DNA of 64,000 nt from NCBI GenBank assembly GCA_963784355.1, contig CAWAQU010000010.1:1-64000 (forward strand). The letters run 5' to 3'. Position 1 is the first letter of the stretch; every line of letters starts with the position of its first letter. The notes under the pieces were generated by a model. The model searched no databases and was not told the DNA's origin. It saw only the letters and a program-made list of their open reading frames with translations. The DNA is from an uncultured bacterium (GTDB lineage: Bacteria > Patescibacteriota > JACMRA01). A program made the position numbers and the translations under genes. Of this stretch, positions 1 to 64,000 are shown piece after piece.

Positions 1-1313
1 GTTGGATGAGTTTGAGGTGTTAGTATTTTTGCTTGTATTAGTTGTGTTAGTGGCTGTGTTAGTTGCAGTATTGCTTGTATTTGTAGCCGTATTGGTCGTG
101 TTAGAGGTATTACTCGTGTTAGTACCTGTGTTAGTTGCAGTATTGCTTGTATTAGAAGTGTTCGTTGCTGTATTAGAAGTAGTACCTGTATTAGAACCTG
201 TATTAGTTGTGTTACTTGTGTTGTTACTTGTATTACTCGTATTAGAAGTATTAGTACCTGAGGTTGAAGTAGCAGTTCCACTTGTACTTGTAGCTGTATT
301 ACTCGTGTTAGAACCTGTATTAGTTGCAGTATTACTTGTATTAGAAGTGTTAGTTGCTGTATTTGTACCTGAAGTATTAGTACCTGAGGTTGAAGTAGCA
401 GTGCTCGTAGTATTAGAACCTGTATTTGTGCTTGTTCCACTTGTACTTGTAGCTGTATTACTCGTGTTAGAACCTGTATTAGTACCTGAGGTTGAAGTAG
501 CAGTGCTCGTAGTATTAGTACCTGTTCCACTTGTACTTGTAGATGTTGTTCCTGAAGTCGTACCTGAGGTTGAAGTAGCAGTTCCACTTGTACTTGTAGC
601 TGTATTACTCGTGTTAGAACCTGTATTAGTTGCAGTATTGCTTGTGTTAGAAGTGTTTGTAGTATTACTTGTGTTAGTACCTGAGGTTGAAGTAGCAGTG
701 CTCGTAGTGTTAGTACCTGTTCCACTTGTACTTGTAGCTGTATCAGTCGTATTACTGGTCGTATTAGTAGTACCAGCCGTGCCTGAAGTATTAGTACCTG
801 AGGTTGAAGTAGCAGTTCCACTTGTACTTGTAGCTGTATTACTCGTGTTAGAACCTGTATTAGTTGCAGTATTGCTTGTGTTAGAAGTGTTTGTTGCTGT
901 ATTAGTACCTGAGGTTGAAGTACTTGTATTAGTTGCAGTATTTGTTGTATCAGTGGTGTTACTTGTATTACTAGTTGTTGAAGTATTAGTACCTGAAGTT
1001 GAAGTACTCGTACTACTACTACTACTACCTGTTCCAGAAGTTGAAGTACTATTAGTTACTACACACTCCATCGGATAAGCTAATTCATTAGAATAAATAG
1101 TATCAACTGCCCCATCATAAGTTATTGTAGCTACATTATTTAAACTACAATCAAGATTAGCTAATGCTACCCGTGGTTGTTTTGAAAACAGATTACTATT
1201 TACACTAAGAATGCCTAATGCAAAAATACAAATAGCAAAAGAAGCAGAAGCAATTATATACCAGCTTTTTTACTATAATTTAAACGGAATTGAATCTTCC
1301 GAAAATCTACCAT
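1..1313 (-). CDS. Secreted/membrane-anchored Ser/Thr/Asn-rich low-complexity (mucin-like) surface protein, runs off the window
   Basis: Manual translation from ATG at 1313 gives MVDFRKIQFRLNYSKKAGIIASASFAICIFALGILSV (signal/TM), then repeats such as TSTSGTNTSNTSNTATNTGS. The listed + strand V/L/E ORF 2..1078 is its antisense shadow. Confidence 0.85.
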
Positions 1314-1501
1314 AATATATGTTTTTTATTTTTATTTTTATTAATTTACCTCAATAAGTGTAAATACTAAATACACTGAATACAAGGTTTCACTACTTAT
1401 TTATGTAAGTATATCGAATATATTTCTTTTTGTAAAATCGTAATATCCAGCTCACTTTGGTGGCTTATTTTATCAACTATTTGCATTGATTATGGCTTAC
1501 T

Positions 1502-2248
1502 TTATCTTACCTCAATAATTTTTTGTTTATAAAGTTTTGAATCTAAGTAATACTCACCTTGCTTTACCCTAATTAGTCGTAGTACTTTTTGCCCAAAAGC
1601 CTCACACATATTGCGGATTTGGTTATTCTTTCCTTCTGATAAAGTAAATTTATACCACCAAAAATTCCTCTGCAAGCTCAAAAAATTGTACTCATCGTGC
1701 CTAGATTCTACATCGGCAGCTTTGTACAGATTTACCATTACAGGGTTTAACTTTACGCCTTCAAGCGTCATACCACTTTTCATTTCACCCACCTCTTCTT
1801 TTTTCAAAGCGTATTTCAATCCCACAAGATACTCTTTGTCTGATTCATTGCTTGGGTGAGTCAGGGTTTGGATTAATTCGCCACTGGTTGTGAGGACAAG
1901 TAGCCCCTCGCTCATATAGTCTAGCCTCCCTGCATACTTTAAATTTTGGTAAGCTTTTGGTAGTAGATCATAAACAGTCTTTTTGCCAAACTCCGGCTTT
2001 TTTGAAACTAAACTAAATATTGGCTTGTAAAACAATATAGTTCTATCTTCGCCATTACTATTGATATCAACCCACTCACGATTATTATAGTATCTGACCG
2101 AATCACTTTGGCTAATTTGATCAAAAAGCTGACCTATTTCACCGTTGACTTCAACTAGACCTTGAGTAATGTACTTATCTCCTGCTCTCCTGGAGATACC
2201 CAAATTTTGGGCTAAAAATTGATTTAAACGCATAAATATAATTGACAA
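1502..2248 (-). CDS. rRNA pseudouridine synthase (RsuA/RluB/RluF family)
   Basis: N-terminal S4 motif MRLNQFLA..SRR; catalytic GRLD; EGKNNQIR motif. Confidence 0.92.
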   Translation of the reverse strand: MSIIFMRLNQFLAQNLGISRRAGDKYITQGLVEVNGEIGQLFDQISQSDSVRYYNNREWVDINSNGEDRTILFYKPIFSLVSKKPEFGKKTVYDLLPKAYQNLKYAGRLDYMSEGLLVLTTSGELIQTLTHPSNESDKEYLVGLKYALKKEEVGEMKSGMTLEGVKLNPVMVNLYKAADVESRHDEYNFLSLQRNFWWYKFTLSEGKNNQIRNMCEAFGQKVLRLIRVKQGEYYLDSKLYKQKIIEVR

Positions 2249-2276
2249 ACAATAATATCTTAACCTTAAAACAATT

Positions 2277-2618
2277 ATGCAAATTAATCAAATTTTGAGA
2301 TTTAGTTTTTTGCTTGTGGTATTTGTAATTACCTTTTTTTCCATAATTTTGGTAGTTAACAATATGTCTAGTTTAAATAAATATAAAAATGATTTGAAAA
2401 ATAACATCTACAAACAACAAGTTCAAAGGGTTAGTTACAGAAGTGAGATTGAAAGAAAAATTGATGATGAACTTAGGGTGGATGCAGAATCAAAAAAATT
2501 GGAAATTGTTAAATCTAGCGAATTGGGTAGAATAAATGATGCAATTATAAAAGAGGATAAAACAAAAGAGTCAAATACAACTACAGTAACTACACAAAAA
2601 GTACTTGTCGGGTATTAG
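2277..2618 (+). CDS. Small bitopic membrane protein with coiled coil (FtsL-like architecture)
   Basis: N-terminal TM followed by a charged helical region; family uncertain. Confidence 0.55.
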   Translation: MQINQILRFSFLLVVFVITFFSIILVVNNMSSLNKYKNDLKNNIYKQQVQRVSYRSEIERKIDDELRVDAESKKLEIVKSSELGRINDAIIKEDKTKESNTTTVTTQKVLVGY

Positions 2619-2660
2619 CTTGACAATAATTTTCAACTCAGACAGATTTGGAATAATTCT

Positions 2661-3137
2661 ATGAGTAAAGAAACAGAAGCCAAAGTACTAAAAGTAGGTG
2701 ATAAAGCCCCTGATTTTACAGCAAAAAACCAAGCTGGTATTGAGATTAGTTTAAGTAAATTGCTTAAAGAAGGTAAAAAGGTGTTACTAGTATTTTACCC
2801 TGGGGATGATACACCCGGATGTACTTCGCAACTATGCGGAATCAGAGATATTTATAAAGAGTATAAAGATTTAGGTGTTGAAGTTTATGGTGTGAATCAT
2901 GCTGATGAAAAATCCCATCAAAAATTTATAGACAAATATAATTACCAATTTGATATTCTAGTGGATGAAGGAAAACAAATTAGAGATGCTTACGGGGCCG
3001 TTAAAAAGTTTTTTGCTTCATATACTACAAAAAGAGGGGTATTTTTAATAAATCCGAACGGTAATATAGCTTATACGATTTGGGGGCAGCAAGACAATCA
3101 GCAAATTATTAATATGTTAAAAAACCATGAAATATAA
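2661..3137 (+). CDS. bcp: Peroxiredoxin Bcp/PrxQ
   Basis: LKVGDKAPDF, FYPGDDTPGCTSQLC (PxxxTxxC with resolving Cys). Confidence 0.92.
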   Translation: MSKETEAKVLKVGDKAPDFTAKNQAGIEISLSKLLKEGKKVLLVFYPGDDTPGCTSQLCGIRDIYKEYKDLGVEVYGVNHADEKSHQKFIDKYNYQFDILVDEGKQIRDAYGAVKKFFASYTTKRGVFLINPNGNIAYTIWGQQDNQQIINMLKNHEI

Positions 3138-3140
3138 TAT

Positions 3141-3556
3141 ATGTCACAAATTAATGTAACTACCCAGCAAGCCTTAGATGCCTCATCAGCTACAGGTGCA
3201 AATGCTGCTTGGAAGCCTGAAGAAGTACCTCAATTAACTGTTGATGTATACAGAGATGAAGAAAGTATTTATGTTGTGTCCACAGTTGCTGCGTAAATCC
3301 TAAGGACCTTGACATTTCAGTTGAAAATAATACTTTATCAATTAAAGGTATAAGAAAAAAACCTTATTCTGATGCTAGTGTTACTTTATTACTTGAAGAG
3401 TGTTTTTGGGGAGAATTTTATCGTGAGCTGACAATAAATGAAAATCTGGACATAGATAAAATCAAAGCCGCAATCAATCAAGGTATTCTTGTGATTCAAA
3501 TTCCTATACTTAGAATGAGCAGCCACAGAAAAATAAATGTGGATATTAATGGTTAA
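3141..3556 (+). pseudogene. Hsp20/alpha-crystallin small heat-shock protein, frameshifted near 3291 (probably a sequencing indel)
   Basis: Frame 1 reads QLTVDVYRDEESIYVVSTVA; adding one G continues GVNPKDLDISVENNTLSIKG..ECFWGEFYRELTI..IKAAINQGILVIQIP. Confidence 0.85.
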
Positions 3557-3666
3557 ATGTCACTATTATAATTAGTTGTTGCAACCCCCAACCCCCCCCA
3601 ACCAGGGGGCTATTTTATTGCTGTTACTTCCTCTTGCAAACCCACAAATACTTCCTACTAAGTTTA

Positions 3667-6600
3667 CTAAGGAGTTTCTACGCTACCACTTCCATCTCCA
3701 CTACTATTATTCCCAATCTCCACCTGCAACCCAGTAGCAGTAACAGTATAGGTGCCTTGAGGTAAATCAGTAAACTGGAACTTACCATCAACTGCTGTAC
3801 TTGCTTGTCTATTTATTGTAATACCATTAGGCCCTGTACCGAATAGATTAACTTGTACACCACCTATTGGCTCATCGTTATCTTCTAAAGTATATATATC
3901 CTCATCAAGTCCTGAAATATCAAAACTACCATTATTTTCCTTATCCCTAAATACTTTTCCTGTTATGGAAGAGTTGGAAGTGAGTACCGGAGTAAACTGG
4001 AAGAAGTTGATTGTTGATTTTTGATATATACTTGTATTTGTGATAGTTAAAGTTACCTCACTAACTGAACCTAAGTTGACAGTGGTTGGATCTTCTCTTT
4101 CTCCAGACCTACTTTTAGTTGTATTTGTGTTTAGTTTGCCGGTTAAGTTGTTGAGCTTTTTAATTATGTAAGTACCAGGTTCTAAATATGGGCCTGTATC
4201 AAAGTTACCAATAGTACTGTAAACTACTTCACCATTTTGTTTCTTAACTTCAAAGTTACAACCAGCTACCGGCCCATCAGCTGGGTTGTTGGGATAAGTA
4301 CTAAGCTGTCCGTCACCATTTTTATCATCAATACACTGCCCCTTTAATTTATTAGTATACACATAAATCAGATTATTTGTGATAACTGTACTATTATCTA
4401 TATTGACACCAGCTTTAACTATATCAGCATCGCTGTAGTCTACACCTCCAATCATAGTTGTACCCCATACCCACTTTTCACTAAGTATTTTCTTACATTT
4501 AATTGTAGTTAAACACTGATCAACTACACCGGAAGCGTACTGAATTGGTATAATAGCGTTAGGAATAGGATTACTCTCCCCCTCGCCATCACTAAACTTA
4601 TGCAATTTGTAATTACCAGTTGGCAGTCCTGTAATTTCGTAGTCTCCGCTTGAGTTTGCTGTAGCTGTGTAGGTACCAAGAGGCCCTACCACAGAAACTA
4701 CCGTACCTGCAAGTACCGTTTCCCCAGTATTATATTCATTCTCACCTTGCTCGTCGCGTTGGTTGATAAATACTTTACCCTTAATAATATTGTTAGTGAA
4801 AGGACTAAATGGATAGTTCTTTGCTAAATTTTCACTAGCCAAAATACCTATAGGATCAGGGTTAGATAAACCGCCGCCTAAGGTAATTCCGGATGGAATA
4901 TTGTTAATACTAACTGAGTAATTTCCCGGCATCAAATTTCCAATTCCTGTTTGACCGCAACATGGATTTGGGCAAACGTTTGTAGCTACTACAGAGTTAT
5001 CAGCTGTAGTTAAAGGATCACCTGTATAAGTCAGGGTAAATCTTATTGGGCCACCTTTTTCAGTTGCTAATTCAGACTCATCCCAGATACCATTGGCAAT
5101 TGTGTCATGAAAGGCTCCTATAGTAAAGACTGCATTGTAGTCATAAGTAAAGTCTTGAGTAGTGTTGGTGTCTTGGTATACATATGTCCCTTCAGCAATG
5201 CACATTAAACAAGTTGTGCCACTTCCGCCACGTCAGCAACTTGTACTCTGTAATATCCTTCAGCAAGGCCTGGGAAGTTGTACTCACCGTTTTGATTAGT
5301 ATTTTGGGTAGCAATAAGTATATTATGCATATACAGCTCAATAATTTTTCCACTATATAGCTGTTCATTATCAAAAACAGTTGCCGGATTATTATTAAAC
5401 CATTTGCTTCATAATCAGTGCTGCCTCTGTTTAAATATACTTTTCCACTTATGCTACTATTGTTTGTTGGGATAAAGCCGTAAGTAAGACTAAAGTTTTT
5501 AGTGATGTTATCAACTGTGAATTGTTTAGTAAGCTCGCTACCGGATAGTGGTGGATAAGGAGACTGCACTTGGGTAAATTCAACTTTGTAATCTTTATTA
5601 GGAAGTCTTTTGAATATGAGTGTAGCTGGGTCTGTATATCTGTTTGTGAGCTTACATTACCCCAGAATATTCCCAGTAACTGCATCTTTAAAGACATAGA
5701 CTCCTGTAGTGATTATAGTTTGATCTCTTCTACCATTGCTTTCATCTCCGTCTTGTTGATTGTTATGATTTTGGTCGATATACAACTGATTGCCTACATT
5801 ACCGGTGTATCCAACAGCAAAGTCTCTATTTCTACTATCTACATTAGTTCCAGGAGTGATAGAACCATAATCTCCTCTATTGCGTAAGTTATTAAAGAAA
5901 TACCAACCTTTGTCTCCAAGGTAACTATTACACACAGTACTAGGTAAGCCCATTAAACTTCCTTCTTCAGGTAAAGTTGTGATTTTAACTACCTGATATG
6001 CTCCGGGTACTATACCTGTAAAGCTGTATTTACCATCACTATCTGTTGTGTGTAGTTGGGTGGGTTTAGATTCCACTGATTGACGTTGGCTTGAGTTTAT
6101 CCATATCCTCCTCACATTTTATCAATTTAAACTGAACGCCTGAATATCTAAAGTCATCATCAAAACCATAGTCATGTCCGTCTGAAATACCAGTTTGCCC
6201 GTTGTTACCTAGTGGCTCATAGCTAGTCTCCATCCCTATCATTCCAGATGTAACTTGTGATTGAAGAAGATGACATATTTGGAACGTAAGCAGCACCAGG
6301 ATAATATCTAAAGCTAACCTCAGAAGTACTTCCTAGGTATACTGTAGTATTTTGTTCTGTAGCTGATAGTTCTAGAGTAGAGCTGCTGATCAAACGGACT
6401 TTGAGAGTCGGGAATTAGAATAACAGTATAGTCTCTAGGTGGTATTTCTCTAATACAAGGATTTGCTGTGTTTAGAGTATAGATTTCCGTAGTTTGAGTC
6501 ATAAATAGCTATTGTATCTTAGCTGTACTTTGACCCCATAATCCAGTTAATTGGTATTGTTGAGTCCAAATCACCATCGTTATTTTTATCAACATAGACT

Positions 6601-9600
6601 AAAGGACAAATCTTGGCGGTGTATTCAAATCCGAAGTTCTTACTTTCTTATTTTTTCATTGGTTGTTACAGTATAGCTAAAATTGAATTAGTCGGAAGCA
6701 CTGCCTCAGTACCAAGTGGGGTAGGGACTCTTGTTCGTAGTCACCCGGTTCAAGATTGATAAATTCATAATTACCATTAACATCAGTGATAGTATAGATA
6801 GGAGCATCACTAAAGGCATTTGTGGTAGTATTTTTCTTGTATAACCTGACTTCTTTTTCAGTTAAAACTACATCGTTATCAAACACAGTGATTTCCAAAG
6901 TATCTTGACCGTACTTATCAAAAACTCCATTTCCGTTTCTATCAATATATACATTACCTCGAATAGCACCTTTATTGAAGCTAGAGTTATTTGTATAACC
7001 AAAGTTCAAGGTAGTGTAGCTAGATGAAGCTATTGTCACTGCAACATTGTTTCCTCCTGTAGTTGATGAATATCCATTTGGAATAGTCTGCACAACTTTG
7101 TAATTATTTGGGAATAAATTATTGAAACAATCATTTCCACCACTGGAAGTACTAAAGCTTTTAATTACAGTATTAGGATCACTGGTTCTGTAAAGTTTAG
7201 TCAAAACACCTGGTATTTGAGCCTCATTTTCATCTTTACTCTCGTTAAAGTTTAAATCGTTGTAAGTATTTACTAAACAGATACTAGAATTACCGTCGTA
7301 ACCAAATTCGATATTTTTAGTTTCATTTGGCTGCAATACGACCAGTTGGTCTCCACCTGTTGTGCTGCTGCTGCCATTAGGAGCATCTTGGGTAATCAAA
7401 TATTGCCCTGGAGCTACTCCATTGAAACAAGTGCTATTTGAGTTTGATACAACATCAGTCACTTTAGTTTCTAATATTGTTCCGTCGGTTGATTTTCTGT
7501 AGGTTGTGATGTTATCCAGTAGTATATCCTGGCCACTATTAAATTGACCTGGGGTCACAACATCTTCAAAGGTTTTAGCGGCGCAGATATTACCATTACC
7601 ATTGAAACCGAATTTAGGCCCAGCTTCTACTCCAAAGCTTGTGGTGATTGTTAGGTTTAAAGGTGTGGTATTGCTGTAACCGGTTGGAATATTACTTGCA
7701 CTCAGCTTATATTCACCTATTACTTGCGGATTGAAACATTGTTTAGTACTGCTGGTAGTTAGCTCACCGATTGTAATAGTTTCATTACTATTTTTCAGAG
7801 TTATTTTTACTCCACCAAGCCTTACTTCACCACTATCAAAATTACCATTACTATTATCATCTCTAAATACTAAAGGACAAATCTTCGGGTTTCCGTTGTA
7901 ACCGAATTTAACTGTTTTAGTTTCTCCTGAAGTAAAAGTACCAATGGATTGCTCCAGGCCTGTAGTTGAAATAGTATTTTCCAGTAGCAAGCGGTTACTT
8001 TGTAGTAATTATTGAAAGCAATTATGTCAGTAAAACAGAGAGTGCCATTTGCTTGGAAAGAATTTACTTGATTACCATACTTATCTTTTAAGCTAACTGT
8101 AACACGCCCGTCGTTTATGAGATTTTCCCCCAAGTCGTAATTTCCGTCGCTGTCATAGTCTTCAAAAATCTGATTAGGACAAATCTGACTATTTCCTTTG
8201 TAATTAAAGATAACATTTTGATCTTGAGCAAAGTTTACAGTCACATTTACTTTGGCAATGTTGGTAGTTTGAGTAAAGCCTCCTGTAGCATTTGTAATGG
8301 TAGCTCCGGTAGGTACAGTTTGCTTTATCCTATAATTACCCGGAATTACATCAGTAAAACAATTACCACTTCCACTTGGTAAATCAGCTCCAACTTGTTG
8401 GTTGTTAGAAACCTTGATTAATTTGCTAATTACACCATCAATTTCAGGCTCACCGGCATTGTTAGTACCATTTTTATTGTAATCATTTATGGCAACAGGG
8501 CAGACTTTACTGTTACTGTAATAACCAAATTCAGCATTAGTTCCATCATTATTTACGAAGTTTTTAGTTTCCCATTAGCTAAACTTATATTTCTGGTTTC
8601 CTCACCTTGAGTTAAGCTTTTTGTGTTAGTGGTATTACCATCAGGAGACTGTTTAACCGTATAATTCCCCGGCATCAAATCTGCAAAACAGTTAGTGTTA
8701 TTGGTGTTGAACTGCCTGACTACTTTAGCACTGTCAATTAGAGTTGTTGTATAGCCAGCTATTAAAGGCTCACCCACGTCTTGAATCTTGTTTTTATTAT
8801 CATCTCTAAAGGTAGGATTTGGACAAATTTGCCCGGTACCTTTGTATCCGAAGTAGACAGATTTATCAGTTTCAGGATCTAAACTTACAGTCTGAGTTTG
8901 GATATTTCCGGTTGTTGTACCTGTAGTTGAAACTCCACCAGTTGGAATAATCTGCTCAATAGTGTAAGTTTTGTTTGGACTAACGGCTGCAAAACACTTG
9001 GTAGAAGAACCATCAGAAGTAATAGTTTCAATTACTGATCCGTTATCTTTAAGAGTACTTACTACTCCAATCATTAATGGTTCGTTTTCAAAAGTACCAA
9101 AAACGCTACTATTATTAATGTAGTCTCTAAATGGTAGGGGACAGACTTTTGCATTTCCTGTAAATACTTCAAAAGTAGAAGAGGCTTGTAAATTAGGGTT
9201 GGTGTCTCCGGCAGTTTGAGTAACTGCTGTATTTCCTGTACCGGCTTGATTTGGAATTGGGTCAACTGTACATACACCGTTTGCTACAACTCCAGTTTCA
9301 GTAATTGGAGAGTTAAAGCTGGGCCCTGAAAATGTCATACTACAAGTAGCCCCATCCGTACCTTCCAGAGGCTCGTCGTTACCTGTATCTTCCAATCCGC
9401 TAGTTCTAGCTGTAAATTTGTATCCGGCGTATACCTTATTAATTATGGTATTGTTTGCTCCATATGTGGTACTTAAGACTGTGCCTGTATTTTTTAATAC
9501 TGCAGTACTGTTAGTTGCCAGTTTAGCTTTACCGCTAGCAAGCAGTCTATAGCCAAAAGCTGTGTCTTGATTGACTCCGAAAGCTAATGTAATAGATTGT

Positions 9601-12600
9601 CTGACTTTATTGCCAGCTACAGTTCCACCGGTTGAAGATTGTGAGTTGGTGACTAAGTCTTGCTCTACGGTATAGTTTCCTGGAGCAATAGGGCTGAAAC
9701 AAATCTGTCCACTTTGATCTGTAGATACTTGTTGTTTCAAAGTATTTAAATCGCTACTTAGATACAGTCTTGTTATTTTGCTGTTTATTGGTAAATCACT
9801 TCCACCAAAGCTACCATATCCTGGTTGACCGGCTTTATCTTTTTCCAGATAAGTTCTGTTGATACAGATTTGAGCGTTTCCGTTGTAAGCGAAGTTTTTT
9901 GTTTCAGTTGTATTTACTCCTAAAACTATCTGGTATTTTACTTTTCTATTTAGATTATCTACAATTACCCCGTTATTAGTTGCCAGCGGGAAAGTAAGGG
10001 TGCCTCCTACCGGATAACTCTGCTCTACAAAATATGTATCATCAAAGAGACTATTAAAACAATTATCTATACTTGTATTAGTTCCGTTAGTACCATCTAC
10101 TGTAGTCAATGTTTTTCCGGAAATCGGATTCTGATTAGCATCCAGTAATCTGGTAGCTACACCTGCCAGTAAAGGCTCAGTACTTTCTTTAGTACCGTTA
10201 CTATTATCATCTCTAAAGGTATTATTTACACAAATCTTAGAAGTTGGTGAGTACCTTACTTCAGTAGGAGTAGTAGCTGTTTCATAGGTATAGCTCGCGT
10301 TGAAATCAGTATTAAACACACTTACTACTGTTTTTAAAGTAGCACTTCCCGTAGAGCCTACTTGAGCTGCGGTGAAGTTTGTTGCACATTGTCCTTGGCT
10401 ATCTAGTGTTGAAGTAACTGCAACTTCAGGATTTGCTCCGATTTTTAGAATATTTTTACAAGTTTGCCCGGTTAAATTACCGTTATTAGCAAAATTTCTA
10501 ATATTTGGAGAGTAAATTATGGCAGATTGACCGGCAACAAGTGGGTTAGGGGAGAAGGTAAGAGTACCTGGAATAGTCCCTGTAAGACCATTATTACCTG
10601 TTAGGTACAAATCAAAGCGTCTACTAAAGTTTGTTGTGTTTGTAGTTAGGGTCGTGTCATCACCATTTGAATTTTTACCGGCAACAGAGACAGTAAAGCT
10701 ATAGCTTCCTTTTAAGTAACCTAACTCACTTCCTGTTGGGCTAGAAGTGCAAGTACCATTACTTGCTGCAGCTGAAGTTAAGCTAAATTGACTACTGTCA
10801 GGTTTAGTGATTTTGAACTCACAAGTAGGCCCGTTTAAAGGTTGATTATTTGCAGAATCTGTAAGGCCTGAAACAGTTAAATTAACACTTGTACCAACAA
10901 AAGTTGTAGTAACAGTAGTAGATCCGTTTACTGTAGGGGAATTGGAGACCGGAGTAGTACCGGTAGCTACCTTTGCTTTGTTTGAAGGAAAGCCTGTAGT
11001 TGGTATAGTAGTTTGGTTAGTTTCAAAAGGATAGTTTGTACTGCTATAGTTTAAAAGAACTATTGTTTTGACTTTCAAGACACCTGCAGTAATTACATTA
11101 TTTGCAATTGTAGTCACACATTTTGAGCTTGCATCAAGAGTTGAAGCGTATTCTATTGGAGTCTGGCTATCAATTTGTACTAGGTTTTTACAAACTAGGC
11201 CTTGAGCTAAGTTAGTCGAGTTATCATATTTTTTGATAGTTGGAGAAGTTAGAGTAGGGTTAGCTCCGCCTGAAACAATCGGGCTACTGCTAGATGTAAT
11301 ACTTCCCGGTATCTTACCATTTACATCAAAACTAGTTCCATTTGTTAGGTAAATGTCAAAGTATCTGTTGAAATTAGATGTATCCGTAGTCAAGCTACTA
11401 CTTGGCCCCGCTACCGAAATACTAGCTGAGTATGTACCTGCTACATATGGTAAATCAGAAGGGGTAAAAGTTTTTTTACACACACCACCAACAATGTTAC
11501 TATCAGAAGCAAAGGTTTGGCTATAGCTATTTGGCCCCGTTATATTAAAAGTACAAGGTATACCATTTAAAGCTTGGTCGTTACCGGAGTCTTTTAATCC
11601 ATCAAAAGTTAGGACTATATTACTACCGATAAAACCAGGATTAGGATTGGAAGTTAAAGAGTTGTAAATTGGTTTAGTTTGATTTGGTGAAGACTGAGCT
11701 TTTGCTTTATTGGAAGCAGAAGGGTAAACTGGAAAACCAACTACTTTTCCTTCCGTACTACCTCCACTAGTTACGCTTAAATTAGCTGTAAAGCTAGTAG
11801 CTTGAGTATCAACTGTATCGGGCGCAGGGAATGAAGCTGTAGTTACGCATGTACCCTGGCTTACAGTACCAGTTTTGGCTACTGGGGTAGAATAGTTTCC
11901 GGGGCCATTAATTGTAATTGTGCAAGTACCTGAATATACATCTCCTCCATATTTATTTTTAATATTACTTATACCACCTAGGAAAGTAGCTCCGGTTGAT
12001 ACTGGGTTAGGGTTTGGACTAAATAGAGCTGAAGTTAAATTAGTTTCAGGTGTATTAGGATCATAGATAGTACCAGTACAACCTGAAGTAGTAGCCGGGT
12101 AAGCAGCAGTAGCTGCCTCAGCGCAGTCACCGTTACCAGCTCCACCATTTACTGTAATTGAAGCCGTGGATGTGCCTTGTGACATAGTGCCTGTACGGTT
12201 GATGTAGTAAAGAGCAATACGGCCTCCTGCTCCGGCGCCTTCATATTGACTATTACCGCCACTAGCACTAATACTACCACTACCTGCCAGGGTATTAGCT
12301 GTAAGCCAGATTGATCCCCCTGAGCCTCCTCCACCATAAGCACCATTACTTCCATTACCACTAATACTACCATTAACTGTAATAGTACCAGTTGCTACAA
12401 GTTTAATAGCTCCTCCTCCGTTACCACTACCAGCATAACCTCCACCTCCTCCACTACCTAAATCAGTAGGTTCGGTAAGTGATCCATAGCTGTTACCACC
12501 GCTTGTAGCATTATTACGACTATTTCCTCCTTTTCCTCCATAGCCTCCTCCCGCTCCTCTATCACTAGTGTTTAAACCAGCTCCAGGGCCGTTACCGTTA

Positions 12601-15600
12601 ACATATTGATCTCCCCCACCAGTATACCCTTTTCCATTCACATCAATCTTAGCACCACTATCAACAGTTATGTTAGTAGAGTTGATACTTAATACATTAG
12701 CTTGGGTTGCTGTGTTACCTGCGTGAGTCAGTGTACCTCCATTATTAATAGTAAGATTAGTCCAATTGTATGTATTAGTTGTACCTAAGGTAACAACACT
12801 TCCGCTTTTAATCAAAAAAGTATTACTAACATTTATATTAACACTTGTTAAATCAATATTAGCATTCTCTGTTGTAAAGTTATTAAATGTAAAAGCTGAA
12901 CTAATAGGTGTAGTAGCAATATTACTTGAAGCAGTAGTATTTCTAATATTCAAATCACCATTGGCTTTATCAGCAGGCTTATCATATATTGTACCTGCTC
13001 CTCCGTGCTGTATTTCTCCAGTTCCTCCTGAAGCTGTAACAGCTCCTGAGAAGGTTTTACTTGCTGCTCCCGGGTAGTAAAGAGCAATACGGCCTCCTGC
13101 TCCGGCGCCTTCATATTGACTATTACCGCCACTAGCACTAATACTACCACTACCTGCCAGGGTATTAGCTGTAAGCCAGATTGATCCCCCTGAGCCTCCT
13201 CCACCATAAGCACCATTACTTCCATTACCACTAATACTACCATTAACTGTAATAGTACCAGTTGCTACAAGTTTAATAGCTCCTCCTCCGTTACCACTAC
13301 CAGCATAACCTCCACCTCCTCCACTACCTAAATCAGTAGGTTCGGTAAGTGATCCATAGCTGTTACCACCGCTTGTAGCATTATTACGACTATTTCCTCC
13401 TTTTCCTCCATAGCCTCCTCCCGCTCCTCTATCACTAGTGTTTAAACCAGCTCCAGGGCCGTTACCGTTAACATATTGATCTCCCCCACCAGTATACCCT
13501 TTTCCAACCCCATTAAGCGTACTACCTGTACCTATATTCACACTACTAGCATACACCTTAAGTCCAACTCCCTGAGCTACATTTACAGTAGTTCCTGCTG
13601 CTACAGTAAACACTCCTACGTTACAATATCTTCCTGTTAGAGTATCTCCATTAGCTGGAGTAAGATTTGCTCCTTGAAGATCATTATCACAGTCTAGTTT
13701 ATTTATACTTACTGTATTTGAGTCTACACTATTACCTGCTCCATTTGCAGCTATTATTTTAAATTGATAATCTTGACCTGGAGTAAGACCTGTTACTGTA
13801 CTATTTGGATTTGTATTAACTCCATCATTATATATTGTTTCAGTAGTAAAATTATTTTGACTATATTTAATTATATAATCAGTAATACCACTTCCATTAT
13901 CAAAAGGAGTTGTCCATTTTAAAAATACTTTATCTCCTTCTGTTTTATCTACAACTAAATCAGTAATAGGGTTAGCTTTACTAATACCTCCATAAGTAAA
14001 ACTATTAAATACAACTGAACTAGTCCCATCAGAGTTGGTAATCTTTACAGTTTGAGTACCTGTACCACTTGGAGTGTAAATTGTAGCTGTAGTAGAGTTT
14101 ACAAAGCTACCCAGTACTGAAGTAGTGCCGAAAGAAACAGTCACATACTTAGATTCAGATGCTAAGGTTAGGGTAGGTGAGTTGTTTGTATTGTAGAGTC
14201 TGTATTTGGTGTTTAGGTAGGATTCGATAATATTAATATTTTCCGTGGAAAGATCAGTATTTAATCCAATAATCTCGGCTACTTCAATATTTGAAAAATA
14301 GGTATCAGCCTCAGACCCAAGCTGCATTTGACGATTAAGAGTTGGATTATTAGTGTTTACACCCATTAACATAAAACTTGTAACTGGACCTATGTTAAAT
14401 GGTGAAGATAAGGTTGCACTATTTTTTCTCACTCCTCTTGGATAAGGATTACTATGAAAATAGGTTTGACCGGACTCAAACAAACCCATTCTATTAGTGC
14501 AACATCCAGTACTCAAAGGACCTCTTTCAATAACGCCCCCATAACTATTAAAACTAGCTGTATTTGATTTAAATACCGTAAAGTATTGAGCTATAGCATC
14601 AGAATTTGATAGTTTAAGTGTATCATTACTACCATCAAACCTAATCACAGGTAATCCATTAATCACCCCACTCTTATACACAGGTTGATTAGCTGCAGTA
14701 GTTTGAACAGCATTATTGTTACTACCACTTCTATCACTCCATTGACTGACAGCTTGTCCATCAGTACTAGTACCAACTCCATCATTGGCTTTTAACCATA
14801 ACTTATTATTAGTACCACTTAGTACTGAACCAAATGAAAAATTATTAAGATTACTTCCACTACTTAAACTTGAATCTCCATAAGTTAAATAAACAGTCTT
14901 ACTACTACTTGCTTCTAAGTTAGGAACTTTAAACCAAACTAAAGTACCGCTAGTATTACAACCTCCATCTATCCAATAACTAAGATCAGTAGTTCCATCA
15001 GCATCTTTTATTCTTAAGTCTCCACAATCACTTCTCATCTTACCAATACTAATTAAACTAGCAGTATCAACCATAACACTTCCCTCATAGCTAGTTAGGG
15101 GAGTAGTTGATGGGTTGGTTATTTTAATATCTCTTTTGTATTTATCCGACCCAAAGTTATTACCAGTAATAGTCAAAAAAGTACCTCCACTATTAGGACC
15201 TGTATTTGGAGAGATAGATGTGATAACCGGAGCTATATAACTAAAGCTAACAGTATTACTTTCAGTTCCATCTGGATTCACTACTTTTAATTGTACTGCA
15301 CCCAAAGCATGAGCTGGTGTAATTATTTTAAGTTGGGTTGAGGAGATGTATTGGGTTTGAGCACTAACTCCGTCAATGCTACCACCTCCAAAAGAACCTT
15401 CTATATTTGATATGGATACAGTTGGCATGGAGCTGGTATTGTAGAGCTTGTATTTTGTATTTAGGTAGGATTCTACTGTTTGGCGTTCAGAGTTGGAGAA
15501 AGCATTAGAAAAGACTAAGGTTTCTGCTATATCTCCACTATGATACTGCCCTGCTGAACCATCTGCTCCGATGTAACCTGTAGAAACAGTAGGCGCACTA

Positions 15601-18600
15601 GCTCCATTAGTTTTATTTACTAGTGACCCATTTGTTACCAGATCAATGTCATTAAGTGATCTTCTCACAACGCTACCTAGCATATAGCTTGAGCTTGCAT
15701 TTACACCTGAGGTCACTTCATTATTCTGCCATGCCCCCCAATTACCACTATCACTTAATCGGCTATAAACTCCAAGTGAACTAACGGTAACTAGACCTCG
15801 ATAGTTTGTACTTGCTTTGTTATTAAACACCACAAATACGCTTGGTGTAGTTGTATTAATTAAAGCACTAGTTAAAAAATCATCACTTCCATCAAACCTA
15901 ACCACAGGCAATCCATTAATCGCATTACTTGTATACACAGGCTGATTAGCCGTAGTAGCTTGAGTAGCATTATTGTTATTTCCACTGCTATCATTCCAAG
16001 TAGATACAACTGATCCACTGCAATTACCCGTACAAAATTGTATATCCTTTAGACCTGAGCCATTTTGATAAAAGGAAGTGTCTGCAACCAACGGGTAGCT
16101 ATTAGAACTGAGAACCCCCGACTTAGTTTTAAACACAGATCCGTTCTTTTTGTATAGTATATTGCCACCTGATGCCTCAACAGTAAATATATCACCAGTT
16201 GCATAAGTTCCATAACTGTTTACTCCATCAAAAACTCCTGATTCATATACTCTAAAGTTTCCATTCCCCCACAAATAAATTGCAAAATCTATATCTTCGT
16301 AAGACTGGTCTGTATCTCCTTTTGACAAACCAAACATAAGGTCAGTTCCGGCAGATGTAGCAGTAGCAGAAACATAACCATTGCCAGTTGTTATAGCATT
16401 AGTAGTAGAAGCGCCTGAACTCCCCCAACCGTCACCCACATTTTTGTTTATATTTCCACCACTTGAAGTGACACCGATTTTATTAGTGAATGTCGGAATA
16501 ACTAAATTTCCAGTATAATTTAGACTATTAGCCTTAAGCCATAGTTTATTATTGCTACTAGCAAGTAAAGAACCAAATGAAAAATTATTAATATTGCTTT
16601 GAGAAGTTAAGCTTTGGTTTCCATATACAGCACTTATTGTTTTGGTTGCATTTGCACTTATAGTAGGTACCTTTACCCAAACCAAAGTAGTCGGGGTATT
16701 ACAACCTCCATCTATCCAATAACTAAGATCAGTACTTCCATCAGCATCTTTTATTCTTAAATCTCCACAATCCGATTTCATTTTACCTGATGATATCAAT
16801 GATTGAGTATCTAATATAAAACTAGTTTCATAGTTACTAAGAGCTGAGCCTGGGTTAGTAATAGTGATACCTTTTTTATAACCAACACTTCCAAAATTAC
16901 TTCCATTAACAATAATCTCTTTACCTCCTGTTGTAGGACTGTCACTAGAACTTAATGAACTAATACTAGGTGCAGCATAAGTAAAGTTTAGACTATTAGT
17001 TTCTGTTCCATCAGGATTAACTATTTTTACTGTAACTGTACCAGGAGCATGCTGAGGAGTTGTAAACTTTAATTGAGATTGGGAAAGTAACTGAGCGCCA
17101 CTAACTATAGTTCCATCTAGCTTTACTTTATTTAGGGATAGTTCGGTGCCTATTGTAGTGGTTGGTTCTGTTTGTGTATATTTCCTTACTCTAACATAGT
17201 CCCAATTAGTCTCATAATTTTGCCCGGTGTTTGCATTATCATATCTGGTACCTAAAGCGATAGGTTCATTGTTTACGTTATTACTAATGTCTCCTACATC
17301 CCAATAACTAGAACTTGTGTCCAAATTGAGTATTTTTAAATTTGTTGTGGTAGTATTTTTTACAATAATTTTATACAGTAAATTATTATTTGGGGTTTGG
17401 TCATTTTTAGGTACCCAACTCCCATCACTTCTATAGTAAGCATTGCCGGGGTGATTAAGCCAACCAATATTATTTACGCTATCTACATAAAACCCTCCAA
17501 TCATTATTCCATTATTTGCTATTGTAGGAGTTTTTGCTTTAATTTCTTGGATAACTCCAGCTGAAAAATTAGATTTAGATGTAAGTCTGCCTGAAGTATT
17601 TGTACCTTTTAAATTACCCGCTGAAACAGTAAATCCTGTACCGTCATTTATAGTCCACTTGCTGCTATCTATACTATTCCCGTCAAATCCGTCAAAAAAT
17701 TCAAAAACGTTGCTACCATTACTCTCACTAACCAAACTACTATTACCATAATTCAAATAAATACTCTTACTTGCTCCGGCTGAAATACTAGGTACTTTTG
17801 CCCAAATTACAGTACTACCACTACCACAACCTCCATCTATCCAATAATTCAAACTAGTAGTTTTATCACTATCCTTTATTCTTAAATCCCCACAATCACT
17901 TTTCATCTTACCTGTGCTTATCAAGCTAGCTGTATCTAAAGTAAAACTAACTTCGTAATCAGTTAAATTAGTTGCTCCAGCTCCACTATTATTAATCACT
18001 ACTTCTCTCTCATAACCATTCCCAAAATTACTACCATCAATAACTACTTCAGTCCCTCCACTTGTAGCTCCACTACTAGGACTAAGACTAGTTATCTTAG
18101 TAACAAAAGTAACACTACTTGTATCACTAGCTACTCCACTACCACTTGAATTTGTTGCAACTACTCTAAAACTATAGTTAGGCCCAAACTTTAAATTATT
18201 TATTGTAGTACTTGTTCCTGTAATTGAATTTGAGTGAGTAAAAATATTATTGTTAAATCCATCATTACTATACTGAACACTATAACTACTTGCTCCACTT
18301 GTACTATTCCAGCTTAAATTAGCACTAATCTCATCAGCATTTTTAACTGCACTAAGTCCTGTAACTTTATCAGGTACTCCTAAGGGAGAACTAGATTCAT
18401 TAGAGGTAGCTAAAGTATAGTAACCATCTTGTAAATCAGCATTTGCTACAGAAAAGCTAATTTGATCACCATTAGCTAGGGTAGGGGTAGTATTTGCTAC
18501 AGTAGAAAAACTACCTGTGTTACTAGATCTATAAAGCAATCTATAGTTACTAATGTTTCCGGGTAATCCACCTGTATATTTACTTAAATCAAAACTAACT

Positions 18601-20844
18601 TTAGCATCTACTCCATCAGTAACAGTCTTTTTAATACCCCAGACTTTATTCCATCTTTTAGTTGTTCCTGAAGGTAGGTCAGAAGTTACTACTGTTTTAC
18701 CAGCTCCATCATTACCTGCAAAAACATACTCTCCATCAGCTAAGCTGTTGTTGGATTGAGCTAGCTCTAATTCATCACTAAGATTGTTATTTACTCCTCC
18801 ATCAGACTCTTTACCAATACCGGCAAGGTTATTTGTAGCAGAGGTTAAGTTGTATTTACTGCTGGAAAGAGTTAGACCATACTTAGAAGCTAAGTAGTTT
18901 TCTATGATTGTGCGTTCTGTGGTAGACAAAGCTTTTGGTAGGATTATTATTTCGGAGATGTCGCCTTTTAAATTGTAAGCTGAGTTAGCAGGGTAATTTC
19001 CTATCTTAGTAATATTGAATGCATCGGTAGCCATGCCTGAGTTTGTAGGACCCGCTGTGCCATTTAAATAGCTTATTGCAGTTGTCCCATTTTGAACTGA
19101 GCCCATTACCGCATAGCTATTATCTAATGTGGATCCAGATTCTGCTACTCCTCCTGCACCGCTGCCGGCATCATTGTGGGCTATTACAAATTTATTTCTC
19201 TTATCAGGTCCTGTATAGTTTGTATAATTACTTGTCGTGACTACACCAAAATATTTATCTGATGGACCTGTTCCTAAATAAATACTACCTGTTGCAGAGT
19301 CATTATTATTGGCAACAATGAAAGCTGATACCTTATCGCTAAAACTAACATTATTTAGGTCAAAGTTTTTTGAACCATCAAACCTAACAACCGGCTTACT
19401 ATTTAAAGTATTATCAACTAAACTAGGTTGACTTATAGCTGTAGCTTGAGTAGCATTATTCCCAATACCACTTTGATCTTGCCAGTTACTAATTTTCCCT
19501 GATCCGTCTTTTGTTATTCCACTATCGGCTTTAAGCCATAAACTTGTTTTGATTGTATCGCAACCTGTAACAGGTAAGGCGTATTTTTTGGATAGGTAGC
19601 ATTCTACTTGTTTTTGCTCTACAATACTTAAATCTCTATCGTAAGTTAGTACTTCAGCAACATCACCATTCATCCCTCTATTAGCTCCATGGCCAAGACC
19701 AATATCACTAAAACTAGTAATTGTAGTTAAATTTAAGGTTAACAATCTTGCACTAGTAGTTTTAACCAAAGATCCAACAGAGGTTTGAACGCCATTACTA
19801 TAAGCTGTGCCATTACATACATTTGCTGAAGCGTTGCTACAACCAATTAATCCTGCACCGGTCTGTCCATGTAAGGGATAATTTGCTCCATTACCCAGAA
19901 CTACTGTTTCATAATCAGCTGTAAGGTATGGGGAGGATCCTGAAGGGTGATTAAATACAAAAAAAGTGGTTTTAGCTCCCACAGTTGGAAAAGTTAAACC
20001 TTGCTGTACATTGTTATTTTGAGCAAATCTAACTACAGGTCTATTATTAAAACCACTATCAACCAACAACGGCTGACTACCCTCGCTACTCTGACTAGCA
20101 TTATTACTATTCCCACCACTAACATCATTCCAACTCTTCACATACTTAGTTCCGCCACTATCTCTAACCTGACTACTATCACTTGCATCAATTTGACTAG
20201 CATCTAATCTTAACTTTAATCCATCTGTAACTGTTAAATCATCAGGATCATTATTATAGTTTAATCCTGCGCTTCCTTTCTCAGCATCATCATCAAGTAT
20301 AGTATAGGTAAAACTAGCAGTACTACCTAAAACAACTCCACCGGTAGGACTAGACAGCGTAACTACAACAGTCTCATTACTTTCAACCCCACTATCATTA
20401 ACTATCTTTTAAAGGAACACTACCAACTGTTTGGCCTGCTGGAATAACTAAACTTCCACTAGCTAAACTATAGTCAGCTCCATTACCTGTAGCCGTACCA
20501 CCTGTGACAGTAAAATTAACTGAAGTACTACTAGTAGTAGCCTGAGATAAATTAACAGTAACTGAAGGATTACTAGTAACTTCAAGACCTGCTGATGAAC
20601 TAGTAAGAAACTGTATAGTACTACTACTTGCCTTAGCATTATTTAAATTTAAAAGACTAGGTAATATAGCTGTGATAATTACTATTGTACCTAGACCAAT
20701 TAAACTACCAAGGACTATTATCTTCTGTTTTTTATGTAGTCTAAGTTTATCTAAACCCAAGGAAGGTCTGGTTAACTTGTTAAACTTAAGCCTTTTATTT
20801 AGATTTACCTTAGCACTCTTTAATACTTTACTTAAAAAGTTCAT
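3667..20844 (-). CDS. Giant (~5,700 aa reconstructed) surface adhesin: signal/TM, Calx-beta, LamG-like domains, FN3, IPT/TIG, 3x DUF2341, Gly-rich repeats, many SdrD-B repeats; broken by about 10 frameshifts
   Basis: Collinear same-strand ORFs 20398..20844, 8553..20141, 7870..8244, 6677..7990 and smaller pieces down to 3667..5205 carry the same repeat types (FRDDNxNG..D.GE SdrD-B; KMKSDCGDLRIKD DUF2341; LWLKA..W.D.SG.NNA.Q). The gaps translate in other frames, e.g. NDSGVESNETVVVTLSSP (Calx-beta) at ~20340-20400. Confidence 0.8.
12204..13506. repeat. Apparently identical 433-bp direct repeat (12204-12636 and 13074-13506) encoding the Gly-rich module of the adhesin
   Basis: Sequences match at an offset of 870 bp; the peptide GKGYTGGGDQYVNGNGPGAG...GAGAGGRIALYY appears twice. 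Confidence 0.92.
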
Positions 20845-21122
20845 ACTTTTGTTTTTGTTTCTTTTTTATTTTGCTTTTTTACCTACCTAGTTCAGGCTTT
20901 TAAGATGTTGTGGAGGTTACTTTCCTTTTGTTTATTTTCCATGATTATATTCTACTTTTTTATTTTATGCAAACGTGTGGGGAAGATAGTGTTTTAGGGA
21001 AAACTTTTACAAATATGAAAAAAGCTGTGTAAATATTTTTAATATAAATCTATCTGTCACTTGGCGGGCAAGTTTTGACTTATAGATGCTAAGATACACT
21101 TAGACTAACTAAAATAGTTAAT

Positions 21123-21439
21123 ATGAAATGGAGTAAAACTGACTTTGAAAATGTTATTAAAAAAAGACTGGATGAGCTTGATAATCGTATATCTCCAGTT
21201 ATAACTACGTTTCTATCAAATAAAAAAGAGTATCAAAAAGTTAGATGGAATGAAATACTTGTGGTTATAGAATCAGCCATAGCGGAAAGGGGTATTCTAA
21301 GGACAGCACTGATTTACAGGTTGTAATTAATCAAACTGAAGATGATTTGGGCATTACAAAAATGAGAGAAGATAGAGAAAAAGGGCAAGAACAAACTAAA
21401 CATAGCAAAGAGGGTGGTTTTTTAGGTAAAATCAGGTAA
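21123..21439 (+). CDS. Hypothetical protein, probably frameshifted near 21290
   Basis: 67-aa ORF; a second frame continues ..GYSKDSTDLQVVINQTEDDLGITKMREDRE..GGFLGKIR to a stop at 21439. Confidence 0.45.
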
Positions 21440-21458
21440 TTTAAGGAACTGCCAAAGT

Positions 21459-23258
21459 TTAACTGCTCATAGTTTCAGCCAATCTTTCTAGCTCTTCTAC
21501 CATACTTTCAATAGTCTTGATACCTTTTTGATAAAATTCCGGAGATTTAATATCTATACCATTTTCGATTAAAAGCTCATAGGGTGGTTTACTATCGCCA
21601 CTTCTTAAAATATTTTTGTATTTTTCCACAAAATCTTTGCCTTCCTCTTCATATTTTTCATACAGAGCTAAACTAAGAATGTTGCCAAATGCATAGGCGT
21701 AGCAATAAAATGGTGTATTAAATATATGTGGTATAGCAGACCAAGCTGAATCTTTCTCACCTTCTACACTGTATTCCACAGCATCACCAGTCAATTTTTG
21801 TTTTTCTTCTCGCCATAAAAGATTATAATCCTCGTAGCTCAATTCTTTAGATGAAATTACTGTTTCATGTACTTTCCTTTCAAATAAAGTAAACTGTACC
21901 TGCACAAAAATAGTACTGAACATATCCTGTAAATTGCTTTCTAAAAGTGCTAGTTGATCTTTTTCGGGCAGTTGCTGTCTGAGTTTGTTATTTAACAATG
22001 TTTCACTAAAAATCGAAGCAGTTTCCCCCAAAGCTAAGCCACTATAGTACACTTGAGGCTTTTGCACTCTGGACATGTAGGCATGAATTGAATGACCAAA
22101 TTCATGGGCTATTGTAGAAACATCATTTAATTTATTAGTAAAATTTAAAAAAACATAGCTGGGATACATGCAATCATAGACACAAAAGGCTCCACTTCGC
22201 TTGCCCGGCTTTGGAAATACATCTACTCTACCGCTTTTTGCCAATTCGCAAATATAATCATAAAATTCTTGATCAAAATCCTTCAACAAATCTAAATACA
22301 TTTCCAGCCCCTCCTCATAAGAATAAGTTTTGTCGCTATCAGTAACAGGGGCCAATAAATCCCAATCCATCAACTTGTCTTTACCAAGTAACTTTGCTTT
22401 TACTTTTAAATACCTGTGGTACAAAGGATAAGCTTTTTCCACTTCCGATAATAGTAAATTAATTGATTCTAAAGGTATTTGCTGGCTTAGGTGGCGAGGC
22501 GACATTACATTATCGTACTCTCTTAACTTTATCTCACTGGTCCAATCCTTTATAACAGCACTATAAACATTTCCAAGTGTGATTTGATTTTGTTTGGTAG
22601 TATACACTTCTCTAATTGATCTGATAGCCTCTTTGCGTACCTCTTCCTTTGCACTCATTCTAAGGCTTCTTACTTCATCCTCAGTCATAACTTTTTCTTC
22701 CCCGTCAATTATTACCTTAAACAAAAAAGAATTAGTTAGCTCTTCGTATAGATTTTGAAAGGCTGATCCACCGGAGTTTTCTTTTAAATTTAGTGCAAAC
22801 TCTGTTTTTTCATCTAGTAAATATTTTATTGAATTAGCTTTCTTAACAAAGTAATTACTATAGTCTTTAAGCACGGGATTTTGAGAAAACTCCATCAATT
22901 TTTCATACCCGATTTCTTTAAATTCCTGTGAAATAAATAGAGTTTTATTGCTTAGCTCCGTCATTAAATTTTCAAATTCAGCTTGTTTTTTTAGTACTTG
23001 TTGATTTTGAGTATCTAGGGAAGATAGGTAAAAATAAAACGAACCGATTTTGTCTATTAATAAGTCCAATTCATTATCTTTTTCAAAAAATTCGACTAAT
23101 CCATCAGGGTTTAAATTTTTTATCCCACCTTTGTATTTTACCACAAAATTTTCCACCAAATCTTTTAGTTTTTCTGTATCCGATTCAATTTGTGGATCGC
23201 TTATGTCCTTGTAAAAAATAGTTAAATCCCAATTAGTTTTTATATCAAATCCCAACAT
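21459..23258 (-). CDS. pepF: Oligoendopeptidase F (M3B peptidase)
   Basis: WDLT N-terminus, PGKRSGAFC, HEFGH zinc motif, ETAS, WSAIPHIF..PFYCYAYAFG. Confidence 0.93.
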   Translation of the reverse strand: MLGFDIKTNWDLTIFYKDISDPQIESDTEKLKDLVENFVVKYKGGIKNLNPDGLVEFFEKDNELDLLIDKIGSFYFYLSSLDTQNQQVLKKQAEFENLMTELSNKTLFISQEFKEIGYEKLMEFSQNPVLKDYSNYFVKKANSIKYLLDEKTEFALNLKENSGGSAFQNLYEELTNSFLFKVIIDGEEKVMTEDEVRSLRMSAKEEVRKEAIRSIREVYTTKQNQITLGNVYSAVIKDWTSEIKLREYDNVMSPRHLSQQIPLESINLLLSEVEKAYPLYHRYLKVKAKLLGKDKLMDWDLLAPVTDSDKTYSYEEGLEMYLDLLKDFDQEFYDYICELAKSGRVDVFPKPGKRSGAFCVYDCMYPSYVFLNFTNKLNDVSTIAHEFGHSIHAYMSRVQKPQVYYSGLALGETASIFSETLLNNKLRQQLPEKDQLALLESNLQDMFSTIFVQVQFTLFERKVHETVISSKELSYEDYNLLWREEKQKLTGDAVEYSVEGEKDSAWSAIPHIFNTPFYCYAYAFGNILSLALYEKYEEEGKDFVEKYKNILRSGDSKPPYELLIENGIDIKSPEFYQKGIKTIESMVEELERLAETMSS

Positions 23259-23456
23259 AATTAAATAGTAAAGTTTGTTTTATTGCCTTTTTTCATGTAT
23301 TTTTTAATTATAAGATAATTGTACATTATTCTAAAGAGCCAAAATAATGCAACTGCAGCGATAACAAATGAGGCAACCACAATCAAAATCATATCATTAG
23401 GCATGCTAAAATACTATTTACTAAAGTAGCCTTTGTCAATTTTAAACAACCTTTTC

Positions 23457-25076
23457 TTAAGCATTTAAAAATCTATCAATTTCATTTGCAATACCTTCAA
23501 TTTTGCCTGGATAATCTCCATTTGGGTTATAAATTTTTAACCTTCTTTCAACTGAAACACCTCTATCATCAAATTTTTTCCACCATTTGCAAAGTAAATC
23601 AAATCCTCCATTCCAGTCGGTAAAGGTCAAATTACTACCTGAATCAGTTAAACCTAAAGAGAAAATATTTTTATGTTCACCTGGTCTAGTCAAGTTGCCG
23701 TTTGCTGTGTATCTATCGGTACCAAACCTACTTTCCACTCTGGCAATTGCCATGATATATTTTACCGGAATATTGCACTGAAGGGAAGTTTCCAAATATT
23801 TAGCCCCATGAACAGGTACTGAATAATCTCTATCCAAGGGCTCGTAGGAGCGATTTTTAGCGATATACTTTTCAATCCTCACTATTTGGTTTAAATATTG
23901 TAATTTAATATCTTTATTTTCAATTTCTTTTTGAATGTTATCACCCGAAATTTTATCAAGCTCCTCAAGTTTACTTACTCCAAATAGATTGAGTAGTGAC
24001 GTTTTACCAGGCTCTTTGTTTGTTTCTGTGGATGAAGTTGAGCTTGCAATTATTTCATTAATTTTATCTTTACTTACGACTTTTTCAATTCTTCCTATTT
24101 CTTCTTGGTTATTAGGATCAATTGATTTACATGTTTTAGGGTTAATAAAAGTAAATAAATTTTCAGAGTCACTACTGTCTTTTGAGCAAGTGTTTGCTGA
24201 AAGTGGGTTTGTATCCAAATAAAATTCTTCTAGATTAGTGAGCCCATCAGTATCCAAATCCTCATATGCTGCTGAAAAAGTATAGTTTTTTTCTTTAATC
24301 CATTTATCATATTCAGGATTATTAGCAGCTATCTGATCTGGTTTAATTATGTTTTCATTTTGGCTGGCTTTAGCTGATGCCGGGTTTTGACTAAATTTAC
24401 CCAAACTAAAATTTACACCAGTGCCCAATAAAACCAATAAAACAGCAGCAGTTACAAATTTTTTCAGCTTACCTTTTTTCCCTACTTTTAGTTTTTTACC
24501 AAATAATTTTTCAGTACTAAAACCACTGCTAAAGTTTAAATAAAAAGGTTTTTTTGAGTTATCAATATCCTGGTAAATCTGATTGGTTAGGGTAGGGGAG
24601 TTACGATTATTTTGTGTGAAAGTCTGTAAAAATTCGTCTTGTCGCTGAGTTTTTTTGGATTGTAATCTTCTATTGATTTCTTCCAAAATTTGTGGGTTTG
24701 AAGGGCTGGTAGCAAGTATATTATTCCCTGACAGGAAATTTGTTTTATTGGGGTTAGGGTTGAAGCGTTGTTGTGTTTGTATTGGATTAAAAACTTTGTT
24801 AGGTTTTTTTACTGCTTCATGTATCAATTTATCAGGTTTGGTCGGGAAACTTATGACAATTAACGGGTTTTGATTCTTGCTTTCTGCTTTTAGGTTAGTC
24901 TGGTTACTTTGTAAAGGTCTTTTATCAGTATGATTGAATGCTTCTTTAGGATAAAAATTAGGGTTATGCTGATTCTGAGCGGGGTTAATATTACCACTAT
25001 TGGAGTTTTGCCTTAAATTAGGCGTTTGGTTAAATTGATTATTATAGTAATTACTATAGTAGTCTTGTTTTTGCAT
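23457..25076 (-). CDS. Membrane-anchored protein with Q/N-rich disordered N-terminus, Ca-binding DxDGL repeat and C-terminal lysozyme-like (glucosaminidase/SLT-type) domain
   Basis: TM FVTAAVLLVLLGTGVNF; DLDTDGLTNLEEFYLDTNP; YIMAIARVESRFGT..KNIFSLG. Confidence 0.65.
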   Translation of the reverse strand: MQKQDYYSNYYNNQFNQTPNLRQNSNSGNINPAQNQHNPNFYPKEAFNHTDKRPLQSNQTNLKAESKNQNPLIVISFPTKPDKLIHEAVKKPNKVFNPIQTQQRFNPNPNKTNFLSGNNILATSPSNPQILEEINRRLQSKKTQRQDEFLQTFTQNNRNSPTLTNQIYQDIDNSKKPFYLNFSSGFSTEKLFGKKLKVGKKGKLKKFVTAAVLLVLLGTGVNFSLGKFSQNPASAKASQNENIIKPDQIAANNPEYDKWIKEKNYTFSAAYEDLDTDGLTNLEEFYLDTNPLSANTCSKDSSDSENLFTFINPKTCKSIDPNNQEEIGRIEKVVSKDKINEIIASSTSSTETNKEPGKTSLLNLFGVSKLEELDKISGDNIQKEIENKDIKLQYLNQIVRIEKYIAKNRSYEPLDRDYSVPVHGAKYLETSLQCNIPVKYIMAIARVESRFGTDRYTANGNLTRPGEHKNIFSLGLTDSGSNLTFTDWNGGFDLLCKWWKKFDDRGVSVERRLKIYNPNGDYPGKIEGIANEIDRFLNA

Positions 25077-25397
25077 TTGTGTCTGTTTATCAATTTTTAT
25101 TTCTGTTTGCGGTATTATACGTTACTTTTTTAAAGTATGCAAATTCCTATTTGCATAGAAAACACAAGGGTTTATTGGTGGTCTTACTTTTTTTTATATT
25201 TTTTATCGCGTATTGAAAAATCTTATTTAGATAATCCAAGCCATTTACATATGTGATATTAGCTAGTAGCTTATTTAGCAAAAACTAAATGTCATCCATC
25301 TTTTCTTTAAAAACCATTAAAAACTTAGAAACTTTTACTTGACAAAAACCTAAAATTCCACTCTAAATATTATTGTTAACTCAACAAATATACAGCT

Positions 25398-25473
25398 GGA
25401 CCTGTAGCTCAGTCGGTAGAGCAATGGCCTTTTAAGCCAGTGGTCGTGGGTTCGATCCCCACCGGGTCCACCA
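25398..25473 (+). tRNA. tRNA-Lys(TTT)
   Basis: GGACCTG/CGGGTCC acceptor stem, anticodon loop CTTTTAA, GTTCGAT T-loop, encoded CCA. Confidence 0.96.
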
Positions 25474-25498
25474 TTTAAATCAATTTTAGTAAGTAAAT

Positions 25499-25535
25499 GG
25501 GCTTTGGTTAGGGTAATCTCTTTCCAGGTCCACCA
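25499..25535 (+). other. tRNA-like minihelix or tRNA remnant ending in GGTCCACCA
   Basis: GGGCTTTGG..CCAGGTCC-ACCA can form an acceptor stem with G3:U70; no D or anticodon arms. Confidence 0.5.
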
Positions 25536-25592
25536 AAAGAAATTTTAGCCAGGCATTTGCCTGGTTTGTTATATAACAGCTATTTCTGTAAT

Positions 25593-25669
25593 GGGCCTTT
25601 AGCTCATTTGGCTAGAGCGCTTCCATGGCATGGAAGAGGCGAGGGGTTCAAATCCCCTAAGGTCCACCA
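25593..25669 (+). tRNA. tRNA-Ala(GGC), prophage integration target
   Basis: GGGCCTT/AAGGTCC with G3:U70; anticodon arm CTTCC-ATGGCAT-GGAAG; GTTCAAA T-loop; CCA. Confidence 0.96.
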
Positions 25670-27171
25670 TAATAATTTTTAGTAGTAAATATAGCCTCTA
25701 AGCCTAGATAAATACTGGACTTTTCGGGTGTTCTAAAACCTGAGTTTGGATCATATACGATATCTCCTGAAAAATTGGTTTTTACGATCAATCTTTTAGT
25801 CGCTAAATCTCCATTATGCCAGTTATCTACTACATTTAAGACATCCTCTAGAAACTTTTTTAGTGGTGTTCTAAAATTTTTCTTGCTAGGTGAATTTAAT
25901 TGTAATTTTATTGTTGTAATCTTTTCTTCAAGAGTTGCTTTTTGAATTTGCAATTCAGTTAATTTATTTTCAAAAGCTTTAAATAAAATATTATTCTCAA
26001 TATTAATTGATTTATCAACTGTATTTGATATTTGTTTATTAATCCCAACTAATTTAGCTTTTGCCTCCTGCTGATCATTCTGGAGGTTTTTTATATTTGC
26101 ATTAATATAGTTCTCAAATATTTTTTCATAGGCTTTTATAATAGATTCTGAGGGCTTATTATTTTCCAATAATTTTATGAATTCATGCTCGAGCTTTTCA
26201 CGGGCAATCATTTTAGAATAATTAACGCATTCTTTATTTGCACAATAATAATATGGGAATTTTTTGTTTGATTTAGATTTTGCAAATGACGCCGTGAAAA
26301 ATTTATTACACTCCGAACATTTAACAATCCTTCTTAATGGAAATTCTTGATTTAAATCTTTAGTGTAGGTTTTTGTTTCCATATTGATTCGACTTAAAAT
26401 TTTGTTGTGGGTTTCAAGGGTTATAATTGGTTCATGTATTGCTTTTGTCAAAGGAATTTTCCAAACAGGAAAATCAAAATAACCAGCATAAATAGGTTTT
26501 TTGATAGCTTCATAAAATCTTTTTACATCAAAATCAAATCCTTTGGATTTAATAAATTCAAATGCTTCAATTCTTGAATGAAAACTACCATTAGCGTAAC
26601 CCTCAAAAGCTTTTTTGAGATGTGTGGCTAGTGGCTCGTCTCGAACAATTGTTTTAGATTTATCAAGTTTCTTCATCGTATAGCCAAGCGGAGGTTTGAG
26701 AATCCAGCGGCCGGCATATAAACAAGCTTCCATGTTATTTCTGACTTTCGTTTCGTTTTCCAACCTATGGTACTGATCTTGCACTGCAGTTATACCAGAA
26801 ACTAAAAACTTTACGTTACTTGATTCTATTGAATTCAAATCAACAGTGACATAATCCGTCATTATATCATATGAGTCAAAAATCTTAGTGTAGCTAAAAA
26901 AGTCTCCAGCATCTCTAAATAGTCTGCTTTGAGAATAGGCTAAAATATAAAAGGGCTCTTTAGCTCGTTTTAAAAATGACATCATTTCTTTGAACGCTGG
27001 TCTGTCAGCATCTTTCGCAGACACACCTGGCTCTTTATAAATTTGGACTATCTCATACCCTCTTCTTACAGCAAGTTGCAGGCACATCAGTTCTTGACTT
27101 TCAATTCCATTGCCCTCTTCGACTTGTCTTTTAGAAGAAACTCTACAGTAAATTACTGCTTTTTTTGTCAT
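25657..27171 (-). CDS. Large serine recombinase (phage integrase)
   Basis: YCRVSS catalytic Ser, SRLFR, recombinase domain PPLGY, zinc ribbon CSEC..YYYCANKEC, coiled coil; stop codon lies inside tRNA-Ala. Confidence 0.95.
   Translation of the reverse strand: MTKKAVIYCRVSSKRQVEEGNGIESQELMCLQLAVRRGYEIVQIYKEPGVSAKDADRPAFKEMMSFLKRAKEPFYILAYSQSRLFRDAGDFFSYTKIFDSYDIMTDYVTVDLNSIESSNVKFLVSGITAVQDQYHRLENETKVRNNMEACLYAGRWILKPPLGYTMKKLDKSKTIVRDEPLATHLKKAFEGYANGSFHSRIEAFEFIKSKGFDFDVKRFYEAIKKPIYAGYFDFPVWKIPLTKAIHEPIITLETHNKILSRINMETKTYTKDLNQEFPLRRIVKCSECNKFFTASFAKSKSNKKFPYYYCANKECVNYSKMIAREKLEHEFIKLLENNKPSESIIKAYEKIFENYINANIKNLQNDQQEAKAKLVGINKQISNTVDKSINIENNILFKAFENKLTELQIQKATLEEKITTIKLQLNSPSKKNFRTPLKKFLEDVLNVVDNWHNGDLATKRLIVKTNFSGDIVYDPNSGFRTPEKSSIYLGLEAIFTTKNYYGGP
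25662..25670 (+). repeat. attL core GTCCACCAT
   Basis: 3' end of tRNA-Ala, repeated at 63778-63786. Confidence 0.75.
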
Positions 27172-27263
27172 GTCCTGAGCTAAGCAAAATTATAGTTTTT
27201 TAGCAAATATGCCACAAAAAAACAAGGAGAGTGTATCATCCTTGCGTATAGAAGAAAACTAGC

Positions 27264-27398
27264 CTATGCCGTTTTAAAAGGCGGGTCGAATGGCTTACAC
27301 TTTTTGTGTTGCAAGCCATTTGTACCAATCATTACGTTTTTATCACTTGCGTTGACTAGGACGTTGCAGATAGGGCAATATCTTTTCTTCTTAGCCAT
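27264..27398 (-). CDS. 44-aa zinc-ribbon-like peptide upstream of the integrase
   Basis: Manual translation: MAKKKRYCPICNVLVNASDKNVMIGTNGLQHKKCKPFDPPFKTA (CxxC...HxxC). Confidence 0.45.
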   Translation of the reverse strand: MAKKKRYCPICNVLVNASDKNVMIGTNGLQHKKCKPFDPPFKTA

Positions 27399-27473
27399 GT
27401 TAACTCCTTTTGTATAGAAATTGGCTTACCTTTATTTAAAGCATAATATTTTGGTATTGGCAAACTTTAGAAG

Positions 27474-27818
27474 TTAGTCTAATTGTGGTAAGCTTCCAAT
27501 CATACTCATAGCAGTCTTATATTTATGCTTTAATTTCTGATCTGCATTAATTGCTAGCAAATCTACTTCGTTTAAACTCCTAAGATTTTTATATGGTGCT
27601 TCAGAATCAGACTCTATGTTTGGTTGTTTATAAGTTTGATTTTCATAGACTAATCCTTCTCGAAAATTCTGAGGGTCAGTTATTCCATTCCAGAAAGCTT
27701 TTGCGATATAAAGCGTGATTAAAGTAAGTGTAAATTCTAGAGTGTAATTAATTCGATCAGAAATATAATACATTAAGATTAGTGTGAGTATGTTGATTAT
27801 GTGTTTAAATTTTGGCAT
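27474..27818 (-). CDS. Hypothetical phage membrane protein
   Basis: Two N-terminal hydrophobic segments; in the leftward early operon. Confidence 0.55.
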   Translation of the reverse strand: MPKFKHIINILTLILMYYISDRINYTLEFTLTLITLYIAKAFWNGITDPQNFREGLVYENQTYKQPNIESDSEAPYKNLRSLNEVDLLAINADQKLKHKYKTAMSMIGSLPQLD

Positions 27819-28099
27819 AAGTTTTTGTTTATATTTTAGTACCCCCTATTGTAGTTTTTTCCCGTCCTGACCCCCCCCGGGGGGAGGGGGTGGGGGGGGT
27901 AAATGTTGTGTTTTAGTGAGCAGGGGAGGGGACTAGAAACTGTAGTCAATAATATAGTTGTATATATTATCGTTTTGTAAGTCTCTTAATGCATCTCTCA
28001 TTGCTTTGATTTCCAATTTGTGTATTTTATTGTAGTATTTGTTTTTGTTAAATTTGGTCATATTGTTTGGTTGTTTTGGTTTATAATACTTTTTTGATT

Positions 28100-28429
28100 T
28101 TAAATTATTCCTGTTTTTTTAATCTGTTGAAGTTGGTCCTCAGTAATTTGTAAGTTAATTCTTCTCGGTTGCCCCTCTATTTTTTTAACGCAATAATGAG
28201 GCAATGAGATATCTTCTATTCCGTAGCAGAGGCCCATCATAGTATCGGCTACCCATTCAATAATATAGACTTTGCCTATCATGTGCTGGATTCTTTCTGG
28301 CCACTCTTGAAAATCGCCGACTTCAAAAGTACTTTCTTGCACTTCTACATAGTCGCCGACTGCGTACTTCTCGGGTTTTCTAAATGGGTTGTAAGTTTCT
28401 TGTTCGTTCTGTAGTTTTGCTTTTCGCAT
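28100..28429 (-). CDS. Hypothetical phage protein (SH3-like barrel)
   Basis: KYAVGDYVEV..MIGKVYIIE pattern typical of small phage beta-barrel proteins. Confidence 0.6.
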   Translation of the reverse strand: MRKAKLQNEQETYNPFRKPEKYAVGDYVEVQESTFEVGDFQEWPERIQHMIGKVYIIEWVADTMMGLCYGIEDISLPHYCVKKIEGQPRRINLQITEDQLQQIKKTGII

Positions 28430-28438
28430 ATGGTTTAT

Positions 28439-28750
28439 TTATTGAGTTTGTAAAACAAAATTTGGTTGATAGCCTTTTAATTTTTTGCTTTTAAATTTTC
28501 CATCTTTACCTTGAATTACATTTTTATCATCTAAATATGTTTTGTAATTACTTATTCCTAACTCCTGAGCACGTTTATATATGTAGTCTTGAGTGGCAAA
28601 TAAGTCTTTTGATCGATACTCTTTTATTTTTCTATTCAAAATTTTATATTTAAAATCTAAAAAATAAGTCTGTAAGTTTTTGGAAAATTGAAAAGTTAAA
28701 ATTGTGAGTGCGGTTGCAATTAAAAATGTTGCAATAATTATTGTAGTCAT
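28439..28750 (-). CDS. Hypothetical phage protein with N-terminal TM
   Basis: ORF track; operon context. Confidence 0.55.
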   Translation of the reverse strand: MTTIIIATFLIATALTILTFQFSKNLQTYFLDFKYKILNRKIKEYRSKDLFATQDYIYKRAQELGISNYKTYLDDKNVIQGKDGKFKSKKLKGYQPNFVLQTQ

Positions 28751-28956
28751 GTGTTTATTTTTGTTTAAATTTGTGGAAATTTTACGGTGCCTTTACGGTC
28801 GGCCAAATTTGATTGTTTTGGAAAGTACGGTGTTTGTACGGTTATTTAATTAATTTTGTGAGTTGCTGTTTAATTTGTTTGGCTTGAGATTTATTTGATA
28901 AATTTATACAAAGCTCAAGCTCTTTAATCTGATCCTTATTCATAATGTAATTTTTG

Positions 28957-29187
28957 TTAGATTATATTTCTTTTAATTAAAAGCCACTCACAAACCGAAA
29001 TATCGGTCAGTAAGCCGGCTTTATAGTTCTTTTCGATACCATATTCAAGACATCTTGCTGGTATCCAGATGTCGACAATTGGTGGTTCTAAACACTCAAC
29101 TCTGAGGGCCTTTTCTCTGACATCTTTAATTATTACTTGTAGGAGGTGAAACTCTCCTGAAGACCCTGTTAAAAAGTTGTTGCTGGT
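28957..29187 (-). CDS. Start-less ORF in the -1 frame immediately after the Sak4-like gene
   Basis: Manual translation: ..LLQVIIKDVREKALRVECLEPPIVDIWIPARCLEYGIEKNYKAGLLTDISVCEWLLIKRNII*; no ATG/GTG/TTG in frame. Confidence 0.55.
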   Translation of the reverse strand, partial: TSNNFLTGSSGEFHLLQVIIKDVREKALRVECLEPPIVDIWIPARCLEYGIEKNYKAGLLTDISVCEWLLIKRNII

Positions 29188-30137
29188 TTATGATCGTCCA
29201 TTAAAGCTGGATCAATAAGTTCGGTTTCGATTTTAGGTTCAGTTTTTGAATCTTTATTTGATTTAATAGCGTTCTCTAACATCTCACAAACTTGGTCGTA
29301 AACCTTCATTGGCATGACTTTGTGAGAATCAAAATGAAAGGTTTCTTTGATTTTTACTATTACTTCATCTTTATCTCGTTTTAATACTGAGCAATACTCA
29401 TCAAGTAGAGCAAAGTATCTTTTTTTCTGGTCTTCGGTTGGCAAAATTGGTTGTTTGTCTTCTTTAACACCTGTGTCAGTAACTGGATCACTGCTATTTA
29501 ACCAATTTAATATTTGTTGGCCTGTCTCTTTTACTATAGTAAAGTCTTTTCCATCAAATAGGCTTGTTCTGTCTTTAGGAGCAGTTGCTAAGTGTTTCTG
29601 ATTAATTTCAAATACAATTGTAAATTCATAATCTAAACCATCTCTTTGTATACTTGCCATTCCAACTTTGGTTGGCACTTGCTTACCATTTTTTTCTTCT
29701 AAAACATAATCTTGTTTTGATCTTGTTGTTGCAATAATATGAACAGGACTGCTGATTATCTTATTAACGAATTTATCATGACGAGGTGTTAGCTTAGCCC
29801 AATTTGTGAATGAGTTGCCCATCATCTTGTTGCTAAGGTTGATGATTTCTTGCCACTCATGACTTATTGAGTCGATTATCAGTACTTCATAGCCTGCTTT
29901 TTCTGCTTCTTCGATAGCTTCAATATAATCTTCGGGAGTATGAGAAGTTAGGTTTAGTGTATCAAAGTTAAATTTGTCTGAGTATAGTGAAGCTGACCCT
30001 TTTTCAGTATCAATTAAGGCGATCTTGTCACTGATAGCTGAGGCTAATGTTAAAGCACTGTAAGTTTTTCCGGATCCTGAAGCCCCTTGTAATAGCAGTC
30101 TTAGTTTGAGTTGTTTTTTGGTTGCTTTTTGAAACAT
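29169..30137 (-). CDS. Sak4-like AAA_24 ATPase (ssDNA-annealing recombinase)
   Basis: MFQKATKKQLKLRL, Walker A GASGSGKT, IDTE, IIDSISHEW, YEFT, KDRT. Confidence 0.88.
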   Translation of the reverse strand: MFQKATKKQLKLRLLLQGASGSGKTYSALTLASAISDKIALIDTEKGSASLYSDKFNFDTLNLTSHTPEDYIEAIEEAEKAGYEVLIIDSISHEWQEIINLSNKMMGNSFTNWAKLTPRHDKFVNKIISSPVHIIATTRSKQDYVLEEKNGKQVPTKVGMASIQRDGLDYEFTIVFEINQKHLATAPKDRTSLFDGKDFTIVKETGQQILNWLNSSDPVTDTGVKEDKQPILPTEDQKKRYFALLDEYCSVLKRDKDEVIVKIKETFHFDSHKVMPMKVYDQVCEMLENAIKSNKDSKTEPKIETELIDPALMDDHKPATTF

Positions 30138-30257
30138 AATTTAGTTCGTAGTTATTTTAATAAAGTATCGATGCTAGATGATTTGATTTGCTCAAGTCTA
30201 GCTTGTAGTTGGATATGATTCATATTTGTATTTGTTTTTGGTTTAAAATAATTTGAT

Positions 30258-30497
30258 TTAATTTGAGTGACGTTCTTTATATAGTTCCTTAGCCTCGCCT
30301 GATTGAATTTTGTCTATTACAATACTGGCTTGCTCTGAAGTGATTCTAGTATAATCTAGATATCCTCCACCCATTAAAATGGTTGCTACTAAGAAATCTA
30401 TAAATCCCTCTTGATGAATTTTACCGGCATACAAGCTTCGTAGTTTCTTGTGGACTAGAAATCGTATGTAGCCGCATTGCTTTTCAGTAATAGTCAT
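30258..30497 (-). CDS. Hypothetical phage protein
   Basis: TEKQ..YI..L and T..QAS..ID pattern common in small phage proteins. Confidence 0.6.
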   Translation of the reverse strand: MTITEKQCGYIRFLVHKKLRSLYAGKIHQEGFIDFLVATILMGGGYLDYTRITSEQASIVIDKIQSGEAKELYKERHSN

Positions 30498-30590
30498 ACT
30501 TAGCTGAAATTTGCTTTTATATATTCAAGCGCTGCAGCTTCTCCTCTTGCTGTCAGGATTGCATCTGCTAGTTTATCTTCGTAATTCATA

Positions 30591-30881
30591 TTATCTGTAT
30601 TCTATTACTCCACTTGAAATAGCTCCGGCGGTTTCAGCTTTAACTTGAATTGTGTTTATTGCTTGGTAACCTAAGAATAAGTTGAATCCTATTAATATAG
30701 TGCTGATGAATAATTTAGGCATCCAGTTGTCTTGTCGGGTTATTCCTTTCGTATTAGATGGTAAATATACATCTACCTCTTTACCGTTGAAAATAACTTT
30801 GCTCGTTGTGTTATACTCATTATCTGAGACTTTAGATAATTCTGAGTTTGACAAAGTGATGTCAATTGTGTTGTTATACAT
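30591..30881 (-). CDS. Hypothetical phage membrane protein, first gene of the leftward operon
   Basis: ORF track; C-terminal TM. Confidence 0.55.
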   Translation of the reverse strand: MYNNTIDITLSNSELSKVSDNEYNTTSKVIFNGKEVDVYLPSNTKGITRQDNWMPKLFISTILIGFNLFLGYQAINTIQVKAETAGAISSGVIEYR

Positions 30882-31285
30882 ATGTTAAAGTAAGGGAATT
30901 TACTTTAACGCATAGACCCTCGTTTGCTCGGGGGTTTTTTCTATGCGAAAAAGTTTTAAACTACATTGTTTTTTTTCTTACATACCAGCGTCGCAGCAGG
31001 CTAGAATAAATTGCCCGAGGGTGTCCCTCTAATTTGTAAGCCGTCTGTAAAACTTAATTAATTTCTTAATTCTATTTAATTATAGAGAAGTTTTTAAACT
31101 ATGTCAAGTAAAATTTGCTTGAACTAAATAAAACAAGCAATAAAGCTAAATTACTACATCACTTCCCCACCAAATACCCTTGATAATTGACAAGAGGGAG
31201 GATACTAAGTAGATATGTATTTGTCGTGTTTCTATTAGTCTAGAATTGATGTTTGACATTTAGCTGAAAGTAAGTATTCATAATT

Positions 31286-32311
31286 ATGATGATATATCCT
31301 CGAAGTAAAAAATTGGTCTTTTGTAATAATAAGGGTGGTGTGGGTAAAACAACACTTGCATTTAATGCTGCTGTAGCTTTTGCGAAGCTTGGCTACAAGA
31401 CTGTATTGGTTGATCTTGATCCACAAACCAATTTATCTAAACTTGTTTTAGGTGAATCTTTTTACGAACAAGATCTGTTTGGTGAGGATAAACCAAATAT
31501 TAGCACTGCACTTAAAGGGATAGTTGATGGTATAAGTGATGTAGATTATAACGTTGAGTTTGTTCCATCGCCTACACAAGAAAATTTATCTATTTTACCG
31601 GGTAGTTTGTATCTTTCAGTATTTGAAGACACTTTGATTAACGCCTTCGGTGAAGCAGCTCGAGGTATTACCAGAGGTTACACACTCACAAGTGCTATAG
31701 ATAGGTTTCTAAATTATAAGGGGGAGAAAGAAAAGATCGATCTCTTTATTATTGATACGTCTCCAACTTTAGGATTATTGAATAGAATAATTTTGTTAGG
31801 ATCTGATTATTTTGTTGTACCAGTATTTCCAGACAGATTTAGTGTTCAGGGAATAGAAAACCTTGGTGAAGTATTTAAAAAGTGGAAAGATGAGTGGGTT
31901 AATACAGCTAGAGCTTTAGCAAAAACGAAACCAGTCGAAAGTCGTTATGTTTTACAAGGTGAGGGCTTGTTTATCGGGTACATTATAAACTCATATAATG
32001 TTTATGGTAAAAAACCAATTAAAGAACATACCGATTGGATGAGTGTTGTACCAGATAGAGTTAAGAAATTTTTATCGGAAAATCATAGTAGAAATGGGCT
32101 TGTCGAAAGGAGTTGGAAAAAACCTATTCAGATTATTCAAGATTATGGCCAGCTAGCTTCCATTTCACAGAAGAGAATGCGTGGTATTTTCGATGTGGAG
32201 CCGAAAGACCTTAAAACATTTAAACAAGGTACCAGAGAAAACCTTGAAAAGGCCAAAAACGAATTTGAAAGTTTAGGTCATAATATTCTAGAAATATTAT
32301 CTAAATATTAA
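31286..32311 (+). CDS. Orphan ParA/Soj-family ATPase
   Basis: Deviant Walker A NNKGGVGKTT, VDLDPQ.N, IDTSP, SDYFVVPV. Confidence 0.9.
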   Translation: MMIYPRSKKLVFCNNKGGVGKTTLAFNAAVAFAKLGYKTVLVDLDPQTNLSKLVLGESFYEQDLFGEDKPNISTALKGIVDGISDVDYNVEFVPSPTQENLSILPGSLYLSVFEDTLINAFGEAARGITRGYTLTSAIDRFLNYKGEKEKIDLFIIDTSPTLGLLNRIILLGSDYFVVPVFPDRFSVQGIENLGEVFKKWKDEWVNTARALAKTKPVESRYVLQGEGLFIGYIINSYNVYGKKPIKEHTDWMSVVPDRVKKFLSENHSRNGLVERSWKKPIQIIQDYGQLASISQKRMRGIFDVEPKDLKTFKQGTRENLEKAKNEFESLGHNILEILSKY

Positions 32312-32320
32312 AATAGTAGT

Positions 32321-32554
32321 ATGTTAGAAGTAAACGAGATTAAAATAGATAGGAATAATAAAGCCGTAATAAAATACGAACAAGCCTTTGAAAAAGGGTT
32401 ACAAAGTTTAAGTGAAGAACAAAGACAAAAATTTTATAGTAAGCTTTCCACTCCCGATATTAATAGTAAACCATTATTAAAAGCGCTTAAAAAAGATAAA
32501 AATGTGGTCCATAGAATGATCAAAAATATAATCAGAAGCCTACACTTAAGCTAA
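32321..32554 (+). CDS. Small hypothetical protein co-transcribed with ParA
   Basis: 9 bp downstream of the ParA gene, same strand. Confidence 0.55.
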   Translation: MLEVNEIKIDRNNKAVIKYEQAFEKGLQSLSEEQRQKFYSKLSTPDINSKPLLKALKKDKNVVHRMIKNIIRSLHLS

Positions 32555-32584
32555 TCAAAAAACAATCTTTGGCGTTAGCCACGA

Positions 32585-32612
32585 CCCCTAGGAAACTAGG
32601 GGGTAATTTTTT
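32585..32612 (+). terminator. Intrinsic terminator between convergent genes
   Basis: CCCCTAG-GAAA-CTAGGGG followed by a T-run. Confidence 0.7.
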
Positions 32613-32687
32613 GCCTTTTTCCAAAATCTAGTTGGCATCTTTTTAAACTTGTAAACTAACTTTAGAGATAGTGTCTATCTTGTCAAC

Positions 32688-33869
32688 CTATATAGCCTTG
32701 CAAATCACCCAAGAATGACACCGAGTAGAATCATGCTTGAGTATATCTAAACCAACATTGGCTCGTCTTAAATTCTCAATTAGGCCAATGTCATCAATTA
32801 GATAGTGTTGCCAGATTGAAATTCTCTCACCTTTTTTGAGTTCAATTGTTTTTATCTGATCATATATCTTGAGTTTAATCTCATAATCTTTATCTAAGAC
32901 CAAGTACTTAAACCTAGCGTCACTTTCCGGGTTGTATTCGATAACATTCTCACAATCGCTTACATCAATCCCCAGCATGCTTAATATGAGTGTATGTCGG
33001 AAATCTGCATTTTCATTTTTTACGTAGCCAAAAGTAGCTCTGTTCTTTGGTTCTGTGTTTGTAAAAGAAAAGCAAAGTCTGTCCTGCTTTTCCATACCTT
33101 TTCTTAAATTCTGAAGTACCCTAAAATAGTCTTTATGATTGCAAATAGTGTGGCCAAGATATAGAATTATGTTTATTTCATCGGCTTTAGCATTTAAATA
33201 AAAAAGTTTCGTAAAATTTGACTCATCAATATCAGTTTCAAAAGACCTGACTGTAATATCTGGGAACCAATTTTCAATGTTGCTAGTTGCTATCTGGTTG
33301 ATATTTAGGCTAATATCAATGGCATTATAACTATTTAGGCTAAAATTCTTATAAATGTATTCTAATAAAGGTCTGACAGGGTAGCCATTACCCGGTCCAA
33401 GATCAAAAATATTTATTTTAGTACCTTTATCTAAATCCAAAGTAAGATCTTGTAATGATGATATTATAAAGTTGTTATTTATAGGCACGTGTTGGCTTAC
33501 TCCGCTTTTATAATACTCATCCCAAGCTTTGGCCCCACCATCTTTGTAACTAAATTTAAACTGCACCTCATGGCTAAAAGTAAGGTCATTATATATCTCA
33601 GCAACTTCTTCATCATTAAAATTATGATAAAATTCCTTGCTTGGTTCCATCTTTTTTAATACCACACTGGATCTGTACTTTCTACCCTCTTCATATAGCC
33701 TTGCAAGTTCTGCTTTATTATGTTCATTAGCTAAAACTCGATATTTTCCTTTCGACTCTGTAAGTTGTAAATTATTTTTCTTAGTAATAGCATCTTTCAA
33801 CCATTTATTAACTGTGGCACTTCCTACGGAATAATCTTTAGTTATATCACTATTTCTAAAATAAGACAT
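32688..33869 (-). CDS. N-terminal HTH-like domain fused to an EgtD-like (Methyltransf_33) SAM-dependent methyltransferase
   Basis: YSVGSATVNKWL (HTH-like); KFSY..GAKAWDE; FDLGPGNG; AIDIS; YLGHTICN. Confidence 0.75.
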   Translation of the reverse strand: MSYFRNSDITKDYSVGSATVNKWLKDAITKKNNLQLTESKGKYRVLANEHNKAELARLYEEGRKYRSSVVLKKMEPSKEFYHNFNDEEVAEIYNDLTFSHEVQFKFSYKDGGAKAWDEYYKSGVSQHVPINNNFIISSLQDLTLDLDKGTKINIFDLGPGNGYPVRPLLEYIYKNFSLNSYNAIDISLNINQIATSNIENWFPDITVRSFETDIDESNFTKLFYLNAKADEINIILYLGHTICNHKDYFRVLQNLRKGMEKQDRLCFSFTNTEPKNRATFGYVKNENADFRHTLILSMLGIDVSDCENVIEYNPESDARFKYLVLDKDYEIKLKIYDQIKTIELKKGERISIWQHYLIDDIGLIENLRRANVGLDILKHDSTRCHSWVICKAI

Positions 33870-33945
33870 ATGATGTTTAGCTTGACAATGTCGATAGAAT
33901 TTTGTATATCATCTTAGTTTCAATTTTACTACAATTTTTGATTTT

Positions 33946-34152
33946 ATGGAAGAGTATAAAAAAAATATAGCTTTATTTTCTGTTTTAGAACTGCTAGTTC
34001 CCATTTTAAAAGATGATCCAGAGTTAAATGCAAAAGTTATTCATAGGTGCAGAATAACAAATGTAAACAAATATGTTGTTTTGATTAATGTACTGGAGTT
34101 TATTCAGACAAGTCGATATAATCCATCCAGTCTTGAAACCAGCCAGTTCTAA
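33946..34152 (+). CDS. Small hypothetical protein
   Basis: ORF with a TTGACA promoter-like element at ~33881. Confidence 0.4.
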   Translation: MEEYKKNIALFSVLELLVPILKDDPELNAKVIHRCRITNVNKYVVLINVLEFIQTSRYNPSSLETSQF

Positions 34153-34609
34153 TAAATTTTGCAAAGCCTCTAACTTTTTGATCTATAGGCTGAGCTTTAA
34201 GATGTGCTACCTGAGTAGGGTATGCGACAATGTATTTTCTACCATCAATTTTCTCTGTACCCATCAGTCCATTGTCTTCCATAAACCCAACAGCGTCAAA
34301 ACCCTGTTTCAAGTTTACGATTTCTTCCAAATAAAGCTGCCCATTTTTATTTCTAAGCCAGTCCAATTTTTTATATGAGTCTATTGTATTCCTTGAAAGA
34401 TACCCTTTCAAAATTTCAGCCGCTCTGTAAACAGTAATGAGTTTCCAGTCTTTGGGTATAACTGGATAGTTTTTCTTCATTGATAGGCTAAAAGCCTGTA
34501 CCACTTTTCTTGTTTGATCCATCTCAGTTTTAGTTAGTGACCATAAAGAGCAAAGTTTATCAAAGCACTCCTTGCTGGTCTTAATTTTTTTCTCTATTAA
34601 AAGAATCAT
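34100..34609 (-). CDS. Protein with excisionase/MerR-type HTH; candidate non-canonical repressor
   Basis: LITVYRAAEILKGYLSRNTIDSYKKLDWL; divergent from the rightward lytic operon. Confidence 0.55.
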   Translation of the reverse strand: MILLIEKKIKTSKECFDKLCSLWSLTKTEMDQTRKVVQAFSLSMKKNYPVIPKDWKLITVYRAAEILKGYLSRNTIDSYKKLDWLRNKNGQLYLEEIVNLKQGFDAVGFMEDNGLMGTEKIDGRKYIVAYPTQVAHLKAQPIDQKVRGFAKFIRTGWFQDWMDYIDLSE

Positions 34610-34619
34610 ATATTTTTGA

Positions 34620-34760
34620 TTATGTCAATTATATTTTGGATGAACTAATATGGAAAAAAGCCACATTTGAACGTATGCAGTTAGACTAATACAAGAGTAT
34701 TAAACTGTCAACCAAATCTTGCTTGACATAAGATAAAAATTATTTTATACATACAACTAA
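34620..34760. promoter_or_regulatory. Back-to-back divergent sigma70-type promoters (lysis/lysogeny switch region)
   Basis: TGTCAA-N11-TTGACA at 34706-34728, with TTGACA followed by a TATACA-like -10 element. Confidence 0.55.
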
Positions 34761-34770
34761 CTACGAAGTT

Positions 34771-34989
34771 ATGTATAGCGACCCACAAGAAATTTTAGAT
34801 ATCTTAAAAGTAGATCGCCCAAATCTTACTTTGGATGATGTCATTCAGATTATTGTTTACGGTGAAACTACGGCAAAAAGAGTATGCGATGATTACGATC
34901 GGGAAGTAACAGAAAAAGAAACAAAACAAAACGCTAAATCTACCAAACTCCAAAAGCAACATGAATTAGTCAAGGCAACAATGAGCTAA
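34771..34989 (+). CDS. Small protein in the Cro position
   Basis: First rightward gene after the divergent promoters. Confidence 0.55.
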   Translation: MYSDPQEILDILKVDRPNLTLDDVIQIIVYGETTAKRVCDDYDREVTEKETKQNAKSTKLQKQHELVKATMS

Positions 34990-35021
34990 GCTAGAACACA
35001 ACTGCTTTTGTAATCAAAAAC

Positions 35022-35415
35022 CATAGACTGCTGCCCTAAAGCCGAAACGCATAGGTGCGGTTTTCTGTGTCTACATTTTGAAGATTGATAGCTGAGTAGG
35101 GTGGTGGCATCCTACTCAGCTACGAGTCTTTAAGACTCAAGATTGAAGGTTAGAAGAAGCGGTGGCGGACAGTGAGCCGTACAGCAAATATCTAGTGTGC
35201 TATCGAGTTAAAACCGAAAAGGTCTCCGCATCTAGTTGGCGATACCTAAGATATTATCTGGCTATACCCAGCAGTCGAACAAATGCTACGCCTAGATCAT
35301 GCAAGTCAAACCTTGCTCGCTTCTTCCAGCCTTTTTTCGCAAAAGGGAGGTTTGGATTGTTTTGTTGCATGAATAGATGAGATCAATATGATGGCTCATA
35401 GGGTCTCATCTATTC
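35022..35415 (+). ncRNA. Putative structured non-coding RNA cluster
   Basis: Six adjacent stems including 15-bp and 14-bp hairpins and a 184-nt domain closed by a 14-bp helix; G-U wobbles favour the + strand. Confidence 0.6.
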
Positions 35416-35604
35416 TGAAGCTTCAATTAATATAATTTTTATGCTTAAGTACGACGCTGAAATAAAACACATGATCTGGGAATTATCTCAAGAATATCCA
35501 CGTAAGTACATATCAACTCTTTTAAATATTCCATACTCAAGTTGCTGCAAAATAATCCAAGAGCAAGAGGTTTATAGCAATAAATACAATCCACTTTTTT
35601 AATT

Positions 35605-36606
35605 ATGCAATATAATTTTGACATCAATCAAAAAGCAATAGTCGAACTAAGCAAAACGACTGGTGTCAAACTTGGTTTACAAGAAGCTGTAATAATAGAT
35701 TTTATTGCAAAATTTGCACATAGCGGGGAGTGTGAGGTAATTATAATTGAAGGCAAAGTATACTACTGGTTAGCTTATAGTAAAATAATAGAAGAGTGTC
35801 CACTTTTGGGAATCAAAAATAAAGAAGTCCTGGCCCGTAAAATTGAATTACTAGAAAATGCAGGAATATTATTAAAACATTATGAGGCGGGTAAAGTTAG
35901 AAAAACTTATTTTGCTTTCGGTCCAAACTATAAACATATAGTATTTGATTATAAGAAGAATAAACAAGATGTAGGGGGTACCATGCCGACTGAAAAGTCG
36001 AGTCTAGATGAGGCCATGCCGACTGAAAAGTCGAGTACCATGCCGACTGAAAAGTCGAACTATCATAATACCATTGATCATACTTCTACTCCTGAAAATT
36101 TTGATGTTGAAAATACCGAAGCACATATAAAACAAATTACAAGGTTAGCTTTAGACATAAAGATGCCTTACTACCCTCAAATTTGCAAAAATAACCCACT
36201 TTTAACTGATACTGATATTTCCAATATTTGTATGAAGGTTGTTTTATCAAATCCAAATGAGGGGCCAAATGCTTTAATGAAAAAAGTATTGAGTTGGTCC
36301 AGAACCGAAGCCAAATCAGAACCAAGAACTTTTGGCCCAAAGAAAAAGGAGATTTTTGAAGCGTACTGGGATGATTACAATTCAAGAGAAGAGTTAGAGC
36401 AGGCTATTTCCAAGGCTATAAGTGAGGGTAAGGAAGTTAAAAGATATATGATACCAGTGAATGCTCTTAAAAAATGGGGTGAGGAAACTAGTGATCTAGC
36501 TAAAACTTTGGCTACTAAACTTAGTACCAAGCCAGATATTAATCAAGGAAACAGAGAAGAGGACAACCGTAAAAATGAATTAGAAAAACAACTTAAACAA
36601 CTATAA
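35605..36606 (+). CDS. Phage replication initiator (N-terminal wHTH, internal iterons)
   Basis: INQKAI..L..AVIIDFI..GKVYYWLAYSKI..P.L motif; triple MPTEKS repeat. Confidence 0.8.
   Translation: MQYNFDINQKAIVELSKTTGVKLGLQEAVIIDFIAKFAHSGECEVIIIEGKVYYWLAYSKIIEECPLLGIKNKEVLARKIELLENAGILLKHYEAGKVRKTYFAFGPNYKHIVFDYKKNKQDVGGTMPTEKSSLDEAMPTEKSSTMPTEKSNYHNTIDHTSTPENFDVENTEAHIKQITRLALDIKMPYYPQICKNNPLLTDTDISNICMKVVLSNPNEGPNALMKKVLSWSRTEAKSEPRTFGPKKKEIFEAYWDDYNSREELEQAISKAISEGKEVKRYMIPVNALKKWGEETSDLAKTLATKLSTKPDINQGNREEDNRKNELEKQLKQL
35981..36058. repeat. Replication-origin iterons: 3x CCATGCCGACTGAAAAGTCGA
   Basis: Exact 21-mers at 35981, 36014 and 36038, each with dyad CGACT-N4-AGTCG, followed by AT-rich DNA. 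Confidence 0.85.
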
Positions 36607-36608
36607 TT

Positions 36609-36848
36609 ATGAATCCATATTTACAACTACTCAAAAAGCGGATTGATGAAAATTTCAACGCTGAAAAACTAATTGCAAATGAGTATATTTTAGAAGCTTT
36701 AAAAGTCGAAAGATATACACTTCAGAAACTTTTGAAGGACTTCAAGGAAATTGAGAGGGAGGCTGAGTCAAATTTAGTAAAGCCTGTTGAGGAAGCTGAG
36801 GTTAGAGAGCGTGTAGTAGAAGATATGGAGCCCCGATTACCATTTTAA
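36609..36848 (+). CDS. Hypothetical phage protein
   Basis: ORF ending in acidic residues plus LPF, like an SSB tail. Confidence 0.6.
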   Translation: MNPYLQLLKKRIDENFNAEKLIANEYILEALKVERYTLQKLLKDFKEIEREAESNLVKPVEEAEVRERVVEDMEPRLPF

Positions 36849-37038
36849 CACTTTATTATGGTTACTTATATTTTATACAAGCTAATAGTCACTTCTACAG
36901 ACAAAAATCCTAAAGAGTGGAGTGTGATACAAAAAATTTGCATTGTAACTTATTTATTCATTGCAATGGTAGCGGATTTTGAGTTAGTGGCAATGGTCTT
37001 TTTTGTACTCAAAGCTTTTAGAATAATCCCTTAATTTT

Positions 37039-37416
37039 ATGCTTATTCAATCCACTTACCCAAATTTCGACTACACCAAACTAAAACGTACAAAAGAAGT
37101 CGAAACGGTTTATAAAGATTATTTAGTTGATATAAATCGAATGTATGGCCTTAGCCCTGAAGAAATGGTTTTAAGGAGTGAGTTTTCACACCCTCATCAG
37201 CAAATAGCAATTTCAAAAAACAAGTTTCCTTATTTACTACCTGACAATCAACAACACTGGCTACTTTGGTCCAAAAAAAAGCTTACTAAATCAGAAATAA
37301 AGAAGATTTTAAATACCTATTTTAATGGTAAAAAGATTGTAGCAATTTGGGTAAACAACCCTAAAGACCAATCAGTGAAAAACTTATTCCACGTTCATTT
37401 TATAATAGAAGATTAA
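37039..37416 (+). CDS. DUF3605/GIG1-like (HIT-like) protein
   Basis: NKFPY..P....HWLLWS and WVN.P..QSV..LFHVHF motifs. Confidence 0.7.
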   Translation: MLIQSTYPNFDYTKLKRTKEVETVYKDYLVDINRMYGLSPEEMVLRSEFSHPHQQIAISKNKFPYLLPDNQQHWLLWSKKKLTKSEIKKILNTYFNGKKIVAIWVNNPKDQSVKNLFHVHFIIED

Positions 37417-37417
37417 T

Positions 37418-37657
37418 ATGTTTAAAAAACTATTCAACAAACTAATACCTAAGTGGAGACACAAATACTATTTTGTATATATTTATGAAAAAAAATATGG
37501 CAATGGGATGCAAATTCAAGGTGCGGATTATGACTTTCCTAATATTTTAAAACCCAATGACATATCTGATCTATATAAACAAATACAATTGGAAAAATTA
37601 ACTAATAACTTGGTTATACTGAATATTATAAAATTAGAATCTGAATTGTATTTTTAG
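37418..37657 (+). CDS. Hypothetical phage protein
   Basis: ORF track; tightly packed operon. Confidence 0.55.
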   Translation: MFKKLFNKLIPKWRHKYYFVYIYEKKYGNGMQIQGADYDFPNILKPNDISDLYKQIQLEKLTNNLVILNIIKLESELYF

Positions 37658-37658
37658 T

Positions 37659-38093
37659 ATGCTTAAAATACCCACTTTGATTTTACCATTACCGCCAACC
37701 GATAACAGGCGACTCATGCCATATATTATTGGCCGAGGACCTCGGTTATTACCTACTTCGGAATTTAATGCCTGGAAAGTAAAAGCAAATATGGTTTGGC
37801 AAGCCTATAAACTCCAATGTTACAAAGATGGAATCCAGCTTGAATTAGTAGAGCCTAGCTTAAGTATGCAGTATATCTACAAATACAAACTTTTTAAAAA
37901 AGATGACCGAACTGATGATCAAAATTTTGAGAAGGCATTAAAAGATTTTCTGGAGGGTAGAGTATATAAAGATGATAGGCATGTACGTCTTGAGTTAGTT
38001 GGTTTGGTAGAAATTGACAAAGTAAACCCTAGGATAGAGTTTGACTTGGTTCCCCACATTTTATCAATGAAAAAACAAATTGAAGTCAATTAA
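37659..38093 (+). CDS. RusA-like Holliday junction resolvase
   Basis: LPLPPTDN, DDQNFEKALKDFL, YKDDRHV, NPRIE. Confidence 0.8.
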   Translation: MLKIPTLILPLPPTDNRRLMPYIIGRGPRLLPTSEFNAWKVKANMVWQAYKLQCYKDGIQLELVEPSLSMQYIYKYKLFKKDDRTDDQNFEKALKDFLEGRVYKDDRHVRLELVGLVEIDKVNPRIEFDLVPHILSMKKQIEVN

Positions 38094-38107
38094 AACAAAT
38101 TTAGCTT

Positions 38108-39676
38108 ATGGATGAAAAAATGTTACCGCGAATGAAAATTACTATAAATAAAATGGTAGAAAAAAAGGTTATTTTAGCCCATACAATGGAAGAATTACAG
38201 GAAAAAATAGATGAGTTTGTAACCTGTCCGTTTAATGATGTTGAGCTTTGTATAGCGTGTGGCGGCGGCGGCACTTTGTATACTGCAATGATATTTTATA
38301 AAAACACAAGAATGAATTAAATTATGTTTAGAGAATTTATAAATCAATATTTACTGGAGCCATTTGTCAGGCCAGAAATTAAGAAAATAGCACTAACAAT
38401 TTTAGAAAAAGGTGAAATAAATCTTTTTCGTACAGGCTATTTTTATAATAGTTATAGATTAGGTAGGGACTTTTTTGATTTTAATCTAACTCATAAGCAC
38501 TATTTAATAAAACTGAATCCTTTTGAAGAAATGTGGGCTGGTCATTTAATAATAACTAAAATTAGGGAAAGAGAATTAGAAGAGGAAAGAAAAATATTTG
38601 AAGAAGCGGTTAAAGAAATTGAAAGTTAAATTATATTATTATGTTTTCAGAAATAATTTCAAAAATCGTACTCACACAGTTCTTTTTAGGTTTTTCTTCA
38701 CTACTACTTGTAAGACTTATTGATGATCCACTTACTAATTATGGAAAAATACATGACACCGACTTTTTAACTTATTTATTATATTTTTTCGCTTTTATAT
38801 GGACTTCTCTTATTTTCACCATTCCATTATTAATTTTTAGCATCAATTGGTAATTAAAAAAATATGCCTCAAAGATCACTACTAAACCATTTAAAATCTG
38901 TTAGCTTGTTTAAACCAAAAAGTATAAATGTAGAAGAAAAAGTCATGGATATGACCGCTGAGTTGTGGAACTACTATGTCAAAAATCTTGAGCAGCAACA
39001 CCCATCTGAATTTACAGATTTAGCTGATGCAATTCATCAAATACAAGCTTTAATTGCTTTGAGGATTGCTAGAAAATATCACCCTGAAATATTTTCAATT
39101 AAAAAATAAGTTATGTCAGAAATTAAAAAACCACAACCAAAGGATAATTATACATTAAATGAAGTTTTAGAAGTTGCTGAAATTCTATTGAGGGCATCGA
39201 CGATTGAAATTGATGGAACGGACAAACAGAAACTAATCATCGGTGGATCTTTGCAAGCAATATATAATCATTTAGCAGAAAAATATCCTAAAGTAGAGAA
39301 AGTTACACACATATCCGAAATGGAAAGATTGGGTATAAGATTTGAAAGTGGGATAATGCCTCCGTTGGAAATTAAAAAACCACGGGAATATACAATTGAT
39401 GAAATAGTCCAGATTTGGAAAGAGGAAAAAGTTGTATATGTTGTTACACGATTAGGTAAACATAAATCTATAGATCGTGAACATGAGGGGGATTTTCATC
39501 TATATAATTTTATAAATAAAACAGGTAATGAAGAATTACTCAGAAAAGCTCTAAGCACTCATAAAACACCACTATATAGGTCAAAACTAACTACTGAAGA
39601 GTATGAAATTTGGGGTGAAAAGAATAAAGACAACCCTGATCTAACAGAAGCCCACATAAATCAAGTACTCTATTAA
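38108..39676 (+). CDS. Five small hypothetical phage genes (38108-38320, 38324-38629, 38641-38853 membrane, 38864-39109, 39113-39676)
   Basis: Tightly packed ORFs on the same strand. Confidence 0.6.
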
Positions 39677-39681
39677 ATTAT

Positions 39682-40920
39682 ATGAAATATATCCAACTTT
39701 CCGAATTAACACTTTTAGAGAATAACCCCAGACAAATTTCTGACGAAAATTTTGATAGATTAAAAAAGTCTTTATCAAGAGATCCAAAGTTTTTAGAACT
39801 CAGACCTATTTTAGTTTATGTAGAGGGTGAGAAGTTAATTATTTATGCTGGCAATCAAAGATTCAAAGCTGCTCAGGAATTAGGCTGGGAGGAAATACCA
39901 GTTATTATTGATGAAAAAGCTGAGTTGGAAACAATCAGACAAAGAATTTTACTTGATAATGTAGAGTTTGGAGAATGGGATAAAGATATTTTAATCAATA
40001 ATTGGGATATAGGAGAGCTGTATGATTTAGATTTACCCGAGCTAAATGATATTATAGAAGAGGTAAAAACTGAAAACTTACCAAATTTTGAAGGCCAAGA
40101 TGAGGTACCTGAGCTTAATAAAAGACCTATTGTAATGTATGGAGATATATTTGAGATTAAAGCTCGGGGTTGCAAATATAGGATTGGTTGTTTAGATAGC
40201 ACCAGTATTTATGATGTTGAAAAGTTGTTGAATGGGGCTAAAATAGATTTAGTTTTAACTGATCCACCTTATGGGGTAGATATTACTAAGGCAAAAAGAA
40301 AATCAACTGCTGGAGTTTTAGGAAAATTGCCAGAGATTGCAGGTGATACAGACACGGAAGCTGCAAGAGACTTTTATAATACATGTCAAAGCTTAGGAAT
40401 TAAAAATTATATTATTTGGGGTGGGAATTATTTCACTGATTTTTTACCACCAAGTCGTTGCTGGATAGTCTGGGATAAAGTAGTGCCTCATGATTTTAGT
40501 TTTGCAAAAGGGGAACTTGCTTGGGTTTCAATGGATAAAAATTTAATGATTTACAAACAAAACTGGAGTGGAAATATAAATGGCAAAATAGATTTAAATG
40601 TAGAGGGATTGGATAAAGAAACCATTAATGGTTCAAGTAGGGTCAATAGAGTTCATCCAACTCAGAAGCCAGTGGGCCTACAATTGGATATTATAAAAGA
40701 TTTTGATGATGGATTTAATAATATATTTGATGGATTTTCTGGAGGGGGAACTACATTATTAACTGGAATCCAAACCAAAAAGAATGTTTATGCCAGTGAA
40801 ATTACTGAATATTATGCTCAGGTTTCAGTAAAAAGATGTGTGGATTTTTTAAATAAAAACAATATTGACTTTGAAATTACTTTAAACAGTGAGGCTTTTG
40901 ATATTAAAATATTAGATTAG
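39682..40920 (+). CDS. ParB/Srx N-terminal domain fused to an N6/N4 DNA methyltransferase
   Basis: NNPRQI, AGNQR; LTDPPYG, HPTQKP, DGFSGGGTT. Confidence 0.9.
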   Translation: MKYIQLSELTLLENNPRQISDENFDRLKKSLSRDPKFLELRPILVYVEGEKLIIYAGNQRFKAAQELGWEEIPVIIDEKAELETIRQRILLDNVEFGEWDKDILINNWDIGELYDLDLPELNDIIEEVKTENLPNFEGQDEVPELNKRPIVMYGDIFEIKARGCKYRIGCLDSTSIYDVEKLLNGAKIDLVLTDPPYGVDITKAKRKSTAGVLGKLPEIAGDTDTEAARDFYNTCQSLGIKNYIIWGGNYFTDFLPPSRCWIVWDKVVPHDFSFAKGELAWVSMDKNLMIYKQNWSGNINGKIDLNVEGLDKETINGSSRVNRVHPTQKPVGLQLDIIKDFDDGFNNIFDGFSGGGTTLLTGIQTKKNVYASEITEYYAQVSVKRCVDFLNKNNIDFEITLNSEAFDIKILD

Positions 40921-40922
40921 TT

Positions 40923-41435
40923 ATGGCAAAAAAAATTGATTGGATTAAATTAAAACAAGAATTTCTTGCAGGAGATATTGAAGACGTATCTGAGTTTTGT
41001 AAAAAGCAAGGACTAAGCAAGCCTGAGGCAAGTGGATCTGTAGGCAAAGCGACCAAAGGTTGGAAGGAAGAGAGGAACTCGCTTAAGCAAACGGCCCTAG
41101 AAGCGGCTAAATCAAAACACATTGAGCAAAGTATCCTGCCGAATGAAAAACTCCTTAAAATGAAGGAAAACATCCTTATAATCGTGGGGAATAAAATCGC
41201 AAAGGAACAAGATAAAATGTCGGCCGCTGATCTAAAAAGTTTAATTCAAATTATTAAAACAGAACTTGGTGAGCCTATTACTATTAATGTAAATAGAAAC
41301 CTAGACCAGAGCTTAGACAAAAACGGTAATCCTACCGATCCAAATAGTTTTACTTTTATAGATATCACAAATTTAACCCCTGAAGAAAGAAAAAGAATAA
41401 TAGCACAAAATAAGAATGCAGGTAGCAATAACTAA
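40923..41435 (+). CDS. Terminase small subunit (putative)
   Basis: Overlaps terL; N-terminal KIDW..K.EF HTH-like region, KGWKEER. Confidence 0.7.
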   Translation: MAKKIDWIKLKQEFLAGDIEDVSEFCKKQGLSKPEASGSVGKATKGWKEERNSLKQTALEAAKSKHIEQSILPNEKLLKMKENILIIVGNKIAKEQDKMSAADLKSLIQIIKTELGEPITINVNRNLDQSLDKNGNPTDPNSFTFIDITNLTPEERKRIIAQNKNAGSNN

Positions 41436-42834
41436 AAAAGATTTGTTGAGGATGTATGTGGATGCTTTTTTAGCAGGTGATTATAGTGGTTTAACTACAA
41501 AACATAATTTAGTACATAAAAAGCAGGAGGAGTGTATAAATTTATTGACTAACGGGTTTACTGACGAGGTATTATACGGTGGAGCTGCTGGAGGTGCCAA
41601 ATCATTTACAGGGGCTTACTGGCTAATGATGTCTGCGTTAGCTTATCCAGATACTAGGTGGTTTGTGGCCAGGTCCGAGCTTAAACTTATAAGGCAGTCA
41701 ACAATTCCTACCCTAAACAAGCTTTGTAAGGAAATGAAAATTGATAAGCCTTTCCATTTTGACCAAAAAGACAATAAGTTAATTTTTCCAAATGAAAGTG
41801 AGATTTATTTGTTAGACTGTAAATTGGAGCCCTCTGATCCAATGTTTGAAAGATTCGGGTCAATTGAGTTTACTGGTGGCTGGTTTGAAGAAGGGGGGCA
41901 AATTCATGCTTTGGCCTATGAAGTATTAAAATCGAGGTGTGGACGACAAAATAATGACAAATATAATTTGAAAGCTAAAAAATTTGTTACAGCAAATCCA
42001 ACTAAAAATTGGTGTTACCGTACTTTTTACAAACCGTGGAGAGACGGGAAGCTACCAAATAATAAGAAATTTTTACAAGCTTTTGTATATGACAACCCAT
42101 TTGCGGGCATGTATTTACAAACTCTTGATGAGCTTACTGATCCAATAATGGTCCAAAGGTTAAAATTTGGTAATTGGGAGTATGACGATGATGATACAAA
42201 ATTAATGGGTTATGAGAATATTTTAGATATTTTTACAAATTATGTTGAGGACGGTGACAAGTATTTAATTGTAGACGCTGCTAGGTTGGGAAAAGATAAA
42301 ACTACAATTTACGTTTTTTCAGGCTGGAAAGTTATTTATCGAAAAGAGATAGATAAAGATACTTTAGACAAACAACTAAAAGTAATTGAAGAAATTCGGG
42401 GTAATTTTAAAATACAAAAATCACACGTTTTAATCGACGAGGACGGGGTAGGTGGTGGTCTGGTAGATTTTGGTGGTTTTAAGGGCTTCGTAGCAAATAG
42501 CACACCAATTAAAGTAGATAAAAAAGAAGATGGACAGGAAAAAGTTGGAAGTAATTATAAAAACTTAAAAGCTCAATGTGCTTTTTTACTAAGAGACAAA
42601 GTTAATAATGGAGAAGTGGCTGTTGTTTGTGAGCTTGGTAACCAAATTAAAGAAAGGATTATTGAAGATTTAGACTCTTTCAAACAAGACAAAATTGATA
42701 AAGACGGCCCACTTTGTATCCAACCAAAAGAAAAACAAAAAGAAATATTGGGTAGATCACCTGATGACGGTGATGTTTTTGTGATGAGGGCCTATTTTGA
42801 TTTAAAACCTAAAAGTAAAGTTTCAATTTATTAA
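41416..42834 (+). CDS. terL: Terminase large subunit
   Basis: LYGGAAGGAKS Walker A, TANP, DNPF, GNWEYDDD, VDAARLGKD, IDEDGVGGG, GRSPD. Confidence 0.95.
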   Translation: MQVAITKKDLLRMYVDAFLAGDYSGLTTKHNLVHKKQEECINLLTNGFTDEVLYGGAAGGAKSFTGAYWLMMSALAYPDTRWFVARSELKLIRQSTIPTLNKLCKEMKIDKPFHFDQKDNKLIFPNESEIYLLDCKLEPSDPMFERFGSIEFTGGWFEEGGQIHALAYEVLKSRCGRQNNDKYNLKAKKFVTANPTKNWCYRTFYKPWRDGKLPNNKKFLQAFVYDNPFAGMYLQTLDELTDPIMVQRLKFGNWEYDDDDTKLMGYENILDIFTNYVEDGDKYLIVDAARLGKDKTTIYVFSGWKVIYRKEIDKDTLDKQLKVIEEIRGNFKIQKSHVLIDEDGVGGGLVDFGGFKGFVANSTPIKVDKKEDGQEKVGSNYKNLKAQCAFLLRDKVNNGEVAVVCELGNQIKERIIEDLDSFKQDKIDKDGPLCIQPKEKQKEILGRSPDDGDVFVMRAYFDLKPKSKVSIY

Positions 42835-42841
42835 TTTTTCT

Positions 42842-43132
42842 ATGCAAAAAAACCAAATCAAACTACCACTTACCAATCTTGAGGTCACTATGCTTATAAG
42901 CATAAATCAAGGCTGGTCCTCAAATGAAGCTCTATCACAAATCTGCGGCATGTCCAACGGTTACATAACTGAAAAAATAGATAGGCTAGAAAACCTTAAA
43001 TTAGTTGCAAGGGAGGGTGGAGGTAGAGCTACAACATATATTTTGACTAATGAAGGTCAGAAAATCGTCAATGATGTGGTCTATTTAGCAAATATAGCAT
43101 TTTTAGAAATGCAAAGAAATATGAGTAATTAG
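42842..43132 (+). CDS. MarR-like winged-helix transcription regulator (candidate late regulator)
   Basis: LS..CGMSNGYITEKIDRLENLKLV.R..YILTNEGQK. Confidence 0.75.
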   Translation: MQKNQIKLPLTNLEVTMLISINQGWSSNEALSQICGMSNGYITEKIDRLENLKLVAREGGGRATTYILTNEGQKIVNDVVYLANIAFLEMQRNMSN

Positions 43133-43136
43133 AAAA

Positions 43137-43178
43137 TTTGGTTTGGTGTTTGCAAAAGCAAGCAGCAGGAAATAAGAT
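43137..43178 (+). promoter_or_regulatory. Late promoter motif, copy 1 (33-bp element plus TAAGAT -10)
   Basis: 29/33 identical to 50154-50186, with the same spacing to a -10 hexamer. Confidence 0.7.
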
Positions 43179-43201
43179 TGTAGCATAAATCAAACTTATT
43201 T

Positions 43202-43540
43202 ATGGCAATCGGAGATAAAAAAACCAGGCAAATTGATCAAGGTCTTCAGGTAGACTATATTTCAACAAGGTTAGATGCGGCTGGCAACGATGTGTGGACT
43301 CTAGTTTCTTCTACAGACACATCTGAGACAATAGAAGCAATTACAACAAGTGATAGTACTGATTTTAGTGCTTCACCTAGAGCAATTTACGTTGGAGGCG
43401 CTGGAAATATTTCAGTATATACAAGTGCTAATACAACTGTAGTTTTTAACAATTGTCAGGCTGGTACTGTGCTTCCGATTAAAGTAAAACGAGTCAATAC
43501 AACAGGCACAACAGCAACTAATCTAATAGCTTTGTACTAA
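43202..43540 (+). CDS. Head-spike base protein (RcGTA Rcc01079-like)
   Basis: AIT.SD, RAIYVGGAGNISV, VVF....GTVLPIKVKRV.TTGTTATNLIALY. Confidence 0.8.
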   Translation: MAIGDKKTRQIDQGLQVDYISTRLDAAGNDVWTLVSSTDTSETIEAITTSDSTDFSASPRAIYVGGAGNISVYTSANTTVVFNNCQAGTVLPIKVKRVNTTGTTATNLIALY

Positions 43541-43544
43541 CTTT

Positions 43545-44285
43545 ATGTTCATAGGCTTGGGTATTAATATTGTGAATTCAGCTTTAATCAAAGGTGAGTT
43601 TAAGCCTTCCGATATAACGGGTAATGCTCTTTGGCTGGACGCTGCTGATAGCTCAACACTCACGCTTAATGGTTCCAACGTTAGTCAGTGGAGTGATAAG
43701 TCAGGTAATAATCACCACTTTACTCAAGCAACAGGTACAGCTCAGCCAACTTACAGAACTGCTGGAATGAATGGCCTTAATACGTTGATGTTCAACGACT
43801 CATCTAGCGTGTTGACTAATAACACCTTACTTTCAGCGGCTAACTTCTCAAGCCAGCAAGCAACTATGTTTGCTGTATTCAAGCCGAATAGTGACTACAT
43901 GTATAGCATTACTTCAATAAGCCCGACTGTCGGTGGCTACTGGCGATATTACGACAATCTGTCTTACATATCTGAATTCAGAAATGTAAGGGTAGAGAGT
44001 GTTGATCTCAATATGCCAACAAATGGAGCGGCCATTGCCACATTTGTCTCTGGCGAAGCGGCGGATCCTTCCGGATATAAATTCCTACTTAACGGAATTC
44101 AGAAAATAGCTGTATATCCGAATTTCGGTTTGCCTGAAAACAAAGAAATGTTAATTGGTTATGACGTATTTTCACAATTCTACAATGGTGATGTTGCTGA
44201 AGTTGTCATATATAATCGTGCATTATCTGACGCTGAACGTGTACAAGTAGAGAATTACTTACAAGCAAAATGGGGAACCCTATAA
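43545..44285 (+). CDS. Putative head-spike fibre with LamG-like jelly-roll domain
   Basis: MFIGLGI N-terminal peptide; LWLDAAD..VSQWSDKSGN..TQAT..QP; GDVAEVVIYNRALSDAER..VENYL..KWG. Confidence 0.75.
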   Translation: MFIGLGINIVNSALIKGEFKPSDITGNALWLDAADSSTLTLNGSNVSQWSDKSGNNHHFTQATGTAQPTYRTAGMNGLNTLMFNDSSSVLTNNTLLSAANFSSQQATMFAVFKPNSDYMYSITSISPTVGGYWRYYDNLSYISEFRNVRVESVDLNMPTNGAAIATFVSGEAADPSGYKFLLNGIQKIAVYPNFGLPENKEMLIGYDVFSQFYNGDVAEVVIYNRALSDAERVQVENYLQAKWGTL

Positions 44286-44296
44286 ATTAAATCAAT

Positions 44297-44602
44297 ATGC
44301 CTTATCTAATATTCAATAACATCACCAATTTCAACACTTGGCACACCAAAGTCAAAAAATCTATTGGCCTACCGAAAGTCGGAGTCAATGCTGAAACAGG
44401 AGAACTCGAGCCTGAAGCACAAAAAACAACTGGCTATACACAAGCTATCAAGCATCCTAATACTACAGATTTAAGAGTTTTAGCCTTTGTAGGAGATGAT
44501 TTAGATAGCGAGCTAATAAGTGGTCTTACTTTAATAGATCAAGAAGAAGCTAAAAATCAGGGCTGGTTTCCGGCGATTGAAATGAATCAAATTGAACAAT
44601 AA
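44297..44602 (+). CDS. Hypothetical virion-associated or chaperone protein
   Basis: Follows the fibre gene; IKHP and EEA..QGWF motifs. Confidence 0.55.
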   Translation: MPYLIFNNITNFNTWHTKVKKSIGLPKVGVNAETGELEPEAQKTTGYTQAIKHPNTTDLRVLAFVGDDLDSELISGLTLIDQEEAKNQGWFPAIEMNQIEQ

Positions 44603-44607
44603 ATTTT

Positions 44608-45816
44608 ATGTCTTATACAAAATTACCAAATCTATTTCAAACTAACGAAATTGTAATCAATGGAGGGAAACATACCCAGGGTTGGAATAAAATGTCTGCA
44701 AGTGTAGCTATTGATTTTGGGTATACTGGAGATTTAATTTGTCCTTTTAACGGATGTGAAGTTAAAACTTACCCTGGTTCAGATGCTGGTACACAATCAT
44801 ATTTTTCTATCACTTTACCAGATGGTTCAGAAATTATTTGTGTACATGGATATCCTGTCAGAACAGGAAAATTTAATAAAGGTGAAGTAATTGGAAAATG
44901 TAGACACCACCATTGGCACCTTTCCATGATTGTTGATGGTAAGCTTGATTGTATTTTAAAATATTTAGATAGGGGCCTAAATATGTACTCAAACCCAGAC
45001 GCTAGTCTCTATGGAACTAGAGATCATGCTGATGGGAAGTGGTCCACTTATGAAGACAAAACATTATTATTACCTGATTCAGCAATTCCACAGCAGCCTC
45101 AACCTCAACCTCAACCTCAACCTGCTCCAGCACCTGTAAACCCACTGGATCAAATTAAGAGATTTGGTTGGGAAATCGTTGCACAAATCAAAGCTGCTCA
45201 TCCAGATTTTTATAATAATTGGCCACGAGCAGATGGAAATATTAATAACATGCCAAACGAAAACCCATATGTTTGGGTTAAAGAATTGTGTGACCAAATT
45301 GGCTGGAAAATAGAAGCCTTGATTAAACAAATCACTGAAAAAGATGACAAAATTAAAGAATTAACTACTGCAAATAAAAATTTAACTGATGGAATTGCTG
45401 GTCTTGAAGTAGATAAGAATGACTTGGAGACCAAAAATGATGGTTTAAAACTTAAAATAGATGAAAATAATGCAATTTATATAGCTCGAATTGACGAACT
45501 AAATGCTAAAATAAAGCAACTTGAAAATAATAAATCACCGTATCTCAGCAGAAAATTTTTAGTTGAGCTCACAAGCACTGCCACGGCTATTTATGCCGCA
45601 GTTTTGCCTTATTTACAAGGATTAGAATTAAAGTGGGATCCAAATTTGAATACACAAGAAAATCTTGCTAAGATTGCTGGTCAAGTTCTGTTATCAGTAT
45701 TGTCATACAGGGCAGTTAAAACAGCCTCAAATCAATATATTAAAACACAAGGTAATATTGACTTAGCTGAGAAAACTCAAACTCAGAGGAGACAAATAGA
45801 GGTAACTGGGGAATAA
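44608..45816 (+). CDS. M23-type endolysin, QP linker, coiled coil and C-terminal holin-like TM domain
   Basis: H..AIDF, CVHG, KGEVIG, HWHL; QPQPQP linker; SRKFL..two hydrophobic helices..YIKTQGNID. Confidence 0.65.
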   Translation: MSYTKLPNLFQTNEIVINGGKHTQGWNKMSASVAIDFGYTGDLICPFNGCEVKTYPGSDAGTQSYFSITLPDGSEIICVHGYPVRTGKFNKGEVIGKCRHHHWHLSMIVDGKLDCILKYLDRGLNMYSNPDASLYGTRDHADGKWSTYEDKTLLLPDSAIPQQPQPQPQPQPAPAPVNPLDQIKRFGWEIVAQIKAAHPDFYNNWPRADGNINNMPNENPYVWVKELCDQIGWKIEALIKQITEKDDKIKELTTANKNLTDGIAGLEVDKNDLETKNDGLKLKIDENNAIYIARIDELNAKIKQLENNKSPYLSRKFLVELTSTATAIYAAVLPYLQGLELKWDPNLNTQENLAKIAGQVLLSVLSYRAVKTASNQYIKTQGNIDLAEKTQTQRRQIEVTGE

Positions 45817-45832
45817 CGCATTATATTTAAAT

Positions 45833-47521
45833 ATGGCGACAATCAACATTACTACTAAAGATATTTTAAAAGTGGCAAAGGAGGCTGTTATATCTATAAA
45901 GCCTAGGGCTGATTACCTTGTGTCAGGTACAACCCTTATTCCAGGGGCAAATAGATTGGTGTTTACAGATAGTAATGGTACAGCGGTTGTTAATCTATAC
46001 GCTGGTGATTATACTGGGTCTATAGAATCTAAAAGTTTCCTTTTTACTGTACCTGCTGGGGAAGGTACTCACAACCTTATTGATTTACTACAAATAGAAA
46101 ATCAAAATTATAACGCTCAGTGGGTTACACTTTTTAACTCTTTTAATGTCAAAGATTATGGAGCTAAAGGAGATAATACTACAGATGATACAACTTCAAT
46201 TCAATCAGCTTTAACTGCTTGCACTAATGCAGGTGGTGGCACCGTGTTATTGCCAAAAGGCACGTATATTGTAAACCCCAATATTGGCCTAACTATAGGG
46301 TCAAATACAATAGTAAGGGGAGATGGCTCAGCAACTATAAAAGTTAAAAATGCAACAAATTTGGACGGTAACTTACTAAAGGTTGAAAACCGAACCAATG
46401 TAAAAATCCACAATCTAACACTTGACGGTAATAAATCAGGTCAGACGGCGGGTACAAACTACGGTTTATATATATCAGCCTCTAAATTATCCTTTGTTGA
46501 GAACGTTAGAGCATACAATTTTAGTGGGGTTGGTATACAAATATACAACTGCGATGATTGTACCGTGATTTCTTCAATTAGCGAAAATAACGGTTACCAT
46601 GGCTTTGAAATTGAGCAGTGCCGTGATGTCGTAGTCACTGGTAATATATCTTTTAGCAATGCTAGACATGGGTTTTATTTAGCACCAGGGGAAATATCAG
46701 GCACTGGTAGCAAGTATTGTATTATTAGTAACAATATTGCCAGAAATAATCTACAGTATGGTATTAGTGTGGGTATTTCAGTGATTGGTAGTATTTACCT
46801 AACCCAGGCTTGTGAAATATCAGGTAACCAAATATATGAAAATAGCCACTACGGAATAAGTCTATACAGGCAAGATCAGCAGATTGTAACTAATAATATT
46901 ATTAGGAATAATGGCTATTCAGGTATTTATTTATACCAGTCAGGTCTAAACAAAATAGAAAGTAACTTTTTGCAAAATAATTCAGCAGCATTGAATGCTG
47001 GCTACGACGAAATTCAAATTGAAGGTGGAAGTGATGGAGTGGGAAGTCAAAATAATACTATAAACTACAATACAATTGTAACAAACGGTACAAACAAAGC
47101 CAGGTATGCAATCCGTGAAGCCCATAGTCTTGATAGTAACAATGTTATAGCATACAACACAATTTTTGACACCCCAGCAACGGGGTTATTTTTAGTCAAT
47201 TCAAAAGTTCTAGAACTTAAAAGCGGGAAACTGCAAAGTAGTGGAATTATGCAAACTAATAGTGGCAGTGGTTCTGCGGTGGACACAGGATATTTCGGTA
47301 TAGATGGAGAGTTTGGAATTGCGAGACTAGTGAATAACAAAGGCAATGTTAACACTCAGTATGTAAATGTAGGTTCAGGTCAACAACAATTTTGGGTGAA
47401 CGGTAACCAAAGGATGACAATAAAAACAAACACAATTAATATAGCTAATTTACCAACTACGGCCACTGGGTTATCGGCAGGTGATCTATGGAACTCAGCA
47501 GGAACTTTAAGAATAGTATAA
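45833..47521 (+). CDS. Tailspike/fibre with pectate-lyase-3 and right-handed beta-helix (depolymerase-like)
   Basis: FNVKDYGAKGD.TTDDT..IQ.A..GGGTVLLPKGTY; PbH1-like repeats. Confidence 0.85.
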   Translation: MATINITTKDILKVAKEAVISIKPRADYLVSGTTLIPGANRLVFTDSNGTAVVNLYAGDYTGSIESKSFLFTVPAGEGTHNLIDLLQIENQNYNAQWVTLFNSFNVKDYGAKGDNTTDDTTSIQSALTACTNAGGGTVLLPKGTYIVNPNIGLTIGSNTIVRGDGSATIKVKNATNLDGNLLKVENRTNVKIHNLTLDGNKSGQTAGTNYGLYISASKLSFVENVRAYNFSGVGIQIYNCDDCTVISSISENNGYHGFEIEQCRDVVVTGNISFSNARHGFYLAPGEISGTGSKYCIISNNIARNNLQYGISVGISVIGSIYLTQACEISGNQIYENSHYGISLYRQDQQIVTNNIIRNNGYSGIYLYQSGLNKIESNFLQNNSAALNAGYDEIQIEGGSDGVGSQNNTINYNTIVTNGTNKARYAIREAHSLDSNNVIAYNTIFDTPATGLFLVNSKVLELKSGKLQSSGIMQTNSGSGSAVDTGYFGIDGEFGIARLVNNKGNVNTQYVNVGSGQQQFWVNGNQRMTIKTNTINIANLPTTATGLSAGDLWNSAGTLRIV

Positions 47522-47522
47522 T

Positions 47523-47807
47523 ATGGATACAGCAATTTTCACAGCAGTGTTTGGAGCTTTAAGCAGTATGGGAGTTGCTGTTTGGCTTTTTATTAGAAGC
47601 GAGCTAAAAGCCCGTGATCAAAAACTTGATAGCCAAGGAGAAAAAATTCTTAATTTAACCGCAAAAGTTGCAGTGCTTGAGACTAAGGATGACCTGTCTA
47701 ATAAGCTTACAAATGTGATTGAAAAAATGGATAAAAAATTGGATGTGATTTTGGAAACAAAAGTAGAAAAAAGGTTAAAGAAAAGGACAACTACAACTAC
47801 AACGTAA
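47523..47807 (+). CDS. Single-TM coiled-coil protein (lysis accessory or holin-like)
   Basis: N-terminal TM, coiled coil, basic tail. Confidence 0.55.
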   Translation: MDTAIFTAVFGALSSMGVAVWLFIRSELKARDQKLDSQGEKILNLTAKVAVLETKDDLSNKLTNVIEKMDKKLDVILETKVEKRLKKRTTTTTT

Positions 47808-47820
47808 ATAAAATTAAGAT

Positions 47821-49212
47821 ATGCCGAAAAACGATATTTTCCAGTCAGTCAAAGACACAATTCAAGTACTACTTAGCCAAGGAATTAGTGCAACCCAGTA
47901 TTCACCTGAAAATAAGGGTTTGGATTGGAATGAGTATGAGGCTATTAGGAAAACTAACTCTATTGTTAGAAAGTTAGTCATTAATAGGAAAAGTATTGTT
48001 GGAGCAAATGGCTGGAACATACATTGTAGCCTGTATAGAAGTGAGAAAAAAAATGACTTTTTAGCCAGTGAAATTTATTATAGGCTACAAAACAGTATTA
48101 AAATTGATAAATTGAAATCTCAATTTGCTGCACTAACAGGGACATATGGTAACTGTTACGGTATTTTTGATAAAGATAACTTACCAATAGTTAAAACTCC
48201 AGACAATTTTGAGCAATATTATGACTATGTAAATGAAAAAAGTATCAAGTATGCAATGAAGATTGACGGGAGGGAGCAACGTGGTGCCTTGGGTAATTTT
48301 CAGGAGGGTGTTGATATTTTTCACTTTAAAGACCAGCTGACTAGCCACCAAAGTTATGCCGACAGTCCAATTGATTCATGCTACGGGTGGATTTTGTTGT
48401 ATGAGCACGCTTTGCAAATCAATAATAATATGATTAGCGGGGGGTCAATTGGCACTCTTGTTGCTCTTTTTGAAAAAGAGTATGGGGAGTATTTAAATGA
48501 AAAAGATGACAAGGGGGTATATAATGGTGAAAAAATACTTAAAGCATTTAGGGAAAAAATTGGTGGTGCAGTTCAGTATTTTACTGGTCAAAGAATCAAT
48601 AAGCAAGCACAAAGTCACAAATTAGCTTTTTTGACAGGTGCTAAGGAGCTATTAGAGCTAGGACGTACCAATCAAGACATGCAATTGTCTGAATTAATTG
48701 AAAAAGCTGAATCTGCAATTTATAGTGCTTTTGGAGAAACTAAAACTACTGAAAACACCACCTACTCAAATGCTAAAACCTTCAATTACCAGCTTTATGA
48801 TTTGATTGGCAGAGATGCAGAGGAACATTTTGCTGACTATGTGAACACTTTTTTACTGCCCCATTATGGTATGGAGACGGGTAAAGACTTATATTTTAGT
48901 TTTGATCCAGCTGTCGATCCTGACGAAACGGAAAATAAAAACTTCCTGTTAGCAATGACTGATAAAGCAATGAATTACTCCACTAATAAAACTTTCAAAG
49001 CTAAAGTATATAATGAATTGAGGGATAAGGTAGGGTTGGAGCCTATTGATGAAAGTCTATTTGAAACTGATGAGGTGGCTGTAGGTGGCAGAGTTATTGA
49101 AGCCAAATCTGTAGAAAGTTTTGCTAATAGCCAAACTCCAATTGAAAAAGCTTTGGCCAGCCGTGATTATTTTAGATTGGAAGCTGATTCCAAAAACCTA
49201 AAAAAAAACTGA
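47821..49212 (+). CDS. Portal protein
   Basis: Position; size; YGNCY, IFHFK, SP, DMQL.E, NELR..GLEPID. Confidence 0.75.
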   Translation: MPKNDIFQSVKDTIQVLLSQGISATQYSPENKGLDWNEYEAIRKTNSIVRKLVINRKSIVGANGWNIHCSLYRSEKKNDFLASEIYYRLQNSIKIDKLKSQFAALTGTYGNCYGIFDKDNLPIVKTPDNFEQYYDYVNEKSIKYAMKIDGREQRGALGNFQEGVDIFHFKDQLTSHQSYADSPIDSCYGWILLYEHALQINNNMISGGSIGTLVALFEKEYGEYLNEKDDKGVYNGEKILKAFREKIGGAVQYFTGQRINKQAQSHKLAFLTGAKELLELGRTNQDMQLSELIEKAESAIYSAFGETKTTENTTYSNAKTFNYQLYDLIGRDAEEHFADYVNTFLLPHYGMETGKDLYFSFDPAVDPDETENKNFLLAMTDKAMNYSTNKTFKAKVYNELRDKVGLEPIDESLFETDEVAVGGRVIEAKSVESFANSQTPIEKALASRDYFRLEADSKNLKKN

Positions 49213-49223
49213 AAAAAGGGTTT

Positions 49224-49931
49224 TTGCCAGCATGGGAAACAGCTTTAAGTAAGCAATTGGACGCTTATATTGCCAAATTAAGCAAATACGACAGCGTAGA
49301 CGACGCTTTAGGGAATTTAAGTAAAGACTTCCCAAAGATTGAAACTTTTTACAGTTTCACTGCACTTAAAAAAGACTTATTGAAATTTGCTGACATTGCT
49401 ATTGATGAGGTATTAAGGACAAAAGAAAATTTTGCTGAACAAGATATTTTTGAATACCCACAAGTTATTTTAGATGTTATTGACGCTAAAACCAAGGCTT
49501 TACTACAAGGTATTGAGAGCTTAGATAATGATCAGATGAAATTTATCCCTTCCTATTTAAAAAATTATAAAGGGTTAGATTTAGAAACTTCGGCCCAAGT
49601 TAATACAATTATAAAAAATAATGCTTCAGAAGGGCTAGATGAGGTTATTAAAATTTTAAGTGCTTCAATAAGTGAGTTAGCTAAAAATCGGGCCACAATG
49701 ATTGCAGAAACTGAGGTTGGATATGCAGTTGAGGAGTCTAGGTTTCATTTATATTTAAAAGAAGAATATAAATTTGAAAAATGGTTGACTGTTAAAGATG
49801 AAACCACTTGCTCGATTTGTAAAGGGCGATCGGCCGCTGGGGTTGTAGCAATTGGCACGTATAGCTATAATGCCCACCCACAAGATAGATGCACTAAAAT
49901 TTACGGGAAAAACAAAGAGGATATAAGTTAA
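49224..49931 (+). CDS. Minor head/MuF-like morphogenesis protein, in the -1 frame relative to portal
   Basis: RA.MIAETE, KW.T..DE.TC.IC, HPQDRC. Confidence 0.8.
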   Translation: MPAWETALSKQLDAYIAKLSKYDSVDDALGNLSKDFPKIETFYSFTALKKDLLKFADIAIDEVLRTKENFAEQDIFEYPQVILDVIDAKTKALLQGIESLDNDQMKFIPSYLKNYKGLDLETSAQVNTIIKNNASEGLDEVIKILSASISELAKNRATMIAETEVGYAVEESRFHLYLKEEYKFEKWLTVKDETTCSICKGRSAAGVVAIGTYSYNAHPQDRCTKIYGKNKEDIS

Positions 49932-50153
49932 CCAATATCAATTGGGATTACTTTAATAGTCATCGTGCAATTTTCAGAATTAGACTCAACCGTCGTAACA
50001 AGTACGGGCAATTTTTCCTTTTCGGTCATTTTTCAAACAAAGCACAACTTATTTTTTTTGTAAATTTTGGTTTGGTAAATGACAAACTATATTTTGACCT
50101 GAGTTACCGACCAATCCAGCAAATACGGTGTTTATATTAAAATAAGCACCTGT

Positions 50154-50195
50154 TTTGCTTTGGTGTTGGTAAAAGCAAGCTGCAGGGTATAGAAT
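50154..50195 (+). promoter_or_regulatory. Late promoter motif, copy 2 (33-bp element plus TAGAAT -10)
   Basis: Near-identical to 43137-43178; preceded by a terminator-like hairpin GGTGTTTAT..ATAAGCACC at 50127-50150. Confidence 0.7.
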
Positions 50196-50219
50196 ATATA
50201 TGATTAATCAAGAAAATAT

Positions 50220-51260
50220 ATGTATCATATTGAGAAATTCGCAACAGGTGAGGGAACTAATGGGGTCAAAGTTAAATTTGAATTTACGCCTCATAATAAT
50301 ACTAATGGGGTGTATTTTAACCCTTTATCTGTTTTCAAGCCAACTCCAGTCAAAACCAGTAATAAAAATCACGAAGATAACTACGAAATATTTTCAGACG
50401 GTACCGAAATGAGTTTAAGCGAGGCTAAAGTAGATGGTGATGTTTTGAAATATGACGCCGAATACATAACTACAAATAAGGCTGCCATTGAAGTAATTAC
50501 AGGCGAAAACTTTTCTGGTTTTTCACCTGAATTAATCTCTAAGAGTACTCCAGTGCCTCACAAAAAAGCAGTTCCAAGGTTTTATAAGGACGGAGCTTTG
50601 ACGGTTAGAAGTTGGTCAATATTAGAAGGAAAAAATCCAAGTTTCAAAGGTGCTGGTGACGTACAAATTGAAACTTTTTCAGAAAATAGCCCAATGGTAA
50701 TTATAGAGGAGTTTGCAGATGATAGTGAAACTAAAACCCCTGAGACCGCCACACAAGAGGCCCCAGCTGTAGAAAAACCAGCTGAAGCACCTGAAGTAAA
50801 AACCAGTGAGAGTGAAAAACCTAAGGAGCAGGAGAATTTTTATAGTTATTGCAACGTTGGTGAGTATGTTAAAGTTACTAGCACTAAACAAGTTGGTAAA
50901 ATTATCAAAATTGAACAGTTAGAAGGTGGCATACAAAATATAACATTAAAAACATTAGATAATAGTGAGGTAATTATTTCAGACAACCAAAATAATGACA
51001 CAAGAATTTTAGCTTACATAACTACAAGTGATATAATGGAGTATTTAATTAATAAAAATGTTGAGAGCTTTTCTGAAGAGGACGAGGAAGATACAAAAAC
51101 AAATAAAATCATTGAAAACTTTGACCAAAATTTGAAAACGACCGCAATGGCTAACGCTGCTAATTCTAAAAAAGTATCAAAGCAAGATGCTGTTGATAAT
51201 GACGAGGAAAAAGAGCATTTGGCAGACGCAGGTTGGAAAAAACTAGGTAAGAAAAAATAA
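50220..51260 (+). CDS. Prohead protease/scaffold (putative)
   Basis: Directly before the capsid gene; NH and GFSPE motifs; acidic low-complexity linker. Confidence 0.55.
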   Translation: MYHIEKFATGEGTNGVKVKFEFTPHNNTNGVYFNPLSVFKPTPVKTSNKNHEDNYEIFSDGTEMSLSEAKVDGDVLKYDAEYITTNKAAIEVITGENFSGFSPELISKSTPVPHKKAVPRFYKDGALTVRSWSILEGKNPSFKGAGDVQIETFSENSPMVIIEEFADDSETKTPETATQEAPAVEKPAEAPEVKTSESEKPKEQENFYSYCNVGEYVKVTSTKQVGKIIKIEQLEGGIQNITLKTLDNSEVIISDNQNNDTRILAYITTSDIMEYLINKNVESFSEEDEEDTKTNKIIENFDQNLKTTAMANAANSKKVSKQDAVDNDEEKEHLADAGWKKLGKKK

Positions 51261-51277
51261 CACTATTTATATATTAT

Positions 51278-52528
51278 ATGGCTGACGGTAGCAATCTAAC
51301 AACACAACAACAATTAAACGGTTCTGACTTTTTAGTTGAAACATTTTCTAGTTTAGAGAATGGAGCATTGAGCTTAAACGAAGTTAAAAATAGAATAATA
51401 AACAGAAATGATGTAGACGACAAGTTTACTGCATTAATTGAAGCACAAATCGTTGCACATGAAACTAAGCATGGTAATGGCTATCTTGAAGCTTTCAATG
51501 ATGTAATTAGCTCAGAATTTGACTTACCCGCTACTAAAAGAATTGAGGTACTTTCAAAAGATGAATTTGAAGCAGTAAAAGAAGACTTTGCACAAACTGT
51601 AAATACAACTTCAGGAGGCTTTGTAGCTTTACCCCAAATTGCAAAAACTAATTTCACAAACTTACTTGATGATATTTTCTATGAATCATCTATTTTGGCT
51701 GATTGTACTTTATACCCCGATGGTCCTGACAATGAAGAGGTTAGAGTTGTAACTAACACACGATCTGCGGTTACAGGTAATGAAACTGTGGCTGGTGTTT
51801 ATGCTGACAATACTGTTGATGCTGAAACGTTGAATCCAAACAGAGTTAGAATTGTAGACGTTCAAGAAGTTACTAGAAACTTTCAAGAAACTTCTAACGC
51901 TGTTGATAGTGGAACCATGGTTAACATGATGTTGAGGAGTTGTATTAATCAAGCTGAAACCAACTTAGTTGGTGCAGTAGCAACCGCAGTGCCAGCAGGC
52001 CGTGACGGTGTTGTATACCCAATTTTGAATGCTTTGGCTTCAACTGGTACAAACAAAGGGGCTTTAGTAGTGCCTTTAGTTACTGTAGGTGTAACAAACC
52101 ATGTTGACGCAATTAACTACCTTACAGGTCAACTACCTGTATATGATTTATCAGACTTAGACAAATATAAAGTTTATGGAAACTGGTTTACAATTAACAC
52201 AATTCTAAGAACTTTGGATGCAAACACACAATACTACTTTGACAAAGAAACTAAGCAGATAAAATCAGTTCTTATAGATGCTGCGATGAAAATCTTAAGT
52301 GCTACTCCTAACTACAGAATTTTAGTGGCTAATATGAAGAGAATGAGAGTCAAGAGATTGAGAGCTATCAAATTTGAGAGCAGAATTTCCTCACTAAAAG
52401 ACAATAAAGCTGAGTTGTGTGTAGACACTTTCTTGGACGCATTGCCTACTTTTGCTTACAAAGCAATTCCGACTAAGAACGAATTTAGAACAGCAGTATT
52501 GGAAGCTGACAATAACTACGTAAGTTAA
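51278..52528 (+). CDS. Major capsid protein (HK97-fold, putative)
   Basis: Position; size; TTSGGFVALP..ESSIL pattern after a delta-like N-terminus. Confidence 0.7.
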   Translation: MADGSNLTTQQQLNGSDFLVETFSSLENGALSLNEVKNRIINRNDVDDKFTALIEAQIVAHETKHGNGYLEAFNDVISSEFDLPATKRIEVLSKDEFEAVKEDFAQTVNTTSGGFVALPQIAKTNFTNLLDDIFYESSILADCTLYPDGPDNEEVRVVTNTRSAVTGNETVAGVYADNTVDAETLNPNRVRIVDVQEVTRNFQETSNAVDSGTMVNMMLRSCINQAETNLVGAVATAVPAGRDGVVYPILNALASTGTNKGALVVPLVTVGVTNHVDAINYLTGQLPVYDLSDLDKYKVYGNWFTINTILRTLDANTQYYFDKETKQIKSVLIDAAMKILSATPNYRILVANMKRMRVKRLRAIKFESRISSLKDNKAELCVDTFLDALPTFAYKAIPTKNEFRTAVLEADNNYVS

Positions 52529-52533
52529 TATTT

Positions 52534-52986
52534 ATGACTTCTAAATTAAACCTTGTACTAAACAAAACCTTGAGCTTATTGGCAGCTCAAGGTTGCAGCT
52601 TCGAGGAATTAACTGAAGCTTATCAAGAATTTGAAAAAGAAAACTCTGGTAAAATAAAAAAGCTTAAATTAACTAAAGCCGAATTTATCAAGGAAGAAAA
52701 ACAACGGGTTAAAGACCAAACTGAAGCTGAGGAAAAAGAATTAAATGAGCTAAACGAGGCTAATTACTTTGGTTTCAGTACAGTTGAAGCTTATAAAAAC
52801 TGGTTAGGAAGCGATAATTTCAAGCAGTGGAGGAAAACCGACGATGGCAAAATTCACATTGATAGAATTGAAATTGTAGAAATTGGTGAGGAAGATGAGG
52901 AGGAAGAGCTAAACCCAGAAACAGATATTCCTTTGGACACACCAAACGAAAACCCTGAAACTGACGAAACTAAAAATAATGAATAA
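52534..52986 (+). CDS. Hypothetical acidic protein
   Basis: ORF track. Confidence 0.6.
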   Translation: MTSKLNLVLNKTLSLLAAQGCSFEELTEAYQEFEKENSGKIKKLKLTKAEFIKEEKQRVKDQTEAEEKELNELNEANYFGFSTVEAYKNWLGSDNFKQWRKTDDGKIHIDRIEIVEIGEEDEEEELNPETDIPLDTPNENPETDETKNNE

Positions 52987-52988
52987 CA

Positions 52989-53630
52989 ATGCCAATTTTC
53001 AACAAAAGCCAAATTCAAAACGATTTAAATATTACAGACTCACTTCAGTCAAGTTATTTGAGCCGCATTTTGGCTTTTGTTGAAGCCTTTCTTGAAGTTA
53101 ATGGGATAAGTTTTTATACTTCCACCTCTAGTTTTACAGTTGAAACTTTGGCTGGTTATAGCGAGGGAAGGACAATTTTTCCTGTAAAATATTTCAAACA
53201 AGTTGAAAGTGGAAAACCACTAAAAATTAAAAGCTTTAGCAACCCAACTTATAGCAAAACACTTGCTGCTACAGATTATAGTCTAAGCAAACATAGGTTT
53301 AAACCTAACCCTATATACTACATAGAGCTGAATGAGCCAATATATACAGATTATTATTTAGAAATTGAAGCTATTTGGGGGTTTTGTGATGAGGCAGATT
53401 TTCAAAAATATATGGCTGAGTTAGATTTTGAAATTTTCGAGTTTATTTTAGAGTCAATGAACAGATTCATTGTTAACACAAATCTTAAAAATAATGGTGG
53501 CAATGAAATTACTAGCTCTGAAATTGGTAAAGTTAAAGTTACTTTCAAACCCTCCCAAACAAATTCTAATAAAGAGCTTAAGCTAAGCTCAAAAATCCAA
53601 TCAATTATTAATAAATATAGCCTAAAGTAA
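52989..53630 (+). CDS. Head-tail adaptor
   Basis: Position; EITSSEIGKVKVTF..IINKY C-terminal motif. Confidence 0.7.
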   Translation: MPIFNKSQIQNDLNITDSLQSSYLSRILAFVEAFLEVNGISFYTSTSSFTVETLAGYSEGRTIFPVKYFKQVESGKPLKIKSFSNPTYSKTLAATDYSLSKHRFKPNPIYYIELNEPIYTDYYLEIEAIWGFCDEADFQKYMAELDFEIFEFILESMNRFIVNTNLKNNGGNEITSSEIGKVKVTFKPSQTNSNKELKLSSKIQSIINKYSLK

Positions 53631-53638
53631 AATTTTGT

Positions 53639-53983
53639 ATGCAGACAATTGATGAAATTTTCGCAATTTTACCAGTCAAATTAATGGACTTAAAACAGTC
53701 TGTAAAGTCGGCCAGTGGAAAAACTGAAACTTATTCGGTTGTTTTATCAGGCTTGAAAGTATTTTTACAAGGTGATGATGGAGATTTGAGTGCTGGTTTG
53801 CTAGCTGGTACTAACTATACTGCTTTTATTTGCCAAAGCCAATTGGGAAATATCAAAATCAGTAATACAAACCAACTTGTAGAAAATAGCAACGAGTATG
53901 ATGTGATTGCTAGTTTACTTGAAGAAAGCAGTCCTCATATTGCCCCATTTTACCAACTAACCTTAGAAAAAAGAAATAAATAA
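53639..53983 (+). CDS. Head closure protein (putative)
   Basis: Position and size. Confidence 0.55.
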   Translation: MQTIDEIFAILPVKLMDLKQSVKSASGKTETYSVVLSGLKVFLQGDDGDLSAGLLAGTNYTAFICQSQLGNIKISNTNQLVENSNEYDVIASLLEESSPHIAPFYQLTLEKRNK

Positions 53984-54447
53984 TGTCTGACTTTTCTATA
54001 ACTACCAATGACCAAGTTTTTAAAGAGGTAAGTAGCTTTTTAAATAAAGGCGTGCTCGAGCCTGCAAAGAAAATAGTAAATAGGGTTGCTGGATATGCTG
54101 AGAATAGAATGGGCTTGAATGCCAGTAAAGATGTGTATTCATATGAGCCAAAGAAACCAACCTATAAAAGGACGGGACGGTTATTAGGAGGTAGGGGGTC
54201 ATCTCTAAGTGGGGGTATGCCTGTTAGAACTAATTTAGATAGTTTGGAGATAAAGCTAGAAGCCAATCCTAAATTAAAAGGTGCAAGTTTTAATTATGCA
54301 CCATATGTAAATGCTGGTACAGGTTGGATGAAAGGAGTTGGGAAAAGACCTTTTTTTGATAATACGGTTAAGGAAACTCAAGAAAAGGCACCAAATTTAG
54401 CAAGAGAAGAACTTGATGCATATATAAGTAAATCAATTTTCAAGTAA
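53983..54447 (+). CDS. HK97 gp10-like tail completion protein
   Basis: RTGRL, NYAPYVNAGT, KRPFF. Confidence 0.75.
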   Translation: MSDFSITTNDQVFKEVSSFLNKGVLEPAKKIVNRVAGYAENRMGLNASKDVYSYEPKKPTYKRTGRLLGGRGSSLSGGMPVRTNLDSLEIKLEANPKLKGASFNYAPYVNAGTGWMKGVGKRPFFDNTVKETQEKAPNLAREELDAYISKSIFK

Positions 54448-54448
54448 T

Positions 54449-54907
54449 ATGAATTATACACCAATACATAAAGCTGAATTTAAAAGAATCCTGAACACAA
54501 TTGAATGGGATGGGCAAACTTTTGCTATAAGGGAAGCTGCTGGGGATAAACATATATTTGTTAATAATGTAACTGAATTAGAGGCTTTACCAACTATAAT
54601 AATAAACCACACACGCTCCAAATCAATAATTCAAGATACTGCTTATAACTTACTGACAAGTACTTATAGAATAAGACTTTTAACAAAATATGCTGACAAT
54701 ACAATTGTTGCAGAAGAGGCACTTGAGGAGTTGGCCAGTTCAATTGTTGAAAAACTTAGTGATTTTCAGTTTGGGGATAATTCAACCTGGGAGCAGTTAA
54801 TGTTTACTGACGGGACTGAAGTACAGCAATACTCAGACAGTTACTTATATAAAGATATAAGCGTATCGGTAACAAACGAAGTTTTAAGAAAAAATAACTA
54901 TTTATAA
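54449..54907 (+). CDS. Tail terminator (putative)
   Basis: Position before the tail tube gene. Confidence 0.55.
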   Translation: MNYTPIHKAEFKRILNTIEWDGQTFAIREAAGDKHIFVNNVTELEALPTIIINHTRSKSIIQDTAYNLLTSTYRIRLLTKYADNTIVAEEALEELASSIVEKLSDFQFGDNSTWEQLMFTDGTEVQQYSDSYLYKDISVSVTNEVLRKNNYL

Positions 54908-54911
54908 TATT

Positions 54912-55136
54912 ATGGCTACAAAAAAACAATCAGCAGAACAGGAATCATATTTTAACCCATTTGTGGGTTCAATCACAGCAGCAAATCCAGAAACAGCTAC
55001 TAAAAAATTCAAAACCGCTTTGGAAGAGATTGATGAGGAAACTCAAAAAATAGTACCTGAAGAGGTAAGTGAAGAAAATAAAGTAGTAGAAACACCACAA
55101 GAAAATTTACAAACCCAAGAAACTAATAACACATAA
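54912..55136 (+). CDS. Small acidic hypothetical protein
   Basis: ORF track. Confidence 0.5.
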   Translation: MATKKQSAEQESYFNPFVGSITAANPETATKKFKTALEEIDEETQKIVPEEVSEENKVVETPQENLQTQETNNT

Positions 55137-55138
55137 TT

Positions 55139-56212
55139 ATGGCCAATCTAATATCACCAGAGCTAGGCTCACAACAATGGTTCGCAATCAAATTTGAATC
55201 TGTAAGAAATACCGCTGAATTAGTACCCAACATAGTACTAAAAGTCACAATGAATACTTTAAACGTCAATAAACCTAGGGAAATTGATGAAATACAATAC
55301 GGTACTAGAGACAACGTTTATGATGAATATACTCCTAAATCATCTGTTGAGGGTGAAGTAGAAGGCAAAATAAATATTAAAGACATTGGTTACTTTTTGA
55401 AAGGTGCTATTGGACAACCAACTTCAGTGCAAACTGCTACTACAGGTGCCTATACCCATACTTTTTTACCACAAAATCTAATTTCTGGATCTGCTTCAAC
55501 CCAGCTGCCTAGTTTTACAGCATTTTATCCTAATGCCAAAGCTGGTATTTATAAATCATACGGATGTGTTTTTGATGAATTGGAAATTGAAATTGGAGAA
55601 ACAGAGGCTAAAATTAAAGGAAAAATTAAAGCAATAGACCAGGTTAAAGTAACAAACGGAACTGAAATTACTAATATCAAAGCTGCAATTACTTACTCGG
55701 CCACAATTGATTTTAAGATGAAATTTTCACACCTCATTGCAAAATATGCGGCTACTACTTCTGGTTTAGCAGCAAGCACAAATTTCTTAGGTTTGAAAGC
55801 CAGTCTTAAGATTAGCATTAAAAATAATGTCGAGTTTGATTGGTCCAGCTCTGCAGTATCAGGAGCTCAACAACTCCCATTCGATACAATCGCTAAGCAA
55901 TTTAAAGCTTCAATTGATACAGGAGGATTGATAGTTAGAGACTCCACAATTCTTGACTTCTTTTTGGCTGACACATTCCAAGCTTACGAGTTCACTTTAG
56001 ACTCTCAAGGTGGGGGTGGTGCTGTCATTGGAACCTCATCTCTTTATCCATTAATTAGAGTAAGAGTGTCCAAAGCTCTATTAGTTGCAGACATAGATAG
56101 ACCTTTAGATGATGTTTTAGCATATAATCTTTCAATACCTAATTTAGTAAACAGTGCAACTGACGGGTGGAGTTTCCAAGTAGTAGTTCAAAATAATGTA
56201 GTTTCTTATTAA
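55139..56212 (+). CDS. Major tail tube protein
   Basis: GAYTHTF, LPSFT, YGCVFDELEI, final VVQN..SY. Confidence 0.8.
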   Translation: MANLISPELGSQQWFAIKFESVRNTAELVPNIVLKVTMNTLNVNKPREIDEIQYGTRDNVYDEYTPKSSVEGEVEGKINIKDIGYFLKGAIGQPTSVQTATTGAYTHTFLPQNLISGSASTQLPSFTAFYPNAKAGIYKSYGCVFDELEIEIGETEAKIKGKIKAIDQVKVTNGTEITNIKAAITYSATIDFKMKFSHLIAKYAATTSGLAASTNFLGLKASLKISIKNNVEFDWSSSAVSGAQQLPFDTIAKQFKASIDTGGLIVRDSTILDFFLADTFQAYEFTLDSQGGGGAVIGTSSLYPLIRVRVSKALLVADIDRPLDDVLAYNLSIPNLVNSATDGWSFQVVVQNNVVSY

Positions 56213-56233
56213 TAACTAAAAATTTATATATTT

Positions 56234-56981
56234 ATGACTTTTCCAGAAGATCAACTAAAACCAGTCCAAACAAACCAAGCAATGGAATTTAACCAAGGCA
56301 CAATAACCTTGCAGCAAATAATGCAGGCCACACAAACCAGTGAAATTTTAAGCACTGATGAGGTTAAAACTAGAGAAGGTATTTCATTATTTTTCAACCC
56401 TAGCCTGAAAATTTCCCACAAGCAAAAAAAAGTTCTAACCTGTAAAATTTTTGAAAATACGGGAATGAAAATTGTAGGTGAGGATCAGACTTTCGAGTAC
56501 CCTGAGCAGCTCATTACTAACATATCAAATCAATCAGAAATGTTAGTTGCTATGTATTGGAATAGTGAGGAATTTTGGAGGACTGGTGGTGCGAGGGGTA
56601 ATTATTGGGAGACTAGACCAGCTGAAAGTATGGAGGCGGATATTGTAGAATTTATGTTTGAGCAGGTACAAAACAGGGTCGATCCATTAAAGTCAAAAGC
56701 TTTGAAAGAAAAAGCCAATAAAGCAAATGAATAGGGTTAATGTAATAGCATTTTGCTATGAATTAGGTTGGAAAGGGGAAAGTAATATACCACTTACAAC
56801 TGCCGAATCTCAAGAAATTAAACAAATACTTTTATCCAAAGATAATTTTACATACACCGAATTGGATAATTTAGACGCTGAAACTGTAGAGCTTATATAC
56901 GATGTTATAAATTCATATAGCAAGGGGCAGGATTTTAAAGCTAAAAATGAAAAGAAAAATTATGAACCCAGCAGAACTTAA
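56234..56981 (+). CDS. Two tail assembly chaperone genes (56234-56734, 56727-56981)
   Basis: Located between the tail tube and tape measure genes. Confidence 0.6.
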
Positions 56982-59724
56982 ACTTGTAATTTCGGCCAAA
57001 GAGTTCGCCACTTCTGTAATGGGTAAAGTTGCTGCAGCAGTTGAGCAAGTTAATTCTAAGACTAAAAGCCTTCAAAAAGAGGGCTTGAAGTTTGTAAATG
57101 AGGGGTTTGCTCAAATGGGCGAAATGGCAAAGGTGGCCGCTGTTGGAGTAGGAATTGCTGCGGTGGCTTTAATTGGGTATGGGGCTAAAGTTGCAATAAG
57201 CTATGAGCAACAACTTTCTGCAATTAGCTCACTAACTGGAGCGTCCAAAGACCAAATGGGCCAGATTTCAAGTTTAGCAATGGACTTGGGGGCTAAGACT
57301 AAATTTTCAGCATTAGAAGCTGCTCAGGGTGCAGAAGAACTTTTAAAAGCAGGTGTAAATCTAACTCAAGTAATGGCTGGTGGTTTGGCTGGTGCTTTAG
57401 ACCTTGCTGCTGCTGGTGGTGTTTCAGTAGCTGAAGCAGCTGAGCTTGCAAGTACAGCATTAAATGCATTTAAAAAAGACAATTTATCAGTTAGTCAGGC
57501 AGCGGATATTTTGGCTGGGGCTTCAAATGCAAGTGCCACAAATATAAACGAGCTTAGGTTTGCTTTACAGATGAGTAGTGCGGTTGCAGCTGGAGTTGGA
57601 TTAAGTTTTAAAGATACCTCAACAGCTCTGGCCACTTTTGCACAAAATGGGTTGAAAGGTTCTGACGCTGGTACCTCACTTAAAACAATGTTACTAAATT
57701 TACAGCCAGTAACCAAAGCCCAAAGGGGTTTATTTAATGATTTGGGGCTAAGTAATTATAATACTGCACAAGCATTTAAATTTTTAAGTGAAAAAGGTTT
57801 TAAACCTGCAGGAAATGATATTAGTTCGGTTAATAGGGCTTTAATACAATATACCCGCACACAAACCACTGCGAAAATGGACTCAAAAGCATTTGGAAAA
57901 GAGCTTGAGGAGCAACAGTATAAAGTAGGTTTAATCAGCAATGCATTTTTTACTGCTGAGGGAAAGGTTAAAGACTTAGCTTCTATTTCGGGAATACTAA
58001 AAGAAAAATTGGGAGGATTGACTGACCAGCAAAGGCTTTTAGCATTAGAAACAATGTTTGGTACTGATGCAATCCGTGCAGCGAATATTTTATTCAAAGA
58101 AGGTTCGGAAGGTATTAAAGAAATGGCAGGGGAGATGAGTAAATTCACTGCAGCAGACGTGGCAAAAGAAAAAACTAATAATTTAGCTGGTGCCTTTGAA
58201 AGGTTGAAAGGGTCATTTGATACCAAAATGATTCAGGTATTTTCAGAGCCTTTGCCTAGGCTAGCTGGGTTAATGGATCAACTTGGAAATAAGATTGACT
58301 CACTTGATTTGGTTGGGCTGACAAATGGTTTTGTAGGTGCGATAGAATCTGCTGTAAAATTTTCTAAATGGGTACAAGATAATAAAGATATGATAATAAT
58401 GGCTTTAGTTATAATTACTGGAGCTTTTACAGGTTTAGCAATTGCTACTGCATATTTCAATTTAATTACGGCTGCTGCTGCAGTCCAAGGCATAACATTT
58501 GCCGCTGCTCTATCGGCGGGGTTAGTACCCGCATTATCAGCTGTTGCTACAGCTGCTTGGGTTGCAATGGCTTCATTTTTACCTTTTATTTTAATTGGCG
58601 CTGCCTTAGCACTTGCGATTTATCTCTTAGTAAAAAACTGGGATTTTCTTGTAGTAAAATTTGGTGAAGGTTCCATAATGCTTCAAGCACTTTTAGCTTC
58701 TCTAGGTGCAAAATTTATTGAATGGGTAGAATCTGTAAAGATATGGTTAAATGAAGTTGTTACCGTAATCAGTACAATCTTGAATAATATTTCGGGAATT
58801 ATTCATTACTATCTTTCAATGTACACCAATTTATGGAGTATGATTTGGCAATCAATAGTTGCCCTAACAGCTGCAGTATTTCTGACTTTAGTTGGATTAT
58901 TTACAGGCAATGGTGAGCTTATAAATCAAGCATGGGCAGGATTTGGAAATACATTAGGCCAAATCTGGAGTGGAGTCACTAGTTTTATTGTTAATACTGC
59001 AAACTTACTTTGGGCCTCACTTGTAGGTGCAGCTACGGCGGCAGGCAATCATTTGATTAATGTTACAAAGGCCAAATGGGACTTTATAGTGGGTATTTTT
59101 AACTTTGGTGTTAGCTCTGTAATTAGAATTGCCCAGTCATTGCCAGGAGTTTTGGGTGGTATTTGGGAAAATATAGTTAATAGTACAAAAAACTCTGGTA
59201 ACCAAATCGGTGATTCTACTAAAAATACTGGTAATAGAATTAAGGATGGTATAATGGACGGTATAAATTTCATTAAAAATATAGATTATGGTGCGGTAGG
59301 TAGAAATATAATGGATGGAATGGCTAATGGTGTAAAAAATGCCGCTGGCCGCCTAGTTGATTCTGTAAAAGGTGCGGCCAATGATGCAATTCAGGAAGCT
59401 AAAAATGTACTGGGAATTAAATCACCTTCTAGGGTTTTCATGGAGATTGGTAAAAATACGGTACAGGGTTTTGTAAAAGGGGTTGATGAAGAAAAGCCTA
59501 CGGTGAAGGAGAGTACAAAAGATATGGCTGGGTCGGCTACTGATGAATTTAATCGCGACGGGTCTAAACCTAAACCAAAGCCAGAAGGTGGCTCAGGAGG
59601 AAATAATTATTACTCAATCCATATTACTGGCGGCAATACTGACGAAATTGTAGACAAAGTAATACGTTATATAACAAAAAATAATCGTGATACTTCGCTT
59701 GGAATGAATAACGCTTATACATAG
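56947..59724 (+). CDS. Tape measure protein (TP901 family); likely start at 56962
   Basis: TKFSALEAAQG..L, GLKGSDAGTSLKTML, FGTDAIRAA, Trp-spaced repeats, LGIKSPSRVF. Confidence 0.95.
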   Translation: MKRKIMNPAELKLVISAKEFATSVMGKVAAAVEQVNSKTKSLQKEGLKFVNEGFAQMGEMAKVAAVGVGIAAVALIGYGAKVAISYEQQLSAISSLTGASKDQMGQISSLAMDLGAKTKFSALEAAQGAEELLKAGVNLTQVMAGGLAGALDLAAAGGVSVAEAAELASTALNAFKKDNLSVSQAADILAGASNASATNINELRFALQMSSAVAAGVGLSFKDTSTALATFAQNGLKGSDAGTSLKTMLLNLQPVTKAQRGLFNDLGLSNYNTAQAFKFLSEKGFKPAGNDISSVNRALIQYTRTQTTAKMDSKAFGKELEEQQYKVGLISNAFFTAEGKVKDLASISGILKEKLGGLTDQQRLLALETMFGTDAIRAANILFKEGSEGIKEMAGEMSKFTAADVAKEKTNNLAGAFERLKGSFDTKMIQVFSEPLPRLAGLMDQLGNKIDSLDLVGLTNGFVGAIESAVKFSKWVQDNKDMIIMALVIITGAFTGLAIATAYFNLITAAAAVQGITFAAALSAGLVPALSAVATAAWVAMASFLPFILIGAALALAIYLLVKNWDFLVVKFGEGSIMLQALLASLGAKFIEWVESVKIWLNEVVTVISTILNNISGIIHYYLSMYTNLWSMIWQSIVALTAAVFLTLVGLFTGNGELINQAWAGFGNTLGQIWSGVTSFIVNTANLLWASLVGAATAAGNHLINVTKAKWDFIVGIFNFGVSSVIRIAQSLPGVLGGIWENIVNSTKNSGNQIGDSTKNTGNRIKDGIMDGINFIKNIDYGAVGRNIMDGMANGVKNAAGRLVDSVKGAANDAIQEAKNVLGIKSPSRVFMEIGKNTVQGFVKGVDEEKPTVKESTKDMAGSATDEFNRDGSKPKPKPEGGSGGNNYYSIHITGGNTDEIVDKVIRYITKNNRDTSLGMNNAYT

Positions 59725-59726
59725 TT

Positions 59727-61583
59727 ATGCCCTTAATATCTGCACATTTAAAAGACCAGTGGCCGATTTATATTTACGGCAACAATATTATTCAAAATAG
59801 TAAATATTTTGTTGGAACACACCCACGTTCTTCAACCCCATATGATATACAGCGGACACCAATTGCAAGAGGTGACGGGTCAACCGTAGTAAATCAAAAA
59901 CCCTTGGAAAAGCAATTTGAACTACTCTGCCAAATCTACTCTGACAATTCAAAAACAAATTATAAGTTAAATACTCAAAAAATACTGGAGGATTTTAAAC
60001 GAATAATGTCTTTTCCAGACAGATATTTTAGGGTAATGCCTTATGGCAGCTATGCTATTATAAATAACCCGAAAAGTATTTCAGGTTGGTCAGTTAGTGA
60101 CGACGGAGTAAACCTAGGATTGGATACAGATGATTTTGCTTTAGACACTGCAAGTATTAAGTTTGATTCTACGGTAAGTAATAGTACAAATCATTCTGTA
60201 ACCTTAAGCACGACTACAAATACAGCAGTAAATTTATCAGCTACTTTGAACTCTACAAATAATAGCTTGTTTTTACCCCAATGGGAAATTCCAATTTCAA
60301 ATCCTGACGAGACTGAAATTGTAAGTATTGATTTTAAGATTGGGTCAAGTTCTAGTAATTATTATGAGAAAACAGGAATCACGAAGAATTATGAAAATAA
60401 AAACTTGGAACAACTATGGAATTATTTATCTATTCCCCACTCTAGCATGACTCAGGTTGGTACTCCAAACAATGCAGCTTTAGGTAGTTATATTTCTATA
60501 AAATTTAATTATAACTCAACAGCTCCAAATCTGACAGGCTTTAAATTTGGGGGGTTGCTTTTAACCAGAGATGCTGATGTTAGAAATTATAGATGTTATA
60601 GAGTTGGAGATATTGAAGTGGAAAGTAAACCTCGCCGTGATGTGGCCGTAGAGTTGACTTTAAAGTTACTAAATTACACTGGCTACGCTGAAGGTACTCA
60701 GAACGAAACACTATTTACTGCCAATGGAGTTACAAGTCTGTCAGATACAAAAATAATAACTTTAAATGGTAATAGAGATTTGTTACCAGTACTTAACTTG
60801 AAACTAAATTCAGTTACTAATTTAAACCAGCTGAAACTAAGTAATATAAACAATAATCAGTTTATTTTTTTTGCTAACACTTGGGCTGCTAATGATAGTC
60901 TTGTAATAGACAACCTAAACAAATCTGTAACAAGAAACGGGCAAGCACAAGATTTTACTAATGGGAAATTACCAAGTTTCAACCCTGGCCGAAACAAAGT
61001 CAAATTGGAAGTTATTCAGTCTAACAATACAGTACTTTCGTATTTCGCTTATGATGCAGAAAGTGAATACGATAGTTTAGGTTTAAGTATCAACAGGATA
61101 GCTCAGTCTTTTGTGGCTCCAATAACAGGAACTTTGACTCAAATAAAATTAGTAACAAGAGGTGGTAATTTGGGAAAAGATTCAACTAATTATGCATATA
61201 TTGCATCAAACAATTCGGGTAACCCTTCAGATTATACAGGTTATTTAACATCGGCCCTGGCTTTTAATAGTTCTGCTGATGGCACCTCTATTGTTACAAA
61301 TACAATAGACCTAAATTTAGCTGTTACCAGTGGCACAACATATTGGATCGTATTAACTGGGCAAACTGTCTCTGACGGCAACGGCAATATTGTAGAACAA
61401 GGAGGTCCAGGATGTATTTGGAAAAGGAACTCAGCAGGTCCATATTCAAGCGGTTCGGCTAAAAGCCAAGCAGGGTTTACTTGGTCAAATGTAACTGGTG
61501 ATTTTGCCTTTGAAACTACCTTTGCACAAGCTCCCTCAACAAATATTGATTGGAATGTTCAGTATAAAAGACTTTATAATTAA
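59727..61583 (+). CDS. Distal tail (Dit-like) protein with inserted carbohydrate-binding-type domains
   Basis: Follows TMP; IARGDGS N-terminus, LVIDN..V..NG..PG.N; AQSF insert. Confidence 0.7.
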   Translation: MPLISAHLKDQWPIYIYGNNIIQNSKYFVGTHPRSSTPYDIQRTPIARGDGSTVVNQKPLEKQFELLCQIYSDNSKTNYKLNTQKILEDFKRIMSFPDRYFRVMPYGSYAIINNPKSISGWSVSDDGVNLGLDTDDFALDTASIKFDSTVSNSTNHSVTLSTTTNTAVNLSATLNSTNNSLFLPQWEIPISNPDETEIVSIDFKIGSSSSNYYEKTGITKNYENKNLEQLWNYLSIPHSSMTQVGTPNNAALGSYISIKFNYNSTAPNLTGFKFGGLLLTRDADVRNYRCYRVGDIEVESKPRRDVAVELTLKLLNYTGYAEGTQNETLFTANGVTSLSDTKIITLNGNRDLLPVLNLKLNSVTNLNQLKLSNINNNQFIFFANTWAANDSLVIDNLNKSVTRNGQAQDFTNGKLPSFNPGRNKVKLEVIQSNNTVLSYFAYDAESEYDSLGLSINRIAQSFVAPITGTLTQIKLVTRGGNLGKDSTNYAYIASNNSGNPSDYTGYLTSALAFNSSADGTSIVTNTIDLNLAVTSGTTYWIVLTGQTVSDGNGNIVEQGGPGCIWKRNSAGPYSSGSAKSQAGFTWSNVTGDFAFETTFAQAPSTNIDWNVQYKRLYN

Positions 61584-61588
61584 ATTTT

Positions 61589-63385
61589 ATGGCTGGCCAA
61601 AAAGAGGTGTATATAAAAGTATATAAAGATGAGATTGATAATGCTTCAAGCTTAAAACTTGATGGAAGTAATGATTGGGTAAGTTTGCCAAACCTAGGCT
61701 TGAGTGGTAATCCAAGTTTTACTATTGAAATGTGGTTTCGGCCAGATTCATTTTCAGGAACGGGAATTTTATATTTTCAGGGTACAGAAACATACAATAA
61801 TGCAATAGGTATTTCAGTAAATAGTGCTAACATAATGAATTTCTTTTTTTGGGCCAATGATTTTAATATGCCAGTATCTCTTAGTGCTGGGGTCTGGTAC
61901 CATATCGCATTTTCATGGGATGGATCAAATAGAAAGGTTTATTTAAATGGTACAGACATAACTAATTTTGGAAGCCAATCAGGTACTTTCGCAACTCCAA
62001 ACGTTAGCAATTCTAATTGTAGGTTTGGAGTTAGAATGGGCCAAGAATATTTTAATGGGGCTATTGATGAAGCTAGAATTTGGAACGTGGCCAGAACTCA
62101 GACACAAATACAGTCAAGCTTAAACCGTCGCTTGGTTGGTAATGAATCAGGCTTAATTGCTTATTATAGATTAGATGACAATACAGGTACTACTGCAATT
62201 GACAGCAGTAGCAATGGTAAAAATGGCACCTTAACGAACGGGCCAACATGGGTTACAAATAATTATGCTCCTATTACAAAAAATGTTTATAAAGGTTTTT
62301 TCTACGACTTTGGTATTAGCTCTTTTAGCAGTTCTCTTAATGGCGGATTGGGCAGTTTAACTTTGACCATACCTAGAAAATTTGATGATTTTGGGGAGGG
62401 GAGTATTATTGACTTCAATAATGAAGTGCGGGTCTTTGCATATGATCAAGAAGCAGCACAAGGTGTACAGATTTATACAGGATATATTTTAAGTTACACT
62501 CCTGCAGCAAGTAACGAAGAAGTAGTAACTGTTGAAGTTGCTGGCTATATTAGCAGACTTGAACGTGATGTCTATAAAGACAATTCTGGAAATTATAAAA
62601 AGACTTATAGTAGTACTGAAATTGGTGCTCTAATGAAAGATATAATTGATAGATTTAAACAATTTAATCCAGCAGCTTCAGTAAATTATTCAAGCACTAG
62701 CATTACAAGTACTGGTAAAAATGGAAGAGTTACATTAAACAATAATTCATACCTTGATGCTCTTAGAGATACTTTTGAATTAACTAATTCTGACTGGTAT
62801 TGGTATTTAGATAGTGATAATCTTGTATATTTACGACAAATTTTAAGCACTCCAACTCATCTTTTTATGTTTGGAAGGGATATAATAGATATTGAGTTTG
62901 ATAAAAGTATTGCTCAAACAGTTAATGGTCTACTTTTTTGGAATGGTTTGCCAAGCTCTGATCCAAATTATATAGCAAAATATTACTCTGATAATACAAG
63001 TCAACAATCTTACGGCAGATTAATTGAAGTAAAAAGTGATAATAGGTACAGAGATATTAATAGTGCCAATGATTTTGCAGCCAGATATTTGGCTAACCAC
63101 AAAAATCCATTTAACACGGTAGTGTTAGAAATAGCAGACTCAAACTTTGGACTTGGCTATGATATTGAATCAATTAAACCTGGTCACACTTGTAAAATTA
63201 GAAACATAGCAGCAAATAATGCCCTAAGTGGCAATATGTTAATTACTAGTGTTGAGTATAAATTTACAAGTGTGAAAATTGTGGTGGCCGATGTTAGAAC
63301 ATTTATTGAAAGATCTATATTTGAATTAAGCAAAAAACAGCAAGAGAATAAATACCAAACTGATGGGCCTAATTCGTATGCTTAG
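61589..63385 (+). CDS. Tail hub/baseplate (Tal-like) protein with LamG insertion
   Basis: FTIEMW, WYHIAFSWDG, GAIDEARIWN, LIAYYRLD, followed by a hub-like region. Confidence 0.75.
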   Translation: MAGQKEVYIKVYKDEIDNASSLKLDGSNDWVSLPNLGLSGNPSFTIEMWFRPDSFSGTGILYFQGTETYNNAIGISVNSANIMNFFFWANDFNMPVSLSAGVWYHIAFSWDGSNRKVYLNGTDITNFGSQSGTFATPNVSNSNCRFGVRMGQEYFNGAIDEARIWNVARTQTQIQSSLNRRLVGNESGLIAYYRLDDNTGTTAIDSSSNGKNGTLTNGPTWVTNNYAPITKNVYKGFFYDFGISSFSSSLNGGLGSLTLTIPRKFDDFGEGSIIDFNNEVRVFAYDQEAAQGVQIYTGYILSYTPAASNEEVVTVEVAGYISRLERDVYKDNSGNYKKTYSSTEIGALMKDIIDRFKQFNPAASVNYSSTSITSTGKNGRVTLNNNSYLDALRDTFELTNSDWYWYLDSDNLVYLRQILSTPTHLFMFGRDIIDIEFDKSIAQTVNGLLFWNGLPSSDPNYIAKYYSDNTSQQSYGRLIEVKSDNRYRDINSANDFAARYLANHKNPFNTVVLEIADSNFGLGYDIESIKPGHTCKIRNIAANNALSGNMLITSVEYKFTSVKIVVADVRTFIERSIFELSKKQQENKYQTDGPNSYA

Positions 63386-63674
63386 AAAATAGTGAGTCTA
63401 AGTACATTGCTAAAAATATAAAGAGTGCGGCTATCGCTAAAAATGCATATATTCCACCAGCTCCACCAGTCCTGACTGTATGTTGTGGAATTGGTAAAGG
63501 TTTGTGCTGCTCAATGATTTGTGTGGTTGTAGAGGTAGTTGCGGTAATTGGTTTTGGTTTTTCTTCATTATTTGTAACGGTTGGCCTTTGTAGACATGTT
63601 GGTCTCACGTAATCTGGTCCTTTCAGATCAGCCGTGTAAATTAATTCGTCGCAGTAGTATGTTGTTTGATTCAT
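63369..63674 (-). CDS. Small C-terminally anchored membrane protein (moron)
   Basis: Thr/Pro-rich stalk, TVRTGG, TM helix. Confidence 0.6.
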   Translation of the reverse strand: MNQTTYYCDELIYTADLKGPDYVRPTCLQRPTVTNNEEKPKPITATTSTTTQIIEQHKPLPIPQHTVRTGGAGGIYAFLAIAALFIFLAMYLDSLFSKHTN

Positions 63675-63777
63675 AATATATATAATTAGTTGATTTAAAA
63701 TTAGTTATTCATAGAAAAATGCTAGCCTATATAGCTAGCATAATGTTCATGCAGGTGTTCTAAAATGAGGGCTTCTA

Positions 63778-63786
63778 GTCCACCAT
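63778..63786 (+). repeat. attR core GTCCACCAT
   Basis: Matches the tRNA-Ala 3' end and follows the last phage gene. Confidence 0.75.
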
Positions 63787-64000
63787 TGATTATTTTACTA
63801 TTCTCAACCACCTTAATAATCACATAATTATGGGAAAAACTAGTAGTTCGCAAACCAAAATAAAAGTTAAAAAATATTTTTCACCAAAAATTAAACAAAT
63901 ACCAAATTTTTAAAAGTACTAAATTCAATACAGAAAAATTACAATTTCACATGAAGAAAGGAAAAATTATTTTCACCGGAAATTTTCTAGAGTATGTTTT

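Follow-up and report, generated by a model that had tools for sequence, protein, structure and literature searches.

Does insertion of this prophage alter the very protein that carries it out? The question arises from an integrase gene (int) that ends inside a tRNA gene at the left boundary of the element, which we analyzed within a 64,000-nt window (i.e., the whole stretch of DNA under consideration) from an uncultured patescibacterium represented by a 13-contig, 81% complete assembly. The explanation that we favor, with a probability of roughly 0.75, is that a large serine recombinase (LSR) inserted the prophage at the 3' end of a tRNA-Ala(GGC) gene, and that the int open reading frame (ORF) spans the crossover and encodes 521 aa in the free phage and 504 aa in the integrated one.

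Integrase, probable tRNA target, and inferred prophage boundaries

In the prophage, int occupies positions 25657..27171 on the minus strand and encodes 504 aa ending in ..TTKNYYGGP. Its TAG stop codon is the complement of CTA at 25657–25659, within the 3' strand of the tRNA-Ala acceptor stem, and the Pro codon lies at 25660–25662. Residues 1–503 are common to both forms of the protein, and in the prophage the tRNA side contributes codon 504 (Pro) plus the stop. The overlap between this ORF and the tRNA-Ala identified by ARAGORN confirms the original prediction that the integrated gene ends ..NYYGGP with a stop supplied by the tRNA.

The encoded protein (Int) is an LSR. It includes a resolvase-type catalytic domain (PF00239, E = 1.1e-17, residues 5–154) and a zinc ribbon (PF13408, 25.5 bits vs. 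a cut-off of 25.3), and matches the integrase family phrog_95 in PHROGs (E = 2e-59); no match to the recombinase domain PF07508 was reported in the domain search. The catalytic residues R10, S12, R83, and R86, along with the four zinc-ribbon cysteines C285, C288, C310, and C315, are invariant in the family alignment (A1). The AlphaFold2 (AF2) model (pLDDT 85.6) displays a coiled coil at residues 342–425 (helices 342–388 and 394–425), and residues 497–504 have a pLDDT < 50, suggesting that the C-terminal end is probably disordered. The best Foldseek matches of this model were full-length LSR–DNA complexes, with E-values down to 5e-18 (9y66_A, 5.1e-18; Bxb1 9iu2_A, 3.5e-17; phiC31 9rah_B, 2.3e-14; LI 4kis_C, 1.6e-11), at TM-scores of 0.2–0.44, which are low as expected for flexible multi-domain chains, and at a sequence identity to solved structures of 10–27%. 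In domain order, catalytic motif, zinc ribbon/coiled coil, and fold, Int thus resembles the integrases of phiC31, Bxb1, A118/LI, SPbeta, and TP901-1, and its predicted core is short, as in phage-type LSRs.

The tRNA-Ala(GGC) gene (25593..25669, plus strand), whose 3' part represents the B arm of attL, lies next to a tRNA-Lys(UUU) gene (25398..25473, plus strand; ARAGORN). Because this tRNA-Lys/tRNA-Ala pair is conserved in G001, a relative with no match to this Int at E ≤ 1e-30, the tRNA-Ala is best assigned to the host and not to the phage. The core, GTCCACCAT, corresponds to tRNA positions 69–76 plus one base. It is found at 25662..25670 (attL) and again at 63778..63786, ~100 bp past the last phage ORF (attR). 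The only other copy of this 9-bp sequence on the plus strand of the window is at the 3' end of tRNA-Lys (25466–25474), which may for this reason be a secondary or former target. Core start to core start, the element measures 38,116 bp, with a prophage body at 25671..63777. Around the cores, we assumed arms of ~25 bp, i.e., P' at 25671..25695 within the last int codons, P at 63753..63777, and B' on the host side of attR at 63787..63811, given that serine integrase att sites are usually 40–50 bp long (10.1101/2025.05.02.651858).

To what extent could the second core copy be a chance match? In 1000 first-order Markov simulations of the region 27201–66332, a match to one or more of the nine 9-mers that span the tRNA 3' end arose somewhere in 399 simulations, a rate that chance alone gives a 9-bp core over 39 kb. 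Within the 1.55-kb boundary zone that separates the final gene of the phage from the first one of clearly cellular type (63386–64938), however, a match occurred in only 12 of the 1000. When dyad symmetry was scored in the rebuilt sites, the CC at 25664–25665 was the best center in both attP (11/22, tied with a second center outside the core) and attB (10/22), at ~2 sd over the estimated chance level and thus not significant alone. From these patterns we infer attP, attB, and 63778 as the true attR, with a crossover probably within the shared GTCCACCAT at CC. Exact searches yielded 0 matches for core+B' (35 nt) in metagenome and genome contigs and 0 matches for P+core (33 nt) in metagenome and viral contigs. 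No second junction was detected within the assembly, where a single 15-mer match on contig C7 derives from the tRNA arm.

The prophage encodes Sak4-like and ParA-like proteins, a ParB-methylase, and a large terminase, portal, tape measure, Dit, and tail fibre, the last five all between 41 and 63.4 kb. The element is best read as a siphovirus-type prophage, 38.1 kb in size, whose host is a CPR-like bacterium with a small genome. To the right of the B' arm come two ORFs, for a membrane protein of 55 aa and a protein of 215 aa, and then the gene of an ABC ATPase. When compared to 25 relatives, this right flank (2546 bp) displayed weak matches in the ABC gene only, and none in the closest genome, G001, so that there is no empty-site synteny and the host nature of 63787–64938 is read from gene content alone. 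Consistent with the earlier remark that no recognizable recombination directionality factor (RDF) is present, none of 20 ORFs (19 in the non-virion part, 27.2–43.5 kb, plus a right-end 101-aa ORF) matched excisionase/RDF families in PHROGs, a result that does not show absence since serine-integrase RDFs are too diverse.

The free-form tail and its terminator-like hairpin

At the right end of the prophage, the minus-strand frame that passes 63786 gives ..GG, followed by the 18-aa LEALILEHLHEHYASYIG and a stop codon (63722..63778, minus strand). Since the core copy at 63778 is read through into this tail, the free phage would encode an Int of 503 + 18 = 521 aa, 17 residues longer than the prophage form. 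The length difference originally proposed is thus recovered, and the second core copy and the tail beyond it support the associated claim that attP, here a rebuilt site, lies inside int and that integration rewrites the C-terminus. The stop codon of the free form is covered by a terminator-like hairpin with a 9-bp stem and a T run (63719..63741, minus strand), which lies in a 95-nt segment folded by RNAfold at −13.1 kcal/mol. This was the only terminator-like site in 63300–64000 (shuffle mean 0.3). Along with the position of the cores in relatives, at the same place in the tRNA, this hairpin further supports the predicted geometry.

In the circular phage, int would thus be complete, with its last 18 residues and its terminator hairpin both contributed by the opposite phage end. 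Integration would yield a 504-aa Int ending one codon past the core, at the antisense-tRNA stop, and would leave the prophage gene without a terminator of its own. The expected changes would then concern both the int 3' end and its transcript, i.e., the tail, the terminator, and read-through antisense to two tRNA genes. Both forms most likely retain all folded domains and are catalytically competent, and a switch, if there is one, would affect expression or stability and not chemistry.

Layout across the family and in known systems

Next, we considered whether the same arrangement is found in relatives of this integrase. Among the 30 best loci in the phylum, 24, including the window's own, have a convergent tRNA or tmRNA gene at the 3' end of int, and this neighbor is a tRNA-Ala or a tmRNA in 21 of these 24. 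The C-termini of homologues, to which the original prediction had pointed, agree with this pattern: in 86 of the 120 listed homologues, the last 90 residues contain G[FLIVM]EP, which is a reading of the antisense tRNA T-arm. The same tRNA-Ala(GGC) is adjoined by eight other relatives, five in genomes and three on viral contigs. While a single-protein query yielded no close Int relatives in viral contigs, a query based on the family alignment recovered 32 distant loci there, of which the 14 full-length ones were examined. A convergent int at a tRNA or tmRNA 3' end with an ORF running across the core is therefore a trait of the family.

Direct repeats over the same tRNA-Ala end were identified in G018 (16 bp), G145 (14 bp), and G053 (11 bp), with core copies 22–27 kb apart. 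Of 11 relatives examined, 7 had ambiguous distal core copies: only unanchored or 8–10-bp matches were available for G025, G294, G389, G360, and G277, and in G243 (9 bp) and G206 (10 bp) the distal core was one candidate among several. Past the core, G018, G053, and G145 encode a conserved, W-containing tail, and the profile scores of G018 (9.9) and G053 (8.8) were reached by none of 3000 controls, which argues for a function of these tails in the family. In G027, the core (13 bp) is followed by a tail that lacks the motif. Of 24 relatives, 20 cross the core in one and the same reading frame, and the frame of the window is found in the other four. Taken together, the kept frame and the conserved tails suggest that selection beyond the core exists in this family.

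By comparison, the tail of the window lacks the family motif: it scores −1.0 bits against the relatives' profile, a value that 1376 of 3000 control peptides attain, i.e., it scores like a random peptide. In P0104, a free-form homologue, AF2 predicts a tail helix (residues 515–538) at a pLDDT of 40–54, which is too low for docking to be inferable. Residues 480–539 of this protein matched only themselves in a search of the protein collection, with a word index too coarse for short tails.

Unlike phiC31-type integrases, the one studied here targets a tRNA 3' end and has an ORF that crosses its own attP. Partial counterparts are found among other systems. In lambda, where the int ORF does not contain attP, an RNA hairpin located across attP from int (sib, an RNase III site) is separated from the int transcript by integration. 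The hairpin of the window is likewise across attP from int, but has the look of an intrinsic terminator, and the stop codon lies within it. Phage Mx8 also targets a tRNA gene, and its integration replaces >100 Int residues vs. 18 in the window; its IntP is a tyrosine recombinase, whereas the window's Int displays the fold and motifs of serine recombinases. The integrases of both Mx8 and SSV extend across attP (PMC4383910, which lists Tojo et al. 1996 on Mx8). In SSV-type "suicidal" archaeal integrases, the recombination site is described within the integrase ORF (PMC7253208); these are tyrosine recombinases whose gene is split in two, whereas 503 of 521 residues remain intact here. Finally, in BPs-type phages, attP lies in the repressor gene, the integrase is a tyrosine recombinase, and integration removes a C-terminal degradation tag and acts thereby as a switch (PMC3694055). 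The comparison to BPs made in the original prediction holds insofar as a phage protein receives a new C-terminus upon integration. It does not extend further, as the protein here is a serine integrase and not a repressor, and carries no recognizable ssrA-like tag end, so that the analogy is a loose one.

Serine integrases are leading tools for large-DNA insertion, and reversing their one-way action normally takes a separate RDF protein. A large clade of natural enzymes acting at tRNA-Ala and tmRNA 3' ends, which are universal, would offer new landing sites that are present almost everywhere, and these enzymes would rewrite their own C-terminus and lose their terminator upon insertion. If the tail matters, recombination would in addition depend on integration state in a self-contained manner. 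Such a clade would also correct the view, expressed in PMC4383910, that only tyrosine integrases use tRNA genes. Across the loci compared here, this layout is common to a large tRNA-targeting integrase family, and our literature search, for which subscription journals were mostly out of range, returned no description of tRNA-targeting serine integrases or of an int-spanning attP in LSRs. The gain from the window alone is smaller, namely a full-size tailed prophage that uses this design, here with a variant frame and no conserved tail.

Alternative readings of the two integrase forms

The most serious alternative, which we consider quite possible even if short of an even chance, is that the two forms are a neutral by-product, with attP overlapping dispensable last codons of int and neither the tail nor its loss having any effect. 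This would fit a tail that follows a low-confidence, probably disordered end of Int, scores no better than many control peptides, and is read in a minority frame, when the usual frame of the family meets a stop directly after the core at this phage end. It fits less well with a tail ORF that ends precisely in a terminator-like hairpin, or with relatives that hold one frame across the core and, in three cases, a conserved tail. At the scale of the clade, recombination itself may set directionality through a cis-acting tail past the crossover, a view that we regard as unlikely. Here, the tail (a W-containing helix in G018, G053, and G145; an 18-aa Leu/His-rich peptide in the window) would sit near the zinc-ribbon/coiled-coil hinge, the RDF-binding place in phiC31, and license attP x attB or block attL x attR. 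Its deletion upon integration would produce an isoform with another directionality or stability, possibly an excision-capable Int with or without RDF, and the prophage would "know" its integrated state without a separate RDF. The lack of RDF-like families among the ORFs scanned and the conservation of the tail in three relatives are in line with this idea, as are two reports on phiC31 Int: its extreme C-terminus is located at the ZD-RDF interface (10.1101/2025.05.02.651858), and fusing the RDF to its C-terminus drives excision (PMC5737554). Conversely, the tail of the window lacks the family motif, the helix predicted in P0104 carries no docking information, and some LSRs, e.g., TndX, work both ways without an RDF (PMC5704250), so that a missing RDF needs no special explanation. 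Slightly less likely still would be a switch of the BPs type, in which the free-form tail acts as a degron or stabilizer and Int levels differ before and after integration. Beyond the precedent of the repressor (Rep), Int is tagged too in BPs-type phages (PMC3694055), and two free-form homologues from databases end in ..LLAA and ..PVAA, which resemble the tmRNA tags of relatives. The tail of the window, however, ends in ..ASYIG, the rebuilt tails of G018, G053, and G145 have ends unlike such tags, and ARAGORN detected no tmRNA gene for tag comparison in this incomplete assembly.

Two further alternatives question the frame or the ends themselves. A single additional base in the A5 run that precedes the core, as an artefact or a recent frameshift, would mean that in the usual frame the free form stops immediately past the core, while the prophage form gains ~20 antisense-tRNA residues. 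We consider this doubtful at best: the distance from the TTK codons to the core is indeed 6 nt in G018 vs. 7 in the window, and most relatives use the other frame, but L030, L044, and L046 share the GG frame, L046 ends ..NGGP exactly like the window, and the actual frame terminates in the hairpin. Very improbable, in our view, is that the ends lie elsewhere, either with attL at tRNA-Lys and a phage-borne tRNA-Ala or with attR at an AT-rich 10-mer at 64235. The first option draws on the identical 9-mer at the tRNA-Lys 3' end and on the 17 nt after it (25482–25498), which resemble the P' arm; we rejected it given that in both G001 and G010 the Lys-spacer-Ala block is part of the chromosome and that eight other relatives adjoin tRNA-Ala(GGC). 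The second draws on AATAATTTTT, the AT-rich 10-mer just right of the tRNA, which recurs at 64235. It was likewise rejected, as this match lies inside the 215-aa ORF and 10-mers from the same AT-rich stretch match five other contig positions, and an attR at 64235 would still leave the int stop host-supplied.

Overall, an LSR-inserted prophage whose int spans the crossover remains the preferred reading, in which the int/attP overlap would represent an inherited family design that holds int and attP together as one cassette. A regulatory role for the two isoforms would have a weaker case in the window than in its relatives, because the tail here has no family motif, is read in another frame, and follows a probably disordered end. 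A spare inverted attP near int was also considered and rejected: the att arms are in no inverted repeat across 25300–30000, the P+core arm has no other match ≥62% over 34 nt on either strand of contig C10, and the sole inverted match of core+P' on this contig (22/34 at 36112) leaves out the core, while a direct match (25/34) is found at 11942. The right-end 101-aa ORF (63369..63674, minus strand), without a PHROG match, encodes a hydrophobic C-terminal stretch and would follow int immediately in the circular phage.

Int gene, host tRNA and the folded protein

The integrase ORF (int; 25657..27171, minus strand; 504 aa, C-terminus ..TTKNYYGGP) overlaps 13 nt of a tRNA-Ala(GGC) gene on the opposite strand (25593..25669, plus strand), itself preceded by a tRNA-Lys(UUU) gene (25398..25473, plus strand; both from ARAGORN). 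The int stop codon lies opposite CTA at 25657-25659, with the Pro codon at 25660-25662. Three plus-strand copies of the 9-bp core GTCCACCAT are found in the window, at the tRNA-Lys end, at the tRNA-Ala end and at 63778, and the minus-strand ..GG frame read across the last of these yields LEALILEHLHEHYASYIG, followed by a stop at 63724-63722. Both int forms have 503 residues in common, to which the prophage form adds a single Pro and the predicted circular form 18 residues (521 aa). The original prediction of an integrated gene ending ..NYYGGP on a tRNA-supplied stop, and of a protein 17 aa longer once the phage right end is joined at the core, was exact on both counts, and the observation on int/attP geometry is real. 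Because the int stop codon sits in this tRNA, the end of the prophage gene is host-supplied, whatever the exact position of attR. As far as genome comparison reaches, the tRNA-Ala does appear to belong to the host: the tRNA-Lys/spacer/tRNA-Ala block is also found in G001 (same genus) and G010 (same family), and a search of G001 with Int at E<=1e-30 returned no match.

The same region holds several other features. Between the two tRNAs (25500-25536, and at loci L006 and L003) lies a 37-nt tRNA-Ala-like minihelix that runs from GGGCTTT through a hairpin to ..GGTCCACCA and includes a G3:U70-type pair. G001 and G010 both keep it, with two double compensatory changes in the hairpin stem between these genomes; it may function as a tRNA-like RNA, or it may be a 3' end displaced by an older integration at tRNA-Lys. 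Directly 3' of tRNA-Lys, whose end carries the identical 9-bp core, 17 nt (25482-25498) resemble the phage P' arm (25675-25690), with a similar stretch in G010, and may represent an attL relic or a secondary attB. When 21459-25670 is compared with G001 (locus L105, C8:24819-28574), the block comprising a 539-aa gene, tRNA-Lys and tRNA-Ala is inverted, and one breakpoint is the tRNA-Ala 3' end, i.e., the attachment site; a past recombinase-mediated inversion of the tRNA-Lys/tRNA-Ala block is possible.

Int is a large serine recombinase, with a Resolvase domain (E=1.1e-17), a recombinase zinc ribbon barely over the cut-off, and a match to PHROG integrase family 95 (E=2e-59). In an alignment with 30 homologues, catalytic R10/S12 and the four zinc-ribbon cysteines were invariant. 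The AlphaFold model (mean pLDDT 85.6) is ordered as catalytic domain, long helix E, recombinase domain, zinc ribbon with coiled coil (342-425) and a small helical region at the C-terminus, and its top structural matches are full-length serine-integrase–DNA complexes (SPbeta type, Bxb1, phiC31, LI); a sequence-only search matched only two structures, both catalytic-domain. The final modelled helix spans residues 486-493 and pLDDT falls below 50 at 497-504, which places the C-terminal swap after the folded part of the model. As every folded domain is retained, we infer that both forms are catalytically competent.

The probable right end and the putative att sites

To the right of int, the prophage encodes Sak4-like, ParA-like, ParB-methylase, large terminase, portal, tape measure, Dit and tail fibre genes, the last ending at 63385; beyond 63786, a membrane ORF of 55 aa and an ORF of 215 aa precede an ABC ATPase gene, and the contig ends at 66332. 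When the 39 kb to the right of int were simulated 1000 times with a Markov model, 399 runs contained a match somewhere to at least one of nine 9-mers covering the tRNA end, and a 9-mer match by itself is weak evidence for the right end. Matches within the 1.55-kb zone from the last phage gene to the ABC gene arose in only 12 of these 1000 simulations. The sole terminator-like site in 63300-64000 is a hairpin with a 9-bp stem and a T run on the minus strand (63741-63719; shuffle mean 0.3), which spans the stop codon of the predicted 18-residue tail. In attP and attB, whose positions we infer, script-rebuilt sequences gave CC at core positions 3-4 as a top dyad centre for attP (11/22, a score shared by one centre outside the core) and as the sole top centre for attB (10/22); these scores, an estimated ~2 sd over chance, are suggestive only. 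Neither the hairpin nor the dyad centres served to choose 63778. To the left of the core, a GTTC(T)AAA(A)T motif starts at a distance of 16 nt in the tRNA arm and 21 nt in the phage arm, a difference that may recall the 5-bp shift in zinc-ribbon domain register between attB and attP described for phiC31 (10.1101/2025.05.02.651858, in excerpt). Exact searches with either flank in three public collections gave zero matches, a search of the assembly for a second junction found none, and no synteny of the right flank with relatives was found. No spare inverted copy of attP was found beside int, where 25300-30000 has no inverted repeat that involves the att arms. The copy at 63778 is the probable attR.

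A rival right end at 64235, which has a second copy of an AT-rich 10-mer that flanks the tRNA on its right, was rejected: it lies inside the 215-aa ORF, and the same AT-rich stretch gives five other 10-mer matches elsewhere in the contig. Near the phage end, an ORF of 101 aa (63369-63674, minus strand), which has a hydrophobic stretch towards its C-terminus and matched no family, would lie 3' of int and the terminator on the same strand in the circular phage, and integration would move it to the far prophage end. Left of the prophage (1-1100 and 12200-20200), large minus-strand coding regions carry long degenerate direct-repeat arrays (e.g., a 125-nt unit x13 at 33-1081, and 300 nt repeated exactly at 12204 and 13074) that probably encode repeat-rich surface proteins.

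A family of tRNA- and tmRNA-targeting relatives

The closest homologues of Int share only 30-35% identity with it. We scored 8000 candidates, of which 434 had E<=1e-10, and examined the C-termini of the 120 listed: 86 carry G[FLIVM]EP within the last 90 residues (62 as M[VA]...G[FLIVM]EP), and R.EL.TS variants of this type occur in others. Judged by eye, these tRNA-like ends look like the CCA end, acceptor stem and T arm of a tRNA translated in antisense. Of 401 genomes of the phylum searched in six frames, 47 had a match at E<=1e-30 (the window's own counted). A convergent tRNA-type gene adjoins the int 3' end at 24 of the 30 best loci; the other six have none. The targets were tmRNA (12), tRNA-Ala(GGC) (6, window counted), tRNA-Ala(UGC) (3), and tRNA-Val, tRNA-Glu and tRNA-Lys (1 each), i.e., an alanine-accepting RNA in 21/24. 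Among 14 full-length relatives on viral contigs, three adjoin tRNA-Ala(GGC) and one tRNA-His; several others have partial tRNA-like ends and no tRNA, as expected of a free attP.

In 11 relatives, 19-60 kb on the int side were scanned for exact repeats anchored at the tRNA end, and four had one of at least 11 bp: genomes G018 (16 bp, 22.3 kb apart), G145 (14 bp, 27.1 kb), G027 (13 bp, 6.7 kb) and G053 (11 bp, 23.3 kb). The repeats of G243 (9 bp) and G206 (10 bp) were each one candidate among several, and G025, G294, G389, G360 and G277 were ambiguous. In the three tRNA-Ala(GGC) cases (G018, G145 and G053) the core lies on the same ..GGTCCACCA end as in the window. An int gene that crosses its own attP is a family trait, not a peculiarity of the window's phage. 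Two side observations concern individual loci: at L046 and L050 the targeted tRNA-Ala(UGC) lies 3' of tRNA-Ile(GAU), the usual rRNA operon spacer pair, and these elements may sit inside rRNA operons; in G027 (C2:20551-28709), two integrase homologues ~7 kb apart lie next to the same tmRNA gene and cores of 13 bp and 10 bp recur there, which looks like a tandem array of elements at one site.

The C-terminal tail and possible switches

In relatives, the int frame runs on past the distal core for 49 (G018), 33 (G053) and 43 (G145) codons, and these tails have a common motif (e.g., WNSFFDVILDWAPKLKQIYKQ in G053 and WNTFLEYVIEWKPKLEKIYKE in G145); none was seen by eye in G027. Tail conservation is comparable to that of the rest of the protein: identity between G053 and G145 is 61% for the body and 48% for the tail (21 aligned residues), and between G053 and G018 34% and 47% (15 tail residues). 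With a tail profile built from four database homologues without tRNA-like ends (P0003, P0039, P0062 and P0104), G018 and G053 scored 9.9 and 8.8 bits, matched by 0/3000 control peptides, while G243 scored 2.5 bits (reached by 94/3000), G145 1.5 (191) and G206 -0.4 (847). Evidence from the family argues that, in some lineages, selection acts on the sequence past the crossover. The window's tail scored -1.0 bits, reached by 1376/3000 controls, and by this measure is not recognisable as a member of the relatives' motif. Across the core, 20 of 24 loci (related, not independent) read (M/L/V)V(D/E) onward, and the ..GG frame is used in four (window, L030, L044 and L046, the last likewise ending ..NGGP). 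From the shared TTK codons to the core there are 7 nt in the window versus 6 nt in G018, and the window's phage end read in the family's usual frame meets a stop directly after the core. In the model of P0104, a free-form homologue, the tail helix (515-538) has pLDDT of only 40-54 and carries no mechanistic information. Free-form P0104 and P0039 end ..LLAA and ..PVAA, resembling how the tmRNA tags of relatives end (..FVAA, ..APVAA; L028-L052), which hints that some free-form integrases may carry a degron; the window's tail has no such ..AA-type end.

Integration would replace the last 18 int codons with one and part int from the terminator-like hairpin. In the prophage, transcription of int would continue in antisense into tRNA-Ala and tRNA-Lys. 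A regulatory effect, if there is one, would come from tail-dependent stability or from the mRNA 3' end, the latter as in the sib arrangement of lambda. An attP inside the integrase gene is established for Mx8 and SSV (excerpts of PMC4383910 and PMC7253208), although their integrases are tyrosine recombinases and the present one a serine recombinase. The precedent cited originally, C-terminal rewriting by integration as a switch in mycobacteriophage BPs, is indeed established (PMC3694055, in excerpt), but the protein rewritten there is the repressor rather than the integrase. In PMC4383910 the use of tRNA genes is confined to tyrosine integrases. Full-text literature, mostly without subscription journals, gave no later account of tRNA-targeting large serine recombinases or of one whose gene crosses its own attP. 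A functional isoform switch is plausible for relatives with a conserved tail, and less so for the window's phage.

On the predicted lack of a recognisable recombination directionality factor (RDF), 0/20 ORFs matched RDF-type families, but an absent RDF is not informative, and some large serine recombinases act in both directions without one (PMC5704250, in excerpt). A bolder reading is that a cis-acting tail might set directionality, since the phiC31 Int C-terminus is located at the RDF interface (10.1101/2025.05.02.651858) and Int-RDF fusions are functional (PMC5737554), both as described in excerpts of these sources.

Follow-up and report, generated by a model that had tools for sequence, protein, structure and literature searches.

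A candidate phage RNA family outside Rfam with covarying helices, represented ahead of a probable replication initiator gene in a prophage of a small-genome bacterium

What is the GC-rich, densely structured stretch of about 400 nt that precedes a probable replication initiator gene in the prophage of an uncultivated bacterium? An original prediction, made from the sequence, took it for one candidate novel phage non-coding RNA that might serve RNA-based immunity, antitermination or replication control. The 64,000-nt stretch of DNA that we analysed, hereafter called the window (contig C10), is part of a 1.14-Mb genome with 33.5% GC, from a phylum of small genomes; the assembly is 81% complete. 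The organism reads translation table 11, since in-frame TGA is lacking from 522 of 770 long frames; TGA was the stop in only 24 of 431. A table 25 reading, in which a 124-aa frame would open in the region, was excluded by this TGA usage.

The prophage runs from a tRNA-Ala gene (25593-25669) and a large serine recombinase gene (25657-27171, - strand) to beyond 63 kb and encodes a Sak4-like ATPase, ParA, RusA, a ParB-methylase, a terminase, a portal protein and tail proteins. The structured region is inside a 615-nt gap (34990-35604), with a 72-aa ORF on its left and a 333-aa ORF on its right (Table 1). No match was found for the 72-aa protein in family-profile searches. The remark that this phage has no visible CI holds only in the sense that family searches recognised no repressor family. 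The promoter-like sequence ahead of the 72-aa ORF was missing from our promoter scan because its second hexamer lacks the final T; it would begin a rightward early transcript ~263 nt before hairpin 1.

At the other end of the gap, a doubtful 53-aa ORF ends with its stop codon 2 nt ahead of the initiator ATG. Its product had no family match and no homologue among the collected loci, and this segment may be a leader ORF, or else an AT-rich untranslated leader. We dropped the idea of a leader peptide at GGGAGG (35345-35350), because Shine-Dalgarno sites are rare in this organism, being used at 32 of 657 starts.

Table 1. Positions of the features discussed in the early region of the prophage
Feature	Position	Strand	Description
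Promoter-like TTGACA-17-TATACA	34723..34751	+	Putative, recognised by eye; ahead of 72-aa ORF
72-aa ORF	34771..34989	+	In cro position; codon score 0.358, as in real genes
H1, interrupted hairpin	35022..35069	+	-19.1 kcal/mol on +, -11.7 on -; 3 G-U pairs on +
H2, 26-28-bp helix	35076..35135	+	About -37.5 kcal/mol; 2x2 internal loop, GUGG loop
Family member	35146..35332	+	Helix P1, 5' motif, insert, 3' hairpin
P1 5' arm	35146..35162	+	Pairs with 35317-35333
5' motif U-GGCGGACAGUGAGCCG	35163..35179	+	16-mer at 35164-35179, directly atop P1 5' arm
Variable insert	35180..35300	+	121 nt in window; 34-165 nt elsewhere
3' hairpin GCAAG-UCAAAC-CUUGC	35301..35316	+	Directly before P1 3' arm
P1 3' arm	35317..35333	+	Leads into T6 tract 35332-35337
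H6	35371..35415	+	12-bp perfect arms, small apical hairpin; -26.4 kcal/mol on +, -21.6 on -
53-aa ORF, doubtful	35441..35602	+	Codon score 0.014; AT-rich last third of gap
333-aa probable replication initiator	35605..36606	+	N-terminal winged helix of ~120 aa, disordered linker, helical C-terminus
Iterons, three 21-24-nt direct repeats	35978..36058	+	In DNA encoding initiator linker

Composition, coding capacity and hairpins of the region

The GC enrichment initially noted was borne out, with values of 0.45-0.47 at 35000-35420 compared with 0.27-0.36 in the flanks and ~33% in the genome. By GC content, the intergenic region 34990-35604 ranks 9th of 268 in the genome. Its composition is RNA-gene-like, as the eight intergenic regions of higher GC are those of the 16S rRNA, the 23S rRNA and the RNase P RNA, three tRNA regions and two foreign high-GC contig ends.

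The region is also non-coding, as had been proposed, with no frame scoring as coding. For the 72-aa ORF at 35162-35380, the codon score is -0.18, where real genes score 0.28 +/- 0.13, and GC3 periodicity is lacking; a search of 5.8 billion proteins produced no homologue, and Pfam and NCBIfam no match. We rejected a pseudogene origin after comparing 9548 ORFs from the collected loci with the region, which gave nothing significant after correction.

At gathering score, Rfam 15 yielded two tRNAs elsewhere in the window and nothing on the region, and at E values up to 10 for 34600-35800, microRNA-precursor hairpin noise on H2 only. ARAGORN and the Rfam tRNA model detected nothing within the conserved element described below. 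The hairpin motifs recur elsewhere in the window at chance frequency, and complementarity or likeness of the region to the rest of the genome, the rRNAs and the RNase P RNA, as expected for trans targets or mimicry, was likewise at the level of chance. Among sequencing runs, no RNA run contained the stretch; the sole match was one low-coverage DNA run, with 27% of words and three short identical contigs, none of which covers 34982-35599.

The six structural features predicted at 35022-35415 were all found in the sequence. Both the interrupted hairpin (H1) and the last one (H6, with 12-nt perfect arms) are present, and the proposed 15-bp hairpin at 35089-35122 extends on the + strand to the longer helix H2. 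A GAGTCT/AGACTC hairpin exists and competes with this extension, and the CCTTTT/AAAAGG hairpin is present and weak (-4.3 kcal/mol). As for the 184-nt domain described as multibranched, its closing stem (35146-35162/35317-35333) is real and conserved, and the multibranch interior found no thermodynamic support.

The whole 431 nt fold with z scores of -5.6 on the + strand and -5.7 on the - strand, against a background of 197 windows with mean z -0.1, s.d. 1.0 and minimum -3.2. In 150-nt windows on the + strand, the signal comes from 35000-35140 (z -6.8) and 35300-35415 (z -4.7), with z scores of +0.5 to +1.4 in the middle; H1 and H2 alone reach z -7.3. The interior 35162-35317 scores +0.28, or -2.2 when the closing stem is included. 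These poor values of the interior say little, because the test is insensitive: the RNase P RNA of the host scores only -1.0.

H2 is the strongest 70-nt hairpin of the 64 kb (-37.6 kcal/mol; mean -9.0, s.d. 4.3) and the longest inverted repeat within 200 nt across the window, making it a candidate substrate for a double-strand RNase, and H6 is the fourth strongest hairpin on the + strand. An intrinsic terminator scan of 34000-36000 found none, and neither H2 nor H6 has a T tract. Each strong hairpin is 5-9 kcal/mol more stable on the + strand, because hairpins 1, 2 and 6 contain nine G-U pairs on that strand and one on the other. The earlier argument that G-U wobbles favour a + strand RNA is thus suggestive, without being decisive.

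H1, H2 and H6 are real, yet specific to this window. A covariance model of H1 and H2 (R1) had no match in 94 sources, 150 genomes of the phylum and 25 of the bacterial family; in the window, it matched only H1+H2 itself and its own reverse strand. Hairpins among the strongest 5% were found upstream of the element in four of 25 other family members and downstream in three of 24.

A conserved element in unrelated phages

Plain similarity searches brought up no relatives of the region. A 451-nt DNA query had no homologue in 60 relatives, the organism's own genome, GenBank phages or plasmids, nor had a 55-nt query against phages at E values up to 10. With nhmmer and blastn, no homologue was found in 93 terminase and ParB-methylase loci or 80 initiator loci. 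Short matches upstream of the initiator genes in loci L117 and L120 were attributed to chance.

The family came to light when a single 16-mer, taken from the middle domain at its 5' edge, was used to scan IMG/VR. Exact matches were present in 46 loci; after removal of duplicates, 25 of these show the complete architecture, and high-GC loci among the 46 were discarded as chance matches in coding DNA. The common plan consists of an arm of free sequence, the motif U/A-GGCGGACAGUGAGCCG, an insert, the hairpin GCAAG-UCAAAC-CUUGC and an arm complementary to the first. Family members are 96-249 nt long. The middle domain is thus a true conserved structured element, and it is in the interior that the family varies. 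The insert of the window member folds by itself no better than shuffled sequences.

In the window, helix P1 comprises 14 Watson-Crick pairs, two G-U pairs and one A-C mismatch, in the same register as in the 25 other members. Across the family it ranges from 9 to 26 bp and its sequence varies; over 26 sequences, 83.6% of its cells are paired and each of the 17 pairs has changed on both sides. The 3' hairpin occurs with the stems GCAAG/CUUGC, GCAGG/CCUGC, GCGAG/CUCGC, GCUAG/CUAGC and GUAAG/CUUAC, with both-side changes in four of its five pairs and a nearly invariant loop. The 16-mer GGCGGACAGUGAGCCG is identical in all 26 aligned members; this invariance is partly by construction, because all of them were collected through one exact 16-mer. 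Members recovered by the covariance model R3 (see below) also have the GGCGGACAGUGAGCCG motif. By eye, the T tract that follows P1 in the window is not kept in other members.

Covariation among homologues had been proposed as a check, and the aligned homologues provided it. For the 26 sequences, with 17 P1 pairs and five hairpin pairs, the covariation score is 0.639, compared with 0.187 in shuffles (0/500) and 0.14-0.21 when partners are slid. Paired cells amount to 86.9% versus 58.7% in shuffles (0/500), compensatory changes occur in 21 of the 22 pairs, and both-side changes were counted in 161 cells versus 49.6 in shuffles (0/500).

Two further searches linked the window to the family. We built the covariance model R3 from nine short members, leaving the window out; it matches 35146-35332 on the + strand with 57.2 bits (E 2.2e-12) over model positions 1-131, its full length, and six further loci outside its own seed. 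Using nhmmer, the window domain aligned over ~170-210 nt to five IMG/VR loci, with E values from 8e-6 to 2e-4. In Rfam searches of nine member loci at E values up to 1, nothing matched the element. We therefore consider the family new, as it has no Rfam 15 match and its motif strings were not met in the full text of some 8.4 million papers, where a description under another name is possible.

The family was seen in about 30 uncultivated phages whose GC contents range from 29% to 58%. No neighbouring protein is common to more than three member loci, and the family is not tied to replication genes or to any neighbour gene. R3 detected no copy in ~75 loci with relatives of the initiator, nor in 13 terminase-related loci. 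Among 150 genomes of the phylum it found no convincing copy, with three weak matches (24-27 bits); one of these is coding-like and without the hairpin, and another is doubtful. The element is single-copy in the genome that carries the window. In three of 25 member loci (L222, L226 and L244), a tRNA gene on the same strand lies at most 25 nt away, and in L244 the element sits in a tRNA array. The nearest downstream ORF is co-oriented with the element in 19 of 24 loci, by our own count with crude ORF calls.

As this segment is non-coding, has no Rfam match and covaries strongly, the original designation as a candidate novel phage non-coding RNA is right for 35146-35332; that the ~400 nt form a single RNA is unsupported, the flanking hairpins not being general. 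Conserved, covarying in both P1 and the 3' hairpin, devoid of coding capacity, absent from Rfam and independent of neighbouring genes, the element on the + strand would, in the reading that we favour at somewhat better than even confidence, represent a phage RNA family outside Rfam: a stable RNA derived from an early transcript and acting in trans through its invariant segments.

The probable initiator gene and other readings of the region

The proximity of the initiator gene raises the question of whether the region serves replication. The 333-aa protein has 1295 relatives through its conserved N-terminal domain of ~115 aa, and no Pfam match. Searches of IMG/VR and of 60 related genomes, and a word search of 5.8 billion proteins, found no close relative. 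Its structure was predicted with a pLDDT of 78, falling below 50 in the linker (residues 122-166), and the best PDB matches are weak, corresponding to staphylococcal RepA (4pql, 4pt7 and 5kbj; E 1.8e-3 to 7.5e-3, TM 0.55-0.57 on target) and also to the DnaD N-domain. With this weak RepA_N/DnaD-like fold and the iterons in its linker DNA, naming it a replication initiator was reasonable. The Rep protein of pSK41 shows the same layout, with repeats within linker-coding DNA (PMC5703833), and on the basis of this likeness the replication origin is most likely inside the initiator gene, at the iterons and outside the structured region.

One alternative gives the whole region a cis-acting role in the replication operon, as its leader or attenuator. 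With the cro-like gene on one side and the 53-aa ORF and initiator on the other, P1 and the T6 tract would then form a terminator or gate; H1, H2 and H6 would serve in processing or stability, or as an antiterminator of the put type. The location of the region, between the cro-like ORF and the initiator, and the T6 tract at the end of the P1 3' arm are consistent with this proposal, and a predicted long-range helix (35342-35368/35574-35598) would cover the start region of the initiator. Relatives of the initiator add to it: in 23 of 60 de-duplicated loci, where three were expected, the last 160 nt ahead of the ATG contain a hairpin among the strongest 5%, and in 16 of these loci no other hairpin is stronger. 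Some of these leader hairpins are plain terminators and others are Y-shaped without a T tract; a five-sequence subgroup keeps a Y-shaped one, with 98% of cells paired and three pairs changed on both sides. They have no Rfam match and are unrelated to the hairpins of the window. GC-rich stretches upstream of two initiator relatives (L107 and L108) turned out to be SSB-like genes.

Two known systems bear on this leader proposal. In phage HK022, put sites are ~70 nt long, with two similar copies per phage, and putR lies ~270 nt after the PR start (PMC9378689). H1 and H2 similarly are two adjacent stem-loops after a cro-sized gene, with H1 beginning at nearly the same distance from the promoter-like site. 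However, they span 114 nt, no second H1+H2 copy is present in the window, and the prophage contains about as many terminator-like sites as chance would give (11 versus 9.9 expected, and 13 versus 11.2). This comparison concerns H1 and H2, the conserved family element being a separate thing. In pSK41, the antisense RNAI (~83 nt) pairs ~100 nt upstream of the start, a type of control that, according to the review PMC5703833, is unseen in RepA_N plasmids outside staphylococci. The 333-aa gene resembles that system in its N-terminal DNA-binding domain of ~120 aa, its linker-DNA repeats and the structured leader ahead of it, but the hairpins here lie 190-580 nt upstream of the initiator, and the sole counter-promoter candidate is a 9/12 match, as frequent as by chance.

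We consider the leader proposal unlikely for the conserved element, which occurs in unrelated contexts, tRNA arrays included, and is missing from the initiator-family and terminase-related loci surveyed. In addition, the T tract is not conserved beyond the window, P1 would make an unusual terminator with its 'loop' of 154 nt, and a search of the 81%-complete genome brought up no Rho. The recurrence of leader hairpins among the initiator relatives leaves a cis-regulatory role possible for hairpins 1, 2 and 6. The functions initially suggested for the region, in immunity, antitermination or replication control, found no support, given the unrelated contexts, the ~75 initiator loci devoid of the element, the chance number of terminator-like sites and the lack of a put-like copy.

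Could the element act as DNA? It might form a hairpin or cruciform in single-stranded DNA and serve, for example, in priming or single-strand initiation, in recombination or as a palindrome bound by a protein, its conserved segments being protein recognition sites. Covariation alone fits an RNA hairpin and a single-stranded-DNA hairpin equally, and a DNA hairpin would produce that of P1 just as well. On either strand the region folds much more stably than shuffled sequence, the element is 650 nt away from the iterons at the probable origin, and the excess of G-U pairs over A-C mismatches in P1 across the family is small (31 versus 21), a slight + bias only. Nevertheless, the strong window hairpins are more stable on the + strand, the element points the same way as the flanking genes in most loci and abuts same-strand tRNA genes in three, and comparable GC in this AT-rich genome is otherwise seen only in RNA genes. 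Moreover, the element is missing from the relatives of the initiator and is therefore not that initiator's site. A DNA-level function thus appears decidedly improbable.

Finally, the element might be a small piece of selfish or mobile DNA inserted into the early region, whether of the miniature inverted-repeat kind, intron-like or an unknown self-cleaving ribozyme, with the conserved ends as its own signals. This would explain the terminal inverted repeats with conserved sub-terminal motifs, the scatter among unrelated phages with no conserved neighbour and a GC content foreign to the host, but we find it scarcely credible for an element that is single-copy in the genome, whose 'inverted repeats' vary between members where transposon ends are conserved, with no target duplication visible by eye at the window borders and no Rfam ribozyme or intron match at E values up to 10.

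A proposed stable phage RNA and its possible partners

Returning to the favoured reading, a stable RNA acting in trans, we infer the strand, transcription, processing, trans action and partner of the element. Hints that it is an RNA of the + strand come from the same-strand tRNA genes, the co-oriented downstream ORFs and the G-U pairs of the window hairpins. The element would be transcribed along with the rightward early genes of the prophage, and cuts within the long double-stranded P1, or close to it, would then set it free as a small stable RNA. The gene for RNase III is present in the host genome, and this enzyme might carry out the processing; in the window, the neighbouring long hairpins H2 and H6 would probably take part in the release. 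In phages whose element abuts tRNA genes, release might occur via tRNA-type processing. The RNA would then act in trans, its two invariant single-stranded or loop segments binding a conserved protein or RNA partner in a Y-RNA-like manner.

More tentatively, and with considerable doubt, we suggest that the family represents a new class of stable phage RNA in which the 16-mer and the UCAAAC loop dock on a widely conserved host or phage factor. Such an RNA might work like a Y RNA, as an adaptor or a decoy, in RNA quality control, in tRNA metabolism or in anti-defence; processing of the tRNA type, or specific for double strands, would release it.

Y RNAs, which are also known from phages, combine a long terminal stem with an internal module, and some are produced together with tRNAs from a common precursor (PMC4201824). 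The family resembles Y RNAs and their bacterial or phage counterparts YrlA and Yrn2, partners of Ro60/Rsr, in its stem of 5' and 3' ends (the covariation-supported P1), its adjacent conserved segment and its variable internal module, and the size ranges overlap at the lower end (80-130 nt for Y RNAs versus 96-249 nt). The L244 viral contig, moreover, has a TROVE/Ro60 ORF and, ~400 nt before the element, a weak YrlA match; the element is located between these and tRNA genes. Unlike YrlA, however, the element is not matched by the Rfam YrlA model and has no detected tRNA-like domain, and TROVE was not found in the 81%-complete host genome or in three of the four viral records that carry the element, all three of them complete. 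The conserved segments of the family presumably also differ from the Ro60-binding helix of Y RNAs.

GOLLD and ROOL RNAs, from phages and prophages, are structured, GC-rich and non-coding and sometimes lie beside tRNA genes, all of which applies to the family. They are 500-800 nt long, contain many conserved helices and are in Rfam, whereas the family members are 96-249 nt long, with two conserved helices, two short invariant segments and no Rfam match. Structured RNA classes that combine an invariant core with strong covariation are rare finds, and the phage RNA classes GOLLD, ROOL and Y-like RNAs proved unexpectedly elaborate. GOLLD and ROOL were described as large phage-associated RNAs from comparative genomics (PMC12286853).

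Three things are now separated at this locus, namely a conserved RNA element, window-specific long hairpins and a probable origin inside the initiator gene. The strong hairpin that recurs ahead of the initiator family provides a second, independent lead on the control of phage replication genes. As for the element, its conserved 16-nt segment points to a conserved binding partner, and the family is short enough for synthesis and probing. If the proposed mode of action is true, these RNAs would be a phage tool for rewiring host RNA metabolism across very different hosts, including small-genome, episymbiont-like bacteria.

Structured elements preceding relatives of the probable initiator gene

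The relatives of the probable replication initiator gene, which encodes 333 residues in the prophage, are frequently preceded by strong secondary structures. In 23 of 60 de-duplicated loci (from L096-L194), an unusually strong hairpin lies immediately upstream of the start codon, against 3 expected. These hairpins represent a mixture of plain terminators and Y-shaped hairpins devoid of a T tract, and none of them matched an Rfam family. Five distinct sequences, including one from a Paceibacterota genome, share a conserved leader element of ~110 nt, organized as a three-way junction, upstream of the initiator gene. Across these sequences, pairing holds in 98% of cells, with three compensated pairs, and many changes pass via G-U on the sense strand.

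In a single phage, represented by the viral contig G170 (IMG/VR locus L244), the new element is preceded, in this order, by a TROVE/Ro60 ORF, a weak YrlA-like match, tRNA-Lys and tRNA-Ile, and is followed by further tRNAs.

Coordinates of the features (window positions unless a locus or contig is named)
Feature	Position	Strand
Strong pre-start hairpins (examples)	L161:2921-2990; L167:2921-2990; L166:2891-2960	
Three-way-junction leader copies	L144:238-362; L148:2659-2783; L158:1090-1214; L182:2376-2500; L191:2376-2500	
Ro60 gene row	L244:~2000-3120	
Left-arm intergenic gap	27819-28099	
Left-arm hairpin region	27820-27950	+
Terminator	30914-30937	+
TTGACA-17-TATAAT promoter	31079-31107	-
A-W-W-W-TCCA copies	35500-35595	
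Direct repeats	35978-36058	
High-GC contig ends	C4:1-509; C13:1-6041	

Left arm and host genome

The left arm of the prophage harbours an intergenic gap of 281 nt, whose C8, G6 and G8 runs form a G/C-rich palindrome. The hairpin region within it (GC 50%) folds at -47.3 kcal/mol and ranks as the second strongest in the window. A perfect, leftward promoter and a clean terminator are both found in another gap, that between parA and the left-arm genes; the true early-left control region may be located here.

The 431 long frames of the host genome end with TAA (275), TAG (132) or TGA (24); despite this rarity, TGA is not a sense codon. Shine-Dalgarno-like sequences precede just 32 of 657 starts in this genome, and none is evident at any of the 39 prophage starts listed. 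Two contig ends reach 66% (C4) and 58% GC (C13) compared with 33.5% for the genome, and neither matched Rfam; either foreign DNA or a binning error may account for them.

Repeats and likely replication origin

Four copies of A-W-W-W-TCCA, all on the same strand (ATATCCAC, TATTCCAT, TAATCCAA and CAATCCAC), were spotted by eye in the AT-rich DNA preceding the initiator gene. By eye they loosely resemble DnaA boxes, and three of them correspond to proline codons in a doubtful 53-residue ORF.

Within the initiator gene itself, a 21-24-nt sequence (CCATGCCGACTGAAAAGTCGA) is directly repeated three times. Every copy has a small internal palindrome, and the copies code for the MPTEKS peptide repeated in the disordered linker of the protein. 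These direct repeats are probably the replication origin of the prophage.
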